The position numbers were made by a program, and so were the translations under genes. Shown in pieces: positions 1 through 64,000 of a DNA stretch of 64,000 nt. Where the stretch lies: contig OZ316895.1 of the NCBI GenBank assembly GCA_973895155.1, positions 18,671,880 to 18,735,879 of the forward strand, read 5' to 3'. The notes below the pieces were generated by a model that was not told the origin of the DNA, did no database searches, and saw only the letters and a list, made by a program, of their open reading frames with translations. How positions within the stretch are numbered: the stretch's first letter is position 1; every line of letters starts with the position of its first letter. This stretch comes from Marsupella aquatica (lineage: Eukaryota; Plantae; Marchantiophyta).

Positions 1-48
1 GAAGAAAAGACAGAGGAGAAACGAAGGAAAAAGCAAGATACTACTCCG

Positions 49-3000
49 GTGCAGCCAGCGATAAATACACCCCCGGAAAAGGACGATGACTACCGACGGG
101 ACGACCCGAAGCTGTTCTTCCCCCGCATCGAAGAATTGGTAAAGAAACAGCTGGAGGCTTACGAAGCTCGGGAATACCAGAAGGCAATCGATAAGGACAT
201 CAAAGCAGCCGAGACAGCCCGGCGACAGGAGCAAGAAAAGCAAGATAAACAAGAGGAAGCCAAGCAGCAGCCAACGAAAGAAACAAAGGAGGACTATGAT
301 ATTAAGGAGGACGTGAAGAGTTGCCCGGTTACAGCGACGGTGGGGCAACTGCTGCAGAACAACCCACAGTACAGACGACAACTGAGGGAGTTGCTCATGG
401 GTCGCCGAAGGAGGAGACTACCCCGAGTTGGGAGTGCGGACTGCAACATGATATGCGAGGACCTTGGAGCGCCGGACATCTCGATCAAAATTAATAACTG
501 TACCATCAAGATGGTTCTTGTAGACGGAGGAGCGGGAGTCAACATCATGACTGAAGAAACGTCAATCAAGTTAGGATACCTCACGTATCAACCCACGGTC
601 CGAGCTATCAGATTAGCAAACGGGGCAAGGGTCCTCCCATTAGGCACGCTCACACGAGTGCTCACTCTGGTGGGAGGGGTAGAGTTCTATCTCAACTTCT
701 TAGTCATGAGGCCGGTTCGTCCCTCCTCTTACCCGGTTCTTCTGGGCAGGCCGTGGTTGTACGGTGGCTGCGTAGTCACGGATTGGGGAAAGAAGGAGCT
801 ACGGTTCGGGGAACCCACCGTACGGGTATCCTGGGCAATGGACGATTATCAGGGAGAAACCCCACAAGGACCCGAGGAATATGATTCGGAGACCTCGGAG
901 GAAGAGGAACTCAATATGATCGAACTCATCTCGTCCCTATCCGAGGAAGATGTCTTCGGAGTTGAAGCAACCCGAGAAACACATCTCCTAAATTACCCGA
1001 GGGCTGCCATTGTGTCCACCCCAAGCACATCTACTGTCGGGGATGAGGAAACACACGAACAACTCGTCAAGACGGAGGACACGGCTCCAGCTAAGCAGGG
1101 AGCCGAGGCTACTCCTTCCATTTCAGAGCCACGTAACCATGAACCAGCCCAACAACTGCCTGAGGCCGAAAACTCGAGACCGAGACATAAAAAGCGAGTC
1201 TCATGGGATCCGTCCATTCCGCAATTGGAGGAAGTAAACCCCATCCCGAGACCAATCCCGGCCCCACCCATGTACGGAGGAGTTCGGTTAGCTGAGCTTG
1301 ACGCGAGCCTGGACCCGAGTCTGCGAAACCAGGTTGAAGTCATCAGGAAGGAGCACTACCGGAAGTACACTATTGGGATGGACAAATCTTTTAACCTGGG
1401 CCACGCTCTGATGGGGAAGGCTGAAAAATCCATCCAAGCTTTGCTCAAGGAATATGAAGATGTGTTTGCATGGAGTCATCATGATTTAACAGGCGTCTCC
1501 CCCGAGTTGGGAGAACACACGATCGATCTGAACCTAGGAGCCCATGCGGTACGACAGCAACAACGTCACATGAATCCGAGGTACTCCATCTTAGTGAAGG
1601 AGGAAATTGATCGTCTCCTCGCCGCCGATATCATTTACCCGGTAATGGCCAGCGACTCGGTCTCTCCCATTGTCATTGTACCAAAGAAGGGAGGTACGGA
1701 TGGAAAACCTAAGATTCGTATCTGTCAGGACTACCGTAAGCTGAATGACGCAACCCGAAAAGACCATTACCCATTACCATTCACGGATATGGTTCTAGAT
1801 ATGGTGGCCCGAAATGAAATCTATACATTTCTTGACGGGTATTCAGGTTATAACCAAATCTGGATTCGTCTCGCGGATCAGCTCAAAACAACTTTCACTA
1901 CGGAGTGGGGGACGTTCGCATTTCGGAGGATGCCTTTTGGTCTGTGTAACGCCCCGGCCATGTTTCAGCGCCTTATGATGAATATCTTCCACGATTTCCT
2001 ACGGGAATTTTTGGAGATATTTATCGATGACTTTGCCATCTTCGGAACCGTTGCCATGCACCCCGAACACCTACGACGAACGTTGCAACGATGCCGAGAT
2101 ATTAACCTCAAACTATATCCCGCCAAATGCTTCTTCGGGGTAGAGGAGGGGGTGTTACTCGGGCATCGTGTGTCCAAACGGGGCATTGAGGTGGACCAAG
2201 AGAAAGTTGCGGCCTGGATGGCGGTGGTTTTCCCCTTGGATCAAAAAGCAGTACGATCCTTCTTGGGCTGCGTAGGGTATTACCGCCGGTTCATTAAAGA
2301 CTTTGCTAAAATTGCGTTGCCCTTAACTGAGATGATGAAGAAGGATGCAGTGGTCGAGGAGACACCCCGAAGACGGATTGCTTTTGAGGAACTCCGTAAA
2401 CGACTCACCACCGCGCCTATCATGGTCACCCCAGACTGGAATAAGGAGTTCCACGTGTATGTCGATGTGTCAGGGTTCTGTATCGGATCCGTACTTAGTC
2501 AGCTAGATGAGGATGGACGTGATCACCCCATCTATTTTGCTAGCCGTCAACTATTTGCAGCCAAAAAGAATTATTCCCCCACTGATCGAGAAGCTTTGGG
2601 AATAATCTACTCGTGTAAAAAGTTCCGACACTATCTGCTAGGCTACAAGGTCATTTTCCACACGGATCATGATAGCCTGAAGTACATGGTCAACAAAGCG
2701 GATGTGACAGGACGGATAGCCCGGTGGGTGCTACTTCTCCAGGAATTTAATTACGAAGTTCAGGTTCGGCCAGGAAGGGTACACCTCAATGCCGATTTCT
2801 TTTCATGACTGGACGGCGTACCAGTCGATCAGCCAATTGATGATATTTTTCCGGATGAGGAGTTGTTCCACGTGGGGGAAGGGACACCAACGTGGTACGG
2901 CTCAATAATCACCTTCCTTTTAACAGGCCGCATCCCTGACGGCATCAATCAGGAGGCCGCCGCTGTGTTTTTACGGAAAGCCGGGCCTTACGTCATGATA

Positions 3001-4233
3001 CAGGGTCACCTACATAAGGAAGGTATTAATGGAAAGTTATGACGCTGCTTAGAATATAAGGAGACACTTATCGTGATACGGGCCCTGCATGAAGAAGAAG
3101 CTGGAGGCCATTTCGCGGCAGTTACGACAGCCCGAAAGATTTTGGACTCGGGGTATTGGTGGCCTACGTTGCATCGGAATGTACAGCGCTTCATTAAGGG
3201 TTGTGACTTGTGTCAGCGAGCGGGGGCCCCGAGGCGGGCTCATCATCACCCGCTCACATCTGTGCTTCCATTGGCACCATTCGAAAAATGGGGAATTGAT
3301 TATATCGGGCCGTTCACTCCCGTTACCCGAAGGCGAAGGTGCAGGTACATCCTATTAGCTATTGATTACTCCACCAAATGGGTCGAAGCGCGGGCTATGG
3401 TAAAGGACGACGCCGCAACCAGTGCCAGATTCTTATACGAACAGATTTTCACCCGATTCGGACCGCCCTTAGAATTGGTAAGCGACCGTGGAACCCACTT
3501 CCTCAATGACACCGTAGCCCAGCTTACGGAGCGTTACCTAGTCAAGCACCGCAAAACTACCCCATATCATCCTAAAGCCAACGGGATGGCGGAGAGAGCA
3601 AATGGTATCATTGGGAAGATCCTCAACAAAACTGTAGCTGCGCACAAAACGGATTGGGATGATAAGTTGTACGCAGCGGTGTACTCGTATAATCTAGCTT
3701 ACAAAACTACTACGAGTCACAGCCCGTACTTTCTGGTGTTCGGCCAACATTCGTTGGTGCCCGTCGAATTTGAAGTGCACACTCCACGGGTCAGCATTCG
3801 GGATCGCTTACCTGAATCTGAAAGTCTGTCAGATCGAGCTTATCAGATTGAAGCCTTGGAAGAAGCACGGCTACTGGCAGCTCGACACACCGTGAAGAAA
3901 CAGGCAACTTCGAAGAAGCAGCACGACAAAGGACTACGGAGGGTCGACGTCGTGGCAGGCGATCTAGTCCTTCTGTACGATAGAAGGTACATGCAGTTTC
4001 CAGGGAAGCTGCATACCCGGTGGTTGGGGCCCTTCCTTGTCAATCAGATCTACCGAAACGGATCTTTGGAGCTTGCGACGTATACCGGCGATTTACTCCC
4101 CACGCGAATCAGCTACGATCATGTAAAAAAGTACCACCATCAAGATGACGACGCCGATAGCGATGTTCGCGAGGGCGCTTCACAATTAAGCAGGGAGCTA
4201 TGTGACGCCGCCGGTACGGCGGTTAATGAGTGA
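49..4233 (+). pseudogene. gag-pol remnant (protease, RT, RNase H, integrase) with two in-frame TGA stops
   Basis: Protease VLVDGGAGVN; RT FLDGYSGYNQI and IFIDDF; RNase H FHVYVDVS; integrase HEEEAGGH..CDLC, WGIDYIGP, SDRGTHF. TGA stops at 2806-2808 and about 3040 are consistent with CGA>TGA. The ORF runs 33 nt into the LTR. Confidence 0.93.
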
Positions 4234-4558
4234 TTCAGTCTAACTGCGCTCTGCATGCGCGTTAGGTGGGTCTTAGGCCGCTATTATTAGCATAACGACA
4301 GTATTTAGGTAATCATTAGGGGTAGGACATCATTAGGCAATAAGGGGGACTTCAGGTTTGGACTGGCGGCGGGTCGCTATTCGCACACCCGGGTTACGAG
4401 CGTGGAAGGGCCCCTCCCTCGGGTCCGTATAACGAACTTAAGGAAGCGGCCACTGACGCACGCTGACTCAGACCGGCGGAGTGGCCGGTACACCACAAGC
4501 GTGAGCGGTTCAGCCTATGGGCGTCGAGGAGACGTCGGGGATCGACAAGCCCTCAAAG

Positions 4559-4565
4559 TATAAAA
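4559..4565 (+). promoter_or_regulatory. Candidate TATA box in LTR-C
   Basis: TATAAAAGGG about 360 bp into the LTR and about 100 bp upstream of the ATG at 4667; conserved at 27116-27122. Confidence 0.6.
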
Positions 4566-4666
4566 GGGGAGCCAACCCTTTGTAGTGCACCAGTCCATCA
4601 GTCCGCGCGCCAACTTCGACCCCAGTTCTCTCGTTCTCTCTAGGTTGCCACTACTATCTCCTTTGA

Positions 4667-7312
4667 ATGTCGCACACGATCCTCTCTAGCTTGGCCATTC
4701 AATTCTGGACGCAGTTCCTATCTACCGGAAGGCACTTGGCCGATTCATTGAAACACGCCAACCCGCGCCGATATGAAATCGAACGCGAATACGAGAGAGC
4801 CATCCGCCTAGCAGGACGACACCACTATGTCCTTAACTTTGACTACCCGTCTCAGAGTGAGCTTTACCGACCAGCAGAGGTATCTGGGTACTTCTTCAAC
4901 GAAGACAAATATATCGAGTTCTGGGAAGCATTGCTTCGGCTTCCGGACGAGGTCTTCAATATCCCGGGTATAATCGACCTGCAGCGACATCACTTCGACC
5001 ACATCCCTGCCCGGGTTCGGGCTGTCATTAACGGCGAGTCCAGTACCAACCGTTCGACAAGGGCGTCCGCACTCGCTTCGGAGAACTTCTACCAGCACCT
5101 GCAGAGCTTCATGGGAACTCGGCCATCAACCAACATGACCAACTCAGCCGTGCCCGTACCCGTACCCGTGCCCATGCAACCCCAGCCTCAACCTTAGGCT
5201 CAGCTTCAGCTTCAGCCTCAGCCGCAGCCTAGCCAAACCCCACCACCTATCACCCAGCCAGCACAGGTACGCTCCGTCATCAACGCTGTGGATCTTAGCG
5301 ATGACGACGAGGCTACCCCACCCTTGACCAGGCGGCCCAGAGGAACAAGCGCTCGGGGGGCCGACACTATGTCGTCCCCACCCCCTGCTCTGACCCCAGG
5401 AGCGGCCCCAGCAGACAACATGGTGACCGTGGCCGCCCCGGGCCCGTTACCAACGGCAGTGGCACTCCCCAGGCCTGATCGGGAGGATGGGGAAGTATCA
5501 CCTTCCCCGAGTCAGTCATGGGGAAAGAAGAGGAAGGAATCCGCCACTGCATCCGGGTTACCGTTGGCCACGGTAGCCGTAGCCAAGGTGACGATGCACC
5601 GCATGGGGGAAAACGTTCACAGCAACATCCTCCATCCCAAGCATGCGGTGTACCTGAAGACTCAGGGATTTGAGCACCTCACCTCTCTCCCCTGGAACAC
5701 TTGCAGGTACTACGGGGAGGACATGATAGAATTCGTCAAGAATTATGACGACGTACGTCAACAGACTCGGCTGCAGGGAAGGAATATGTCCCTCACAGAA
5801 GAACGGCTCAAGATGATCTTCGGGTTACCCGAAGGTGACCATCGAGTCGAATCACGGGCTCCCGGGGGCAAGGGGGCCAAGTACCAATCTTCAAGTTTTC
5901 CCTCAGAGGGAGCAGTAGACAACGGGTTCGTGATGAGGACCTGCCTCATGCCCGAGATAGCTGAGCGGCTGGAGTTCCAAAGGTACGCTCTCCACATGAT
6001 GGAACCCCGGGGGGAGATCTCCGCCGCCCAGGTTATCCAGGTCGAGAACTATCGACCTAGGAAATGGGCGTCGTACTTCGCTAAGAAATTCCATGAAGAG
6101 ATGGAGCGGCGAAGGAAGACGCTGTACATTGGCGGGAAGGCGTATTTCGCTAGCCACATCGAAATCATTCTTGAGTGGTACGCCCGGTTTGATCGACGAA
6201 CCCTTCCCCGCATCAACGTTACAAAGCTGGTCCCAGCTAGGTGGGTTTTTCCGGCATTGGAGAGACGGCCCCAACCCGAGGCCCGAAGTCCAGTGGACAC
6301 GCCAGCTTCACCCACCCCACCTCCACAAATAGCTGTAATCGTAACCGAGGAGGCGCCGGAGGGGTCGGTCGTCGCAACCGTTGATGCGACCCAACTAGCC
6401 GGGCTAAGTACAGAAGTTGGTACGGCAGAGGTCTTACCCGAACCCGGGTCTCCCAATGACCCACCGGTGGCAATTCCGGAGAACCGGACATTGCTGCAGG
6501 AGGACACTCCAGCCCCTTCCTCCCCAGGGCTGGACGTCACTGCCCCGGCCCCTGCGCGTGTTGACGTCTGCCCGTGCCCAAATCCGGACAGGCACAACTT
6601 GGACCACCCGGAACTCTTCGTACAGGGTACGTTTCTGAACGGGCTTCTGGGAGATTTCTCTCATCAAATTGCCCGGGATACCGGGGAGTTCATGGCCCGG
6701 AAGGTAGCCTGTTTCTTCAATCAGGAGTTGGTTGCCGCCGTAAAGGCAGGTCGGGCCCTGTCGGAGGCCCTTCAGAGGATAGAGCGGTACCGGGTGGAGT
6801 CCGTGTACCTAAAGAACGAAGTGGCGGCTCAAGAGGCTGAGCTTCTGCAACTACGACCCAAGGTTGCAGCCACCGATGAGTTGTTAGCAAAGGCGCACGC
6901 TCTTACCGCCCTAGCCGAACAGGCCAAAGCTGGGAACGAGGCTGAGATTACACGACTCCCGAACTAGATTGACAGTTTGAAGAAACAAGCTGTCACCTGG
7001 CAGAAAGACCTGGAGGAGGCCGAGGAGCGAGCCCAGCGGGACACGGCGGAGATAGCCACGCTACAGGCCGAGATAGCGCGGCTCCAAACCGAGGCCGAGA
7101 AGCAGGACCAGCTGGCGGGTAAACTGACGAGCGACGCCCAGCAGCTGGAGGAGGCATGTCAGGAGGCAGCAGAGGAGATGGACGCGGCGAGGCGAGAGAA
7201 CGAATCTCTGCTGGACCAGGTCCAGCTCCGCAAAGCGGACAATGACAGGCTTCGAAGGCAGCGGGATGGCCGTTCCCATTCGGGCGGCTCTAGCAAGCGT
7301 GCCAGGCATTAG
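4667..7312 (+). pseudogene. LTR-internal ORF-C (881 codons): N-terminal domain, basic NLS-like patch, plant-transposon-protein/PMD-like domain, low-complexity linker, coiled coil
   Basis: ORFs 4667-5197, 5288-6967 and 6977-7312 share one frame and are separated by single TAG stops; both codons are CAG in the solo copy. Core motif LPW..DMIEFVKNY..TRLQGRNMSLT..IFGLPEG. Confidence 0.85.
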
Positions 7313-8208
7313 CGGCGGAGTAGGAATAGATTAGGATTAGGATTGGCTTAGTCAGGCTCTTGGGACAGGCACCTGCCTTAGGTACAGCAGCGCTGCCCTG
7401 TTGTCCAGCCTGCGTAGATTAGGATCTTCTAATAAGACACAGCCGTTTTCCGGCCTGACTGTCAGCTTAGTTAGGACCTTAGTCAGCAAATCTTCGGTGA
7501 GAGGACACCCCGTCCCTCGGTTCTTAGTATTTAGTGCACCCCTCGGTAGAGGCAGGGGGGTTTTTAGTTTCAGAGTCGGACATCCGCGGGATATGCGGGG
7601 AGTCCCGACCTCTGGGAATGAAAGAGTACCAAGGGGAGGGGGTAGGACTAAGCTCGCCGGGCGAGTGCGGAGCCGGGCTCTGTTGTAGTGTGCACCCTCG
7701 GCCTTGAACCTGTTCATTCCAGGGCTGTCGGGTCAACTAAGTGTACGCATATGTTCCCTTTGTAGTAAAATCCTTTCCCATCATTTTCCTTCGTGTAAAT
7801 CGAGATTGTATGCATGTGTGCGCATATGTGTGTGGGTTTCTCGTATATGGGTGGCAGCGCCAGGCCGAACGCACTACCCGAGACGTGCACAGGGTGCAGC
7901 CTGCGGGTAAGTGGTTGCGAGCACGGGTTGAGGACCTGTATCATCGAATCCGGATCGAAGGCGGACAGCACGAAGGCTTAGAAGCCCTTAAGCCAGGGTC
8001 GATCCTGCTATCGACTAAGGTATGTTCCGGCGGCGGAACATAAACTATACCTAGGAGGTGTCTGTATTTAGCAGTATGCGCACTTAGCGCTAGTTTACGA
8101 GAATAAGGTGCATTACGTGCTTCCCTTCTTGCCCGAACCCTCAGATTTACGAGAGATGTGCCTGTCTAAGCTGAAGTCTGAGTTAAGGCCGAAGCCTACG
8201 ACGTGACA

Positions 8209-11200
8209 TCTGTTGCTCAGGCAAGCCCTCGGGGTGGAAGCACATACCGACAATCAACTCAAGAAGGGTATGAGCAATGTCAATCAAGCTACTCATTTTT
8301 GGGGATGCCTGTTAGAACGGGCAACTGAGTACATTGGGACCTAGGAGGACGAAGAATCAGAGAGAGCAGCTCGAGAACGGCAGGAGCTTGCTCGGCTATG
8401 GGAGCTACATAAGTCTGCTTTCTTAGGAGGAGAACTCATTACGGCTGAATTCTTGTGGACGCCTACTGCCGACGAACTCGACGGTCTTCTGTTTTGTGAG
8501 AACAAAATAGTTGGCATCCGGGAGGCCATCAACCGTTGCAACAACATACACTGGGAGTTGAAGGGTAGCACGGAGGGGTGGACAAAGGCAACCGTGCTAG
8601 GAGAAACATCCACGGCAGCCGCTATGAAGAGGAAAGGGAACAACAACAAAGAAGCCACCCCTGCAAAAAGAACAAGGTCGGCGGCACCCAGGAAACCAGC
8701 AGAGCAGGGAAGCATGAGGCAAGCGGAAGCCAAAGAGGAGGAGGTTGACCCCATCAATGCCGTTCCAACAAGAGATGACACCTGGAAAGGCTGGGCGGCG
8801 ACCCTCCCCGAGGAGGTGCAATTACACTTTGCACGGGAAGAGGATGCATGCTTTACGGATATGCAGACTCGGAAATACCAGGGCTTCATGGCCGGATCCG
8901 GCTTGGAAGAAGCCATAAAGTTACCATGGCTGAAACCGGAGGTGCCGGATTCAGACTTACTAGAATTCATGGGATCATGGGAGCCCGAGACCAATTCCAC
9001 AAGGGTGTATGGGAAGGATTTCTATCTCACTCCCCGGGTGATTGCCGAAATATTTGGCTTGCCGATGGGCAATAAGACCAAAATAGATACTAGGAAGACG
9101 TTGCTAGACAAGGAGTTCCGGTCGTTTCTAGGGCCATCAACAAATAATGGCTTCTTCTGAAACACCTGCACAAACCCGCACATAGGAGAAATGATCAATT
9201 TCTTGTAGGTGACCATGCATTGTAACTTGCCGAGGGCAAAGATCGGCAAGGCACAGGTCTATCTGGGGGAGAGGCCAGACCCAAGCCGAGACTACAACGG
9301 GTACCTCCTCACCCAACTGAAGAAGATCTTGAAGGAGGAACAGCTGGTGATCGGCATGGGAAGCGTGTCCCGGCTTGGTTATCATATGCCGCTGTTGTGC
9401 CGGTATGCCCAAAGTCAGATATTCACCCTGGTACTGCCCCTACAGGCAAGAGCACCATAGGAGGTTGGGGAACTGAGGCCAGCAACAGAGAAACCGACCC
9501 AACCCGACAGTCCTACAATTGAGCAGGCGTTTAGGCCGAGGAAGGAGGACTTGCCGATGCAGCAACCAGGCATGCAGAATCTGCTGAAATTGCTGGAGAA
9601 GGAAAGGAGAACGGCAACGGCAACGGGACCAGTACAAAATACTGCTCCCAAAGTCGGCCTTAGCCAACTTACCAGGGAAAACCCCTTTACCGGGGTCAAG
9701 GAGAGAAGGGGGCTGGAACACGAGCCGGGAGTCCGAATGTATGTAGGAGCTTCAAGTCCCGAAGCCGAGGAAAAGTAGCCCAAAGCTCCTGGTCGCGACA
9801 AGGAGAAGATGAGATCAACATGGAAGCCGGAGGAACCAGGACCCGTGATCTGTGAGGCCGTGTTCATGGCAAGACCAGGACAGCAGCGTGGGGAGCCGGT
9901 AGTCCATGCCGAGGACGAGGCGGTAGAAGGCTACGACAATGATGACTCCGGCTACGGGTCGGACCATCATGTTCCAGGAATAAGGACCTGTGGCAGGTTC
10001 ATCCCCACTCTTCCAAGAGTAGTTCGAGGGGACCCGACCCAGTAGAGCAGCCCCGAGTCTCCCCCACCAGATGTCACTCCCCCTAGCTTTGACGGCATAA
10101 AACAGACAGCACATGAATTTCAGGAATGACTAAGGGAGGAAGAAGAGGCAACCCTGGCTAGGGAGAAAGATTTACCAGGAGGAGAATGGCCAGAGGACAT
10201 CAGGCGGCTTGCAGAAAAATGAAGCAGCCCTCCAGCCACGATAGAAGAAATTTGCAAGGCGGCTTGGGAAGAAAGGCCGTGGTGGATGATGCCGATGACT
10301 TCTACTCACTCCGCCTATGCTAAAGAAAGAGCCATGGAGTACGGGGAGATGTGTGGGGAACTTGCGCTCGGCATCTTTGGGGAGGAGTTTTGGAGCAGGG
10401 ACCCTTTTTCCAGAGGGAAATGTTGGAGAACTGCCAATTAGAAGAAGCGGTGGCTTTGGAGAGAAGCAAGAAGGACGAGGTCACCCGTCAACTTAGGGGC
10501 AGGGAAGCCAAGGTAGAAGACCTGAAGGCGGCCAAGAAAGCCCAAGATGAGCTGCAGATTAAGCGGCATGAGCTCAACATCATGCAGGGGCAATTGGATA
10601 CCGCGCAGTCTGATAATCAGATTATCAAGGATAAACTGACTCGGACCCAAGGTGAGCTGGCCAATTTGATCAAGGAGAAGGAGAAGTGGAAGCGAGAGCT
10701 GAGAGACGCAGAGGAGGCCCACATAGCAGCCAACAATCGGGCCATGGCGGAAACTCAGAGAAGGGAAAGGGCGCTGAAGGGGGAACTCGAGGATATCCGC
10801 GGAGCCCTTGAGCAGAAGGAAGCCGAGTTAGGAAAATCCTATCAGGCGATCATTGTGCTACGGTAGGAGCTCGGATCCATGATGGCCAGCTTCAAGGCCG
10901 ACCTGCGTGAGAAAGACAACCAGCTCGACCAGACTTATGCCAAGATGAATAAACTGGAGTCTCAGGTTGTTACGGAGCTCGACAAGGAGCTGAGAGCAAC
11001 CCAGGAGGAGAGGGCTACCTTAAAGAAGGAATTGGAGGAAGCCCAAAAGGAGCAGAAGGAGGCGCGCAAGGACCTGGATGAATTGCAAGAGGAGTTGGAG
11101 GAAAGCACGCGGAAGATGGAGAACTTACAACGGCGAGCCGACAACCCAAAGGAGCGACTGAAGAAACAGGCCGCAGTATTTAAGTGCTTGGCTTCCTCAG

Positions 11201-12045
11201 GTCCAACTCCAATTGGGGCAACCAAGTTGCCAGGAATAGTACTGGCCGAAGGACAAGCCGAGACACTCGCACCGGTGCCGGAGGTAAGTGGCAAGGGGAA
11301 GGGGCCAGCTGCCGAACCAAAGAAGAAGAAGAAGCAAAAACCTTTTGGGTCAGGGAGTAATACGACTCCTCAAGCCGTCGTGACCAAGGAGGTAAACCCA
11401 ACACCAACCTCAGGCAGTGTCACGGCAGAGGATCCAACTGCCCTAGAAGGCGGGGATGGCAAAGCCGAGGCCAGGATACTCGGTGATGAAGCCAGGGTAC
11501 CGGATCCACCACTAGAGCATGCCGGGGAGGCCATGGCCGATGTTGAGGCCGAAGCCGAGGGTGGACCTAGTCAGGCCGATGGAGAGTTGACTTGGTCCGG
11601 AGCAGGTAATCTGTCAGAGGACGGACCTACGGTAGTGGCTGCGGAGGAAGTGTTGGGGGTGTCCATTGAGGACCAGACACCGCTGCCATGACGGTGGTGG
11701 AGGGCCGCTCCTTTTAAGGAGGACGGACATGGAGGGAGGAGGCGTGAGTGGGTAGGGCGGGCTCAGATCTCCAAGTTTAGAATTAGGATCAGGACCAAGG
11801 GGCGGCCCTGACACTTAGCTTAGTGGGATTGCGGATCCACTGGTAAGAGCAACACTTGTGCTCCTGCCTCGCTATACATAGGTAGATTATAGTTAGGTAG
11901 ATTAGGCTTACGCTGCAAGGAATTAGGCGGATCCACTACCAGGATAAGTACCTAGGCAGCGGGGAGTTTAGGGCCTTCTTCCTTAGCAAGTTTTTAGTGC
12001 ACCAGCAGGGCTGGGATCAAGTAGTTAAAGAAGCTCTCGGTTAGT
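8209..12045 (+). repeat. Family B LTR copy 1 (partial; target of the family C element), with ORF-B remnant 8209-11691 on +
   Basis: Reverse-complement homology to about 16275-20103; begins immediately after the CA of LTR-C; multiple stops and frameshifts. Confidence 0.9.
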
Positions 12046-13680
12046 CCACGGGTCCTTATTCCGGGGACATGATGGTCCGACCCGTAGCCGGAGTCATCAT
12101 TGCCGTAGTCCTCCACCACCTCCTCCCCAAATTGGACTGGCGACTCCCCTCGCTGCTCTCCTGGTCTTGCTGTGAACACGGTTTCCTACCAATCATAGCT
12201 CACAGGTCCTAGTTCCTCCTCCAGCTTCCAGGCTGTCTTGTCCCTCTATTTCCCGTGAACAAGAGCCTTAGGCTGCCTTCCCTCGGCTTCTGGACTTGAG
12301 GCTCCTACATACATTCAAACCCTCGGCTCGTGTTCCGGCCTCCTTCTTTCCTTGGCTCCGGTAAAGGGGTTTTCCTTCATGAGTTGGCTTAGGCCGACCT
12401 TTGAAGTAGTGTCCTGTACCTGTGCCGTTGCTCGTTGCCATTCTCTTTTCCTTCTCCAGCAATTTCAGCAGATTCTGCATGCCTGGTTGCTGCATCGGCA
12501 AGTCTTATGTCCTTGGCCTAAACACCTACTCGATTGTAGGACTGTCGGGCTGGTTTGGTTTCTCTATTGTCGACCTCTATTCCGGATAGAGATAGAAACC
12601 CTTCCCATACACCCTTGTGGAATTGGTCTCGGGCTCCCATGCATGATCCCATGAATTCTAGTAAGTCTGAATCCGGCACCTTCGGTTTCAGCGATGGTAA
12701 CTTTACAAAGACTTCCAAGCCGGATCCGGCCATGAAACCCTGGTATTTCCGAGTCTGCATAGCTGTAAAGCATGCATCCTCTTCCCGTGCAAAGTGTCAT
12801 TGTTGGAACGACATTGATGGGGTCGACCTCCTCCTCTTTGGCTTCCGCCTGCCTCATGCTTCCCTGCTCTGCTGGTTTCCTGGGTGCCGCCGACCTTGTT
12901 CTTTTTGTAGGGGTGGCTTCTTCGTTGTTGTTCCCTTTCCTCTTCAGAGCGGCTGCCGTGGATGGTTCTCCTAGCACAGTTGCCTTTGTCCACCCCTCTG
13001 TGCTACCCTTCAACTCCCAATGTATGTCGTTGCAGCGGTTGATGGCCTCCCGGATGCCGACAATTCTGTTCTCGCAAAACAGAAGGTCGTCTAGCTCGTT
13101 GCCAGTAGGTGTCCACAGGAATTTGGCCTTGATGAGTTCTCCTCCTAAGAAAGCAGACTTTTGCAGCTCCCACAGTCAAGCGAGCTCGTGCCTTTCTTGA
13201 GCTGCTCTCTCCAATTCTTCATCTTTGTAGGTCCCAATGTACTCAGTTGCCCGTTCGAACAGGCATCCCCAAAAATGAGCAACTTGATTGACGTTGCTCA
13301 TACCCTTCTTGAGTTGATTGTCGGTATCTGCTCCCACCCCGAGTGCTTGCCTAAGCAGCTGACAATAGTTGGTCTCCCGTAGTCGTCTGCTTAGTTTGTG
13401 CTTGCAAATGAGCCACCATTCCTTGCGATCGGTCCTTACACCCCCCCTTTGCCCGGTCTTCCTTCCCCTTGGTTACCCATAGCCGCCGGTACTTAGCGCA
13501 CCCTAACCCTAATTGTGTTCCCTCCCCCGGCGTCCTTACTTCCGGCCTTGGCTCGGGTTCCATAGTCACCCTTAATTGTTTATATTTTCCAATTTTTTGT
13601 TACTATACTAATGTGTTTCCAGGGTACACTACTGATTTTACTATTTAAACTGGCCTAGTGATTCCTGGCTAGGCATCACA
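12046..13680 (-). repeat. Family B LTR copy 2 (terminal fragment, opposite orientation, two internal deletions)
   Basis: Ends GGCATCACA at 13680, as at 20418. Deletions near 12585 and 12797 relative to the other copies. Abuts the integrase of element A. Confidence 0.9.
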
Positions 13681-15722
13681 ATGCCCTAAATAGGGAGTGG
13701 ATGAAGTGTGGGTTGCCGAGATGTGAAAGAAGTCCTCACCCTATCACATTGTTCACACCGGGCAATAACGTCTCAAACCTGGCCATGCATGCCTCTCCAA
13801 TGATAATGAGGGACCAAGAGGCTGTAAGTCCTCTTAACGCCAAAATGACCAAGCTCAGAATGTACCTTATGGATAAGGCCAACCCTCTCATGAATGGGTG
13901 GAACCACCACTTCCCTGTCTGGCAAGCAACGCACGAGATGATCTCCCTTCCACAAGTAATGCTTGGACCTTTGCTGAATTTGGTCTCTCTGGATTGCAGT
14001 AACATGTATGGGGTACTCCCCATGTTGCAAAAATCTCAGAGTGTCATTGTCCTCCCATATGTCCATCACAGGTTGGTCAACAACATAGCATGGCAGCAAA
14101 GCAAGATAGGTAGATGCATAAAATGTAGGCAGGATAGAAACCTGGTCAAAATCCTGTCGTGCATCTGAGGAATCATTAGAGGCAATCAAAGCGCTGCGGG
14201 ACATAATGTCAGCATTTTGATGTGTCACACCAGGCCTATGAATTACCTCAAAATCATACTCCTAGAGTATGAGCGCCCAACGAGCAAGCTTGCCAGTAAG
14301 CTTGTCGTTGGTCATCAACCACTTCAAGGGCTGGTGGTCGGTGTAGAGAACAAACCTGGTCCCATAGAGGTAGGGCCTGTAATGTATGACAGCCCACACA
14401 ACAACAAGGCATTCACCCTCATAAGAAGAATAATGACTCTCTGCCTGATTGTTGCTCCTGGATGCCTATGGCAATGACGTACTCTTTACCTTCCTCATCA
14501 TGTTGGCCCAGAATGGCACCAATCCCAAAGGGCACTCCAATCTGTGTGGAGCACAAAGACCTTGTTGAAATTAGGTCTTCTCAGCACCGGGTATTCTGAC
14601 AGCTTGAACTCCTTCAAAGTGGCAAATGTTGCCTTAGCATCTGTACTCCATGTCCAAGTCACATTCTTTTTCAACAAAGAGTACAATGGGTGTGCAATGG
14701 TACTGAAATCTTTAATGTAGATCCGATAGTAATTGCACAACCCAATAAAGCTCCTAAGAGTGTGAACATCAATAGGAGTGGGCATTTCCAAGATGGATAC
14801 CACCTTGGCCCAGTGAGCCATGGTTCCATTTGGAAGAATGCGATGCCCAAGATATACTACTGATCTGACAACAAATTCACACTTCTTGGGGTGTATCTTT
14901 AGGTTCACCTTCTTAAGCCTCATGAATAGCTCCTCAAGGTCAAGTAGATGCTGGTCAAATCCTTTGCAGTGGACCAACACATCATCAATGTAGCATTTCA
15001 GAAACTCAGCACCTTGAAGAACCTGGTCCATGACTCTTTGAAAGAATATGGGCGCATTCTTCAAGCCAAATGGCATCACCAACCACTCCCATAGTTGGTT
15101 ACTACCATGGAAAGCTGTTTTCTTGCGGTCCTTTGCAAGCAGCAAAATCTGGTTAAAGTCTTGCCTTAGATCCACAAGAGTGAAGATGTCTGAGTCTCCA
15201 ATGCTGTCAAATAGCTCCTCTGGCCGTGGCATGGGGTACCTGTCCTGGGGTATGACCAGGTTCAGTGGCCTGTAGTCCCCACACATGCACTTCTCTATCC
15301 ACAATCCACTGGAATCATTCTTTGCTGGCATCACTGTAGCTACTGCAAAATCTGATGTAGATGGTTGAATAAGACCAGCTTCATAGAGCTCTTGGCACCT
15401 CTCATCCACCAGTTGCCACTCATGCTTACTCAAACGGTGTCTCCACCTGAGATAGGTGTTTCATCAGCCAACTCAATGGAGAACTGCATAGTCTTGCACT
15501 TACCCAAGTCCTTCATAGAGAAAGCAAACACATTCTCATGCTCGAGGAGCAAATTCAACAGCTGTTCCTTCTGTCTTTTACTCAGGTGGTTGCCCATGAT
15601 GAACGTGTAGTTGGAAACACTAGGAATAGGACCTGATGTACTCGTGCTTGAAGAGCCAGAAGTGCCAGCTTCTCCACTGTCCAAGCTCCTAGCATGTTGT
15701 TGATAAGGTGATGAGGCCTCTC
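13681..15722 (-). pseudogene. Element A pol: RT, RNase H and integrase N-terminal zinc-binding domain
   Basis: CGDYRPLN, MPFGLKNAP, YIDDVLV, LHTDWSA, HSELGHFG..YHWRGM; frameshifts near 15440, 14520 and 13780. Confidence 0.92.
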
Positions 15723-18700
15723 TGTGGTGCGTCCCATGGCTCCCTAAACCCAAGAAACCCCTCTGCACAAGCCGATTCCCGCAGGTTTAGCTCTTGGCGA
15801 GGCGGATTTTGCGGCTTAGCGGCATGGGACGCTGCTAACTTCCTTCTACTATTATTACTATTAACATTTTACTCACAGATACTGGACAGATCCTTCATCG
15901 GGTCATGAGATACGTAGCCAACCTATTCTAGGCCTTCCCTTGTCCTCCTCTCTTGGCTTTCCTTTAGGTATGTTTGGATTCCACCGCCGGAATGATCCCC
16001 AACTGGCTTGGGTAAGCCGCTAAGACCTCTCTCAGCTTGACACATCCAACTCTTACTACCTCGCTTACTCCCTTCTTGGTTGATGTGGGCAATCTTTAAA
16101 CAGGTTAATGCGACACACAAATAGCAAAATGACTCCTTCTGACTGAGTTATACCATGCACTTGCCATACAAACAGTACTTCTCATATACAAGATCTACAA
16201 ACTAAGCCGTGAGGCCAACTCTATTCATCTCTTAGGTATGAGGAAACATGACTATACACAAGGGTCACAGTATAACTAACTGAGAGCTTCTTTAACTACT
16301 TGATCCCAGCCCTGCTGGTGCACTAAAAACTTGCTAAGGAAGAAGGCCCTTAACTCCTCGCTGCCCAGGTACTTATCCTGGCAGTGGACCCGCCTAATTC
16401 CTTGCAGCATAATCCTAATCTACCTAACTATAATCTACCTATGTACAGCGAGGCAGGAGCACAAGTGTTGCTCTTACCAGTGGATCCGCAATCCCACTAA
16501 GCTAAGTGTCAGGGCCGCCCCTTGGTCCTGATCCTAATACTAAACTTGGAGATCTGAGCGCGCCCTGCCCACTCACGCCTCCTTCCTCCATGTCCGCCCT
16601 CCTTAAAAGGAGCGGCCCTCCACCACCGTCATGGCAACGGTGTCTGGTCCTCAATGGACGCCCCCAATGCTTCCTCCGCAGCCACTATTGTAGGTCCGTT
16701 CTTTGACAAATTACCTGCTCTGGATCGAGTCAACTCTCCATCGGCCTGACTGGGTCCACCCTTGGCTTCGGCCTCAGCATCGGCCACGGCCTCAGATACG
16801 GTTACGGCCTCCCTGGCATGCTCTAGTGGTGGATCCGGTACCCTGGCTTCATCACCGAGTATCCTGGCCTCGACTTTGCCATCCCCGCCTTCTAGGGCAA
16901 TTGGATCCTCTGTCGTGACCCTGCCTGAGGTTGGTGTTGGGTTTACCTCCTTGGTCACGACGGCTTGAGGAGTCATATTACTCCCTGACCCAGAAGGTTT
17001 CCGCTTCTTCTTCTTCCTTGGTTCGGCAGCTGGCCCCTTCCCCTTGCCACTTACCTCCGACACCGGTGTGAGTGTCTTGGCTTATCCTTTGGCCAGTACT
17101 ACTCCTGGCAACTTGGTTGCCCCAATTGGAGTTGGACCTGAGGAAGCTAAGCACTTAAATACTGCGGCCTGTTTCTTCAGCCGCTCCGTTTGGTTGTCGG
17201 CTTGCCGCTATATGTTCTCCATCTTCCGCGTGCTTTCCTCCAACTCCTTCTGCAATTCATCCAGGTCCTTGCGCGCCTTGTCCCGCTCCTTCTGGGCTTC
17301 CTCCAATTCCTTCTTTAAGGTAGCCCTCTCCTCCTGAGTTGCTCTCAGCTCCTTGTCGAGCTCCGTAACGACCTCAGACTCCATTTTATTCATCTTGGCA
17401 TAAGTCTGATCAAGCTAGTCGTCTTTCTCACGCAGGTCGGCCTTGAAGCTGGCCGTCAGGGATGCAAGCTCCTGCCGCAGCATGATAATCGCCTGATAGG
17501 ATTTCCCTAACTCGGCCTCCTTCTGCTCAAGGGCTCCGCGGATATCCTTGAGTTCTCCCTTCAGCACCCTTTCCCCTCTATGAGTTTCCGCCATGGCCCG
17601 ATTGTTGGCTGCGATGTGGGCCTCCTCTGCGTCTCTCAGCTCTCGCTTCCACTTCTCCTTCTCCTTGATCAAATCGGCCAACTCTCCTTGGGTCCGAGTC
17701 AGTTTATCCTTGATAATCTGATTATCACACTGCGCGGTATCCAATTGCCCCTGCATGATGTTGAGCTCATGCCGCTTAATCTGCAGCTCATCTTGGGCTT
17801 TCTTGGCCGCCTTCAGGTCTTCTACCTCGGCTTCCCTGGCCCTAAGCTGACGGATGACCTCGTCCTTCTTGCTTCTCTCCAAAGCCACCGCTTCTTCTAA
17901 TCGGCGCTTCTCCAACATTTCCCTCTGGAAAAAGGGTCCTTGCTCCAACTCCTCCCCAAAGATGTTGAGCGCAAGTTCCCCACACATCTCCCCGTACTCC
18001 ATGGCTCGTTTTTTAGCATAGGCGGAGTGAGTAGAAGTCATCGGCATTATCCACCGCAGCCTTTTTTCCCAAGCCGCCTTGCGGATTTTTTCTGTCGTGG
18101 CTGCAGGGCTGTTTTGTTTTTCTGCAAGCCGCCTGATGTCCTCTGGCCATTCTCCTCCTGGTAAATCTTTCTCCCTAGCCATGGCTGCCTCTTCTTCCTC
18201 CCTGAGTCGTTCCTGAAACTCCTGTGCCATCTGTTTTATGACGTCAAAGCACGGGGGAGCGACATCTGGTGGGGGAGACTCGGGGTTGCTCTGTTGGGTT
18301 GGGTCCCCTCGAACTACTCTTGGAAGAGTGGGGATGAACCTGCCACAGGTCCTTATGCCAAAGTCATCATTGTCGTAGCCTTCTACCGCCTCCTCCTCGG
18401 CTTGGAGTACCGGCTCCCCCCGCTACTGTCCTGGTCTTGCCGTGAACACGGCCTCACAAATCACGGGTCCTGGTTCCTCTGGCTTCCACGTTGATCTCAT
18501 CTTCTCCCTGTCGCGACCAAGAGCTTTGGGCTGCTTTTCCTCGGCTTCAGGACTTGAAGCTCCTACATACATTCAGACTCCCAGCTCGTGTTTTGGCCTC
18601 CTTCTCTCCTTGACCCCGGTAAAGGGGTTTTCCCTGGTAAGTTGGCTATTAAGGCTGACTTTGGGAGCAGTATTTAGTACCGGTCCCGTTGCCGTTGCCA

Positions 18701-20418
18701 TTCTCCTTTCCTTCTCCAGCAATTTCAGCAGATTCTGCATGCCTGGTTGCTGCATCGGCAAGTCCTCCTTCCTTGGCCTAAACACTTGCTCGATTGTAGG
18801 ACTGTCGGGCTGGGTCGGTTTCTCTATTGTCGGCCTTGGTTCCGGAACCTCCTCTGGTGCTCTTGCCTGCAGGGGCAGTACCGGGGCGAATATCTGACTT
18901 CGGGCATACCGGCACAACAACGGCATATGATAACCAAGCCGGGACACGCTTCCCATGCCGATCACCAACTGTTCCTCCTTCAAGATCTTCTTTAATTGGG
19001 TGAGGAGGTACCCATTGTAGTCTCAGCTTGGGTCTGGCTTCTCCGCCAGATAGATCTGTGCCTTGCCAATCTCTGCCCTCGGCAAGTTGCAATGCATGGT
19101 CACCCGCAAGAAATCGATCATTTCTCCTATGTGCGGGTTTGTGCAGGTGTTTCGAAAGAAGCCATTCTTTGTTGATGGCCCTGGAAATGACCGGAACTCC
19201 TTGTCTGGCAAGGTCTTCCTTGTATCTACTTTGGTCTTATTGCCCATCGGCAAGCCAAACACTTCGGCAATCACCCGGGGAGTGAGATAGAAATCCTTCC
19301 CATATACCCTTGTGGAATTGGTCTCAGGCTCCCATGATCCCACAAATTCTAGTAAGTCTGAATCCGGCACCTTCGACTTCAGCCATGGTAACTTTACGAA
19401 GGCTTCCAAGCCAGATCCGGCCATGAAGCCCTGGTATTTCCAAGTCTGCATAGCCGTAAAGCATGCATCCTCTTCCCGTGCAAAGTGTAATTGCACTTCC
19501 TTGGGGAGGGTTGCCGCCCAGCCTTTCCAAGTGTCATCTCTTGTTGGAACAGCATTGATGGGGTCAGCCTCCTCCTCTTTGGCTTCCGCCTGCCTCCTGC
19601 TTCCCTGCTCTACTGGTTTCCTGGGTGCCGCCGACCTCATTCTTTTTGCAAGGGTGGCTTCTTTGTTATTGTTCCCTTTCCTCTTCATAGCGGCTGTCGT
19701 GGATGTTTCTCCTAGCACGGTTGCCTTCGTCCACCCCTCCGTGCTACCCTTCAACTCCCAGTGTATGTCATTGCAGCGGTTGATGGCCTCTCGGATGCCG
19801 ACTATTCTGTTCTCACAAAACAAAAGATCCTCAAGTTCGTCGGCAGTAGGCGTCCACAAGAATTCAGCCGTAATGAGTTCTCCTCCTAAGAAGGCAAACT
19901 TCTGTAGCTCCCACAGCCAAGCGAGCTCCTGCAGTTCTCGAGCCGCTCTCTCCGATTCTTTGTCCTCGTAGGTCCCAATGTACTCAGTTGCCCGTTCGAA
20001 CAGGCATCCCCAAAAATGAGCAGCTTGATTGACGTTGCTCATACCCTTCTTGAGTTGATTGTCGGTATCTTCTTCCACCCCAAGTGCTTGCCTGAGTAGC
20101 GGACAGTAGTTGGCCTCCCGTAGTCGTCCGCTTGGCTCGTGCTTGCAAATGAGCCGCCATTCCTTGCGATCGGTCCTTACCCCCCCTGGCTGGTCTTCCT
20201 TCCCGTTGGTTACCCATAGCCGCCGGTACTTAGCGCGCCCTAACCCTAATCATGTTCCCTCCCCCGACGTCCTTACTTTCGGCCTTGGCTTGGGTTCCAT
20301 AGTCACCCTTAATTGTTTATATTTTCCCTGTTTTTGTTACTATACTAAGGTATTTCCTAGGGTACACTCTTGATTTTACTATTTAAACTGGCCTAATGAT
20401 TCCTGGCTAGGCATCACA
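15723..20418. repeat. Family B solo LTR, complete, 4696 bp
   Basis: TGTG(G/A)TGC...GCATCACA terminal inverted repeat; perfect TSD CTCTC (15718-15722 and 20419-20423); no gag/pol inside. Confidence 0.9.
16629..20300 (-). pseudogene. LTR-internal ORF-B (about 1220 codons), homologous to ORF-C, with a long C-terminal coiled coil
   Basis: Chain of minus-strand ORFs from the ATG at 20300 (MEPKPRP) to EDQTPLP-stop. Motif LPW..DLLEFVGSW..TRVYGKDFYLT..VFGLPMG. Lesions mostly differ among the four copies. Confidence 0.82.
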
Positions 20419-20423
20419 CTCTC

Positions 20424-21281
20424 CAAGGCCTGTTGTACCTGTTGATCTGGGTTGGTCCACACCATGAAACTCAGAAATATTGTCAGCCACGTTACAAGGG
20501 ACCTCTTCCCCCTCAACACTTGGACTGAAGCGGTGAGTGTTGAATAGAGGTTACAAGTGCACCTGGTCTGGATGCCATGTAGCAGCACCATGGAGTGGTA
20601 GAGCTGGAACTCCTGATGCTGGATGAATGTACATCTGAAAAAGGATGCAAGTGACCAGAAGCCAAGTGAGAGCATTGAGATCCATTACCCTGCCAAGTAA
20701 AGCATTCCTGGCCAGCCTGGTGATCTTGGTGTGACCTGTAGTACCAGGTTGGAAGCCCATAGCCCGTTCTCTCTCCTCAGGACTAGGTTCATCCCATATA
20801 CCGGTAGAATGTCGATAAACCAGGCCAGGACCATCACCCTGAAAAGCATGTGCACCTGGAAAGGACACAAATGTAGGCCAAGCAGCACGGGGCTCTCCAA
20901 TGGTATTGGCTGGATACCAAGGGGCTGGCTCTTGCTGTGTAACTGGTTGGCAAGAACTGTCAGGATCCAAAATCTGGTCCATTGTGAGGTTAGTGTCCCT
21001 GGATGTGTGATGAAGAGCTAACTCCAACAAGATAGGTGGTGCAAGGTTAGCCCAAAAGTTACGAAGACGATGTGCATAAGAACCACAGTGCACTGCATCA
21101 ATGAGAAGGGGTGGTCCCAAGTAGTGCTGGACCACACTGAAATCCTCTTTGACTTGTGGATGCTGGTCAAACTGAGAGGGAGTATTCTCAATGATATAAC
21201 CAATAGCAGGGTAAAGGGATTGAGCCCAGGTGAGAACTTGAACCAATGCTGTGAAAAGGCCAGAACAAGAATCATGCAGTC
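20424..21281 (-). pseudogene. Element A DNMT domain, C-terminal half (motifs VI, VIII, IX, X) plus linker to RT
   Basis: YIIENT (VI), GSYAHRLRNFWANL (VIII), EERERAMGF (IX), RLARNALLGRVM (X); closely resembles DNMT3 SAAHRARYFWGNL and RLARQRLLGRSW. Confidence 0.9.
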
Positions 21282-24200
21282 TGTCAAACACTTGTCAAGG
21301 AGCTTAAGCGGCTTTTCTCCCCAAAAGACTACCTAATACCTGCTCCATATCATACCAGGGTCACAAAGGATTGACAAAACTTCTGAAATGTGCCTACAAT
21401 GACTAATCACTCCATACATAAGTAGTTTCAACTCTCCACTTCTAGAGAGGTAGTCCCCTTGACTACTTTTGTACTCACACCCTTCCCCTCTCCTCTACTC
21501 CAAGGATCAGCAAAGGGGATCTCCGCTCCAAGCTGTCACCTTAGAGAAGAGTCTCATACAAACACCCAAGAACCAAAGTACTTTCCTCTTCAAGCTTAAG
21601 TCTCCTCAAGACCCTCAAAGTAGTGTTACCCCTCAACCTTGCCCCCCTGGCCTTGGTTTGGGTCCACACATCCCCTTTGAGCTCTAGAGAAGGCTCCTCT
21701 ATCTAAGGACTCTTCCTCTTGTTCTTACTTCTTGTTAACACCACACACCAAGCAAAATACTTTCCACCCTCAAGCTATAATCCTCTCTAAGTCTCAAAGT
21801 AGTGCTATACCTTAACCTTGCCTCCTTGGCCTTGGTTTTGTACTAGCACATCCCCTTCAAGCTTAGACCAAGATTACATCATAGCATGGACTCTTCTCTT
21901 GCTATCATATACTTCAAATGCACTCACACTTAATGGTCACAATGAAGATTGGCAAGTCTCCTTTTATTGCATCACCTTTACAACAAAAGTTCACTACACA
22001 TTCTCCACACTAAGCATGGACCACCTCTCCCTTCTCAAGCTTAGCCCTACCTTGACAAGGTAGAGATTCCACTTAAGAGATGAGACTCCCGGTCCCTAAC
22101 AAAGGAAAACTTTCTCCTTATATACTATTCTCCTTCCACACCACACCAAGCTTGACCTAGGGTCCAACTACTCCTCCCCCAAGTCCTCCTAACACACAAA
22201 GTCCAACTCTATAATTTGTAGCTCACTCTACAACCTATTGCTTGACTCCTTCCAAGCCCTGGAATATGCCACACATGAGTTGCATGCTTTGACCTCCAAA
22301 CCTGCTCTTACTTATGGTCCTCCTCACCAGCTTCCCAACCCACTTGAAAGCTCGCAAAAAGAGTGAGTGCGTCTCAAGTTGTGTCATGTCAAAGTTGGCT
22401 CCTTATTTACTAGTTCTTACTTACTACCCCGACCTATCAACTTACTTTCCTTACCCTAACGTCCTTGCACCTTTACCCTGAGGTACTCTCTTCTCCATGT
22501 ATCCTAACTTGGGTGACACGGGTGCAAGAAGTGTCGGCCTAAAAACCTGGTCTTACTTCCCCCATGCCAACTCCCGTTTGCATGCTATGGGGACCCCCTC
22601 GTGGCCTCCGCTAAAAATATATTTGAGTGATTATTTTTGGGGTTTCCACCTTCACCAAGGGGTGCCTTACCTTCCCCTAACTCAGCACAAAAAAAATTGG
22701 GCCCCAACGGATACCCCTAGCCAAAGTTATGTCCATTCTCCCAATGCCTGTTTTTGGTGTAAAGCGGGTGTAAGCGGCGACCCAATTATACTTGAACCTT
22801 ACACGCCCCTTATGGGGATTCCACGTGTCATGAGGGGAGAGTACTCTCATTATACTCACGTTTCTTATGAAGAAGATTGATAAGGACACCAATTTTTGTA
22901 GCATTTTCCTCTCTCTTGAATTCAATCTGAAACAACAGCATTCTCTATTGCATCGAATGACAGCAGGTCAATTGATAGCTCAGCCAGGTCTACAACACCC
23001 TTCTCAGTCCACCTCCATAGCCATCCAGCCTTGCAAGTGATTCAAAATCGCAGCAGAATTTTGCAGCAGCCATAGCCCACCAATTCGTAGCTTGCAGCAC
23101 AACAGCACAGCAGCAGATTCGAAGCATAGCAGCTGATTCGAAGCACAGCAGCAGTAGCCATAGCTTGATTCCTTCTCAACAACTAGCTCTATTCCAATCA
23201 CTTAGCCAAGCAGGTCTCTCTTCTCAATTTCGTAGCTGCCCACCTCTGTAATTTCGCAGCTAGCAGCAGCATCCATCAATTCAACAGCATCAAGGCAGCA
23301 GCCAGCCAATTCTCGTGAGCATCTCATGCCTGATTAATAGCAGCACATCTAATCTATTGTGCCGCTGCCATAGCAGCAAGCAACCTTCCTAATTCAAAGC
23401 CAGCCTCCCTATTCCAATTAGCAGCCATAGCTCACAATTCAATTTCACAGTAGCAGTTGGGTCAAGTCCTTCTCAGCAGCAACTAGCTCAATTCAATCCT
23501 GCACCTGCCTCTCCAGATCAAGAGTGACCTATTTTGATGAGCACCAGCACTTCAATTAGCCCACCTCGTGCATTCCTGCCCATGTCGTGCTTGCCTGACC
23601 TCGTGCTAGTCTGGTCGCAGCCGCGTCGACGCGTTTTGACACTTAGAAAAATTTCGTTTTCCTCTCAGGAGAAACAGTTATACTGGCCCCTCTTGAAGGC
23701 CATGCCATAATTCACTCAAATATCCAAACGTACTTCTGAGCACATTTCTGGAATCCTTGGACATAGGACTCACTCCTAAATTTATCAAACTCTCTAAACA
23801 CTCCATAACGACTTTTCTAAAAATACATAAGTTTGACCATATCTATTAAAGCGCATTACTATTCCCAATCTTTGAGGTGTTCCCAAAAAGTAACAAAAGG
23901 CGACAAATTATTTCTGAGACAATCCAGGGATTAATATGGTCTATACTAAACTCAATTCTAACCTCGAACCCACAAAATTTACCCCTTGGCTATTTTCTCT
24001 GGGCCCGCTAGTTGGTTATTTTAATTTCTGTCAAAATACTCACAACTCCTAGGTTGAGACCCCACTTGACTTCATACTTTTTCAGGGTTCCCTAGGGACC
24101 TCCCAGCACCCATGGGAGAAATATCAGCCAAAAATAAGATGTCAGGTGTCGGGTCATTTTCCGGTCCCGACTTAGTCGCCTATCCTAACTAAGGGTGGAA

Positions 24201-24419
24201 TATTTGTTGCCTACCAAAATCACATTACTTATCCCTTTACATCTTCTTAGAACAACACATTTTCTCCCTTCCATGATTTCCTACTAGCCTTTCCTAGTGA
24301 CTTAGGGTTGCAAACCCTAAGTACTTTGCTAACACTACAACAACTTTCTTACTATTCCTTGTACAAACAACAAAAAAATTGACAAGTTCCTTACATACCC
24401 TATATTGAGCCGGTCCACA
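21282..24419. repeat. Family D solo LTR (3138 bp) inserted in the DNMT domain
   Basis: TGT...ACA ends; TSD CAGTC/CAATC (4 of 5 match); excision restores GHGVGL-HDSCSGLF in frame; no long ORF. Confidence 0.82.
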
Positions 24420-26756
24420 CAATCCAACACCGTGACCAGCACCTGAAAACCCTTGGCATTCCCAACCAACTATGATCAAATCAAGGGAGCCAAGAAGGGT
24501 TAAGTGCCGGTGCTGGACAAGCTGGATATCGGGATGAAAGAAAGAAAATACAGACTTCCATGCACTATGTGGAATCTGTTGGGGAAATCGCTCTGAAAAT
24601 TCCAGCAGACAGGATTCAGCCACTTGCCTTGCACCGGGATCAATATCCACATAGATATATTGCTTCACCACCATGCCAGACTATAGGAGAGCTTCCACGC
24701 CTGTAGAAATACCACCAAAAAGCTCAAGCAATGTAAGGCCATCTAGAGGAGGAGTCCATATAACTGGTGCGCTCAAGATTGGGGCTATTGGTTGTCCATT
24801 GTGGTGCCCAAGGTCCTCAAATTTGCGCAATGCAGCCACCTCATCATTATCCTCCTCAATCCAATCCTGCAATGGGTGGTTGACATAGGTAGTTGTGTGC
24901 ACTGCTTTCAACACACAATGGTGAGCCATAGGTGGATGGGCACCATGCAAATCAAGTGAAATGTAGCCCAAGTGTGAGCCATCCGTATGCCAATCAACTC
25001 TATAGTATGCATGCTCATGCCAGTTGTCAATGGTAAAACCTGGTGGGAACAAAGCCTCCTGGCCAATGAGCACATCATACGTAGTGGCATTGGTAACCAA
25101 ACATCTGACTGGGAAATGCAGTTCTTGATCTGTACCTCCATTAAAAGTGAAAGTGAGTAAAGTAGAACTCTCACCCATCACATCCTCCACAGTGCCACTA
25201 GCAGCCCGAATGTGCCACTTGGATTGCTGTAAAATATCAGTCAGGAGTCCCATTTGCTTGGCAAACTGAATGCCCAAGATCACTGGTTGAGCGCTTGTGT
25301 CTAGCATGACCACCTGAGGAGTGTGACCCTCCAACTTGACCGCTGAATTCCTGTTGTCAACAATGACAATGGTGGTGGAAACTGAAGTCCTATCACTAGG
25401 CACCACTCTCGGCAAATGATGAGGTACCTTGTGAAGGGAGTTAGTGTCCACGATCTTCCCACTCAATAGCATAGCCAAGAAAGATGGAGCATCATGACCA
25501 GAATCAAGTGTAGCTTTGGTCACACAATCTGCAACAATACTGCCATCTCTATCATTGGAAATTGGTACTGGGATAGCCAAACCAGTGGAAGCATGTAATG
25601 GAGAAGAAGAAGGTCCAGTATGTACATGAGATTGGACCTCCAAAACCGGTGTCACAGGGGCTGATGAAGAATGCAGTGAACCCTCTAGCGCTTTGATGAC
25701 AGCTCTAGCATCCAACTGTAAATCATGGCAACTAAAAAGTGGAGTTGTAAGAATCTTTTGTGCCATATTGGAGGTGAAATGCTCAAGCAGCTCAGGAGAA
25801 ACAACTCTCTGTGAAATGTCAGCAACACCTGGTGGTGGAATGGATATAGCTACAGCTCCCTCCCCCCTCACCAACAAGGTGCGCTCTTCAACAAGCGTGA
25901 CTAGCTGAAAAGATTGGGGCATGACAGCCCGAGCTCCCCTCGCTCTAGTCATAGAACCAACAGCAAGACCATCAGCCTGTACAATGCGGCATGTGGGAGC
26001 AGTACGGGAGGCAGCACTGGCCTACTGGTAAGCAAAATAGGATGGGCCGAATGAATCTGAAAAGTCTGTTGTAAGGCCAGGCTGTGTAGCAGAGGACAGC
26101 ACACACTCATCCATATGAGCATCAAATGGCAAGCCATAGAAAGAGCGGGGTAAAGGTGCTGAACTGTCAGTGGTGTCTGGGCCAGGGATGGGTTGCACGT
26201 GACCAGCCGGTTGAGAAGGACCAGCAGAGGCAGGTGACTTGCCTTTGATGTTGGCAAGTTGGGCACGTTAGAACTCAACCTCACGAGTCAGAGACTGGAG
26301 TTGAGTTGCCTGTGCGTTGTGAGCCTCCTTCTGAGCTGGTTGCTTCTATTGCTGCTTGGACGATTTGCTGGCACCGGGTGCTTTGCCACTGGAAGGAGGA
26401 GCAACTGAGGCAATAGGAGCCCTCCTAGCTGGTGGGGGAGTGGAAGCAGGAGCAAGATGAGGGACCTGCTGTCGTAGCTGCTTCCTCTCTAGGAATTTGG
26501 AAAAACAAATTGCCTCCAAGTGACCCACTTTCTTGCAAAAATCACAAGACAGGTCCTCAACAACAATATCACATTCATTAGCCTTGTGATTAGGGTTACC
26601 ACAGTAGTTGCAAGATGGTAGCATGAAAGCAGCATGTATTGGCTTGGTCTTGGAAGCATATTGTGGCACATAGGAAGGAGTGGCCAGTGTAGGGGCGGGA
26701 GCCTGGTACTTGGATTGCGGTGGATGTGCAATACTGGCCTCATAATGTGCATGGGC
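24420..26756 (-). pseudogene. Element A gag C-terminus (two zinc knuckles), aspartic protease and DNMT N-terminal half (motifs I-IV)
   Basis: CNYCGNPNHKANEC and CDFCKKVGHLEAIC; VMLDTSAQ; LELFGGISTG (I), YIYVDID (II), DLIIVGWECQGFSGAG (IV). One in-frame TAG at 24681-24683. Confidence 0.9.
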
Positions 26757-29700
26757 TGTGACGCCGCCAGTACAGCGAGTAATGAGTAATTCGGTCTAAA
26801 CCGTGCCTAGCACGCGCGTTAGGAGCATCTTAGGCCGCTATGATTAGCATAACGACAATATTTAGGTAGCCATTATGAGTAGGAAATCATTAGTCAATAA
26901 GGGGAATTCATGTTCGGGCTGGCGGCGCGTCGCCATTCGCACACCTGGGTTACGAGCATGGAGGGGCCCCTCCCTCGGGTCCGTATAGCAAACTTCGGGA
27001 GGCGTCCACTGACACGCGGTGACTCAGACCGGCGGAGTGGCCGGTACACTACAAGCGTGAACGGTTCAGCCTATAGGCAACGAGGAGATGTTGGGGGATC
27101 GACAAGCCCTCAAGGTATAAAAAGGGAGCCGACCCTTTGGAGTGCACCAGTCCATCAGTCCACGCGCCAACTTCGACCCCAGCTCTCTCGTTCGCTCTAA
27201 GTCGCCACTACTATCTCCTCTGAATGTCGCACACGATGCTCTCCAGTTCGGCCATTCAATTCTGGACGCAGTTCCTATCTACCGGAAGACACTTGGCCAA
27301 CTCATTGAAACACGCCAACCCGCGCCGATATGAAATCGAATGCGAGTATGAGAGAGCCATCCGCCTAGCAGGATGACACCACTACATCCTTAACTTTGAC
27401 TACCCATCTCAGAGCGAGCTTTACCGACCAGCAGAGGTATGTGGGTACTTCTTTAATGGAGACAAATATATCGGTTTTTGGGAAGCATTGCTTCGGCTTC
27501 CGGACGAGGTCTTCAATATCCCGGGTACGATTGACTTGCAACGACATCACTTCGACCACATCCCTGCTCAGGTTCGGGCTATCATCAACAGTGAGTCCAG
27601 CACTACCCGTTTGACAAGGTCATCTACACTTGCTTCAGAGAACTTCTACCAGCACCTACAGAGCTTCATGGGAACTAGACCCGCAACCACCGGCGCCAAC
27701 CCAGTCGACCCCATACCCGTATCCGCACCAACGCAGACTCAGGCTCAGGCTCAACTTTAGTCTCAGTCTCAGCCTAGCCAACCCCCACCGCCGATCGCCC
27801 CGCCAGCAGTACAAGTACGCTCTGTCATCAACACTGTGGACCTTAGCGACGACGACGAGGCTACCCCACCCTTGCTCAGGCGGCCCAGAGGAGCAAACAC
27901 TCAGGGGGCCGACACTATATAGTCCCCTCCCCATGCTCGGACCCAAGGAGCGGCTCCAGCAGACAACACGATGACCGTGGCCGCCCCGGGACCAATACTA
28001 ACGGCGGTAGCACTACCTATGCCCGATCGAGAGGATGGGGAGGTGTCACCTTCCCCGAGCCAGTCACGGGGGAAGAAGAGGAAGGAACCCGCCACTGCAT
28101 CCGGGTTACCATTGGCCACGGTAGCCGTGGCCAAGGTGACAATGCACCGCATGGGGGAAAACGTGCATAAGAACATCCTCCATCCCAAGCATGCAGTGTA
28201 CCTGAAGACTCAGGGATTCGAGCACCTCGCCTCTCTCCCCTGGAACACTTGAAGGTACTACGGGGAGGACATGACAGAATTCGTCAAGAATTATGATGAC
28301 GCACGTCAACATACTCGGCTGCGGGGAAGGAATATGTCCCTCACGAAAGAACGGCTCAAGATGATCTTTGGATTACCCGAAGGTGACCATCGAGTCAAAT
28401 CACGGGCTCCCGGGGGCAAGGGAGCCAAGTACCAATCCTCGAGTTTTCCCTCAGAGGGAGCAGTGGACAACGGGTTCGTGATGAGGACCTGCCTCATCCC
28501 CGAGATAGCTGAGCGACTAGAGTTCCAAAGGTACGCCCTCCACATGATGGAACCCCGGGGGGAGATCTCCGCCGCCCAGGTTATCCAGGTCGAGAACTAT
28601 CGACCTAGGAAGTGGGCGTCGTACTTTGCTAAGAAATTCCATGAAGAGATGGAGCGGCGAAGGAAGATGTTGTACATTGGCGGGAAGGCGTATTTTGCTA
28701 GCCACATCGAGATCATTCTTGAGTGGTACACTCGATTTGATCGACAAACCCTTCCCCGTGTCAACGTTACAAAGCTTGTCCTTGCTAGGTGGGTTTTTCC
28801 GGCCTTGGAGAGACGGCCCCAACCCGAGGCCCAAAGTCCAGCGGACACGCAAACTTCACCCACCCCACCTCCACAAGTAGCTGTAGTCGTAACTGAGGAG
28901 GTACCGGATGGGTCGGTTATCGCAACCATAGATGCGATCCAACAGGCCGGGCTAAGTACAGAAGTCGGTACAGCGGAGGTCTTACTCAAGCCCGGGTCTC
29001 CCAAAGACCCACTGGTGGCTATTCCGGAGAACCAGACATTGCTGCAAGAGGACACTCCAGCCCCTTCCAACATTACGTCCCCAGGGCTGGATGTCACTGC
29101 CCCGGCCCCCGCGCGTGTTCACGTCTGCCCGTGCCCAACTCCGGACAGGCACAACCTGGACCACCCGGAACTCTTCATACCGGGTGGTCCAGGTCTATCC
29201 TCTGACCTGGCCCAGTCAGAGTTCCGGGTGGTCCAGGTCCAGAGGATAGAGCGGTACCGGGTGGAGTCCGTATACTTAAAGAACGAAGTTGTGGCTCAAG
29301 AGGCTGAGCTTTTGCAACTACGACCCAAAGTTGCAGCCGCTGATGATTTGTTAGCAAAGGCGCACGCCCTTACCGCCCTAGCCGAGCAGGCCAAAGCTGG
29401 GAACGAGGCCGAGATTGCACGACTCCGGAACCAGATTGACAGTTTGAAGAATCAAACTATCATCTGGCAGAAGGATCTGGAGGAGGCCGAAGAACGGGCC
29501 CAACGGGACACTGCGGAGATAGCCACGCTACAGGCCGAAGTGGCACGGCTCCAAACCGAAGCCGAGAAGCAGGACCAGCTGGCGGGCAAGCTGACGAGCG
29601 ACGCCCAGCAGCTGGAGGAGGCAACGGAGGAGACAGATGCGGCGAAGCGAGAGAACGAATCTCTGCTGGACCAGGTCCAGCTCCTCAAGGCGGACAACGA

Positions 29701-30664
29701 TAGACTTTGTAAGCAGCGGGATGGCCGCTCCCACTCGGGCGGCTCTGGCAAGGGTGCCAGGCATTAGCGGCGGAGTAGGAATAGAATAGGGTTAGGAGTA
29801 GCTAAGTCAGGCTATTGGGACAGGCACCTGCCTTAGTTACAGCAGCACTGCCATGCTGTCCAACCTGCGTAGATTAGGATCTTCTAATAAGACACAGCCA
29901 TTTTTTGGCCTAACAGTCAGATTAGTTAGGACCTAAGTCAGCGAATCTTCGAGCGGGAGGACACTCCGTTCCTCGGCCCTTAGTATTTAGCGCACCCCTC
30001 GGTAGAGGCAGGGGGGTTTTTAGTCTCAGAGTTGGACATCCGTGGTATGCGTGGGGAGTCCCGACCTCTGGGAGTGAAAGAGTACCAAGGGGAGGGGGTA
30101 GGACTAAGCTCGTTGGGCGAGTGCGGAGCCAGGTTCCGTTGTAGTATACTCTCTCGGCCTTGAACCTGTTCATTCCGGAGCTGTCGGGTCAACCAAGTGT
30201 ACGCACATGTCCCCTATGTAGTAAAATCCTTTCCCATTATTTTCTTCGTGTAAATCAAGATTGTATGCTTGTACGCGTGTATGTGTGTGTGAATCTCGTG
30301 TATAGGTGGCAACGCCGGGCCGAACGCACTACCCGAGTCGTGCACGGGGTGCAGCTTGCGGGTATGTGGTTGCGAGCATGGTTTAAGAACCTGTATCATT
30401 GAATCCGGATCGAAGGCGGACAATACGAAGGCTTAGAAGTTCTTAAGCCGGGGTCGATCCTGTTATCGACTAAGGTACGTTCCAGCGGTGGAACATAAAC
30501 CATACCTAGGAGATGTCCGTATCTAACAGTAGGCGCACTTAGCGCTAGTTTACGTGAATTAGGTGCATTACGGGCTTCCCTCCCTGCCCGAACCCTCATA
30601 TTTACGAAGGAGGTGCCCGTTTAAAGCTGAAGCCCGAGTTAAGGCCAAGGCTGATGACGTGACA
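26757..30664 (+). repeat. Family C solo LTR, 3908 bp, containing ORF-C remnant 27224-29767
   Basis: TGTGACG...CGTGACA; perfect TSD TGGGC (26752-26756 and 30665-30669); excision restores gag AEKLELAH-AHYEAS in frame. Confidence 0.95.
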
Positions 30665-31430
30665 TGGGCCAACTCAAGTTTCTCAGCAGTGTCATAGACG
30701 TTGAGCAATGTGTAGCTATCTCCAAACTCTGAGAATACTTGCTGCAACACTTGCAAATGGAGAGCTGGTGTGCCCTCCAATGTATGAAGGTAGCAATGAG
30801 CAGCCTCCAGGTCAGTGATGCTCTGGGTGTCCTCCTTCAGCTTGAGAAGCCGGCGATACATCATCTTCAATGTTTCATCGCACTGCCTCACAAAGGTGGC
30901 CAACTGCATGATTTTGTTAGCACTCTTGATTGGGAATTCCAATTCAAGAACCTGGAAAACTTAGCCACTGGATCAGCAAAGGCAGGGGAATCAATGGTGG
31001 GAGAAATGCCTGATGTAGCCTGTGCCAAGACAGTGGGAGTAACTGGCGCAGTGGTAGGAACTAGAGTAGGAGGGGAAATGACAGGAGCAGCAACACGGGC
31101 TACAATGGCATTCTGTAAGGCCAATTGTGAGGCTGCCACAATTGCATTGGCATAGGCAAGGTTAGGCAATTGGGTGACAGCAAGCAGCCGTTGAGAATGC
31201 TGCTCATACACATCCAAAACCTCATGGTGCACATACCTGGCTAGTTGCTTAAATGCAAATGCAATTGTGAAATTGCTGTTGTACTTCAACTCCAATTCAT
31301 AAATGACAGTGTAGAAAGTGGATTTGAATTCACGCAAAGAAACAATGCTTGGACGCCCACTGAAGCGCTCAATGCGGCCAGATGAGTGGCTGACATCCAT
31401 GCTGTATGTCGGTGAAGCTGGAACAACCAC
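30665..31430 (-). pseudogene. Element A gag N-terminal (capsid-like) region
   Basis: IERFSGRPSIVSLREFK..., QLATFVRQCDETLKMMYRRL; lies just downstream of the PBS; one frameshift near 30960. Confidence 0.75.
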
Positions 31431-31600
31431 TGATGCAGAAAGAGTAAAGGGTAAAGAAGCGATAGCAGACTTTGGGGTAGTGGTGAAGCGACCACCAAAT
31501 GTAGCAGAAGGGTTGCGTGGTGTGGGTGCTGCTGCTGTTTGCTGACGCCGTCAAAATTGTCGAGATTCCAATGAAATTGGCACCAACGGTCGTGGATCAC

Positions 31601-31616
31601 TCCGTAAGTGGTACCA
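31601..31616 (-). promoter_or_regulatory. Primer-binding site of element A (TGGTACCACTTACGGA)
   Basis: Begins TGG 3 nt after the LTR-terminal CA; the cognate tRNA was not identified. Confidence 0.7.
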
Positions 31617-31619
31617 AGG

Positions 31620-33077
31620 TGTTGGTGGCGATGAGCTGCTACCTCCTGGCTCGTTTGCTGACATGTTGTGTGATAGTACCCGATGTACCCAAAATGTGTA
31701 AAGACTGAGAAAACCCATCACCGTCAAAAAACCATCGGGGACAAAGACTCTTAAAACCTCAAATTGTGTCCCCATCGCGCTTGCCTATGTGTATACATAG
31801 GCAATGTTGGATTGCCGTCCCATTTGTATACCCCGGGCCTGCAGCCCTATGTAGATGACCATCGGCGGCAGCAAAGAAATCCACAAAGAAATGGCCAAAA
31901 AAATGTGAAAGGGGGCGCCCCTTAAGTGTATACGTCGGCCCCGGCGTGGACCCAAAAACTGACGGAAGGCGCACGTCGATGGAAAAGAAAAATCAGGTGG
32001 GGACCGGCAACCAAGCGAGTATGCATACACACTCGGGGCACCGTGCGCTATGCTGCAGACAAATAAAAGCGAAAGCAAGGCGAGGCAAAAAAGAAAAGGA
32101 CAAGGCAAGGAAAAAGAAATGGCCCCTAATGGGCTCGAGCCCTGCATAGGGCTTTGCGCCCCCCTCTCCTTATGCTCCCAAAGAGGTGAGGGCTATGAGC
32201 TCCCCCTCTCCTCTTCAACGCGCTGTGGGCCTCGTGCCTAGCTTGAATGTACTCCCCTTCTGTTTAATACAGCATAGGGCCTCGTGCCCTCTCCTTGCGC
32301 CCCTGCTTTGACTCCCCTCCCCCTTGCTTTAATGCTGCCTAGGGCCTCGAGCCCTCTATTGGCACTTGCTTCCCCCTCCTCTCCTTGGCTTGTGCTCAGC
32401 TCCCCTCCCCCTGCTTTTAATGCTTCATAGGGCCTCGTGCCCTGTCCCTCCTTGTGCAAAAATCTACTCCTAAGAGAAGGGAGTCTGTACTCCCCCCTCT
32501 CTTAATGCTGGCAATGGAAGGTCAAGGCTAAAACGAGCCAAGGAGGAGGCGAAAGAAAAATGGGACCCCCCCTATGTGAGTAAGGAGGAGAAAAGGGAGG
32601 GTGTGCGGCCCTATGCGCAGCTTTGGGGCATTGATGAGCCCCGCATGTGTATACTCAGGCTGCAGGTAGGGCAACAACAGGACTGGGAGGCAGCTTGCGA
32701 CGGCAGCTGCCGAGTAAAGAAAAGGGGTCGCAGCCAGGAAACAGCTCGCAACGGGGGCCGCCTGAACAAAATGGAAAAGGGGAGAAATTGGCCGGGAAAC
32801 ACCGAAAAATGGCCTCGCGTATGTCGATCAACAGCAAGTCACCTCCACTTTGCGGCAGTCAATTGGCAGGTGGAAGTAGGTCGTGCTGCGGCCGGCAATC
32901 GATGGAGGCAACACTCAATGGAAGGGATCGCGGACGCACTTGGGAAGGTTGGGTTCCAATAGAAGCGTTATGTGTATACTTACACATAACGCGACATTAA
33001 ACCATAATTTCAACCCGTCCCTCCATGGTTGCTCAAAGAAATTGCACCGACTTCGACGGGAATTGTCTGGACCGACA
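31620..33077 (-). repeat. 5' LTR of element A, about 1458 bp
   Basis: On the minus strand TGTCGG...CCAACA (5 of 6 inverted match), followed by the PBS; LINE sequence starts immediately beyond 33077. There is no second LTR in the window to confirm it. Confidence 0.72.
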
Positions 33078-33180
33078 TAAGCAGCTGAGACAAGAATGTC
33101 TCCTACCTTCTTCCCCTTGTCAGCAACTCAGCAGTTCTTCTTGAATAAAAGGCGTAAGAGTGCACTACACTAGCAGGAGG

Positions 33181-35728
33181 ATGGTGGATTTATTTAGGGT
33201 GGCCTCGTGGAATGTTTGCGGTCTGTGCGAACCCAACCGCAAGCATGTGGTGAAGAACTCGGTTAAATCCTTGAAGTCACCCTTGAGTATTCTGGCATTA
33301 CAGGAAGTAAAAACTGATCAGTTCCGCTTAGATATGGCGTTGAGAGCAATCCTTCTTGACTACCAACACTTCTCTTCTGCACCGGAGGAGGGCAGAGGGG
33401 GAACAGCTTTGTTGGTCCACCCTGAGATTAAGGTGGTGAGATCAGGCATGCTTGATCTGGGACGTGCTGTGTGGGTGGTAGTGGACACATCAGCTGGGAA
33501 GATTGGAATTGCGTGTATTTATGCCCCTAACTCTTCTAGGTTACAAGCCCTGCTTTGGAACGATCTGAAGACCTTGCTCCCACAATTTGACTGGATTGTG
33601 TGTGGAGACTTCAACATGACAGAGCGCAGGTTGGATTCCACAGGGAACTCGCCTTTGATTCGAGGTAGGGAGGCGGAATTTTGGAGATTTCTCAAAATGC
33701 AATTTGATATGGTGGATGCCTGGGATGTCAAAGGTGCTGCAACCGGCCCCCGTTTCATGTGGAGGCGCTTCCGAAATGGTGAACTGGTGCAGTCAAGGCT
33801 GGATTGTTTTTATATAAGCGAGAAAGGATGGTGGATGGGAGAATTGGTGGGGCTCCTCCATGAGGGAGGCTCCTCTCTATCAGATCATGATCCAGTGCTG
33901 TTGGAGGTGAGGCTAGCAATGTCTCAGGTGCCAGGACTAAGAGGGAACACTAAGATTTTTAGGGCTAATCCAGCCTTACTGAAGAGAGAGGAGGATATGC
34001 AAGAGCTAGAAGAGGCTTGGAGGAAGGGAAGGGAGAACTTCGAGGACCCGCTCCTGCAATTTGCCAAGGGTAGTGCTCAACTGCAAAGCACTTACAGGAA
34101 GCTACAAGCCAAGCCGCGCTCAGCAGAGGTAGAGATGAGTTTCCTTCAAGCACAAATGCGTGCTCTAAAACTGTCAATTTTAGAAGCACATTTGGCCTCT
34201 GAAATCAGGGAGTACATGGAGGCGGAAGACTCATTGCATATGACAGAGATTGAGGAAGCGCACAGGGGATGGAGACGCTAGAGTTAAGTGGTTGGGGGAA
34301 GGGGAAGAATCCACTAAATTCTTTTTTGCTATGGTGAAAGCCAAGAGATCTAGAGAAGCTATGACTTCTCTTATTAGGGATGATGGCAGTGTGATTGTGG
34401 ATCCTCATTGAATCTTGGGAGAAGTAGAGACTTTCTATAAGGGTATGTACTCAGCTTCGGATCTAACAGGAGGAGATAGGCGTACAAAGAGGAGCCAAAG
34501 CGCGCCTTTTAAGGAATACCAGATATGCTCTATCAGCTGCGGAGACCTTAAAGATGGAGGAGCTTCCTTCCTTCGAGGAGGTGAAAGATGTATTGTGGCT
34601 TCTGCCCAAAGACAAATCCCCGAGACCAGATGGATTGACTGCGGAGGTGTACAAGGCTTGTTGGGGATTCATTGGTAGAGATCTAGTAGACATGATTCAG
34701 GAATTCTGGCTATCAGGTGGACTCGATGGTAGAATCTGTGAGGGAATAATCAAATTCATACCAAAGAAACCGGATAAACGCTACTTAAAAGACTGGAGAC
34801 CACTCACAATGTTAAATATAGTGTACAAAATAAATGCCAAGATCCTTGCCTTGCGTTTGAAACCCCTCCTCCACAAGATAATCAGCCCTCAACAGACAGG
34901 ATTCATCCCTGGGTGGCACATCTTGGAAAATATCTCACTAGCGATGCTTACATTTGATTGGGTGCAACAGATGAAAACCAAAGCATTATTCCTAAAGCTC
35001 AATTTTGAAAAGGCATTTGACAGGGTCTGTCATGAATATATTTGGGAATGCATGCACCTTCTTGGGATCAGTGGACGCTTTATAATGTTGGTAAAAGCAC
35101 TGTTGGCTCAAGCTTCCTCGAGGGCTCTGGTAAATGGATTCCTTTCGGACCAGGTGCACCTGAAGCGTGGAGTGAGACAAGGCTGCCCATTATCACCACT
35201 TTTATTCGTGATCTCCACACAGCCGCTCATGGATTTCCTGAATGCGGAGATTATAGATAGGAGGCTTAGTGGACTGCAAATCACGGAGGACCTCATGGTC
35301 TGCTACAAACTTTTTGCTGATGACGTCGGAATGTTCATCCCGACTACAGAGGAGGATTTTGAGGATACAAGACAGGCACTACAATGTTACGAGAAGGCCA
35401 GCGGGGCCAAGCTGAATCTAGAGAAGTCAGTAGTGATTCCACTGGCCATGGAAGAGATCCCACGCTGGCTCACTAACACTGGTTGCATTGTCAGCCAAAA
35501 GGGGGAGATACAAAAGTACTTGGGAGCACCCTTAGGAGTTGGGCTGCACACAGAGCAACTGCACAAGTTCTGCTTGGATAAGATAAGCTCTCGATTATCG
35601 GCCTGGGTAAACAAGTTGTTGTCTTTCACAGGAAGAACCCTCCTAGTTAAGCATATTCTGCAAGCAATTCCAATCTACCATGTGATGTACTGTAAAGCTT
35701 TGGCAGGATTAGCAAAAAAACTGATTGC
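33181..35728 (+). pseudogene. LINE ORF2 endonuclease and reverse transcriptase; continues at 37950-38609 and from 39800
   Basis: ATG at 33181 shortly after the putative ORF1 stop; motifs as above; frameshifts at about 34270-34550. Confidence 0.92.
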
Positions 35729-37944
35729 TGTAGAGTAGGGTTTAAGGAAATATGAACTACTTTCCTCTTAAACAACCAGAATTCGTTCCCGTTAAGAGCT
35801 TGTGAAACCTAAAAGATTGTATTAATATACTTTAAGATAGTTAAGCTAACCTATCTCAGATTTTAAGCCTTTACCGACATGCTTAGGTCAGGTGGAAGGA
35901 GTTTTTAATACATCCTCAGGTATTGTGATGTTTGCATCATCAACAGTGCAATAATTAATTCTAAAACTATAACAAAACAACCAAAAGCCGGAGGCGTAAA
36001 GAGAGGATTAGGCGAGCCTTAAATGTCTCATCTCCTCTCACCACTTAGCAATCTATGACTAAGTTAGGCACGATTAAGAGTCAACAGAGAGTCTGACTAA
36101 ATTAGGCTGATGCCTAAAGCTAATCCTTAAAGCCAACCATATCTAAGAATTTGTAAAAGATGTATATAAGATAGCCCGTATTAACTTTCTGACCTATGTC
36201 AAGGCAAAGGTGGTACTGATTACTCCGAACTAACTTATTCTTCTATTCAATCCTTCAGATTGCTCTTTTAGGACTACGCAATTTATGAGTTCTCGTATGG
36301 TGCTTCTTCCACTAATACTTAATAAGCCATAAGTATTCCATAGTCAACATGAATCTTTAGACCTTTGCATGGTCTCAGGCATGCATTTCCAGTCAGCCTA
36401 AAGGTTAACTATGACATTGCTAGTCACTTTCCATAGATTTTCTAGCAAGAATGGTCACACACTAATGTCCAAACACAAAGCATAGATCACCAAAATTATG
36501 AATCTATTACTTCTCTTTAAAGAAGGAGACTTTCACAAGTGAAATGCAAGTCTGAGTAAAATGGTGGAAACTTTCCCTCTTATACTTAGGGACAAGTCTC
36601 CTCTAAACAAAAGTTGAAGAGGTATGCCCCTTCAATTCCTAACTTGAGTGTAAAAGTAAAAAATAATGCTAAGGTCTGAAACTAGACTATGAGATAAAGC
36701 TCTCAGCAAAAATTCAAAGTCTAATTCTTCCTATACTAAGTTTTATAGGGCTTCAAACACGAAACCGGATCAAAAACCGGGTGGGAAACCGGATGGGAAG
36801 CCGGTTCAACTTTTGGATGGAATAACTTTTTACTCTTCAGGAGTTGAAGTGTCAGGTTTCACCGATGTGGAGTCTACTACTGGATCAATGGAGTTGAGAG
36901 GATTCGGCATGAAAGTGACACCTCCAAAGGTAGTAGTAAGATAGGAAGCAAGTAGTACATTTCTTGGTTTCAAAGTGAAAGGTTTCCAAAAATGAGGTCT
37001 TGAGATAATGTCCATTGGTGTAAGTAAAATGTAGGAGTGCCAGAGTAATAAGAATTTGACTATCGAGTCTCTCCATCTTCCAATGAATGGGTATATCTTT
37101 TCATAGTATCTTTTCATACTTATCCAACCATTTTGATTGGTTAAGGTCTTTAGCCATGGATCATGCTTCCTATTGGTCCAAAGTCAGACATCTTGAAGGT
37201 CAAATGGTGTGAAAACAACGCTTCAAATCTTCATTCCATTATTTGTCCGAAAATCTCGGATATCTCTTGGTTGCACCGGTTGGAGTCTCATAATATTAAG
37301 TGGGTCATTTCGAGTCCATTTTCAGACTTCTTTATATATATCTTAACCGCGTCGGAAAGAGCTTTCCAACACACTTTACAGATCTTGATTTGGATAAATG
37401 GTTTGAGAGTTATGGTAATTTTTCTACCAGATGGTATGTCCAAACCGGATCAAAAACCGGCTCAAAAATCGGATGGAAACCGGCTCAAATTCCGGATGGA
37501 ATAACTCCTCAATTTCCATCACTTAGTTGGTATAATTTTTTCCATGAACTAGTGGAAGGTGGGGTAACACAACCTTGATAAAAGATTGAGCTACTTGTTG
37601 CTGAAATGCACTCTTTAATTCACCTTAGAATTAGCCGTCTAACTCAAATTTGTGAAAAGTTGGACCTCAATTCCAAAGTTAAACCTTTGCTTGAGGGGTT
37701 GAAGTAGGTCTCTCCTCGCTATCAGATTTTCCCAATACCAATCCATTTATGGTTTTATTCCTCTTTCACTTATTGAGTCGGATGAGGGACCATAACATCT
37801 TTATATGCACCTTGGCATGATTCAAGCTTAATATACTCACAGATGCTTAAATAGTCATTCAAGGTCCTCAACATGGTCATTGAAAACTATTTTTTTCACA
37901 TAAGATAACTTTTCTATCCTTAAGGGCTTAACCCCTCTATTACA
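35729..37944. repeat. Family E solo LTR, 2216 bp, AT-rich
   Basis: TGTAGAGTAGGGTTTAAG...CTTAACCCCTCTATTACA; perfect TSD ATTGC; excision restores KLIA-LSRDFLWG. Confidence 0.9.
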
Positions 37945-38609
37945 ATTGCTCTTAGTAGAGATTTCTTATGGGGGTACAACGCCACAGGGGGAAAGAAGAA
38001 CCCCTTGGTGGCCTGGGACAGGATGGCACTTCCTCGGGTGGAGGGGGGCCTGGGGTTTAAAGACTTTAGAAGCCACTCCGACGCCCTGCTCTCCCAATGG
38101 TTTACAAAGGCACTGAATTCACCGGACCTGGAATGGTCTAGAATGCTAGCTGCAAACCTTGCTCTAATGGGATGGATGAATTACAAACTTATCAGAAGGA
38201 ACCAATAATCTTTTCAAGACCAGCTTCTATTGTGCACACCAAGGTCATATGGAAGCCTACCATACATGAGTGGGCTATGGAGGAGCTGGGCGATGGTCAA
38301 AGCACACCTCTCATTTGAGCCTGGCAGGTTGGGGGCACCGGCGAGATGGAGTATCTACGACACCCTGCATTGCTTGGTAGGATTTCACTCTCTTTCAAAT
38401 GAAGACATTACAGGTGTTGCTGCCATTTGTGGAAGATTACTTCTTGCGTGAGCTGGGTCTTCCAATTGGACAAGGGCTGATGACTCTGCTGGATTCTGCA
38501 TCTGGGAAGGACCCGGTGTAGATTGCCAAGTTATTTGTATTGCACCAAATTTTATGGATGTTTTGGTTGGGCTGGAACTCCCACATGTTCCAAGTAGGCG
38601 GTAGACGTT

Positions 38610-39799
38610 CTTTTCCTTGAAAGGGGGTTTTTATAAAATAAAATAAGCCACAAAAACCCCACGGCGGGGGGGGGGGAAGCAAACAGGGAATGTTCCATCA
38701 CAGATAGAATACAATACACATCCCGGCAGGGGTGGTTGTCAAAATCTATGGTCCCATAGAACCGCCTCATCAATCCTATATACAGTGCCATTCCAAGCAT
38801 AAGGAGCAATCTCCCTGATGCTCAGTCTCCCTTGTGCTATTACCAGCATAATCTCCTGAACTTTGTTCTAAGCCTGGTCCCTATGTCTCTGAAAGTGAAC
38901 AATCCTAAAGTCATTTCTATAGTTTAATCTCAGCAGTTCAGCGTTCAGCCAATCCCTTGCTCTTTGCAGTCTGTCATACTTCCTACCCTGAGGGTAACGT
39001 CTGCTGACAGCAAACAGGTTGGAAACAGTTTCTGAAAGCACAAGCTAGTTTAAAATCAAAAGCACGCTTATTTAGTTTTTTGAAAACCTGTTCATTCCGT
39101 GCTAGCCAGAGAGCCCACAATAGCTGATATGTGAGAAATAGTGTGGGTATGTGCTCGTCCGACGGAAGCCTCCAATAGATCCAGAAGACCGTGTCCATAA
39201 CTAAACAAAAAGCCCTGATCCACTTCAAGCCCAAAACTCCAACATGTGGACGCAAATGGACAATGAAAGAAAAGGTGGGGGATCGTCTCCAGGTGTTCCA
39301 AGCAAAAAGAGCAGATCCCTGGGTCCGCCCCGATGGTAAGAGCTCGAGAGCCCATGAAGAGACCTCCCACAATTATTCTCCAGATGAAAGTTTTAGCCCT
39401 TGTAAAAAGATCAGATCGCCATAGATTTGCCCAGCATTTCATCCATTGTGTCTCCGTGTACTCTGAGCCCCATATCCTATTCCATCTCTGATAATCAGCC
39501 CCTTTTGGCCTCAGCATCTGGTAAATGCAATGATTGGGTATTTTAAAATACGTCGAAGACCTCTGATCATCAGCCCAACGCCACATTCTTGCACCTGGTT
39601 TGTATCCCCAGTCACAGTTGGCTTGGTCCCGTATCTTTTGAAGAAAGAGCCTGTTGCGGTCCCGGCAAGCCAGGTCAAACCCACGTAGTCTGTGCCACCT
39701 TTCTGTTAAAGATCTCTAGGAGTGGGTTGCCTCATCCCACAGGTCCATAATAGCCTTAATTCCAAGCTTCCCAAGTAGCTTCGTAGTAATTTCCATATG
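38610..39799 (-). mobile_element. 5'-truncated L1-clade LINE inserted antisense into the first LINE
   Basis: zf-RVT motif KTFIWR..CSFCLEHLETIPHLFFHC and LWALWLARN; flanked by GACGTT (38604-38609 and 39800-39805); same 3' terminal motif as the host LINE. Confidence 0.85.
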
Positions 39800-40263
39800 G
39801 ACGTTTGCTTGATTTAGGTATGGTGCTTTCTGAGACAGCGGAGAGCCTGTATGCGGTAAGCAGATGCTTGCCCCCTGGTAGGGAAAACACCCGTTTGCTC
39901 AGGGCTAAAGATAGGATGGATGGCCTGTGTAGATTATGGCTCAGCTGTGGTGGGGGTTGTATTTTCTCAGGGGATTGACCCCGTCTGCACTTACTAGCTT
40001 CTTGCTTAGGGCCCTCCTCACATTTTCCACACTGGGGGATTTGGGCCATTTTTGGGGCTTTGGGTACTTTGATCTTGCGGTGGCGCACCCCTTGGAGGAA
40101 TCCTTTGCTCTCTCCTGGTCTAGGAGGGACTGGTGTGGCTGGGGGGCTGCTTTCTCTGTCCCCTTGGGTGTGTGTTCGTGTTTGCCATGTGGCTTGTTTT
40201 CCCCGTCCGTGGGGTTTTTTGCGGGCTTAAAAAACATTTATAAAAAATCAATTTCAAGGAAAA

Positions 40264-40615
40264 GGATTAAGAGAAACAAGCGTACTGAAATTGAATCAAA
40301 AATCGGCGGGATGCCAAGATCGGCCGGGAGCATCTAACAAATCATTGTGTGAATCCCGTGTACGGAACCGACGAGCACTATCTAAGCTCTGTCAACATCG
40401 ATTCAAGAAGAACTGAAAACCAATAACGAAAGACATGCCCTAAGTAAACAAAGTCCCGGCGTCACACTAACAAGCGTGTTTGCTTCAAGAATGCCTGGAA
40501 TTTGCTATAAGAACATGTTGCTAACTCAAGTAGTACACTAGCCCTAACTACATACCTAGCGGGCATGCAAGGAACATGCCGATGTGCATAAGAGGCACTG
40601 TCCCTCGGCATGACA
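40264..40615. repeat. Two probable stacked LTR termini (CGGCGTCACA at 40466, GGCATGACA at 40615)
   Basis: CA-ending motifs; the first is the reverse complement of the family C start TGTGACGCCG. CACTA coding sequence begins abruptly at 40616. Confidence 0.4.
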
Positions 40616-41672
40616 TATGTCATCTAGTGGATGAGGTAGCCATTATTGGTCCAATGCATGCGCGGTGGATATATTGGGTAGAGCAATTTATGAAAGTGCT
40701 CAAGTCTTGGGTGCACCAACCCGCTCGACCAAAGGGAAGTATGGCAACAGGGTATATTATGTCGGAGTGCCTATTCTACTCAAGCAAAGTGATAGGGAGT
40801 TTGGACACACAGGCTCCCACAGCTTGGGAAGAGGCACAAGATGATGACAATGGTGGGTTGCGAGTGATGGGCGCGTCAAAGAAGTGATCATTACATGGAG
40901 ACATTTTTGTCGATAGATCCACAGTTATGTGCTGGAAAACCACACCGAGATGTCAAATTGGAGAGAGTTGTATAGGTAGGGACGTAATCCTTCATGTTGA
41001 GTCCTACTAAGATTTAAAAAATTAATGTACATTCAGGGTTGTAGGCACAAATTAAGGTCTTATGTATTTGTGACCCCGTACTTGCAGGGCATGGGTGGAG
41101 CAGCAGCTGATAGGGGCAACACGAGAGCGTGTTCATGCATCATTTTTCATATGGGCATTGGAGCACATGGAGGGGCTCCTTGCAGTGCATGGCCCTACAT
41201 TCATTCCATTGATGTACAAAACATCATTAGGGGGCCTTTGATGTGGGCTATGACTCATACTCACATGTATGAGTCAGGGCACCACTTTCGGACTTGGAGG
41301 ACAGACCATATGAAGAAGAGTACTTGTAACTCTTGAGTATATATGGTGACCAATGTAGGTGATGCTGGCCTTATTGTGGCATTGTCTTGGATATTTTGGA
41401 TGTTAATTTTGGCTCGTTTACCACCACAGTGTTAGAGGTGAGGTGGCACAAGTCCATCATGTCACCTCCAGCAAGAGCTACCATGGTGAAGGATGAGTGT
41501 GGATTTTATCGTGTGGACTGAGTTTAGTGACACTATAGTTTTTCCTAGCCAAGTGGATCAATGCATTATGGTTCCAATGCACACCATGGGAGGATGGTCC
41601 ATTGTGATTCCCATCTTTCCACGTCGTAGGAAGGACTTCATGCCATCAGCTATTGAAGACAATGAGGATTGA
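40616..41672 (+). pseudogene. CACTA/EnSpm transposase (TnpD) C-terminal fragment, DUF4218/DUF4216-like
   Basis: HLVDEVAIIGPMHARWIYWVEQFMKVLKSWV..PKGSMATGY; later GHHFRT, KDECGF, IVFPSQV; probable GT-AG intron at about 40976-41087. Confidence 0.85.
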
Positions 41673-42559
41673 CATGATAGACTCACTATCCACATTTGTA
41701 TTGACTGTTGTCACAGTTTGCATATAAACAGACATATTTCATGGCCTAGGCAACTGTCAATTTGGAGAGTGGGATGGGCTTGTTAATCACGTGGTAAAGA
41801 AACAAGTAACAACCATACGTTTATGCACATGATCCCTCGGCCTTCTACTACAAGGGATACCGGTCATTAACATTGTCCTTCCAATTTTACGTCGCTGAAC
41901 AATTGTGTCTAACATCGTTTATAGCTACGCACATTCAACATAACACTCTGCAACGTCATGTACTGAACCATTAGCCAATGTTATAACTCCTTTGACGTTA
42001 TTCTATACTATGTAACCCAGTCAATGTCGTACTTTAATGATGTATGGCGCGACAAAAGTTGGTTACCACAAGTAGAACGGCATTAATAATTTAGATACGA
42101 TGTTTCAAACAACGTAACAAATTCGCTTTGACATTAATCACAGGAAAAAGATGCAACATTCAAACCACACAATTGTTGCAACAAATAACATTCATGGATG
42201 TGTTTATTGCTGCACATAGACCAAATAGAGATACACAATAGCTCTACCATCCTTTCTACTGCAAATATAGCCTACATGAGTACGTCATGGTCATCCCTCT
42301 ACAACCTCCCTCCAGACTGATGTTGATTAAGGAGTCCCTTCTCCAAACCAGTAGTACTCCTCGTCCGCTTTCCTCTTGTTGTACGAAGCACGCCTTTGGC
42401 TGGCATTCCAATTCTCCGGACAACAACTTCACCGGCCTATAGCCTTTGAGCCTCCACCTTGGCTGCACAACTTTCCTTGTAATCAAACATAGCAATCTGA
42501 AGTTTAGTGGGTGACAACTCACATTTAGACAAGGTGGGAGGGTAGGCCTCACCATCATC

Positions 42560-42880
42560 GTCCTCGGGCAAATCTTCCAGACCACGATCACTGCTCGGAT
42601 GCAACAAGAACTCTCTTGGGTCCAAGTGCTTGTTGGCAATAATGGACCACTCTACCCACCGAGTAGAGATGAAATGCACGGTTTCAGCAAAAAGCCAGAA
42701 TAGTCACTGAAATGCTCCACAACCTGTTTCCACGGATTTGCAATCAAGAAATTGGTCTGTGAGGTACATAGCTTGTCAACAAGCCCTCCATGGCAAAAGA
42801 ACCCTTGAACCATCTTCTCCTCCTCACCAAGTGGGAGAAAACAACAATGCACATTTGCAAAGAACTTCTGCACCATAGTT
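42560..42880 (-). pseudogene. BRCT-like domain remnant
   Basis: FFCHGGLVDKLCTSQTNFLIA, then after a frameshift HFISTRWVEWSIIANKHLDPREFLL, matching the BRCT GG..ThlI..W..dsi..ld..yll pattern. Confidence 0.6.
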
Positions 42881-43319
42881 GAACACTTTGCCTCCCACGG
42901 TTCAACTTCTCTACACTGAGGACCTTGGATGTCTTCACTCGGAAATGCTGGCTATAGGGAGCCTCCCGCCTATAGTTCAGTCTATCCCCAGCTAATCTGT
43001 GGACTTAACATCGTCTCTCCCGATAAACTTAAGAACGTTGTCCTATACTACGTTATTAATTATGTTGTATGGGGCCAGATAAGTTACCATGTCTAGTAAG
43101 ATGTAATATGAGGTACATTGTACAATGCAAGGTTAATTACTATGCATTCAATGACATAGATTTAACGTCATAGAAAGCAATGTTATCTGCTCCCGTTGGA
43201 TCTTCGGATGACATCCGACTACCATCCAAAGATTAACAACATCTAGTCCAACGTTAATCCAAGGAACATAATTTTGGGTTAGATTAAACCTGGTCCCAAC
43301 ATGCAAAAATGTAGTTGTG

Positions 43320-44060
43320 ATATGTCCAACCTGAGGGTAAATACCTGCACGCATTGCGATCCAAATTGTAAATTTATCCACCGATAATGTCTTGATGACT
43401 ACAGGAAACACAAAAGTAGCCCCAGGCGCTAACAAAAAAGAAGTGACAAAATAATATGTACCTGGATATCAGTCTTTGATCTGTACATGGGCACTAACGT
43501 TACAACATTGTGAGAATTGACACAATGGAACTTTTTTAACTGTTGGCATGCTGCAATGACCTACAAAACCCGGTCGTGGTCATCTAAATACAAGATTGCA
43601 AGCATGCCATCATTAGAAAGGAAAGGGTCCATTGCGCAAAAAAATGCACTAGGAACTGTGTGGTCTAGTACATTCCACTTTGGAACCTGACGGTCCATGA
43701 GCATAGGTTTTAGTCCAGTAGGAAGATAAATGAATCCCGCGTTGACTCCAAATGATCTTTCCTTTCCTCCTTTGATGACTCCTTTTTCTCAGGAACCCGA
43801 CTTGATTAAGTCCTTTCTCCACTTCTCAGCATCTGTCACCCACTCTGGTTTCTCTTCTTTGTTGAAAGCACTTTCAATAAATTCTTGTATGCTTGTTTCC
43901 ACCATGCAATGCCTAAGTGAAGATTTACTCTTGAAGTTTCCCACATCTCTCTGGAGACCGGTTCTAGCAGCATTATCCCGGGAAGATTCTCCTACTTGAA
44001 TGGCCCTTTTCTTCTTCTTCTTTGTACTTGTTGCATCTAGAGGACAATCTCTTTTGCTTT
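43320..44060 (-). pseudogene. Second, partial copy of the methyltransferase-like domain (tandem duplication)
   Basis: DATSTKKKKKR..GKERSFGVNAGFIYLPTGL..VPKWN..MDPFLSNDG; same intron position before (M/V)FTLRLDI; similarity is lost after about 43320. Confidence 0.8.
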
Positions 44061-44089
44061 CTCCACGGGAGTGACAAGGTCTGATTGGG

Positions 44090-45181
44090 GGTTTCAATAA
44101 AGTCTTTTCTATGTTCTATCCCGAGTACAAACCGCCCGGAGAAATCTCCTGCAATGAAGGAGCTACCCGCCCCAGCGGTCCAATCCATAAAAGTATCACG
44201 AGGTCGGGTGACAAGCTCGATGATAGATTGCATAAACCCAACAAACAGACAAGCATTTCCAGCAAACTCCATTTGTGGGAATGGATCGGATTTGAGAGAA
44301 GGGAGTCCAATCAAATTGGTGATCAAGGGGTCTTCACTGATGAAGAGTGGACGGAATTTAGGGTCTTTGGGACTTTTACATTTTCCATTAATTTGACCAA
44401 ATATGTCCAACCTAAGGGTAAACATCTGCGGAAAACAATCCAAAGTGTCAGTTGGCAACTCTAGGTTACACGATAGATAACTCAAAACAGGAAAGAGTAA
44501 AGAATAGATAATTACCTGACGGTCTATCTTTGCCGCATACATGGGGACAGACATTACAACATTATGCGTGCATATACATTGGAATCTTCTCGACTCCTGA
44601 CAGGCAACAATGACTTGAGACATGGGATCGTACTCCCCATTGTGTAGAATTGCAAGGAACCCATCATCTGATAAAAATGGATCCATGGATTTGAAAAAAG
44701 TTCTAGCCATGGAGTGATCTGGAATGTTCCATTTAGGAACCTTCTTATCAAGGATTGTTGGTTTGAACCCAGTTGAAAGGTAAATGAAGCCCACATCCAC
44801 TCCAAACGATCTTTCTTTTCCACCCCTCACAACACCCTTCTCTTTTTTTCCCGACTTAACGAGATCCTTCCCCCACTTCTCCACATTACTAACCCATTCA
44901 GGTTTTTCCTCCTTGTTGAAAGTTGAGTCAAAGAATTCAAATAGCCTTGACTCAACCATACAATGCCAAGACATTGTACTCTTGAAGTTTCCAACTTCAC
45001 GTTGGAGACCAGTTTCTGCAACACTCTCCCTTGAAGAAGGTCCACCTTCGATAACTCTCTTTTGTTTCTTCCTGGTACTTGTGGCGTCGACTGGAACTAT
45101 TACCTTCCCTTTGTCGATAGGAGTAATGGGGTCCGATCGAGCTCCCGTGTTTGCTTCAAAAACTTCAGATGTAGCATCCAC
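44090..45181 (-). pseudogene. Beta-class N4C/N6A DNA methyltransferase-like domain
   Basis: C-terminal SAM-binding block FMQSIIELVTRPRDTFMDWTAGAGSSFIAGDFSGRFVLGIE; N-terminal block FIYLSTGF..VPKWN..FLSDDGFLAILH; 90-nt in-frame GT-AG intron at 44515-44426. Confidence 0.72.
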
Positions 45182-45395
45182 TTTAGTATCTCCTATTCCC
45201 GCAGTATTAGACTTCCTCCCTCCTAAATCAATAGTACAAGGTCATACTTGGAAGATGTAATTCCTGAGTATTGAAACACAGTAGCGCTAGGCGCTAACCA
45301 AATAAAAATCACTAAGTGCACTAGAATCGCACCAGAATCAAGAAAGAAATCTTAATTTGCAAGATAGTTTTAGCCAGCGCCAAGCGCTGGCCAAA

Positions 45396-47629
45396 TTATG
45401 GAAACAAATACTCACTTTTCCTCCCAGATTTAGTTGACTCGCTTGGTGCTGCTAACTTTGCTTTTGCTTTCGCTCGAGGTTTGCGACTGCGGTCTACATG
45501 AACAGTAGTTGTTTCACAGATACTTTGCAAGTCTGTGGCAGACTTGTCCACATTGTCTAGCAGGCCCTGCTTCATGTCGAACACAATTTTTGCTGGAATG
45601 TGGGACTTTGAAAGCTTATGGAATGCATCCTTCTCCCTTTGATCAAAAGGCGAATCCCATCTATCTGTATGTAGATGTACCATGGGCAGTGAGTTCTCTC
45701 CCATTCTTTCATAGGTCTCGGAGGAAATATGCCCTCCGATGGGTACATGGAATACAAATCAGCTATGGCATCATCCTCATTTATTGTAATCCACTTCATG
45801 AAAGCTGCAGGATATGCCCAGAAGTAATCACGTTTGGTTACCTCCATGTGCATGTAGAACCTATACAGATACCTTTTAGCCCGCTTCTGGTTTTTCTAGG
45901 TGTAGTCTTCTTTGTCTAGATACTTTGAAAGCCACATAGTGTGAAAGAACTTACTCTTCACAGAATCACCATATCTCTTGAACTCATTTGTAACAAAATG
46001 AACGAGATCATCAAACAAACCACAATTCCACTCTTCTAATCGAGTTGCGGGCATGGTTTGCTCTACTTCACGCAGACACAAATGTAACATGCCGACAACA
46101 ATTCCCTCCACACTATTCCAAGTGATCCAAGTGTGACACCATTGTTTCACTAGGTTGTCATTAACACTTGCTGGGTGGAAAAATTGCCTCCGAAGCTCAG
46201 GATTGCAATGTGCCACAAGTAGGGTGCTCCATAACTTTGGGTCTAGTGCAAAAACCGCAGTGAACAATCGGGCGTGGTCCATTGTACATACGACGGTGTC
46301 GGGCTTCTTCTCTCTCTTGTTTCTCTCTATGACAACATACATTTATGCACATGTACTAAGGAAATCTTCAAATTCAGGACTTAACAAGGGCGTAATTTTG
46401 GAAGACTTCACAACCGAGTCTTTGGTTGCGTCCTTCATCATTATTGCATGCCATTTGGAAATCTTGTCCACCGACCAGGGGCTCCCTTGAGCCTTGGCTG
46501 CATCCATGTCAAGCTTGAATTGGTGCGAATAGGACTTTATCTTATTCTCACATAGAATGTAAACAAGAGCTTCTTGTGGCATCTTCTTCGTATACCATGA
46601 TCCCTTCCGAGTCTTCAGCCAAATGCTCTCAAACTTCTTGAAATTAGCTGGGTCAATCAGTTTACTGTAATACTCAAGGTCATGCGCCAAAATTCTTTTG
46701 ATTCTATCTGCATCTAGGATCCAGGAGGGCTCAACAACGGCTTGGCCAAGCCTACAAGAATAAACGCAGTTAGTTAGAGTCAAAGTACAATTGATCTATA
46801 ACCAGCGCCGGGCGCTCTTAAATCAAACACTCCTAAGATTCAAGGAAGGAACCGAAAAGTTACGAGAACTTATTGATTGACGGTGTGCATAGCTACCTCA
46901 ATTTCAATAAGAGATCCCTTGTCTCCCTTAAAAATTGCGCAGAGCACATGAGGATGGTATTTTGGATTGTCGAGGTTCTCCTTGGTAACAAGCGTCCATG
47001 AGTACAGATTGTGATTTCCATCAAAGACAGAGAACATCTTATCCTTCAACACGAGAAAATTTGGGTCGGCCTCACATTCAACCTCAAACTTCTCATTCTC
47101 CAATTGCCAGATTGGATCCCATGTATCACAAACTCCTGGGTACAGGCCAGAAGAATTTTGTTCTCGTCCGTTGGTTGCACATAGAAATGCATTCCTATGG
47201 ATGAATTGTAAGTAACCCATACTACAAAACGAGTCTTTGAGCTTCTCAATGGAAGAGTTGTCTTTCTGCAAAGTACAAACCACCTCCATGTGAACCAATC
47301 AACATAGAGGGATTCGAGGCGGCTCCTTGTCAAATCCACGAGAATCCTTCCCAAAAGATATGACACGCTTGGAGATGAGATCAGTCTCCGCGAGCGCGCA
47401 ATCTGCAACATCTTGGATCGCAAATGTGTCAAGGTTCTCCATCTTTCTGCGCAAAGGTTTTTGGAACCAAAACACCGCTAACAGAAGTAGGAGGCAACAA
47501 CTTTGTGGAACGAGTTACACGACGTGTATAAATTGAACCAGTAAACAAAGACTGCAAGGATTCAAAATAAGCTTGCTCCTGATCAAGAACTGCACTATAC
47601 CCTTTGGCCGAAGAGGGGAATACCTCCAT
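45396..47629 (-). pseudogene. ParB/Sulfiredoxin-like N-terminal domain and helical middle region of the same spliced gene
   Basis: RIPLC.LVHMEVV.TL..IEKLKDSF..GY..FYV..WDPIWQLENEKFE..KMFSVFDGNHNLYSW (DGxHR-type motif, R replaced by N); probable introns near 46870-46757 and 45400-45265. Confidence 0.68.
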
Positions 47630-48594
47630 CGTCTTCCTTCCAAAAATGTACAAACTATCGTACAATGAAATTATGAAACTCTAATCCTTCTTGAACGTGT
47701 ATTATATTCTAGAAGGAGGGGGTAGTTCAGCAAAACTTTTCGATTAAAGCGGCAATCTTGTACGTTTGGCGGATTCCAACGTATGTAAATGGAGGACTCA
47801 ATTATCTAAATCAAGCAGAAGTTCTAATACACACGGAACTCAGAAGTTACCGTTAAATATTACCGTTACAACCCTTCTCCACACTCATTGGGAATACTAG
47901 CATTGGGCGCTATTATAAACATAGAACCTTCAGAGAGATAAATGGAAGGATAGTCATGACAACGCTCGGGACTAGTAATAATAATGGCAATAAAATAGGT
48001 CTGAAATCGTGCCTACAGTACATAATTATCGTCTTAAGAACCCATATTTTAGGAAATTTCTGTTGTTTTAATTGTTTTTTGAAAACATATCTTCCACTCT
48101 ATACTAGCGCCCGGCGCTAGTAAAAACATGCATTGTTCATCCCTAATTCTGGCAGGTTTCCCATTTTTAGAGAGCGTTATAAGGCAATTACCTCATACTA
48201 TTTCTGGTTTTCAAGTATATCTGGAGAGTGAATTCTATACTAGCGCCTGGCGCTAGTATGGTATATCAAGATTTGGGACACATTATTTTTTTCGTATTTA
48301 GTTGGCGCCTGGCGCTACTCAAATTGTTCCGAATATGGAATATTTTAGGGTCAATTAGAGCTTTTTGTGGTGTCCTTTTTGAGAGTATATTTGGGTCTGA
48401 CATCCGGACTTATTGGGGAAAAATGACAAAATTCATTTATGGCGCCAACAAATCCTATGTCGTCTACGTTTCTTGTCTTATCCAAACGGCTCTGTTAACG
48501 TAAAGTTAACAGGTGCGATTGATATAAGCTCCACATTCCCACAGACTTTTCTTCCTCAAAACATTACAGCCCCCATTATTTGTTTTTGATTGTA

Positions 48595-50462
48595 ATGTCT
48601 CGATCGATCGTTCTATCTCGATTTGGAACTAGGGATATTGTCACCATCCCCGTCCCTTTGGCAGACACGTACAAGCAGGTCCGAGAGAGATACCTCTACG
48701 GGAGATTTGATTTGAACATGAATCCATTGTTCGAGAGGTTGAATCCAATGATGACATCAAAGATGCTGCAATGTTCAATGTTGATGATGGTGAACGGTTT
48801 TGGCATCTTAACGCAAGGATTTCATACTCACTTTGGGTTAGACAACATGAAGGACTGTCAAGTGTCCCTCAAGTTCCATTTGATGTTGTCAAGATTTCTT
48901 CTAGTGAAGATGGAGATCACACTCCAAGTCCTTTGTTGAAGATGAAAGTCCCGCAACATGTTGTCATTAAAGGTGAGACTTCGGGAAGCTCTAACCAGTT
49001 GGAGGTCGTGTATCGGCAAAGTGCAATGGACACATGCTCAAATCCACTGGTCATGCATAGCAAGTTATCAAGGTTCACATCAGTGGGGGTACACAACATC
49101 ATCAGTTATCTCAAAAATTTCAGAATCTCAGTTGAGGAGTTAAGATGGGGCCTTCGAACTTCCGCGCATCTCAGCTGGGCAGTCGAGGTTGACTCAATCT
49201 CGGCTGACCTCGCCGAGATGGGCGTACGGACTGAAAAAAAAATTTAAAAATTCCCCCCCCAAAAAAAATTTGAATTTTTTTCCCCATCTAAGCTGGCCTT
49301 GCCGAGATGGGGCGTACGGACCGAAAAAAAGGGGGAAAAAAACCAAAAATTTGAAGAAATTTTTTTTTGAAAAAAAAGTTCAAATTTGTTTTTCCCATCT
49401 CGGCTGGGCTCGCCGAGATATTGTCCGTATGGTACGGATGCCTCATATAAAAAAAGTTTTCCTTCAAATTTTGAAAAAAAATTCAAGTTTTTTTTTTCTT
49501 CATTTTTTTCTTTTTAGCATCGCAACTTGGCGGCCTCCTTGAGATGAGGTGACAACTGATATCAGGTACACTGATGAAAGTGACTGATAACTGATGAGAT
49601 TACTTATCTCATATCAGTGGGTGATTTCAGACATGAGCAAGTATCTTGTCTGCCAAACAAGTACAACGGGAACGTTGTGTTTGAATTGCCACCAATCGAC
49701 AAGATGCTCTCTAAAGGATCTAGGCTTAGGGACATGGACCATGCCAAAGATTGCTACATTTGGACTCGCATATTTCCAACCACCGCAAACGTCCATTCAA
49801 AAAAACATTGGCAATTCGATAAGGTTACCTGTATGGGATTTATTGAATGTCGGAACAAGTCCTGCAAGTACTTCCAAGGAAGAAGAAGGCAAATGCTAAA
49901 GCATGGCATGGTACTCCAAAGCCTAGTGGTTGGGATCTTTTATCAAAGAGGGAGGTGTTGTACATGTCATTATTGTCAAAAAATTCCTTTTTGTGTCAAG
50001 TACTGCCCTGCTCGCTTGTTTTATATGTACCTGCAAGTATTACTTGATGCAGAAACATGTAGTCATATGTCTTGTCTGGCAATTCATATAGGTGAGCATA
50101 ACCATCCAAGTAGAAAAACCTTCTCTAGGAGTGTAGAGAAGATGGCTGAGGATTTAATTTAAAAAAATCATGAAGCCAATCCTTTGGCAAAACCAATAGG
50201 GATCTTGAATTCTGCTATAGGGTCGATAGTGAAAGCTCTGTGCAAACATGTTGACGACATGGTCGATATTGAAGAAACTGAAATATGGAAGTCTCTGATG
50301 GGACTTTCCACTCCCCAAAAGTTTGCATTGCTTTGTTGAAGCGTTAGGATAGACCAAAAGGGTTGGGGTGAGTTAGATTTTCTCTCGCAAATGCAAAAGA
50401 GGATTAACCTATCGTTTCTCCAAAGGTATTTTCTCCCAGGTCAGGGTTGTCAAGACGATAGG
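48595..50462 (+). pseudogene. Putative DNA transposase, N-terminal part, with GCM/WRKY-like zinc domain (Mutator-like inferred); cut by the family B insertion
   Basis: EQVSCLPNKYNGNVVFELPP..MDHAKDCYIW..CMGFIECRNKSC..CHYC..CPAR..AIHIGEHNHP. No DDE core is present in the window. Confidence 0.6.
49145..49550. repeat. Small insertion built of CATCTCGGC-n-GCCGAGATG hairpin units and A/T tracts (non-autonomous element remnant)
   Basis: Units at about 49168, 49198, 49284, 49396 and 49518, two followed by GGCGTACGGAC-poly(A); interrupts the coding region; boundaries approximate. Confidence 0.6.
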
Positions 50463-53400
50463 TGTGATGCGTCCCATGGCTCCCTAAACCCAAGAAACCC
50501 CCTTGCACAAGTTGATTCCCATAGGTTTCGTTCTGGGCGAGGCCGGTTCCACGGCTTATCGGCATGGGATGCTGCTAACTCTCTTCTATTAACATTTTAC
50601 ACACATATACTGGACAGATCCTTCATCGGGTCATGAGATAAGTAGCCGGCCTATTCTATGCCTTCGCTTCTCTTCCTCTCCTAGTCTTCCTTTAGGTATG
50701 TTTGGATTCCGCCGCCGGAATGATCCCCGATTGGCTTGGGTTAGCCACTAAGACCTCTCTCAGCTCGACACATCCAACTCGTACTACCTGACTTACTTCC
50801 CTTCTCTCTTGGTTGATGTGGGCAATCTTCAAACAAGTTAATGCGACACACAAATAGCAAATTGACTCCTTCTGACTGAGTTATACCATGCACTTGCCAT
50901 ACAAAGAATACTTCTCATACACAAGATCTGCGAACTAAGTCGTGAGGCCAACTCTATTCATCTCTTAGGCATGAGGAAACATGAATATACACAAGCCAGG
51001 GTCACTATATAACTAACCAAGAGCTTCTTTTACTACTTGATCCCAGCCCTGCTAGTGCACTAAAAACTTGCTAAAGAAGAAGGCCCTGAACTCCCCGCTG
51101 CCCAGGTACTTATCCTGGCAATGGATCCGCCTAATTCCTTGCAACGTAAGCCTAATCTATCCTAACTATAATCTACCTATGTACAACGAGGTAGGAGCAC
51201 AAGTGTTGCTCTTACCAGTGGATCCGCAATCCCACTTATCTAAGTGTCAGGGCCGCCTCTTGGTCTTGATCATAATTTCTAAACTTAGAGATTTGCGCTT
51301 GCCTTGCCCACTCATGCCTCCTCCCTCCATGTCCGCCCTCCTTAAAAGGAGCGGCCCTCCACCACGGTCATGGTAGCGGTGGCTGATCCTCAATGGACGC
51401 TCCCAACACTTCCTCCGCAGCCATTGCCGTAGATCCGTCCTCTGACAGATTACCTGCCCCAGATCCAGTCAACTCTCCAGCGGCCTGACTGGATCCACCC
51501 TCGGCTTTGGCCTCAGCTTTGGCTACGCCCTCAGATATGGCTACGGCCTCAGATACGGCTAGGCCTCAGATACGGCTACGGCCTCCCTGGCCTGCTCTAG
51601 TGGTGGATCCAATACCCCGACTTCATCAATGATTGTCCCGGACTCTACCTTGCCATCCCCGCCTTCTAGGATAGTTGAATCCTTTGCCGTGACCCTGCCT
51701 GAGGCTGGTGCCGTGTTCTCCCCCTTGATCACGGTGGCTTGAGAAGCCGCGTTGCTCCCTGACCCAGAAGGTTTCCGCTTCTTCTTCTTCCTTGGTTCAG
51801 CAACTGGTCCCTTCCCCTTGCCACTTACCTCTGGCACCGATGCGAGTGTTGCGGCTTGTCCCTCGGCCAGTATTACCCCTAGCAACTTGGTTGCCACAAT
51901 TGGAGTTTGAACTGATGAAGCCAAGTACTTAAATACTACGGCTTGTTTCTTCAGCCACTCTGTTGGGTTGCCGGCCCGCCATTATAAGTTCTCCATCTTC
52001 CTCGTGCTTTCCTCAAACTCCTCCTGCATTTTGTCTAGTTCCTTGCGCGCCTCCACCAGCTCCTTCTGGGCTTCCTCCAATTCCTTTCTTAAGGCAACCC
52101 TCTCTTCTTGGGTTGCTCTTAGCTCCTTGTCGAGCTCTGTTACGACCTCAGACTCCATCTGGTTCATCTTGGCATAAGTCTGATCGAGTTGGTCATCCTT
52201 CTCACGCAGGTCGGCCTTGAAGCTGGCCGTCAGGAATGCAAGCTCCTATTGCAGCACAATAATCCCTTGATAGGATCTCCCTAACTCAGCCTCCTTCTGT
52301 TCAAGGGCTCCGCGGAGATCCTCGAGCTCCCCCTTCAGCGCCCTCTCCTTCCTCTGTGTCTCCGCCATGGCCCAATTGTTGGTTGCTATGTGGACCTCCT
52401 CTGTGTCCTTCAGCTCCCGCTCCCACTTCTCCTTTTCCTTGATCGCGTCGGCCAACTCCCCTTGGGTCCAAGTCAATTTATCCTTGATAATCTAACTATC
52501 AAACTGAGCGGTATCTAGTTGCCCCTGCATGATGTTTAGCTCATGCCGCTTAATCCGCAGCTCATCTTGGGCTTTCTTGGCCGCCTTCAGGTCTTTTGCC
52601 TTGGCTTCCTTCTCCTTAAGCCGTTGGATGAGCTCGTCCTTCTTCCTCCTCTCCAAAGCCACCGCTTCCTCCAATCAATGTTTTTCCAACATCTCCCTCT
52701 GGAAAAAGGGTCCCTCCTCCAACTCCTCCCCAAAGATATTGAGCGCAAGTTCCCCACACATCTCCCCGTACTCCATAGCTCTTTCTTGCGCATAGGTGAG
52801 TGAGTAGTAGTCATCGGCATTACCCACCGCGGCCTTTGTTCCCAAGCCACCTTTTGGATCTCTTCTATCGTGATTGGTAGGCTGCTTTGTCCTTCGGCAA
52901 GCCGCCGGATGTCCTTTGGCCATTCTCCCCTAGGTAAATCCTTCTCCTTGGCCAAGGCTGCCTCCTCTTCTTCCCTGAGTCGCTCCTGAAACTCCTGTGC
53001 CGTCTATTTTATCCCGTCAAATCTTGGGGGAGCGACATCTGGTGGGGGAGACTTGGGGCTGCTCTGCTGGGTGGGGTCCCCTCAAACTACTCTAGGAAGC
53101 ATGGGGATGAAACGGCCACAGGTCCTTACTCCTGGGACATGATGGTCCGACCCGTAGCCGGAGTCGTCATTGCCGTAGTCCTCCACCACCTCCTCCCCGG
53201 CTTGGATTATCGGCTCCCCCCGTTGCTCTCCTAGTCTTGCTGTGAACATGGCCTCCTACCAAACACAGCTCATGGGTCCTGGTTCCTCCTCCGGCTTCCA
53301 GGCTGATCTCTCCTTCTCCCTATTGCGACCAGGAGCTTTGGGCTGCTCTCCCTCGGCTTCTGGACTTGCGGCTCCCACATACATTCGAACCCCTGGCTTG

Positions 53401-54184
53401 TGTTCCGGCCTTCTTCTTTCCTTGGCTTCGGTAAAGGGTTTTTCCCTTGTAAGTTGGCTGAGACCTACCTCTGGAGCAATGTCCTGTACCAATGTCGTTG
53501 CCGTCGCAGCCCTTTTTTCCTTCTCCAGCAATTTCAAAAGATTTTGCATGCCTGGTTGCTGCATCGGCAAGTCTTCCGTCCTCGGCCTAAACACTTGTTT
53601 GATCGTAGGACTACCGGGCTGGTTGGGTTTCTCTACTGCCGGCCTCTAGTCCGGAACCTCCTCTGGTGCCCTTGTCTGCAGGGGAAGTACTGGGGCAAAG
53701 ATCTAACTTTGGGCATACCGGCACAACAACGGCATGTGATAGCCAAGCCGGGACACACTTCCCTTGCCGATCACCTGCTGTTCCTCCTTCAAGATCTTCT
53801 TCAGTTGGGTGAGGAGGTACCCGTTGTAGTCCCGGCTTGAGTCTGGCCTCTCAGCTAGGTAGACTTGTGCCTTGCGGATCTCTGGCCTCGGTAGGTTGCA
53901 GTGCATGGTTACCCGCAAGAAATCAATCATCTCCCCAATGTGCGGGTTGGTGCAGGTGTTCCAAAAGAAGCCATTGTTGGTTGATGGCCCTAGGAACGAC
54001 CGGAACTCCTTGTCTGGCAAGGCCTTCTTGGTATCTACTTTGGTCTTATTGCCCATTGGCAAGCCAAACACCTCGGCAATCACCTGGGGAGTGAGATAGA
54101 AATCCTTCCCATACACCCTTGTGGAATTTGTCTCGAGATCCCATGATCCCACGAATTCTAATAAGTCAGAATCCGGCACCTCCG
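50463..54184 (-). repeat. Family B LTR copy 4, truncated, with ORF-B remnant on the minus strand
   Basis: Starts TGTGATGCGTCCCATGG; colinear with 15723 to about 19375. Confidence 0.92.
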
Positions 54185-54341
54185 ATGTCATAAAGAAATG
54201 AGTTTTAGAGTTAGAATACCTCACATAGAGTTTCTCACTCCATTAGACATTATTAAAAATTAAATAAAAATAAATAGTGTGACTTAGAGTAGTCATTTAT
54301 AAATTATTAGATATAATAGACCAAAATCATAGAATAGGTGG

Positions 54342-54542
54342 TCGTGGATCCTAGACGCAGATAGAATCCAAAGGATTCTCTCTCATGATCTAGAGTATTG
54401 TAAGTCAATAATTGACAGTGCCAATTATGCAAAGTTTGAGTATATCAAACAGAAGACTCGAAAACATTCTTGGTACACACGGAAAATGCCTCTGGAAGCT
54501 CTTGTTTATATTTTGTGCGAAAACAAAATCAAAGCTTACACT
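54342..54542 (+). pseudogene. Fragment of a paralog of the ParB-MTase gene
   Basis: Translates SWILDADRIQRILSHDLEY..KTRKHSWYTRKMPLEALVYILCENKIKAY, versus SWILDADRIKRILAHDLEY..KTRKGSWYTKKMPQEALVYILCENKIKSY at about 46530-46730. Confidence 0.88.
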
Positions 54543-55169
54543 AACCAGAGGATTGGGTTACTGAAGAAGGAGCTGAAGCGGAGCACTGACGGAGCTGACG
54601 AGCACTAGGGTGTGGATCTTTGTCAGGGTTTTGTGTAGGACTGGATGATTTAAAGGTACCTTTAAATCTCCTAGACGGAGGTGTTTCTACTATCAACCGG
54701 GCTTTTTTTTTGAGTTTTTGGTATCCGGAGGACTTTTCCGCAGGAATAGGGCACTGTGCTTGGCCCGTGGCCACGGTTTTGGTCAACCCTAAGGTGGCTG
54801 GTGGTTGTGGTCGAGGGAGTGAAAAAGGCTTATGCGGATGAAGCATCTGGGCGTTGTGAAAGAAGCTATGTGTGGAGTAACTAATCTCGGTACCAACGAC
54901 TGGTTTAGGGAATCTGTTAAAATTAGCTTCTGGTTTGGAGGGTCACCTGCTTTTGATTGAAGTGCTGACTTATCCCTGGCATACACGGCACTTGGGTCTG
55001 CACCTGGGATCATCATCAGGGGGAGCTTCTGGCGGGGAGGTGAGATCTTTCTTCTTGAACGCTGTCTGATTTCCATCATCAGTGAGAACTTGGGATGCCG
55101 GTGGAGTGCTGAAATTTACTACTTTAGCCAATCCTCTATCTTTGATCGGAACTTGCACCTATAAAGTGC

Positions 55170-55560
55170 ATCAATGTCAAGGTGAATAAAGATCTTGAGC
55201 AGAGAAAAAGATGATGAAAAGGGGAAAGTTGTCAAGGGTGGGAAGAAAATGTTGCGGTGAGATGAAGATGTCAATGTGAAAAAAGATGTCAATATAAAGT
55301 AAAGACGTTAAGGAGAAATAAATATGAAAAGGCAAGAAAAATCAAGAGAAAAATATGTCAAGGCAAGAAAAGATGTCAAGGTGAGACAAAAACATAATTG
55401 TAAACTTTGCCGATGTAGTTGTTGAGACATTTTATGTGTGATCCCGACCATACAGATGTTGTGGTCATGTTCAATACACATGTGTTGCACTTAAGATGTT
55501 GTGTAAACGATATCATTGCATAAAAGATGTCTATATAAAAAAGATGTTGTTACAAAAATA
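55170..55560 (+). repeat. Cluster of AAAGATGTCAA-like short repeats
   Basis: Roughly ten variants (AAGATGTCAA, AAAATGTTG, AGATGTTG) in AT-rich DNA. Confidence 0.6.
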
Positions 55561-55952
55561 ATAGAGGAGAACGTGAGCTAAATAGATGATGGTAACCGAG
55601 GCACATGCATTTACGTAACACTAGGTCGAAGGTGATATCTCCACTCCTCATGGCCTCCTCGCCCCTTTTCTCTTGGGCTGCCCTCCCCCCCCCCCCCCCC
55701 CCTCTCCTCTTCCACAACCCAATAAAAAGCAAGGCTGTCCCTTTTCTCTCCTTTTTCCCTCTTATTCTTTACTTATTTTCTTTATTGTATTTTCATCTCC
55801 ACTTGCTCCACTTTGTCTCATCTCTTCCACCTACATACTTATGGGATGGTAACACAATATATATTGAGCCCCTCACCCATGGCTCCATCAATTAATTTCC
55901 CCTCCCTACTTTGAACTTTATGGCTTCTAGTCTTGTCCCCTCATAATGGTGT

Positions 55953-56022
55953 CCCAAGTGCCCCTATCCCAATGACAACACATGGCACCCAAGTGCCCCC
56001 ATCCCAATGACAACACATGGCA
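55953..56022 (+). repeat. 35-bp tandem duplication
   Basis: CCCAAGTGCCCC(T/C)ATCCCAATGACAACACATGGCA twice. Confidence 0.9.
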
Positions 56023-56754
56023 TTCACATAGAGTGCATGCCATATCTCACTCCTAGAGAATCTCTGTGATATATCAAAATACTTATTTTGTCTCCTTTAG
56101 ACAAGGGAGATTGCTTTTTGAATAATGAAAGACCAGGATAAAAGAGAGTATAAATCCAATGGTCAAAAAATATTCTCTCCAAAAGTGAGTTTGTAAACCC
56201 ACCATACTCCACTTTTGACGGGATAGGCTATTATAGTAATAGATGTTATGTGTAGAGGGGAGCTCAGTGAGGATGCTATTCTGGAGGAAGGAAAGGGGGG
56301 CTCACAATTAGAAGAGAGATCATACAAGGGGATGGGATTTAGTGAGGAGCTTGGAGAGAGGAGAGTTTAATCTGGGATATTGAGAAAGAGAAATGGGAGG
56401 GAAGAGATACAGGGAGCAGTTTGAAGTGAAGAAAAAGCAGCTCGGTTCATAATGAATTTATGGGGAGAAGGAGGTCTAGGAATACAAGAACAATATGGAT
56501 AAGTGGGGAGGGTGTCATGGGGAGGGTGCCGTGGGGAGGAGTAATTGAAACTTCCACCTGAATCAATGAATTCACCTGAATCAATGAATTCTGAAAAACA
56601 AAAGCAGGTTATAACGCAGCTTGGGGTGGGACCGCATGCCATTGTGTCAGACCTAAGCAAGCCAGCCAGTAAACAACAAGACATCCCACAAAATCCATCA
56701 AAGCCCGGAGGAGCCAATGCTGTCACAATCTCAAAACGAAGTAGCAAGGGTGCA

Positions 56755-57774
56755 CCAACATGACATCCTGGCACAACAGAGCTGGCAAAACGGAGCAACA
56801 CACAAGGGGAGAAGAAAAACCTCTTCTACAGTAAGTAGCAATGCGAGCAATGCGAAGGGCTAGTCCTGACTAACTGTTCTAACAAACTCTGCAACATGTA
56901 GATTCTCAATCTAAAACAGCAGCAGCGGAAGTACCTCCTGGCAGACCAGAGCCAACTGTCACAATCCAAAATGCAGCAGCATTGGTGCACCAACATGATA
57001 TCCTGGCACACGAGAGCCGACCGGTAGGAACAACACACGAGAAGACAAGAAACCTAATCTGAGGCGCAATACAAAAAGGGGTACTGGAATCCAGTTCTAA
57101 CAAATTCTTCACCATCTATTACGACGTAAGCATAGCGAGACCTTAAAAATCTATGATCACTGTGTCAACCTAAAATAGCAGCCGCTGAAGGTTCTCCAAC
57201 AAGACCTCCTGGCACACCAGAACTGGCCTAGAGTAGAAAACCTCTGGAAAAGAACACAGAAGAGAACGTTTCGGAGGCCAAGCCCAAGGATAAGAAGGGC
57301 CAGCGGAGGTGAATGGAAGGAGGCGTCGAGGACAACACGAGAAGCCAAAAATAAGTCAGTGGTATAAGATGCAAAAAAATGGTAGAGACAAGTGCAGCAA
57401 CTTCCAACATGACATCCTGCTAATCAGAGTTGGCCCGTAGAAGAGAAAAAAAAGAAGGATTACCAATATGAAGTCCTGGCACATCGTAGCCGGCACGTCA
57501 AATCAGAGCTAAGAAACCTAGGAATAAATCCAAGATGCAGAGCAATGGCTTGAGGCAGTATAATGAACAGAGATGCAAAGCAGAAAGCAGTGGGTGAGAA
57601 CTAGCCGCAGCAACGACTGGAATGCGAACCCGCGCCGGCCAGGGGAGTCAGAAGGGAGCTGTAGATTGGTAAGATTAGACAGAACTAGAGAAACAACAAA
57701 AGGAGAAATGCAGAAACATGTTGCACAACAGCCTCTGATGATCCAACATGCCATCCTGTCTCATCAGAGCCGGC
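56755..57774 (+). repeat. Six interspersed copies of an approximately 32-bp motif CCAACATGACATCCTGGCACANCAGAGCYGGC
   Basis: Starts at 56755, 56990, 57196, 57404, 57463 and 57743. Confidence 0.8.
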
Positions 57775-58568
57775 CCAGACTAAAAAGGTGCGTCCTCATC
57801 AAGGGGCAGAGACATAGCTTCTAAAGTCGTGATGAAATCGGACGTTCCACTTTCTTTGTGTACCCCGAGTAAAGTTCGATGTGCTTGAGGTGTTTGAGTA
57901 CAAATTCAGCCGTTGATGAAGGAGAGAATTACCATCTCATCGACGACAAACCGAGTACAAGGCAGATCCAACAGCACTCTTAGCAAGCCAGAGATCCAGT
58001 ATGTGAAGCAAAGAGCAAGCCAGCAAGCTGCGGAGAAGGACGGAGAGAGGGGAGTCTTCGGTAGAACCACACCGTGCGATGCAAGGCGCCCGTCGCCTTC
58101 GAGCAGAAAATGAAATGGTGATCTTCTATGCTGGTCGGGCGACGCTTGCAGAATTAATCTCCGTTTCCGAACCGGTGAGCCCATCGATTGGAATAGAGCA
58201 CTCCATGAATACTTCTCCTTACACAAACTTTCTCTTGGCAGAGATCCGCGCACCAGAGATTGTGTTGTTGCAGTCGCCATTGAGGAGGCCGGGAGTGAAT
58301 CCAGTGTTCCACTGTATGTTGAGAGCCCCCAAGTTGGGTGCCGAGAAGTCAATTAATTGTCAGGCAGAGGCTGGCGAGCGTTCGTAGTTGGACTTTGTTG
58401 ATTCCAGGGCCACAGGCCGGTAAGAAACAACATAGACTCCGCAACACAGTTAGAGGATTGAAGTATAGCAAGTGTCTTCCCGAGGGTTGCTTCTCAGCAC
58501 AAACGGGAATCCGATGAGAGAAAGAATTTCCAGAGAGCTGCCTGAGAGTCCCCACTTGACATTATTAA

Positions 58569-58791
58569 ACCACACCTGCCACTATAAAACCCTTATTCCA
58601 TGTCTACCCTTATTCCATGTATCAGTACTCACCATAAAAGGTGGAACATTAGCAGGTTTTGTGAAATACTTGTCAAAAAAGGGTTTTGCAATTAGCACCT
58701 TTTGTGGAGCTCAAAGTCCATTTCTGAACTTCTACTCCTTAGAATGAGAGCTACGGGGTTACCCATAGCCCTTTATAGGGGCAGGTGTGGT
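58569..58791. mobile_element. MITE, 223 bp, flanked by TTAA
   Basis: 20-bp terminal inverted repeat ACCACACCTGCC(A/C)CTATAAA with one mismatch; TTAA at 58565-58568 and 58792-58795. Confidence 0.85.
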
Positions 58792-58967
58792 TTAAGCACT
58801 TTATGTGAACCATAGTGTTATAACCCATACCTAAACCTACCCTACCTAGGGTTAAACCCTACTACAGTTAGGCTAATTCCAACCGCCTAACTACCTAGCC
58901 TCCATAGGAGCTATATGTAATGGGGAGATGATAAATGAAGTGATCAGTTGTTCCACACCTTACAACA

Positions 58968-58980
58968 CGTTATCAGCACG
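58968..58980 (+). promoter_or_regulatory. Bianca-type primer-binding site CGTTATCAGCACG
   Basis: Directly follows ...TTACAACA; matches the non-TGG PBS typical of Bianca Copia elements. Confidence 0.8.
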
Positions 58981-59256
58981 ATGCTGGATTTGAATCAATT
59001 TTTTTTAGGGATTAGATTTTTTTCCCTCCATAGCAAGATTTTTTTCCACCATTAAGGGAAGGATTAAAGGCAGACAAAGGTGCAGCGGTGGCCGAAATCA
59101 TCCCGTGAGACTGGATGTCAATGTTCAAAATGAATTGGATACAAAATCGGGCAATGAGATAAGAAACTCCAAATTTGCCGAACACGATTTGAAAGTTTAT
59201 TCTCAATTCCTTCAACTTCACCAATTGAGATTATCAATAAGAAATTATCCAGAAAA

Positions 59257-62200
59257 ATGTCAACGAATTCCATGGAGAAACTTTTATTTCAACCACTCAG
59301 CATCAATGGCGCCAATTACTTGTCCTGGTCGCTTGATACTGAAGCTCATTTAACTTCAAAGAATCTACAGGATACTGTAATAACTGACAATGGCCTAACT
59401 CTCCAGCAAAAGGCACAGGCATTGATACTAATTAGACACCATTTGAGCGACTCCTTGAAGCGGCAGTACATGAACAAATACAATCCGAGGATCCTCTGGG
59501 AAGAGCTCCAATCCCGCTTCGATCACACGTGCACCATATACCTGCCTGCAGCCAGACACGATTGGATCAATCTTAGAGTCCAAGACCATAAGAAGATTGC
59601 AGACTACAACTGCGAGTTATTCCTGATAGTATCACAACTGGCCATATGTGGCCACCCTGTAAATGATGAAGAACAGATTGAGAAAACGCTATCCACCCTC
59701 CACTCTACCAATCTCATCCTCTCCACGCAATACCGCAACATGCGATTCACCAAATACTCCGAATTGATCGCACATATGCTCCTAGCTGAGAAGCATCAGC
59801 TATTGTATTACAGAACTCCCAAAAACGACCTCCCGGCACCCTCCCCCCAGTCACAAACACAGAATCTCATTAAGTGACAACTCAAAGGGGAGAGGGATCA
59901 TCTTACCGCGGCCCAGGCAGCTTCAGGGGGAGAAACACAAATAGAGGTCGAGGAGGTCCCTTCAGAGGAAGCGGGGGCAGAAACAACTCTTTCAGAGGCA
60001 GATCTAGGGGAAGATATCAAAACAATGGATACAACTTCAGAAACAATGGGCAAAGAGACAATTCTCAACCCCGAGCGAGGATACCTCATCAGCAAAGCGC
60101 TCAAAGAGATAAATACGAAAACCCCTCTATATGTTTCCGTTGCGGCACTAAGGGCCACATTCAAAAATTCTGCCGTGCCCCTATACACCTTGTACAATTA
60201 TATAAGAAGAGCATTGAACAAAATGAACCCGAGACATATGGGACCTTCTTAGAATCCACTGACCTAATACCATCTATAAATATGACTATATCAAGCGACG
60301 ACTCTACCATAAAAGAAAATCTATCCCACTACATAGTCAACAGCGGTACATCGCATTCCATTTTCAAGCATAAGGAATAATTTAAGTAAATTATACCATC
60401 ACAAAGAAAACTAACGACTATTATGGACCAGCACCAATTGGAAGAGGGATGTGGACCTGCAGTGGTCACCCTACCTGGCGGCACGCCCATTCAGGTGAAG
60501 TCTGCCATTTATGCTCCAAAGGCAACCAGGAACTTACTGAGCTTCGGAGATATCCGTGCTAACAAGCTACACATCAAGACGGGCACCCAAGATGGACGGG
60601 AGGTTTTGTACATTACCTCGGGGGAACCACCAAACACAAAGATCAAAGAGATCCTATGTGCTTCACCCCCTGGCTGTTATACTACTAAAATCTACAGTTT
60701 CCACATTGAAGCACCCCAAGGAACACTTACCAAGATCTGGCATAGGAGACTTGGCCACCTTGGAACGATAATGTTCTAGAAGCTCATCAGAGAAATGCAA
60801 GGTATATCGGAGAAGGCCACCCCACGTCCATGAAAGCCCCTTGTTTAGCTTGCTCACAGGGAAAGCTTATAATCCGGCCCTCGCCACCAAAAACTGAACA
60901 TCAAATCCCACGTTTCCTGGAACGCATACACGCTGATCATGTATGCGGACCAATCGATCCCCCTAGCGGCCCATTCCGATTTTTTCTGGCAGTCATAAAC
61001 GCATCCACAAAATGGAGTCAGATATCTTTATTATCCACAAGAAACCTGGTATTCTCCAGACTCCTCACCCTACATACTAAAATTGAGAGCTCAATTCCCT
61101 TAAAACCAAATTAGAACACTGAGAGTAGATAACGCTGGTGAATTTACCTCTAAGACGTTCAAAGATTTTTGCCGTGCCACAGGCATTGATGTTCAGTACC
61201 CCGTACCTCATGTCCATTTTCAAAATGGAATAGCCGAATCCCTGATCAAGCGACTACAGCTGATTGCCAGACCCCTACTAATGCAGATGAACTTACCAAC
61301 AGCTGCTTGGGGCCACGCCATTCTCCACTCTGCTGCCCTACTAAGTTACAGACCATCATCATTTAACTCAACTACCCCTTACCACTTAGCATTTGGGAGC
61401 ATACCAAATGTCTCTCACCTGAGAATGTTTGGCTGCAAAGTCATGGTACCCATCTTGGGACCCAAGAGAACCAAGATGGGGCCACAAAGACATGCAGGTA
61501 TATACATCGGTTTTGACTCAACTTCTATAATCAGATATATGGAGCCTACTACATCTGATGTATTCAAAGCACGTTTTGCAGATTGCCACTTCTATGAAGA
61601 GATCTTTCCCAGTTTACAAACGAAACAACTCGACACAGAGAAGAATACTCACCTTACTTGGCAAATTGATGCTGAATTCTGGAACGACCCACGGGACAGC
61701 CACGCAGACACCGAAGTACAACGGATCCTCCACTTGGCCAGGATGGTAGAACACCTACACGACTCCTTTACAGATGCCGCCCAAGTGACCCGCTCCCACA
61801 TTCCAGCAGCAAACGCCCCATCAAGAATCCAAATGGAGACCCCACCAGCATCAGTCACTGCACCGAAAGCAAAGAGAGGCCGCCCACTGGGATCTGCAGA
61901 TAGACAGCCAAGACAGCGCAAAACCGCCCCAACATCTGCACCAAATACATTGATCAGAGACCAAACCCCAATCCAACCAAATGTACCAGAAGACAATGTA
62001 GAGATATCAATCAACTATGGAAGAACTGGACATGTATGGGACAGAGACCATACCACGATAGACGAACACTTTGCCTTCCACATAGCACAGCAGATCGAAG
62101 AGGAATTACCAGATACGAACAATTAAAGAAGTTGAGGCCCAACCTGATTGGCCTGAATGGGAACAAGCCATTCATTTAGAACTGGACTCATTGATAGCCC

Positions 62201-63848
62201 GCCAGGTATTCGGACCAATTACAATAGCAGAACCTGTGGTGCATCTCACAAGCTATAAATGGACACTGGTCAAGAAAAGGAATGCGAAAGGCGAAGTAAC
62301 CAGACACAAGGCAAGATTGGTGGCCAGGGGATTCACACAAGTCCCCGGCAGGGACTACGACTTAACATACTCGCCGGTAATGGATGTCATCACTTACCGG
62401 TACCTTATCACATTCTCACAACGCCACAACTTATCCATGCACCAAATGGATATTGTAACAGCCTACCTATATGGACACTTAGACAAAGTCATATACATGG
62501 AAGCTCCACCAGAACTGGTGAAATGAGTCGAGTATCACAGCAAAGGGAAACAAACACATAAAGCTGGAATCCACAACCAGGCGGAAACATTCAAGCATAC
62601 AAATTCAGCGATACTCCACAAGACTGCAGCAAAGATAGCACTAACAGATCCTATCCAACATCAAAGGGACACCACCCGAAGAACTCGATTTGCAGTACAG
62701 GTGTTAAGATCCCTATATGGCCTCAAGCAAAGTGGCCTCACATGGTATAAACGTTTTAAGTCAGAAATGTTGGCCATGGGATTTACAAATGCCGACATTG
62801 CACCCTGTTTCTGAAACGGGAAAACAGAGAATTTATTATAGTAGCCATCTACGTGGACGACCTGAACCTGTTCGGAACAAGAAAAATTATGGCTGAAACT
62901 ATCATACTCTTAAAACAGGCTTTCGAGATGCATGACCTAGGGCAGACTTCTTTCTGCCTAGGACTACAATTTGAGCACCTGCACAATGGCATTTTCCTGC
63001 ATCAGTCCACGTACATCAAGAAAATCCTGAAGCAATTCAACATGGACAAAGCCACTGCAGTCAGATCCCCCATGGACATCCGCACACTTGACAAAGAAAA
63101 GGATATCTTCCGAAAGAGAAATGAAATGGAGACATTGCTTGGCCCAAAGAAGCCATACCTATCTGCTATAGGTGTCCTGATGTTCCTTTTGAACCAGACA
63201 AGGCCAGATATCGCCTTTGCAGTCAATCTATTGGCTCGCCATAGTGCCAAGCCAACTATTCGGCATTGGAATGGGATAAAGCGCATTTTCCGCTATCTTG
63301 TGGGTACCAAGGATCTGGGACTGTTTTACCCATCCGAAACTAATTACTCACTTACAGGATATGCTGATGCAGGTTACCTCTCAGACCCGGAGGACGCGAA
63401 GTCTCAAACCAGGTACGTCTTCTTGATGGGCCAGACCGCAATCTCATGGCGAAGTTGCAAGCAAACACTAACAACTACATCATCAAATCACTCGGAAATT
63501 ATAGCTCTCTATGAATCAAGCAGGGAGTGCATTTGGCTACGCAACATCATCAATCACATCCATGAGAACACAGGCATACCTACACTGTCAACACCAACAG
63601 AAATTCACGAAGATAACAGAGCCTGCGTTGAACAAATTCAAGCAGGCTTTATCAAGGGAGATCGAACCAAACACATTGCCCCCAAATTTTTCTTTACGCA
63701 TGAACAGCAAGGCAATAGCATCGCAGTTAAATGGATACAAAGCTCCCAAAACATCGCAGATTTGTTTATGAAATCACTTCCCCCTGTACTACACAGACAA
63801 CATACATTCTCTATAGGATTGCGCAACTTAACTGCATTGCAGGACTAA
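59257..63848 (+). pseudogene. Copia gag-pol with several stops and frameshifts
   Basis: NYLSWSLD; CFRCGTKGHIQKFC; WHRRLGH; CGPIDPPSGPFRFF; KARLVARGFTQ; SLYGLKQSG; YVDDLN; GYADAGYLSD; IHEDNRAC. Confidence 0.93.
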
Positions 63849-64000
63849 CACCTTTCGGACTGCTTCCGACCTACTTGTCTCCTGCCCAGGGGAGAATAAA
63901 AGTGAACCTTGCAACTACACAACAATGCGTGAAGGAGCGACCAGAAAATACCACATCAGGGGGAGCAAAAAGCACACAGCACACTCTCACGCCAATGAAG

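Follow-up and report, generated by a model that had tools for sequence, protein, structure and literature searches.

A gene under purifying selection within a probable 4-kb LTR of an Athila-like Ty3/gypsy element

The 64-kb stretch of DNA analysed here (the window) contains a 4-kb unit that is very probably an LTR, and inside it lies an 881-codon ORF that has been shaped by purifying selection. The unit follows the gag-pol of a Ty3/gypsy element that is most likely Athila-like and from a probable liverwort, and the core of the encoded protein is predicted to fold like VANC21, which counters silencing of its transposon in Arabidopsis. We propose that this protein is a DNA-binding anti-silencer of its own family, and put the probability of this combined reading at about one half. 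Features are located in Table 1, where A and B are the two copies of the unit (family 1) and family 2 is another family in the window that is arranged in the same way.

Table 1. Location of features in the window
Feature	Position	Strand	Basis or remarks
3' part of gag-pol (protease, RT, RNase H, integrase), single frame	1..4233	+	Pfam; internal stops 2806, 3040
Polypurine-tract-like AAGCAGGGAG, 3 nt 5' of the unit	4188..4197	+	sequence; putative function, from position
3' LTR (most likely), copy A, 4,008 bp	4201..8208	+	ends, solo copy, contig breaks, no internal repeats
Six TTAG(G) words, all on one strand; weak candidates for binding sites	4262..4336	+	word counts
TATA box TATAAAAG, predicted TSS near 4592	4559..4566	+	only TATAWAWR in the unit, either strand
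881-codon extra ORF, two internal TAG stops	4667..7312	+	colinear with the unbroken 906-aa protein P0044
Helical N-terminal domain, conserved, ~120 aa	4667..5041	+	model pLDDT 80
Core domain, residues ~302-513, predicted VANC21/PMD-like fold	5570..6205	+	model pLDDT 88.9
Likely coiled coil, then basic C-terminal tail (KRAR, possible nuclear signal)	6830..7270	+	sub-threshold Pfam, basic clusters; putative function
Second cluster, 12 same-strand TTAG words just past the ORF stop	7309..7567	+	word counts
Two splice-donor-like sites, G|GTAAGT 7907 and AG|GTATGT 8020	7907..8025	+	sequence; donor-like in B too
29-nt block TTCCRGCGGYGGAA...ATACCTA, candidate cis element	8025..8053	+	also in family 2, in its 3' non-coding part
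Family-2 solo unit, 4,696 bp, TGTGATG...CACCACA	15723..20418	-	GAGAG duplication
Family-2 1,137-codon ORF, six internal stops	20042-16629	-	homologous to the family-1 ORF
Solo copy B, 3,908 bp	26757..30664	+	88% identical to A; TGGGC at 26752-26756 and 30665-30669
ORF of copy B, four internal stops	27224..29767	+	alignment to the copy A frame

The terminal repeat and its host element

The domains of the upstream gag-pol occur in the Ty3/gypsy order by Pfam (for integrase, Integrase_H2C2 1.6e-11 and rve 1.8e-11), and its frame runs 33 nt into copy A before reaching a stop. An earlier note had called the unit an LTR, and our analysis agrees: it adjoins integrase and the purine tract, its TG..CA ends form a short inverted repeat (TGTGACG at the start and CGTGACA at the end of copy A, complementary at 6/7 bases), and it recurs alone with a perfect 5-bp target duplication. 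Such solitary occurrence is seen for copy B (TGGGC), which interrupts a gag-like frame of another element, and for the family-2 unit (GAGAG). Copy A is not flanked by a duplication (AGCTA and TCTGT on its two sides), which is what a 3' LTR should show when its partner is located upstream of the window. It sits ~315 bp into a family-2 unit, position 315 of which follows directly. The window begins within gag, and the 5' partner would lie outside it. The earlier note had pointed to short direct repeats inside the unit, acting as the true LTRs, as an alternative to be looked for. No direct repeats of at least 16 nt occur within copy A or copy B, which leaves hidden short LTRs unsupported, and we rejected this candidate.

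Contigs from public runs mark the 3' boundary, with matches ending exactly at 8208/8209 in three of four runs (two studies, one of which may be the source of the DNA analysed here). Past this point, at least 13 contigs have unlike flanks (agreement 0.51-0.57), and at least 10 contigs, in 3/4 runs, share the 13-base TAGCCTTTGTTTT and then diverge. This sequence is possibly the internal start of the element. It is not a TGG-type PBS, its longest complement within the LTR is 7 nt (no self-priming complement of at least 10 nt was found there), and it is absent from the REXdb supplements examined. A TGGCGCC-type PBS (tRNA-Asp/Asn) was not found among the contig ends listed, a sample outside which short high-depth junction contigs may lie, nor were tRNA genes found in the 64-kb window. 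Summed contig depth of the unit relative to pol is 4.2x (X1) and 4.9x (X2), a rough hint and not a copy number; each unit bin exceeds each pol bin. Scans of metagenome and viral contigs recovered no copy of the element: the 18 metagenome loci with the 19-base junction pattern are chance matches unrelated to it, and viral contigs gave no match to integrase and one 16-residue match to the ORF core, for which similarity was not confirmed.

These observations bear on whether the unit could be a separate, non-autonomous TG..CA element that is moved by an integrase and stands beside an unrelated pol by chance. The contig ends listed include no canonical PBS, and every other copy of either family in the window is solo or partial, as a separate element would allow. 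Set against this are the missing duplication of copy A, its start 3 nt after the purine tract with the pol stop inside it, and the one downstream sequence common to at least 10 contigs at its 3' end, so that we consider a separate element very improbable.

Neither a chromodomain nor a second RNase H was identified by Pfam in gag-pol (residues 937-1013, unscanned, are too short for an additional RNase H, aRH), and the spacing from the single RNase H region to the integrase zinc finger is ~110 aa. Membership in Tat (Ogre, Retand, TatI-III) was rejected because the aRH domain was not found. The lack of an aRH and of a chromodomain and the 5-bp duplication are compatible with Athila; a 5-bp duplication is reported for 95% of Athila elements, and 4 bp for Phygy and Selgy (PMC6317226).

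Selection on the internal gene and its relatives

The earlier note had described a complete 881-codon gene. A frame of this length does lie inside the unit, but it is not intact, as copy A has two stops and copy B has four stops and a deletion (net 90 nt missing near codons 650-700). The note's further claim, that the stops of copy A are readable in the other copy, is correct: the TAG codons at 5195 and 6965 are sense codons in B. Likewise, the stops of copy B (codons 51, 179, 233 and 343) are all sense codons in A.

The dN/dS comparison that the note had proposed, made here between copies A and B, gives 0.24 (bootstrap 0.18-0.31) against a neutral expectation of ~0.71 (600 simulations with medians of 0.71-0.72 and a minimum of 0.48), indicating purifying selection. 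Third positions account for 136/244 differences in the ORF (0.56), compared with at most 0.40 in neutral simulations. The ORF indels are 3, 9, 12, 12 and net 90 nt, and all six non-coding indels are single bases. The LTR-internal gene was almost certainly functional.

We identified homologues in 42 clusters at E <= 1e-3. Those looked up are from Calypogeia fissa (a liverwort) in 4/10 cases, which are all those with an organism name, and P0044 aligns to the ORF end to end (E 2e-85). Further word-indexed protein searches gave no new relatives (two matches had already been found), including none among proteins of 1,587-4,530 aa, and no pol-like sequence was found in the 57 collected proteins.

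Family 2 has a homologue of this gene, placed in its unit as in family 1. The two proteins share 27% identity over 185 aa (E 5e-18), and no DNA alignment between the families was found at E < 0.6. The family-2 ORF has dN/dS values of 0.43 and 0.30. The presence of a selected gene inside the repeat in two families lacking alignable DNA implies that young solo LTRs can be genes.

Predicted structure and function of the protein

The core model aligns with VANC21 (9LNK) over 209 residues with a VIA Z of 8.4 and an rmsd of 4.2, a moderate match given that, per the tool, unrelated models often reach Z 7-8. VANC21 is the only chain with Z >= 5 among 48,161 (the next has Z 2.5), and another VANC21 structure (9LNJ) is the top Foldseek match (probability 0.90, E 0.049); sequence identity is 7-10%. 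The viral structure library gave nothing at E <= 0.001. Pfam PMD (PF10536), DUF1985 or ATHILA (PF03078) domains were found in 0/45 alignment members, the ORF protein itself has no Pfam match to DUF1985 or DUF287, and Atlas matches to PMD/ATHILA-type families score only 0.78-0.79 and are leads at most. For the N-terminal domain, there was no Atlas match and no clear known family or fold (best structure-search Z 5.7, with many ties).

The only match to the core model is VANC21, so the protein can likely be grouped with the VANC/PMD domains, which extra ORFs of Gypsy elements are known to encode. A structural relationship links VANC to PMD proteins (PMC13547354; 10.1101/2024.09.27.615353), and PMD domains have been reported from Gypsy elements (PMC5418596, PMC6317226). 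The type of protein thus likely has precedent, and the new part would be its position inside the LTR.

VANC21 removes methylation and binds a short motif, copies of which cluster in non-coding regions of the TE that encodes it (PMC5735166). PMD-C proteins are found associated with DNA motifs and counteract Polycomb (10.1101/2024.09.27.615353). The PMD proteins MAIN and MAIL1 were first described as promoters of silencing (PMC5418596). On the predicted structure, the protein encoded here probably binds DNA and protects its own family against silencing, and we give an anti-silencing or self-activation role slightly better than even odds. A shared fold alone shows no function.

The protein may instead be a scaffold for particles, packaging or integration targeting, acting through its coiled coil, which would make it comparable to the functionally unassigned Athila ORF. 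The long coiled-coil-like region and the moderate strength of the VANC21 match leave room for such a role, the ATHILA ORF is presented without an assigned function in the text of 10.64898/2026.03.20.713144, and coiled-coil pentamers are predicted for Athila as well as VANC proteins (PMC13547354). We regard a scaffold as doubtful, however, as the sole matching solved structure is that of a sequence-specific DNA-binding anti-silencing protein and the related PMD-C proteins act on DNA motifs and Polycomb as described above.

Comparison with known systems

Genes encoded in LTRs are known from retroviruses (MMTV sag, the HIV nef overlap and foamy virus accessory ORFs), where they are located in U3 and are for the most part either short or only partly within the LTR. 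The unit described here likewise has coding sequence within the terminal repeat, but differs in that a whole 881-codon gene makes up two thirds of a plant LTR and follows its only TATA box. Plant LTRs are regarded as non-coding, and in the surveys consulted, extra ORFs stand either ahead of gag or in the interval from pol to the 3' LTR. Phrase matching in the literature (most subscription journals and Repbase fall outside it) found no plant element with a gene inside the LTR.

Beyond its domain order, its lack of a chromodomain and of an extra RNase H, and its 5-bp duplication, the element resembles Athila (REXdb non-chromovirus/OTA/Athila) in having a sense accessory ORF after pol and a weak Atlas score to ATHILA clusters (0.78). 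Unlike that of Athila, which is placed in the internal region downstream of gag-pol (10.64898/2026.03.20.713144; PMC7264820), the ORF is inside the terminal repeat, is kept in solo copies and has no PF03078 match. With the PMD-A ORFs of Tat/Ogre (PF10536), it would share a Gypsy-encoded PMD-type domain, by predicted fold kinship through VANC; a PMD-type domain occurs in 57% of Ogre elements, and LTRs reach ~5 kb in Tat/Ogre (PMC6317226). It differs from these in lacking an aRH and a PF10536 match, in lying inside the LTR and in its extra N-terminal domain. VANC21 of VANDAL21 (DUF1985) is similar in the predicted core fold and likewise serves as an accessory protein of a TE, with a coiled coil and disordered parts that vary, but its TE is a Mutator-like DNA transposon, not a retrotransposon of a likely liverwort, and VANC is called dicot-specific in PMC13547354. 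Rice Retrosat2/FRetro3 also have giant LTRs (over 3.2 kb), many solo copies and an extra ORF (PMC3485330); unlike here, their ORF0 is upstream of gag-pol and is treated as apart from the LTR in that source.

The predicted VANC21 fold suggests a function that can be tested for one class of Gypsy accessory ORFs, and the finding bears on whether PMD/VANC domains originated in retrotransposons or in hosts.

Expression and proposed mechanism

The TATA box that the earlier note had placed at 4559, upstream of the ORF, stands as the sole TATAWAWR of the unit and is kept in copy B (at 27116). Family 2 has no strict TATAWAWR, only TATAAAC, 280 nt before the ATG. The TATA-to-TSS spacing of -32 from maize LTRs (10.64898/2026.05.08.723830), applied here, would start the RNA near 4592. 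U3 would then be ~390 bp, and the gene would lie in a long R, first on the RNA. We find a location in R rather than U3 reasonably probable.

A cassette in U3 is the alternative, in which the TATA box at 4559 would serve the gene only, genomic RNA would come from a TATA-less promoter in the last 400-900 bp, and R and U5 would be short, in the way of retroviral genes in U3. This arrangement would avoid a 3.6-kb strong-stop DNA and a 2.6-kb ORF ahead of gag. The last 310 bp, with two donor-like sites and the inter-family block, resemble a leader, and poly(A)-like UGUA words occur 400-525 bp from the unit end in A, B and family 2 (in copy A, UGUA and a GU-rich stretch near 7740-7850). We think it unlikely, as the one TATAWAWR is near the 5' end of the unit in both copies and no downstream promoter motif was found.

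With the gene in R, an RNA ending in the 3' non-coding part would let every LTR, whether 5', 3' or solo, yield the accessory mRNA, and one reading through into gag-pol would need splicing or a second start for translation. The layout bears on translation of gag-pol behind the gene, on read-through of the 5' poly(A) site and on strong-stop DNA length. The protein, with its N-terminal helical domain, disordered linker, VANC/PMD-type core and coiled coil, may oligomerise and bind a short word in the non-coding parts of the LTR (TTAG(G) is a weak candidate), and once bound would act in trans against DNA methylation or Polycomb marks. As reverse transcription puts the LTR at both ends, each new insertion would have two gene copies; LTR-LTR recombination would leave one, until decay as in A and B.

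Only tentatively do we extend this to a liverwort Gypsy LTR that is a self-amplifying counter-defence, with a VANC-like gene in R that is doubled at each transposition and kept in solo copies (and possibly with priming by other than a tRNA end). If true, the route by which the host usually deletes elements would seed protective cassettes, and VANC-type anti-silencing would no longer be confined to DNA transposons of dicots but would include retrotransposons in early land plants.

Non-coding parts and methylation

TTAGG occurs 10 times in the non-coding parts of copy A (2.4 expected) and 7 times in those of B (2.2 expected). Once all words are corrected for, the enrichment is borderline in A (10 versus a 95% shuffle maximum of 9) and does not reach this threshold in B or family 2; as TTAGG contains a stop codon, its contrast with the ORF is inflated. 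No tandem arrays of a 9-base motif, as for VANC21, were found. The 29-nt block occurs once in each of the four units that keep the region and nowhere else in the 64 kb, although the pattern was chosen post hoc and between 0 and 12 of 200 shuffles scored as high as the best local alignments of A/B against family 2. In their 5' non-coding parts, the two families are no more similar than shuffled sequences are, and predicted RNA folding of the last 330-400 bases of the unit is unremarkable (z -0.6 to +0.3).

The CpG observed/expected ratio is 0.79-1.05 in family 1, compared with 0.26 in the Gypsy host of copy B and 0.42 in a nearby LINE; the high value of family 1 may reflect youth only. Between copies A and B, CG sites have changed at a rate of 0.114 and CHH sites at 0.046, and this faster change at CG sites suggests that both copies were likely methylated.

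Structure of the repeat unit

The window opens inside a Ty3/gypsy gag-pol region, in which Pfam identifies protease, RT, RNase H and integrase in that order, all in a single frame interrupted by two stops. Downstream lies the unit under study (copy A of family 1). As the earlier note described, the unit recurs alone with a perfect 5-bp target site duplication; this solo copy (copy B) is inserted in a gag-like frame of a different Gypsy element. Copy A lacks a target duplication of its own at its flanks, and the sequence 3' of it is another repeat family (family 2), from its position 315 onward. Both are expected if a whole element inserted, with its 5' LTR upstream of the window. Short inner direct repeats, which the earlier note considered as the possible true LTRs, were not found: no direct repeat reaches 16 nt in either copy.

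Features of the window and their coordinates
Feature	Position	Strand	Description
Purine tract	4188-4197		3 bases 5' of the unit start
Family-1 unit, copy A	4201-8208	+	4,008 bp; starts TGTGACG, ends CGTGACA
ORF in copy A	4667-7312	+	881 codons
Family-2 piece	8209-12045	+	adjoins the next piece head-to-head at 12045/12046
Family-2 fragment	12046-13680	-	internal deletions
CpG-poor Gypsy	about 13681-31700	-	O/E 0.26; zinc-knuckle gag, protease, RT; contains the two solo LTRs, both flanked by perfect 5-bp duplications
Family-2 unit, solo	15723-20418	-	4,696 bp; TGTGATG..CACCACA; GAGAG duplication
Family-1 unit, copy B	26757-30664	+	88% identical to copy A; TGGGC at either flank
LINE ORF2	33145-35738	+	endonuclease and RT domains (Pfam)
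Decayed coding region	about 43500-47600	-	multi-exon-like
T/A-rich repeats	49180-49540		several, short; CCATCTCGGC word recurring
Family-2 piece	50463-54190	-	5'-truncated
Ty1/copia remnant	61104-63848	+	integrase end, SH3, RVT_2

Public contigs from four sequencing runs of two studies, one of which may be the source of the window, were compared over 8100-8228, and in those from three of the four runs the match ends at 8208 or 8209. Beyond the unit end, at least 13 contigs from runs X1-X3 carry unlike sequence and at least ten share a 13-base sequence, TAGCCTTTGTTTT, before diverging. Such a mixture is expected where 3' and solo LTRs have random flanks and the internal region begins with a conserved stretch. 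TAGCCTTTGTTTT is possibly a non-canonical primer binding site; it is not of the TGG type, and no complement of it longer than 7 nt occurs in the unit. Its sharing could also derive from one amplified nested insertion. Summed contig depth, which is not a copy number, rises 4-5-fold at the unit start in the two deepest runs, a hint only that the unit is an LTR. Overall, we assign a probability of about 0.88 to the 4,008-bp unit being an LTR. No extra RNase H and no chromodomain were found in the pol of the element; these features and the 5-bp duplication point to the Athila lineage, rather than Tat, Phygy or Selgy.

Integrity and selection of the encoded frame

The earlier note reported a complete 881-codon gene in the unit. 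The frame is real but not complete, being broken by two stops in copy A and by four different stops and a net loss of 90 nt in copy B. In copy B, at window positions 29177-29241, about 54 nt stand in place of 144 nt of the ORF with the frame kept; the replacement includes a 21-nt inverted duplicate of neighbouring sequence and looks like template-switch repair.

The 881-codon frame was under selection. Between copies A and B, dN/dS is 0.24 in the ORF frame (bootstrap 0.18-0.31) and 1.2-1.4 in the remaining two sense frames. Because transitions dominate the differences between the copies, we ran 600 neutral simulations with the observed context-specific rates; these gave median dN/dS values of 0.71-0.72 and a minimum of 0.48. 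The share of changes at third positions is 0.56, compared to at most 0.40 in the simulations. All indels in the ORF keep the frame, and six of six non-coding indels are single bases. A library-wide search identified homologues in 42 clusters; four of the ten looked up are Calypogeia fissa proteins, the remaining six being unnamed or hypothetical, and this points to a liverwort as the probable host. An unbroken homologue of 906 aa (P0044) is colinear with the whole ORF, and the alignment takes in both the N-terminal domain and the basic tail.

Predicted fold and related proteins

Pfam searches with the ORF protein returned sub-threshold coiled-coil matches only. The core (residues about 302-513) was modelled from a 45-row alignment with a pLDDT of 88.9. 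Among 48,161 solved chains, DNA-bound VANC21 is the sole match with Z of at least 5 (Z 8.4, rmsd 4.2, 209 aligned; next 2.5), and it also ranks first in Foldseek (prob 0.90, TM 0.50, E 0.049). The Atlas leads for the ORF are DUF1985, PMD and ATHILA, at 0.78-0.79, under the Atlas trust line; they agree in direction with the fold match. With moderate confidence, we predict a VANC21-like fold for the core, a likeness that does not in itself show function. The N-terminal domain is modelled as folded (pLDDT 80) and has no clear match in the Atlas or fold searches.

VANC21 binds a 9-base motif, copies of which cluster on a single strand in the non-coding DNA of its own transposon, and strips methylation (PMC5735166). 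VANC has been likened to the PMD protein MAIN, and coiled-coil oligomerisation is predicted for VANC and Athila domains (PMC13547354). PMD-C proteins counteract Polycomb at DNA motifs (10.1101/2024.09.27.615353). Gypsy elements encode PMD-A clades, and MAIN/MAIL1 were initially found to promote silencing (PMC5418596).

A homologous gene in a second family

The solo family-2 unit carries a 1,137-codon frame with a core homologous to that of the family-1 ORF (27% over 185 aa, E 5e-18). A profile built without family 2 weakly matches its N-terminus in three copies (E 6e-4 to 0.02), in each case where it would be expected. Values of dN/dS of 0.43 and 0.30 indicate selection in family-2 copies too. 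No alignable DNA was found between the families, with the possible exception of a 29-nt block close to the 3' end, a pattern picked post hoc, after being seen. The placement of the gene within the unit is therefore likely older than the split of the two families.

In non-chromoviruses, extra ORFs that encode PMD or Athila domains are known, as are LTRs of up to 5 kb (PMC6317226). According to a review, such ORFs lie in the internal region (PMC7264820). In Retrosat2, ORF0 is treated separately from the giant LTR (PMC3485330), whereas here the gene lies inside the unit. Phrase searches of the literature found no plant LTR containing a gene, which is limited evidence.

Putative transcription

The unit has one TATA box, present in both copies, and no ATG separates it from the ORF. 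From the TATA box we infer that RNA would start near 4592. If this is also the genomic start, U3 would be about 390 bp; the gene would come first on the RNA, and the strong-stop DNA would measure about 3.6 kb, as the earlier note argued. In a rival and rather unlikely arrangement, the gene would lie in U3 behind a promoter of its own, and genomic RNA would start at a second promoter further downstream. Transcription of an accessory mRNA, from whichever copy, could end in the UGUA-rich sequence 400-525 bp from the unit end; in copy A the poly(A) site may lie near 7740-7850. Two donor-like splice sites within the last 310 bp (7907 and 8020 in copy A) might play a part in gag-pol expression or in poly(A) read-through.

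Signals in the DNA and other features

TTAG(G) words form same-strand clusters at 4262-4336 and 7309-7567. TTAGG occurs 10 times in copy A, against 2.4 expected, barely above the all-words 95% bar; copy B and family 2 fall under it. CpG O/E is 0.79-1.05 in family 1, 0.26 in the Gypsy hosting copy B and 0.42 in the LINE. As tests of an anti-silencing role, these DNA signals are weak. CpG retention in family 1 is equally well explained by youth, since changes between copies A and B are still about 2.5 times faster at CG than at CHH sites.

The decayed coding region has no Pfam match in the one frame scanned and is possibly a DNA transposon. It contains an internal 440-bp duplicate (43595-44037 and 44649-45088, 68% alike) and recurring TAGCGCC(C/A)GGCGCTA-like palindromes.

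Follow-up and report, generated by a model that had tools for sequence, protein, structure and literature searches.

A gene with a predicted VANC21-like core fold inside the long terminal repeats of two retrotransposon families of the liverwort Marsupella aquatica

Two distantly related families of long terminal repeats (LTRs) in the liverwort Marsupella aquatica, LTR-C and LTR-B, carry inside the repeat a gene for the same kind of protein, termed LTR protein in the following, which is real, old and selected. The predicted fold of its conserved core resembles that of VANC21, a DNA-bound protein. On this structural model we consider it an evenly balanced question whether the protein, by binding short motifs of its own family, relieves host silencing in trans. 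The copies described here lie in a window of 64,000 nucleotides (contig OZ316895.1, positions 18,671,880 to 18,735,879). An anti-silencing role had been suggested for the gene by an earlier sequence-only reading of the window, and it is now better supported than that reading could show, because of the structural match to VANC21.

Location of the gene within the LTRs

The first part of the window is occupied by a Ty3/gypsy element of family C and its 3' LTR, of which a second copy is found downstream.

1..4233, + strand: gag-pol of family C (Ty3/gypsy) with protease, reverse transcriptase (RT), RNase H and integrase; its 5' part lies beyond the window
4188..4200, + strand: purine-rich tract directly 5' of LTR-C copy 1, by its sequence the likely PPT
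4201..8208, + strand: LTR-C copy 1 (C1), the 3' LTR, 4008 bp with TG...CA termini
4559..4565, + strand: TATA-like box from a motif scan, at LTR-C position ~358 (358-360), also in copy 2
4667..7312, + strand: ORF-C copy 1, 881 codons in a single frame with two internal stops
26757..30664, + strand: LTR-C copy 2 (C2), solo LTR; 5-bp target duplication 26752-26756 / 30665-30669
27224-29767, + strand: ORF-C copy 2 with four internal stops; core at 28142-28729

In the pol of family C, Pfam matched RVT_1, RT_RNaseH, Integrase_H2C2 and rve, and the protease motif was found by eye; neither a chromodomain nor a second RNase H was among the Pfam matches. The order protease, RT, RNase H and integrase, the purine tract, the TG...CA LTR and the target duplication identify the family as Ty3/gypsy. 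The stop codon of its integrase is located 33 nt within C1. Positions 26757-30664 are 88% identical to C1 along its length, and since a 5-bp direct repeat is present on both flanks, this copy is a solo LTR. LTR-C consists of a 466-nt leader, one long frame of 881 codons and ~900 nt of non-coding sequence. Judged from its motif and position, the TATA-like box is likely the promoter of the LTR gene. A sigma-70 promoter scan was set aside as not applicable to plant DNA. With a Calypogeia protein the RT of element C shares 73% identity, and it is sister to three Calypogeia RTs with a support of 100/99 in a tree of 32 rows, which include 30 of 120 hits and no lineage-labelled reference RTs.

LTR-B is represented by four copies.

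8214..12045, + strand: LTR-B copy 1 (B1), 5' side interrupted by element C, 3'-truncated; core at 8846-9397
12046..13680, - strand: LTR-B copy 2 (B2), 5' end kept, internal deletion
15723..20418, - strand: LTR-B copy 3 (B3), complete solo LTR of 4696 bp, TG...CA; 5-bp target duplication 15718-15722 / 20419-20423
16632..20042, - strand: ORF-B copy 3, 1137 codons in a single frame with six internal stops
50463..54190, - strand: LTR-B copy 4 (B4), 5'-truncated; core at 53724-54182

The TG...CA ends and the target duplication identify family B as an LTR as well. Its layout comprises a 376-nt leader, one long frame of 1137 codons and ~900 nt of non-coding sequence. Beyond the LTR-B end, one contig (run X2) continues with a T-run and TGGCGC, presumably the shape of a primer-binding site; the internal region of family B lies outside the window. 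At the boundary of B3 (15722/15723) public contigs break off in all four runs, and contigs of the empty site were obtained in two of the four. Both families are highly repeated, with 34,510 contig pieces of one run placed on window positions 1-12100. An approximately 5x summed contig depth of LTR-C relative to the internal region (runs X1 and X2) was rejected as a copy number, because the runs had been selected via the LTR and depth is not copy number. All six copies of the LTR gene in the window are broken by stops or truncation. At 12045/12046 two truncated LTR-B copies abut in opposite orientation with zero spacer.

Homology and domain architecture

The sequence-only reading had aligned a series of motifs between the two proteins. 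These are found at 5667-6039 (+) for ORF-C and within the ORF at 19023-20249 (-) for ORF-B, and the homology of the cores is clear: BLASTP gave 72.8 bits (E=4e-18, 43/137 identical) and, with another B copy as the partner of ORF-C, E=9e-20 (43/156 identical). The local alignment of ORF-B and ORF-C scored 190, as compared with a mean of 29.9 and a maximum of 53 for shuffled sequences (0/1000 as high), and the profile test of the two cores, in which a non-significant result would have spoken against homology, was significant. A core HMM trained on 45 of 49 non-window homologues (short or unaligned rows were dropped) matched C1, C2, B1, B3 and B4 at 74-212 bits, i.e. all five window copies with most of the core. 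No other match above 5 bits was present in the six frames of the window, the deleted copy B2 being unmatched. The homology extends past the end first proposed, to ~6187 in C and ~18900 in B, and the conserved core has a length of ~195 aa. Identity between ORF-B and ORF-C at codon positions 1, 2 and 3 is 0.42/0.55/0.29; silent sites are thus saturated, as seen from the third-position identity of only 0.29. For the ORF it is true that the families lack similarity at the DNA level (blastn gave nothing below E=0.19), but one 29-nt hairpin element is contained in both.

The LTR protein is composed of an N-terminal domain, a low-complexity linker with a basic patch, the core, a P/E/A-rich linker, a coiled coil and a further basic patch.

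4688..4975, + strand: N-terminal domain of ORF-C, ~100 aa, common to ORF-B
5525..5536, + strand: KKRK basic patch, NLS-like by sequence, before the core of ORF-C
5594..6187, + strand: conserved core of ORF-C, predicted VANC/DUF1985/PMD-like fold
6758..7268, + strand: coiled-coil region of ORF-C with approximate limits; coiled-coil Pfam matches on copy 2 are below cutoff
7292..7309, + strand: C-terminal basic patch of ORF-C, from sequence

In ORF-B copy 3 the N-terminal domain is located at ~19740-20030 and the core at 18900-19466. A basic patch (KRK...KRMR, near 19620-19685) precedes the core of ORF-B, and the homologue P0044 has a similar patch at the position matching KKRK of ORF-C. The distal basic patch of ORF-B is found ~130 aa before the protein end, within a tail that has a dN/dS of 1.1-1.4. 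The shared architecture described previously is confirmed for the basic patches before the core and near the C-terminus, the P/E/A-rich linker and the coiled coil, but the shared N-terminal domain had been missed. This domain scored 41.6 bits in ORF-C with an HMM from five non-window homologues (shuffle maximum 9.5) and 13.5 bits in B with a non-window HMM (shuffle maximum 6.5). An hhalign comparison of the C and B domains resulted in a probability of 70.9%, E=3.8e-5 and a score of 32.3, as against a maximum of 19.8 in 100 column shuffles. Direct pairwise alignment was not significant (165/1000 shuffles as high), and it is from the profile tests alone that a common ancestry of the two domains appears probable. 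Besides C and B, six database proteins show the domain. For the coiled coil, an alignment score reached by 0/1000 shuffles was not accepted as evidence for homology, since shuffling destroys the heptads. Just 5' of the coiled coil, positions 6628-6773 are absent or replaced in C2 (net 90 nt, frame kept) and are likewise skipped by a contig of run X1; this may therefore be a subfamily trait.

Predicted fold and family membership

The predicted core fold aligns to VANC21 (PDB 9LNJ/9LNK) over 203 of 216 residues with 9% identity. This is the only clear structural match, and a middling one that in itself says nothing of function; on the predicted structure the core of the LTR protein has the VANC21 core fold. 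A fold prediction from a single sequence was discarded (pLDDT 31.9). The viral fold library contained no match to the core at E<=0.001, and PDB sequence searches with two profiles returned coiled-coil or chance matches only; among the entries listed by the PDB searches was no PMD structure.

At the level of HMMs the family label proposed by the sequence-only reading did not hold, since the cores in the window match no Pfam family at cutoff. DUF1985 (PF09331) was not matched by the window cores and is absent among the 25 families listed, out of 83, for the 54 alignment members; the remaining families were matched by single members with E>=0.076. PMD (PF10536) gave no match at cutoff for the LTR protein. 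Transposase_32 (PF20167) was contacted by one of the 54 members, below cutoff (E=0.059), and ATHILA ORF-1 (PF03078) is not among the families listed for them. Assignment to the PMD group fails by Pfam HMM but gains indirect support at the fold level via VANC21. Neighbours in a language-model comparison carry DUF1985 or PMD with scores of 0.86-0.89, which are at the level of leads, and PMD occurs in 14-18% of the cluster members. By Pfam definitions the LTR protein is not VANC, PMD, Transposase_32 or ATHILA ORF-1; by prediction it works like VANC. Both the core and its N-terminal partner domain are without a Pfam model.

Selection, age and relatives

Selection was estimated by transition-weighted Nei-Gojobori counts. 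The core has a dN/dS of 0.19 (CI 0.09-0.38) between C1 and C2 and of 0.18 (0.10-0.35) between B3 and B4, two diverged pairs, in agreement with the suggestion that the gene is selected. For B3/B2 the value is 0.30 (69 codons), and for B3/B1, the closest pair, 0.48 (0.26-1.00); in the latter, decay after insertion would weigh most. The core pairs therefore range from 0.18 to 0.48, not near 1. The N-terminal domain gave 0.23-0.34 (0.27 for ORF-C) and the coiled-coil region of ORF-C 0.39; the tail of B that follows the coiled coil is at 1.1-1.4. Indels within the ORFs mostly keep the frame, those outside are mostly of 1 nt.

A phmmer search of 1.84 billion representative proteins yielded 42 matches to the LTR protein, as compared with only 0 and 4 in word-index searches. 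Five of the 20 relatives examined belong to organism-named clusters, and all five come from the liverwort Calypogeia fissa; for the remaining 15 the cluster names no organism. A tree of the core, made from 35 of 54 rows with at least 130 aa each, contains several deep branches. Calypogeia members occur on four of these, and B sits on a long branch. The great age assumed earlier is borne out by this spread of relatives together with the saturated third codon positions. Among metagenome and viral contigs no locus of a relative was confirmed, and the hairpin pattern had 0 matches.

Proposed function and alternative explanations

VANC contains DUF1985, binds short non-coding motifs of its own transposon family and causes loss of methylation, as reported in PMC5735166. 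VANC and MAIN/MAIL1 are described as predicted structural homologues, and VANC is predicted to multimerise by its coiled coil (10.1101/2024.04.02.587720, PMC13547354, 10.1101/2024.09.27.615353). In the proposed mechanism, the LTR gene would be transcribed from the TATA-like box at the 5' end of the LTR, with transcripts ending within 0.9 kb behind the stop. As the putative promoter and the tail both belong to the LTR, the mRNA could be made by a 5' or 3' LTR as well as by a solo LTR. The protein would be imported into the nucleus via its basic patches, form multimers through its coiled coil, in line with the prediction for VANC21, bind family-specific motifs in the non-coding flanks of the LTR, and remove or block DNA methylation or H3K27me3. 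PRC2 is reported to repress transposable elements in Marchantia (10.1101/2022.10.24.513474), so the opposed mark could be H3K27me3.

Two layouts are conceivable. The ORF may lie in U3, if a sense ORF that once followed pol was captured by the LTR when a purine tract at the pol end came into use; in keeping with this layout, the integrase stop lies within the LTR and the tails are of equal length (0.9 kb). Otherwise the ORF may lie in R or U5, in which case the 5' TATA would drive genomic RNA led by the ORF. With either layout a solo LTR would contain leader, gene and tail.

Possible binding sites were looked for in the non-coding parts.

7317..7344, + strand: 6-nt tandem repeat, 4.8 copies, just 3' of the ORF-C copy 1 stop in a TTAG-rich non-coding stretch; weak

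This repeat is a candidate binding array, as judged by its sequence and position. The VANC21 motif is absent from C1, C2 and B3 and occurs once in B4; long VANC-like target arrays were not found in the LTRs of the window. Among k-mers of 5-8 nt, none stood out strongly as specific to a family (best uncorrected p ~0.02). TTAG, a motif picked post hoc, is enriched 2-3x in 7/7 non-coding segments and in 0/4 controls. Silent CpG amounts to 0.66-1.04 of expectation in family C, 0.61 in B and 0.53-0.65 in the copia element, and CpG sites change 1.9-3.6x faster between copies. As evidence for anti-silencing, the CpG statistics are indirect and mixed.

The predicted fold, the basic patches and the evidence of selection would also fit a protein that binds element DNA and simply transactivates the LTR promoter, or serves as an adaptor for nuclear import or targeting of the integration complex, while silencing marks stay in place. 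Its gene is placed in the LTR like those of retroviral accessory regulators, and a regulatory or import role is among those proposed for additional ORFs of plants in the review PMC7264820. However, where proteins with this fold have been characterised (VANC, MAIN/MAIL1/MAIL2), chromatin marks are their target according to the reports cited here, and we regard this explanation as rather unlikely.

An action on RNA or on the particle, either Rev-like export or packaging via the hairpin or an env-like role via the coiled coil, is suggested, among other things, by a non-coding element.

8024..8053, + strand: hairpin with 6-bp stem, 4-nt loop and tail, the sole DNA element common to LTR-C and LTR-B

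The 29-nt element is located near the 3' end of the LTR (4/1000 shuffles reach it) and is kept in all four copies that cover it. Its pairing is intact in 24/24 cells (40/500 shuffles as high), with two pairs changed on both sides, and these compensatory changes would suit an RNA signal, as would the strand specificity of the TTAG enrichment. Sense ORFs of the Athila type after pol are termed env-like in PMC7264820. However, the hairpin statistics rest on four sequences, the best structural match of the core is a DNA-bound protein, the viral fold library gave no significant match, and no transmembrane stretch is evident by eye. This role thus seems improbable to us.

Even less probable is a role as a repressor that holds its own family in check by compaction or silencing and caps the copy number. 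Solo LTRs would spread such a repressor as copies accumulate, and the PMD proteins MAIL1 and MAIN were first described in silencing (PMC5418596). These two have later been read as countering Polycomb silencing (10.1101/2024.09.27.615353), however, and both LTR families are highly repeated. The broken window copies and the neutrally evolving B tail might point to a piece of a host gene, captured by the element and of no use to it. This reading is largely refuted by the dN/dS well under 1 between transposon copies, by the frame-keeping indels and by the fact that two LTR families, with DNA otherwise diverged beyond recognition, carry the gene in the same position.

Relation to known systems

The closest counterparts of the LTR protein are the anti-silencing proteins VANC21 and VANC6 of the MuDR-like VANDAL elements, with which it shares the predicted core fold, the coding by a transposon as an accessory protein, a conserved domain amid variable regions and the coiled coil. 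VANC21 and VANC6 are part of DNA transposons, whereas the LTR protein is encoded in LTRs with gag-pol upstream of C1. It is also only 9% identical, has no DUF1985 or DUF287 HMM match and belongs to a liverwort, and its activity is predicted only. VANC is described as dicot-specific, with an origin by capture of MAIN proposed in PMC13547354.

The PMD-A ORFs (PF10536) of Tat/Ogre are likewise accessory ORFs of Ty3/gypsy elements, in the case of family C of a possibly non-chromoviral type, but the LTR protein lacks the PF10536 match. Gypsy-encoded PMDs are known in angiosperms (PMC5418596, PMC6317226), and very long LTRs are reported for the Tat/Ogre group (PMC6317226). According to PMC4408406, Tat eORFs first appear in gymnosperms, with none given for moss Tat-like elements, and recent Tat lineages have a PMD with coiled coil. 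The genic PMD-C proteins MAIN, MAIL1 and MAIL2 are products of immobile host genes, unlike the LTR protein; they probably belong to the same fold superfamily, an indirect link made via the structural homology reported between them and VANC. The sense 3' ORF of Athila (PF03078) and the Transposase_32 proteins (PF20167) resemble the LTR gene in their sense orientation after pol and in the coiled coil, but the LTR gene is located behind the purine tract, within the LTR. The review PMC7264820 places additional ORFs of plant LTR elements in the internal region.

MMTV sag and HIV nef overlap U3. They are unrelated proteins, also with coding sequence in the terminal repeat, whereas the ORF of 2.6-3.4 kb described here, with its own promoter-like leader, is wholly within the LTR. 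In the literature covered (mostly open-access main texts) we found no report of a plant ORF wholly within an LTR or of a retrotransposon protein with VANC fold, and no LTR-internal ORF is described in the passages covered of PMC10508981, PMC12885004, PMC12859917, PMC12844716 and PMC11963269. New relative to the known kin are the place of the gene inside the LTR, the liverwort host and the unmodelled N-terminal domain.

What extra ORFs do in the LTR retrotransposons of plants is a standing question (PMC4408406, PMC7264820). Sequence-specific anti-silencing has so far been shown for VANDAL DNA transposons, and a VANC-fold retrotransposon protein offers a concrete mechanism to test. Owing to its place inside the LTR the gene would survive solo-LTR formation. 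If the proposal is true, each solo LTR would be a complete unit in which promoter, gene and binding sites stay together, and the main route by which the host deletes retrotransposons would preserve their counter-defence. The liverwort host also bears on the origin of the PMD fold in Gypsy elements or host genes, termed 'fully open' in PMC5418596, and on the proposed capture of MAIN by VANC (PMC13547354). That a liverwort Ty3/gypsy lineage moved a VANC-like gene for sequence-specific anti-silencing into its LTR, and that the VANC/PMD fold is an ancient weapon of retrotransposons which predates the MAIN and VANC genes of angiosperms, is a tentative idea which we consider possible but doubtful.

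Other elements in the window

Both solo LTRs (B3 and C2) are hosted by a third Ty3/gypsy-type element at ~13660-31550 (-). Between its protease and RT two weak pieces resembling C5 cytosine methyltransferases are found, at 24297-24680 (PF00145, E=0.064) and 20554-21294 (DNMT3A, E=0.025). Its silent CpG of 0.00-0.14 of expectation is the lowest in the window. Retrotransposons bearing a DNMT occur in charophytes and dinoflagellates. The ORF at 43976-45241 (-) has a weak match to N6/N4 DNA methylases (PF01555, E=0.03; DpnA, E=0.046) and has as neighbours unannotated ORFs (45896-46795) and an ORF rich in Cys and His (49584-50162); from the sequence, these are possibly parts of a DNA transposon with an amino-methyltransferase. 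An internal duplication (43595-44037 / 44649-45088) is 68% identical. Furthermore, a LINE is present in 33145-39715, with endonuclease and RT on the + strand and a zf-RVT piece on the - strand at 39095-39715, and a Ty1/copia element in 59158-63848.

Follow-up and report, generated by a model that had tools for sequence, protein, structure and literature searches.

Cytosine methylation is the main means by which plants silence transposons, so a transposon with a de novo methyltransferase of its own presents a paradox, one that has been open since 2018, when the only Gypsy case on record was from an alga that has few copies of it (de Mendoza et al. 2018, PMC5890265). The stretch of DNA analysed here (64,000 nt, hereafter the window) raises the same question. 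Its minus strand holds a decayed Gypsy retrotransposon comprising gag, protease, a C5-methyltransferase (DNMT), reverse transcriptase (RT), RNase H and an integrase zinc finger. This element is a dead copy of a multi-copy Gypsy family of what is probably a liverwort, and its anatomy by itself, that of a DNMT-bearing Gypsy polyprotein, is nearly certain. We suggest that live copies would probably package the enzyme along with RT and integrase, and that it would methylate the element's own cDNA before insertion. To this statement as a whole, including the anatomy and the model of the ends set out below, we assign a probability of about 0.58.

All parts of the element lie on the minus strand. A leader upstream of gag, common to other copies, occupies 31401-31665; summed contig depth drops more than tenfold past 31666, loose contig ends fall at 31665, other copies diverge beyond that position and a 5' terminal repeat was not recognised in the window. 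The 5' part of gag (30665-31400) is 59-77% identical to the related proteins P0005 and P0039 by tblastn. The remaining gag with its CCHC zinc knuckle, a spacer, an aspartic protease (about 25340-25050) and a linker follow at 24744-26756, as indicated by Pfam matches to zf-CCHC and gag-asp_proteas and by tblastn. The N-half of the DNMT3-like domain (24420-24743) carries motifs I-IV with the catalytic Cys and a stop at 24681-24683; the C-half (20620-21276) carries motifs V-X and is 77% identical to P0039 of Calypogeia. A post-DNMT linker (20419-20619, stop at 20551-20553) leads to pre-RT sequence, RT (15448-14531) and RNase H at 14150-15717, a piece that matches Pfam RVT_1 with 98.5 bits and is 79-82% identical to P0002, P0039 and P0086 (tblastn). 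The tether and the H2C2 zinc finger of the integrase (13681-14149, Pfam Integrase_H2C2) come last, and the element is truncated at 13680 by a further repeat of the family of insert B, described below. The order protease, RT, RNase H, integrase is followed as far as the integrase zinc finger in the window and in full in related loci and in P0204 and P0207. Within the window, no integrase core, PHD finger or 3' repeats were found, both termini are absent or not recognisable, and the repeats A and B of the Sphagnum-type loci had no match. A search for tRNA genes found none.

Three younger inserts split the element, each flanked by a 5-bp target duplication, which is imperfect for insert A. Insert A (21282-24419, 3.1 kb) is solo-LTR-like with TG..CA ends and lies between CAGTC and CAATC, which match in 4 of 5 letters; contigs of sequencing run X1 skip it, jumping from 21276 to 24420. 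Insert B (15723-20418, 4.7 kb, TG..CA ends, CTCTC twice) contains ORFs of 408 and 335 aa and has further copies in the window at 8216-12045, 12046-13680 and 50463-54190. Insert C (26757-30664, 3.9 kb, TG..CA ends, TGGGC twice) contains a 504-aa ORF at 28253-29767 on the plus strand and has a second copy at 4201-8209; the far side of its junction is present on loose contig ends in runs X2 and X4. By piecewise arithmetic the reading frame is preserved across the insert junctions up to a decay frameshift. As an earlier note on this DNA had claimed, the sequence from protease to the start of RT holds two stops (24683 and 20553) and then a frameshift, near 15450. That note had taken both stops for C>T-type changes, which fails for the one at 20551-20553, because it lies in three letters that other copies lack and is thus an inserted codon (X2 contig depth without them is 15240.9 of 15426.9). 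The frameshift at the RT start is a product of decay, as the frame stays open at that position in P0002, P0034 and P0039. Damage beyond that listed earlier comprises stops at 26348, 26270, 26024, 14264, 13775 and 13688 and frameshifts near 30960 (in the 5' part of gag), 14530 and 14467.

Motifs I (ELFGG), II, III, IV (WECQ), V, VI (ENT), VII, VIII (HRLR), IX and X (LLGR) run in linear order on the minus strand across 24743-24420 and then 21276-20620. The claim of ordered C5-methyltransferase motifs split by an insert is borne out by these motifs and by a profile of 332 positions built from 73 relatives with no rows from the window. This profile matches the N-half with 118.7 bits (positions 2-113) and the C-half with 254.4 bits (positions 115-329), against 3.1 bits for the best of 400 shuffles; the window halves occupy adjacent parts of it and keep all catalytic residues. 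A comparison with PF00145 (cut-off 22), proposed in the earlier note for the rejoined domain, covered the single halves and intact relatives. The halves matched weakly, the N-half with 13.1 bits (E 0.064), below the cut-off, and the C-half not at all; the intact relatives L002 (40.5 bits) and P0039 (27.1 bits) exceeded it. The catalytic residues are kept among the 73 relatives (Cys of motif IV in 71, Glu of VI in 72, both Arg of VIII in 72, Gly of X in 71), and in the window, as in 42 of the 73, motif IV has EC in place of PC. By profile, the closest solved structures are DNMT3A/B/C, with 77.8 bits for DNMT3A versus 48.9 for 4onj, which we take to be a plant DRM entry. A model of the L002 domain (pLDDT 92.4) has DNMT3A as its top Foldseek match (TM 0.75) and gives VIA Z scores of 29.0 for DNMT3B, 28.1 for DNMT3A, 25.6 for M.MpeI, 23.6 for HhaI and 19.8 for DNMT1. 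The DNMT3-like assignment holds: the window domain belongs with the DNMT3 type, its motifs unrearranged and its key residues retained. DRM, in which motifs VI-X precede I-V, is ruled out by the I-X order. A host plant DNMT3 is ruled out by the position of the domain between protease and RT and by the lack of a DUF3444 match in Pfam scans of the window pieces and the relatives scanned. DIRS/Ngaro elements, which have a tyrosine recombinase and no DDE integrase, are ruled out by the rve integrase, H2C2 finger and 4-bp duplications of the relatives.

The placement of the domain between protease and RT recurs in related loci and proteins. RT lies downstream of the DNMT in 66 of 80 related loci (13 end before RT and one has RT deleted), and both share one ORF in P0002, P0034, P0039, P0133, P0204 and P0207. 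Alignment A2 included integrase and PHD columns (1088 positions) and searches derived from it favour proteins with DNMT plus integrase, so the architecture counts from those searches give a biased picture of DNMT frequency. The domain sits inside such a polyprotein in four named streptophyte genera (Calypogeia, Sphagnum, Marchantia and Closterium); it also occurs in Scenedesmus, where it is placed after RNase H. Calypogeia fissa and Sphagnum are the nearest named relatives of the window element, which backs the land-plant host suggested earlier, and the expected persistence of the lineage in embryophytes is seen again in the Marchantia gene models Mp2g26090 and MARPO_0091s0058. The named relatives all fall within one RT clade (93/97) in a tree of 66 hand-picked rows under LG+G4; the 123-row RT tree is a quick tree only. 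Between the DNMT and RT trees of 73 proteins the Mantel correlation is 0.66 and 14 of 19 strong DNMT branches recur; the RT tree contradicts two DNMT branches that have strong support. The median dS for protease, RT and spacer is unreliable from saturation, and therefore p-distances are quoted: between the window and the 80 loci, pN at pS is 0.23 at 0.68 for the DNMT, 0.40 at 0.71 for the spacer and 0.13 at 0.73 for RT. The dN/dS of the DNMT is 0.22/1.81 for the window versus L002 and 0.098/0.98 for L001 versus L002, the yardstick for purifying selection being a Ka/Ks under 0.2; among decayed loci the median ratio is 0.40, level with RT (0.39) and below the spacer (0.70). These results show that the DNMT domain is under purifying selection and has long been co-inherited with RT. 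It is dispensable in some lineages, since P0413 and P0171 of the RT clade have long N-termini with no DNMT domain and the Haematococcus copy is degenerate. A viral source was rejected: viral contigs searched with the DNMT and a Klebsormidium RT yielded no relative, and even the best match among phage DNMTs is weak (E 3e-9, 24%). The ESM Atlas gave the same score, 0.96, to a streptophyte cluster and to two clusters with mostly viral members, which is uninformative on origin.

Methylation of the element's own cDNA inside the particle, the last step of the earlier note's reading, has already been proposed as a hypothesis (PMC5890265). In a live element, the DNMT would travel in the particle with RT and integrase; more speculatively still, its marks might mean that a new copy is already marked, or protected, when it joins the chromosome, and the C-terminal PHD finger might read the target chromatin. 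KnitGypsy-Dnmt3 of Klebsormidium gave no methylation in yeast, a result its authors deem inconclusive, and a related dinoflagellate retro-DNMT3 methylates CG there (PMC5890265). We considered CpG depletion as a trace of self-methylation and rejected it. The window element is the most CpG-depleted in the window (codon-boundary o/e 0-0.35 versus 0.29-0.84). However, this loss does not discriminate: the element predates its three inserts, its T or A stands opposite C or G in other copies, a CG context applies to only 7 of 31 listed changes, and the Sphagnum-type elements are less CpG-poor than their own flanks at 10 of 10 loci.

It is also conceivable, but unlikely, that the DNMT acts at or after integration, staying in the pre-integration complex and reaching chromatin with the PHD-bearing integrase, and there methylates both the insertion site and the new copy rather than the cDNA within the particle. 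The PHD finger that ends the polyprotein in most complete relatives would suit such a role, as would the chlorophyte arrangement, in which the DNMT directly precedes the integrase, and the de novo activity of the moss host DNMT3b in heterochromatin (PMC6453930). However, the streptophyte arrangement places the DNMT beside RT, far from the integrase, and the PHD finger was not detected in some members (P0133 and P0207).

The end structure of the element was read in Sphagnum-type relatives, whose DNMT C-half is 59-73% identical, and not in the window's own family. Instead of an ordinary LTR at each end, these have the layout TG-A...PPT-B-A-B-CA with 4-bp duplications. The full A-coding-B-A-B layout is present in 6 relative loci, and the 3' ends of 30 loci with at least 800 nt after the PHD finger are B-A-B in 13, B in 15, B-A in one and none in one; the B-only locus L050 occupies the same site as the B-A-B locus L015. 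Exact 4-bp duplications flank 4 of 6 full copies and 3 of 7 B-only copies, and B was found upstream of none of 25 5' A copies. Self-complementarity of at least 11 nt occurs in 12 of 29 5' A copies (10 of 21 sites), in none of 15 3' A copies and in 5 of 2900 shuffles, and the internal junction reads GACA-nn-T(G/A)TCATG in 14 of 15. Three features are new in these relatives and were not found in the consulted parts of PMC5890265: the 4-bp duplications, a putative self-priming site like that of Tf1, and, within the repeat, a CA-nn-TG palindrome. Such ends suggest integration from a two-LTR circle. The transcript would start at an AGT within A that lies about 32 nt from a TATA-like box, to judge from that box only, and its first 12-15 bases could pair with the bases just after A and self-prime as in Tf1. 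Ordinary reverse transcription from this primer and from the G-tract before B would yield an LTR equal to B+A. The ends of that molecule would then be joined into a circle, and the integrated form would result when the circle is cut open, probably by the DDE integrase that the element encodes, at the CA-nn-TG palindrome where B meets A in the first LTR. By itself, the circle model does not account for the use of just one of the two identical sites.

An answer to this last point, though an improbable one, would be that the DNMT methylates or binds the CpG-rich end of B and so keeps the element's own integrase from cutting one CA-nn-TG site, in the manner of restriction-modification, which would fix the asymmetric A...B-A-B product and prevent self-cutting. 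The last 45 nt of B, which adjoin the palindrome, hold 5 CpG in a repeat that is otherwise AT-rich, only one of two possible permutations is observed, and split repeats and a DNMT co-occur both here and in KnitGypsy-Dnmt3. These points are purely correlative, the ends are known only from the Sphagnum-type loci and, through a figure legend, from Klebsormidium, and other causes could have removed the inverted permutation or kept it from forming. Finally, a one-off capture or an assembly chimera with no role in the element, to which the dead window copy, the failure of either half to attain the PF00145 cut-off and the stops in 54 of the 55 loci whose domain is full-length might point, is refuted by the shared order in 66 of 80 loci, the four streptophyte genera, purifying selection, the congruence of the DNMT and RT trees and thousands of similar contigs over the region in runs X1 and X2.

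The window element is a further member of the KnitGypsy-Dnmt3 type of Klebsormidium nitens, since its Sphagnum-type relatives have the DIRS-like A-coding-B-A-B repeats reported for that element (de Mendoza et al. 2018, PMC5890265). Both have the Gypsy domain set, an intronless, unrearranged DNMT3-like domain in the Pol ORF, conserved key residues and purifying selection. They differ in host, an alga there and a land plant here, and the relatives here also occur in Closterium, Coleochaete (RT only) and chlorophytes. Two Klebsormidium RTs (P0106 and P0140) fall in the same RT clade, with ORFs that start 146-185 aa before RT and contain no DNMT. This wider distribution runs against acquisition in the K. 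nitens lineage as read in PMC5890265, and suggests an old lineage of which the Klebsormidium element represents one branch, rather than a local capture. That a single green-plant-wide Gypsy lineage predates the chlorophyte-streptophyte split and has retained DNMT3 and PHD is possible but doubtful in its full form, in which the DNMT, originally ahead of RT, would have moved behind RNase H in chlorophytes, self-primed reverse transcription would lead to a two-LTR circle opened by the DDE integrase at the LTR palindrome, and the element's own methylation would decide which site is cut.

In the open-access literature we found no report from land plants or chlorophytes, this Gypsy type being described from one freshwater alga; two later papers speak of streptophytes generally, and their supplementary trees may include bryophyte sequences. 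The split repeats would conceal these elements from ordinary LTR finders. With the family present in Marchantia gene models, Calypogeia, Sphagnum, Closterium and Scenedesmus, the paradox reaches transformable plants with methylation mutants, intact natural enzymes are on hand for assay, and the repeat logic offers a testable model of how an integrase element makes DIRS-like ends.

Other known systems share some features with the element. SymbioDIRS-Dnmt3 of Symbiodinium, which methylates CG de novo in yeast, also has a DNMT3-type domain in Pol with RT and split direct repeats, but it has a DIRS RT and a tyrosine recombinase (PMC5890265), in contrast to the Gypsy RT, DDE integrase with H2C2 finger and target duplications found here. 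PpDNMT3a/b of Physcomitrium (Yaari et al. 2019, PMC6453930) likewise have an unrearranged DNMT3-type catalytic domain in a non-flowering streptophyte, but these host genes carry a C-terminal DUF3444, for which the Pfam scans gave no match here. The Tf1/Sushi group and the plant Tcn1 chromoviruses offer a parallel, for a Gypsy element of non-seed plants, to the putative primer site complementary to the 5' end of the element's own RNA; they have ordinary LTRs and mostly chromodomains (PMC6317226, PMC4600332), unlike the PHD finger, DNMT and permuted repeats described here. The accessible part of the REXdb literature makes no mention of PHD, Marchantia or Sphagnum. The EpiLTRs of Cymbomonas and Euglena likewise combine a cytosine DNMT with a chromatin reader in an LTR element, but their DNMT, which is accompanied by a DAM domain and a chromodomain, is the sister of DNMT4, and their describers set them apart from streptophyte Gypsy-DNMT3 (bioRxiv 10.64898/2026.05.21.726589).

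The methyltransferase domain lies on the minus strand in two pieces (24743-24420 and 21276-20620), which together hold ten C5-methyltransferase motifs in linear order; the earlier note had listed seven of them. Scored with a profile of 73 relatives that left out the window, the pieces gave 118.7 and 254.4 bits (profile positions 2-113 and 115-329 of 332), and the maximum among 400 shuffles was 3.1 bits. The window was found by tblastn to be collinear with uninterrupted relatives, with gag at 31400-30661, gag-protease-DNMT at 26756-24420, DNMT-linker at 21279-20461, and pre-RT, RT, RNase H and the integrase zinc finger at 15684-13680, all on the minus strand. The three gaps are inserts with TG..CA ends (21282-24419, 15723-20418 and 26757-30664), each with a 5-bp duplication; the first and third are missing from other copies in public sequencing runs. 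The reading frame is preserved across the insert junctions, in agreement with the claim that removing the inserts with their target duplications leaves one frame. The window copy is dead: the frames that were followed contain eight stops, and there are four frameshifts. The stop at 20551 had been taken for a C>T-type change, an interpretation that has to be withdrawn because it sits within three letters that other copies do not have. The window contains neither the integrase core nor the PHD nor the 3' end of the element, and its 5' end could not be located.

Sequence comparison and a structure model indicate that the domain is DNMT3-like, as had been proposed from its motifs. All 24 matches of the window C-half alone to solved structures were DNMT3A, 3B or 3C, these matches being weak (best E 0.023); the domain of a close relative matched DNMT3C with an E of 2e-4. 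The family profile gave 77.8 bits for DNMT3A vs 48.9 bits for the plant DRM entry 4onj. The sole stop-free domain among the loci (L002) was modeled with a pLDDT of 92.4. Its first Foldseek match was DNMT3A, and VIA-align placed DNMT3B (Z 29.0, rmsd 2.6, 272 aligned) and DNMT3A (Z 28.1) above M.MpeI, HhaI, DNMT2, DNMT1, DNMT5 and MET1. The catalytic Cys, the Glu and both Arg are retained in 71-72 of the 73 relatives and are also present in the window copy, while motif IV reads EC in 42 of the 73 and PC in 23.

The DNMT is a standing part of a Gypsy family. A longer-protein search returned 27 relatives, the named ones from Calypogeia fissa and Sphagnum magellanicum. Among the best 80 of 353 metagenome loci, RT lies downstream in 66, 13 end before a possible RT start, and RT is deleted in one. 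Since these 80 were picked by DNMT, a search based on RT is the fairer test, and among the 120 matches listed the closest ones hold the DNMT or begin just before RT. A one-off capture is ruled out. Two members of the RT clade lack the DNMT. Named carriers occur in Calypogeia (P0039), Marchantia (Mp2g26090, MARPO_0091s0058) and Closterium; with Calypogeia, Sphagnum and Marchantia among the carriers, the suggested persistence of the lineage in embryophytes is upheld. The whole polyprotein can be encoded in one ORF (P0204, 2358 aa), and between lineages the DNMT domain evolves under purifying selection. The window C-half is nearest to Calypogeia (77% identity) and falls outside the Sphagnum-containing branch (99/96); its RT could belong with either the Calypogeia or the Sphagnum relatives. 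These placements point to a bryophyte host, likely a liverwort. In a sister group (P0008-P0018, P0217), gag-protease-DNMT is a separate ORF of ~1330 aa terminating after the DNMT; this group has the canonical PC in motif IV and groups with the Marchantia domain. One family DNMT (P0212) is listed under the name of a bacterial metagenome bin, which probably contains plant or algal DNA.

Another frequent order is RT-RNase H-DNMT-integrase-PHD, its named members being Scenedesmus sp. PABB004 and a degenerate Haematococcus element. In an RT tree of 66 hand-picked rows, one branch (93/97) separates elements of both orders, together with two Klebsormidium RTs and a Coleochaete transcript, from 19 other Gypsy RTs; a quick tree of 123 rows gave the same grouping (SH-aLRT 100). 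The chlorophyte order, with DNMT after RNase H, forms a clade (100/100) inside this group, and bryophytes fall into two separate sublineages. For 73 proteins, the DNMT and RT trees both separate by domain order, with a Mantel correlation of 0.66 (0.87 and 0.45 within orders) and 14 of 19 strong branches shared against 2 conflicts. These trees, which contain no host DNMT3, are compatible with a single DNMT capture. The Gypsy-7a element of the Chlamydomonas v6 preprint has a PHD and ordinary LTRs.

The end structure was observed in Sphagnum-type relatives only. Six loci read repeat A (~290 nt), coding region, G-tract, repeat B (~180 nt), A and B, the same A-coding-B-A-B layout as that in the legend for Klebsormidium KnitGypsy-Dnmt3 in PMC5890265. 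The 3' termini of 30 loci with room show B-A-B in 13 and B in 15; because one B-only copy occupies the same site as a B-A-B copy, the B-only form can come from recombination or assembly collapse. The element begins with TG and terminates in CA, and exact 4-bp duplications flank four of six full copies and three of seven B-only copies. In 12 of 29 copies, the sequence that follows the 5' A shows 11-16 nt of complementarity to a site ~32 nt from a TATA-like box (0 of 15 3' copies; 5 of 2900 shuffles), which resembles the self-priming described for Tf1 and Tj1 (PMC4600332) and plant Tcn1 (PMC6317226). At the A/B junction, the last base of A abuts the base that directly follows the G-tract, the arrangement expected if a B-A-internal-B-A molecule were closed end to end; the internal B/A junction reads GACA-nn-T(G/A)TC in 14 of 15. 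CA-end processing by integrase is established chemistry, and foamy-virus integrase cleaves circle junctions. Staggered cuts after each CA would reopen such a circle to give processed integrase ends. The circle model does not account for the absence of the opposite permutation (0 of 25 copies). A lone A-B unit apart from any coding region (metagenome locus L029, 17752-18231) is the solo-LTR equivalent of this end structure.

We suggest that the DNMT would be made together with RT and integrase, enter the particle and methylate the new cDNA. This reading, already proposed in section 11 of PMC5890265, is the most likely one. In yeast, the Klebsormidium domain showed no activity, a result its authors describe there as inconclusive. 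CpG depletion does not discriminate for or against self-methylation. CpG loss is strong in the window element; part of it arose after insertion, and over 31 listed changes it is not CG-specific. CpG loss relative to flanks was absent in 10 of 10 loci. It could instead be supposed that the DNMT acts at the insertion site together with the PHD, which we consider unlikely, or that it protects one integrase site, which is more doubtful still.

The combination of Gypsy and DNMT3 is already known from Klebsormidium, and the present element is a real further member. Neither Marchantia nor Sphagnum is named in the accessible supplements of PMC5890265, and later papers refer to 'streptophytes' in general; the supplementary trees of those papers may include bryophyte sequences. 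No report of Gypsy-DNMT3 from land plants or chlorophytes was found in the open-access literature.

The insert at 15723-20418 belongs to a family with three other copies or pieces in the window (8216-12045, 12046-13680 and 50463-54190), of which two meet head to head at 12045/12046. Its 4.7-kb unit has TG..CA ends, a 5-bp duplication and no internal repeat; it resembles a very long solo LTR that also has coding content, and its ORFs of 408 and 335 aa had no Pfam match. The insert at 26757-30664, which has a copy at 4201-8209, is a 3.9-kb unit that is bounded by TG..CA and contains an ORF of 504 aa, for which a weak Atlas lead (score 0.82) points to plant mobile domain proteins, 39% of the members carrying PF10536. 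Another Gypsy element, unrelated to the first and comprising protease, RT, RNase H and integrase (481-3975, plus strand), gave no DNMT match and shows almost no CpG loss (o/e ~1.0). A LINE with endonuclease and RT lies at 33145-35738 (plus strand). By eye, we recognized a second LINE-like tail (39092-39715, minus strand), Copia-like gag, integrase and RT ORFs (59158-63848, plus strand), and a methyltransferase-like terminal stretch in a 422-aa ORF (43973-45241, minus strand). Two further ORFs encode 150 aa (46343-46795, minus strand) and a Cys/His-rich 192 aa (49584-50162, plus strand).

What the first reader, a model, noticed from the sequence alone, without database searches (positions are those of the whole stretch)
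42560..47629. Transposon-embedded spliced gene: ParB-like domain plus N4/N6 DNA-methyltransferase-like domains and possibly BRCT
Seen: a DGNH-type ParB/Srx motif in the first exon; a C-terminal D.TAGAGS..GR..LGIE SAM-binding block in the permuted order of prokaryotic beta-class amino-methyltransferases; a second partial MTase repeat; a BRCT-like segment downstream on the same strand. Established: ParB-MTase fusions are common in phages and bacteria, and eukaryotic 4mC methyltransferases of bacterial origin are known from bdelloid rotifers (N4CMT) and Marchantia (DN4MT1). Inference: an intron-containing accessory gene of a DNA transposon that marks or binds its own DNA. Whether BRCT belongs to the same transcript is uncertain.
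Basis: partly seen in the sequence, partly recalled or inferred. Interest (0 to 1): 0.88.

Follow-up and report, generated by a model that had tools for sequence, protein, structure and literature searches.

The report
Dead transposon ParB-pseudomethylase gene with palindromes
This is a broken copy of a many-copy, intron-containing plant gene whose protein joins a ParB-like region to a bacterial-type DNA methyltransferase fold lacking the usual catalytic motif, and it likely served a DNA transposon by binding short palindromes in its own introns and promoter, much like genes recently reported in seaweed transposons.

Summary
The gene is real but dead. Four exons (47629-44090, minus strand, about 1045 codons) encode a ParB-like region, a linker and a beta-class amino-methyltransferase fold (AlphaFold pLDDT 85.5; best Foldseek hits M1.HpyAVI and CcrM). 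It carries stops, frameshifts and a mutated splice donor, and more than a thousand divergent contigs per run align to it, so it is a repeat family. The catalytic [DNSH]PP[YFW] motif is absent in 35 of 35 family members that cover it (mostly x-L-P-T), while the SAM-binding motif is kept, and two copies show purifying selection (pN/pS 0.30). It is therefore not a DN4MT1/N4CMT-type enzyme. A palindrome, AGCGCC-N-GGCGCT, occurs 7 times in 64 kb, all in this gene's introns and upstream spacer. The gene lies head-to-head with a GCM/MULE-type zinc-finger gene, probably the transposase. The second methyltransferase repeat is a fragment of a sister copy. BRCT was not confirmed and probably belongs to the neighbouring CACTA relic. 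The kind is published for algal transposons (Ectocarpus Sola1-1; red algal Plavaka). This land-plant variant has a rebuilt active site.

The parts
46874..47629 (-). Exon 1: N-terminal part and ParB/Srx-like region (DGNHN at 47022-47008). Frameshift between 47492 and 47466, stop at 47301-47299, short out-of-frame stretch near 47213-47130.
   Evidence: tblastn of the intact sister ORF P0073; ESM feature hits DUF3723 0.95 and a ParB_N-bearing cluster 0.92
46752..46873 (-). Intron 1 (phase 2); donor reads AT instead of GT; holds a perfect palindrome at 46804
   Evidence: P0073 ends at the same point
45416..46751 (-). Exon 2: about 445 codons of unassigned linker; stops at 46345-46343 and 45898-45896, frameshift near 45676
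   Evidence: the 2 extra bases at 45676 are absent from contigs carrying 616.5 of 908.3 depth in X1 and 838.6 of 3103.8 in X2; no Pfam family
45223..45415 (-). Intron 2 (GT-AG, phase 1); palindromes at 45283 and 45376
44516..45222 (-). Exon 3: first half of the methyltransferase-like domain; motif IV position reads YLST at 44782-44771 (YLPT in other copies)
44426..44515 (-). Intron 3 (GT-AG, 90 nt, in frame); spliced Calypogeia models lack this stretch
44090..44425 (-). Exon 4, cut at 44090: SAM-binding motif DWTAGAG (44185-44165) and GIE strand
   Evidence: PF01555 E 0.03; loose ends of other copies at 44090
43321..44089 (-). Fragment of a sister copy: exon 3 part with YLPT and two stops, intron 43461-43345 with a palindrome at 43418, and the first 8 codons of exon 4
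   Evidence: no further methyltransferase match downstream
47630..48600 (.). Spacer between the two divergent genes; palindromes at 48106, 48242 and 48304, plus a decayed one at 47899; CpG o/e 0.88 with motifs masked
48600..50462 (+). Broken gene with a GCM/FAR1/MuDR-type zinc finger, likely the start of a MULE-type transposase; cut by an LTR element at 50463; start approximate
   Evidence: ESM feature hits 0.90-0.78, low recognition score; no Pfam family; LTR junction
42440..42951 (-). BRCT-like frameshifted segment, unconfirmed; probably not part of the gene
   Evidence: no hit; no palindromes in 41600-43400
40616..41672 (+). 3' relic of a CACTA/EnSpm transposase, tail-to-tail with the BRCT-like segment
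   Evidence: DUF4218 E 2.6e-16; other copies run on differently before 40616
54342..54539 (+). Third, short fragment of the same gene family (exon 2), 76% identical in protein

Best explanation
This is a dead copy of a multicopy spliced plant gene with a ParB-like region and a beta-class methyltransferase fold lacking the catalytic motif, and it likely served a DNA transposon as a self-binding regulator rather than as a canonical DNA methylase. Shown: the exon structure, the fold, the family-wide loss of [DNSH]PP[YFW], purifying selection, many divergent copies, and palindromes confined to introns and spacer. Inferred: in intact elements the protein (about 1100 aa) is transcribed away from a MULE-type transposase out of a shared spacer. 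It would bind AGCGCC-N-GGCGCT as a dimer in the way ParB binds parS, and would load on or coat the element. The methyltransferase-like domain would still bind SAM but act as a scaffold or reader. The likely benefit is to keep the spacer open against host CG/CHG methylation, as VANC does for VANDAL elements.
For: Fold and permuted order. Motif IV: 0 of 35 rows canonical; L-P at positions 2-3 in most rows (L 30, P 33 of 35); one row has DPPT. Motif I kept: D 37, G 36 and G 34 of 46 rows; E 31 of 40 rows in the next strand, counts that include some misaligned rows. pN/pS 0.30 (0.24-0.38) over 203 codons between the two methyltransferase copies, with synonymous sites saturated; both copies are non-canonical. 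1447 and 2523 contigs laid in X1 and X2, of which only 173 and 279 are 99% alike or more. Palindrome: 7 matches against 1.34 expected, 0 of 100 shuffles reach 7. All 7 are non-coding, and one lies in the sister copy's intron despite saturated divergence. The spacer keeps CpG (0.88 against 0.36-0.66 in 7 nearby segments). Precedents: Ectocarpus Sola1-1, red algal Plavaka ParB gene beside inverted-repeat arrays, VANC motifs in introns.
Against: No binding, expression or activity data exist. The ParB assignment rests on a motif and ESM features; Pfam is negative and the fold failed. No HTH was identified. The motif was chosen after seeing it here, so the shuffle test overstates its significance; at 3 mismatches the excess is weak (23 against 16.3; 4 of 100 shuffles reach it). 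Intron 3 of the main copy has no palindrome. The neighbour's DDE core is missing, its ESM recognition score is low (1450), and no listed contig spans both genes. No full-length protein was found in three searches of longer proteins. A promoter could keep CpG without any protective protein.
Confidence: 0.55

Rival explanations
1. The domain is still an enzyme with a rebuilt active site. It methylates DNA (4mC or 6mA, possibly in or near the palindrome), RNA or a protein by altered chemistry, and so marks the element.
For: The SAM-binding motif is conserved, and the replacement motif x-L-P-T-G is itself conserved rather than randomised. Iyer et al. note eukaryotic clades with unusual strand-4 motifs. 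The Riccia member keeps DPPT.
Against: Both the polar first residue and the aromatic last residue, which the published mechanism needs, are missing in 34 of 35 rows or reduced to S/R/T-type first residues without the aromatic. Inactive transposon-borne methyltransferase domains are known in DIRS1 elements.
Confidence: 0.22
2. The carrier is the CACTA/EnSpm element on the left, and the BRCT-like segment belongs to the same gene or cassette, as with the red algal Plavaka accessory genes.
For: A DUF4218 transposase relic lies 1.6 kb from the sister-copy fragment. BRCT-like and methyltransferase pieces share a strand. Plavaka (EnSpm) elements carry PF01555 and ParB genes.
Against: No palindrome lies left of 43418. 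The sister fragment stops 8 codons into exon 4, with no methyltransferase remnant before the BRCT-like piece. Relatives end in an acidic tail shortly after the domain. A 419-base contig identical to 43111-43529 has low depth (28.2), which suggests a junction private to this locus.
Confidence: 0.13
3. The gene is passive cargo, or a piece of a domesticated host gene that was amplified by transposons, and the palindromes are transposase-binding or incidental repeats.
For: Every stretch seen in this window is broken. The palindromes could equally bind the neighbour's zinc finger.
Against: Purifying selection between two repeat-borne subfamilies, 71 clusters at under 50% identity to each other, and the same architecture on algal transposons.
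Confidence: 0.1

Closest known systems
ParB-like + N4C/N6A methyltransferase accessory protein of Ectocarpus Sola1-1_Ec32 (PMC12477816; passages and a supplement search read)
   Same: One predicted protein with both domains, 1104 aa against about 1045 plus a lost tail here; opposite strand to the transposase; proposed to bind its own element.
   Different: Land plant rather than brown alga. The partner is a likely MULE-type, not Sola1, transposase. The catalytic motif is shown here to be rebuilt; the passages read do not state the algal motif. Direct homology was not tested.
Plavaka (EnSpm) accessory genes PAG2 and PAG3 of Bostrychia (bioRxiv 10.1101/2025.02.11.637652; passages read)
   Same: PF01555 domain and ParB-like domain carried by DNA transposons; inverted repeats next to the ParB gene; the genes move between transposon families.
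   Different: There the domains lie on two genes (methylase+SET; ParB+2OG oxygenase). Here they are in one gene, and the palindromes are dispersed in introns and spacer.
Beta-class amino-methyltransferases (PF01555): M1.HpyAVI, CcrM, M.PvuII, M.MboIIA
   Same: Fold, permuted motif order and SAM-binding motif.
   Different: No [DNSH]PP[YFW]; 12-16% identity; fused and spliced.
Marchantia MpDN4MT1 and rotifer N4CMT (bioRxiv 10.1101/2021.02.12.428880; PMC10406627; passages read)
   Same: Eukaryotic beta-class fold of prokaryotic type; N4CMT structure 8s9o matched at E 3.5e-8.
   Different: Those are active host enzymes with TSPPY/SPPY. This family lacks the motif, is a decaying repeat, and matches N4CMT no better than bacterial enzymes.
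VANC anti-silencing proteins of Arabidopsis VANDAL elements (PMC5735166; passages read)
   Same: Functional analogy only: an accessory gene whose binding motifs lie in introns and intergenic parts of its own element.
   Different: No homology shown or claimed. VANC21 binds a non-palindromic 9-mer in tandem arrays.

Membership tests
Beta-class N4C/N6A DNA methyltransferase (PF01555) | Permuted Rossmann fold, motif IV before motif I | tested here: met
Beta-class N4C/N6A DNA methyltransferase (PF01555) | SAM-binding D-x-x-x-G-x-G and acidic residue on the next strand | tested here: met
   DWTAGAG and GIE in the window; D 37, G 36, G 34 of 46 rows; E 31 of 40 rows
Beta-class N4C/N6A DNA methyltransferase (PF01555) | Catalytic [DNSH]PP[YFW] | tested here: not met
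   0 of 35 rows that cover the site, of 72 aligned; window YLST, other copies YLPT
Beta-class N4C/N6A DNA methyltransferase (PF01555) | Pfam gathering score 26.7 | tested here: not met
   window 14.7 bits; 1 of 11 homologs scanned passes (P0021, 28.8 bits)
Beta-class N4C/N6A DNA methyltransferase (PF01555) | Methyl transfer to DNA | not testable with these tools
   needs an assay or long-read kinetics
MpDN4MT1 / N4CMT | (T)SPPY motif in an intact host gene | tested here: not met
   multicopy and broken
ParB/Srx N-terminal domain | G-x-x-R arginine patch (motif recalled, not from a call) | tested here: met
   DGNHR in sister ORF P0073; DGNHN in this copy
ParB/Srx N-terminal domain | Profile or fold match | tested here: inconclusive
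   no Pfam or PDB sequence hit; ESM features 0.95 to DUF3723 clusters and 0.92 to a cluster with PF02195 on 11% of members; model pLDDT 31.7
ParB/Srx N-terminal domain | HTH and binding to a palindromic site | not testable with these tools
   candidate palindrome found; binding not tested
Algal transposon ParB-methyltransferase accessory genes | Both domains in one protein of about 1100 aa | tested here: met
   in-phase splice chain, 3135 nt to the break; inferred from DNA, no transcript seen
Algal transposon ParB-methyltransferase accessory genes | Inside a DNA transposon (transposase on the opposite strand, TIRs, TSD) | tested here: inconclusive
   multicopy; zinc-finger gene head-to-head; no DDE core, TIR or TSD in the window
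Algal transposon ParB-methyltransferase accessory genes | Sequence homology to the Sola1-1_Ec32 or PAG proteins | not tested
   no protein sequence of these was obtained
BRCT domain | Profile match | tested here: inconclusive
   no hit for either half; the frameshift splits the domain

The most novel reading that the evidence does not exclude
Land-plant DNA transposons carry a ParB/parS-like self-recognition system. A ParB-pseudomethyltransferase binds palindromes seeded in its own introns and shared promoter, spreads along the element and shields it from host cytosine methylation. Its rebuilt x-L-P-T pocket reads modified bases or does new SAM chemistry. This would be a second, independently evolved anti-silencing system beside VANC.
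Probability: 0.25. Interest if true: 0.8.

Novelty: new variant of a known kind. Interest (0 to 1): 0.45.

Why it matters
[quoted passage not shown] This locus adds two testable points for land plants. It gives a concrete candidate target site (AGCGCC-N-GGCGCT), and it shows that the domain was kept under selection without its catalytic motif, which argues against the simple 'self-methylation' reading. It also warns against annotating these liverwort proteins as 4mC writers. The copy itself is dead, and other windows of this scan already noted the family.

Tried and rejected
No whole genome is held, so intact copies, TIRs and TSDs could not be sought. No RNA holder was listed, which says nothing about expression. 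Searches of longer proteins found no full-length fusion: 0 hits, 0 hits, 1 exon-sized ORF; this is weak evidence. No related loci in metagenome contigs or viral contigs. Phage tblastn with P0060 gave only weak DNA methylase hits (E about 0.02-0.04). The single-sequence fold of P0073 failed and was not searched. VIA-align jobs never ran. The first dN/dS run used a wrong frame and was redone. A search for recalled MULE core motifs found no continuation of the zinc-finger gene. The tree groups the two window copies with P0001 (100/99); its root and the place of P0060 rest on long branches and were not used. Rejected: a DN4MT1 orthologue; a tandem two-methyltransferase protein; contig depth as a copy number (the tool disallows it). 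Paper searches that listed no land-plant ParB-methyltransferase transposon gene; subscription papers are not covered. bioRxiv supplements were not seen, and those of the Bostrychia preprint may hold motif data for PAG2 and PAG3.
Full report
Setting. The window is almost wholly transposon DNA: Gypsy-type, LINE and Copia-type frames (labels from my own knowledge of the motifs) around a lower-GC block at 40-50 kb. No genome is held. Of 30 homologous proteins looked up, 6 carry a species name: 5 Calypogeia fissa and 1 Riccia sorocarpa. The host is therefore inferred to be a land plant, probably a liverwort; this was not determined.

Gene structure. The minus strand carries four exons: 47629-46874, 46751-45416, 45222-44516 and 44425-44090, 3135 nt in all. 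Introns 2 and 3 are GT-AG. Intron 1 has an AT donor, and the intact sister ORF P0073 ends at exactly that point. Spliced Calypogeia models lack the 30 residues that intron 3 adds in frame. The copy is dead: exon 1 has a stop where P0073 has Arg and at least one net frameshift; exon 2 has two stops and a 2-base insertion that some other copies lack; exon 4 is cut at 44090, where contigs of other copies run on with different sequence (3 contigs in X1, 3 in X4).

The second repeat. The stretch 44089-43321 is 68% identical in DNA to exon 3 and 60% in protein. It has its own intron at the same place and ends 8 codons into exon 4; profile searches found no further remnant. It is a fragment of a sister subfamily, not a second domain. 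A third fragment lies at 54342-54539.

Methyltransferase domain. Pfam PF01555 is weak in the window (E 0.03). A phmmer search of 1.84 billion representatives gave 71 proteins at E up to 0.001. A profile of 56 of these sequences hits M1.HpyAVI (E 3.7e-6) and CcrM (8.3e-4), and the Riccia member aligns to PF01555 positions 2-212 of 221. The model from a 72-row alignment has pLDDT 85.5 and pTM 0.84. Its best structural matches are beta-class enzymes: M1.HpyAVI E 3.5e-11, CcrM 2.3e-10, N4CMT 3.5e-8, M.PvuII 7e-8.

Catalytic motif. Alignment to a phage methylase puts DPPF against DPPT (Riccia), ALPT, FLPN, YLPT and the window's YLST; in the model this follows strand 75-81. Of 72 rows, 35 cover the site and none has [DNSH]PP[YFW]. 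First position: A 11, Y 9, F 7, C 3, S 2; then L 30, P 33, T 25. Contigs carrying 895.9 of 895.9 depth in X1 and 1893.6 of 1943.2 in X2 have the base that gives Pro. The published mechanism needs the polar first and aromatic last residues (PMC4738411, passages). The SAM-binding motif is kept. Between the two window copies pS is 0.79 (saturated) and pN 0.24, pN/pS 0.30 (bootstrap 0.24-0.38, 203 codons); the exon 2 fragment gives 0.21 over 66 codons. The non-canonical site is thus an old, maintained state and not decay of this copy.

ParB-like region. ESM features match unnamed eukaryotic clusters and DUF3723 clusters at 0.95, and a cluster with ParB_N on 11% of members at 0.92. P0073 has DGNHR. 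Pfam, PDB sequence search and folding did not confirm it. I treat it as likely.

Copy number and neighbours. Over 40560-50320, 1447 contigs of X1 and 2523 of X2 were laid, and only 173 and 279 are 99% alike or more, so this is a divergent repeat family. No listed contig spans the stretch. To the right, head-to-head across about 1 kb, lies a broken gene whose zinc finger resembles GCM, FAR1 and MuDR domains (scores 0.90-0.78, low recognition, a lead only); an LTR element cuts it at 50463. To the left lie the BRCT-like piece and a CACTA transposase relic (DUF4218, E 2.6e-16). BRCT got no support. I favour the right-hand gene as the partner because the palindromes extend into the shared spacer and stop at 43418 on the left. 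This is inference.

Palindromes. AGCGCC-N-GGCGCT occurs 7 times at up to 2 mismatches in 64 kb (1.34 expected; 0 of 100 shuffles reach 7), at 43418, 45283, 45376, 46804, 48106, 48242 and 48304. All 7 are non-coding, where non-coding DNA is 28% of the span (p about 1.5e-4). In an unbiased scan of 113 palindromes it was one of the top cores, tied at 3 copies with others. The motif was chosen post hoc, and at 3 mismatches the excess is weak. Intron 3 of the main copy lacks it. The spacer keeps CpG at o/e 0.88 with motifs masked, against 0.36-0.66 in seven nearby segments, which is weak support.

Mechanism. Shown: the architecture, fold, motif loss, selection, many copies and palindrome placement. 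Inferred: the transposon context, binding of the palindrome, SAM binding without canonical catalysis, and an anti-silencing role by analogy to VANC21, whose motifs lie in introns and intergenic parts of VANDAL21 (PMC5735166, passages). I put this at 0.55, an active enzyme with altered chemistry at 0.22, a CACTA/BRCT cassette at 0.13 and passive cargo at 0.10.

Comparison with what is known. Ectocarpus Sola1-1_Ec32 carries a 1104-aa ParB-like plus N4C/N6A methyltransferase gene opposite its transposase, proposed to bind and modify its own element (PMC12477816, passages; supplement rows). Bostrychia Plavaka elements carry a PF01555+SET gene and a ParB+2OG gene beside inverted-repeat arrays (bioRxiv 10.1101/2025.02.11.637652, passages). 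Iyer et al. describe ParB-HTH methylase fusions in chlorophytes and chytrids and inactive DIRS1 methyltransferase domains (PMC4738411, section 9). MpDN4MT1 has TSPPY (passages) and N4CMT has SPPY (passages). It works like the algal accessory genes; membership was not tested by homology. It is not a member of the active beta-class enzymes. Six paper searches listed no land-plant example. Earlier notes of this scan report the same family in other genomes; they are unchecked and are not independent support.

Verdict. A real but dead copy of a land-plant variant of a recently described kind of transposon accessory gene. The rebuilt active site and the candidate binding palindrome are the useful additions. 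Interest 0.45.

Noticed in passing
window 26021-20551 (-): A Gypsy-type retroelement with a C5 cytosine methyltransferase-like domain right after its aspartic protease (LELFGG; PF00145 E 0.045; protease E 3.9e-5), split by an insertion. Resembles the DNMT-bearing retrotransposons of PMC5890265 (search listing and start of abstract only).
   Followed up: partly
window 49091-49623: About 530 bases inside the zinc-finger gene, flanked by a roughly 15-base imperfect direct repeat and holding a second palindrome family (ATCTCGGC-N7-GCCGAGAT, 3 copies). Some contigs skip it (joint 49054-49609).
   Followed up: partly
window 54342-54539 (+): Isolated fragment of exon 2 of the same gene family next to the truncated LTR element.
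   Followed up: yes
window 40260-40615: A high-depth repeat that replaces the 5' part of the CACTA transposase (loose ends before 40616); not identified.
   Followed up: no
window 46873-47298 (-): The ParB-like exon's nearest named ESM clusters are fungal DUF3723 proteins. I recall DUF3723 as a common cargo of Starship elements; not checked.
   Followed up: no
P0060 (Riccia sorocarpa KAL3696265.1): The only homolog with a near-canonical DPPT motif, on a long branch; a candidate intermediate between active enzymes and this family.
   Followed up: partly
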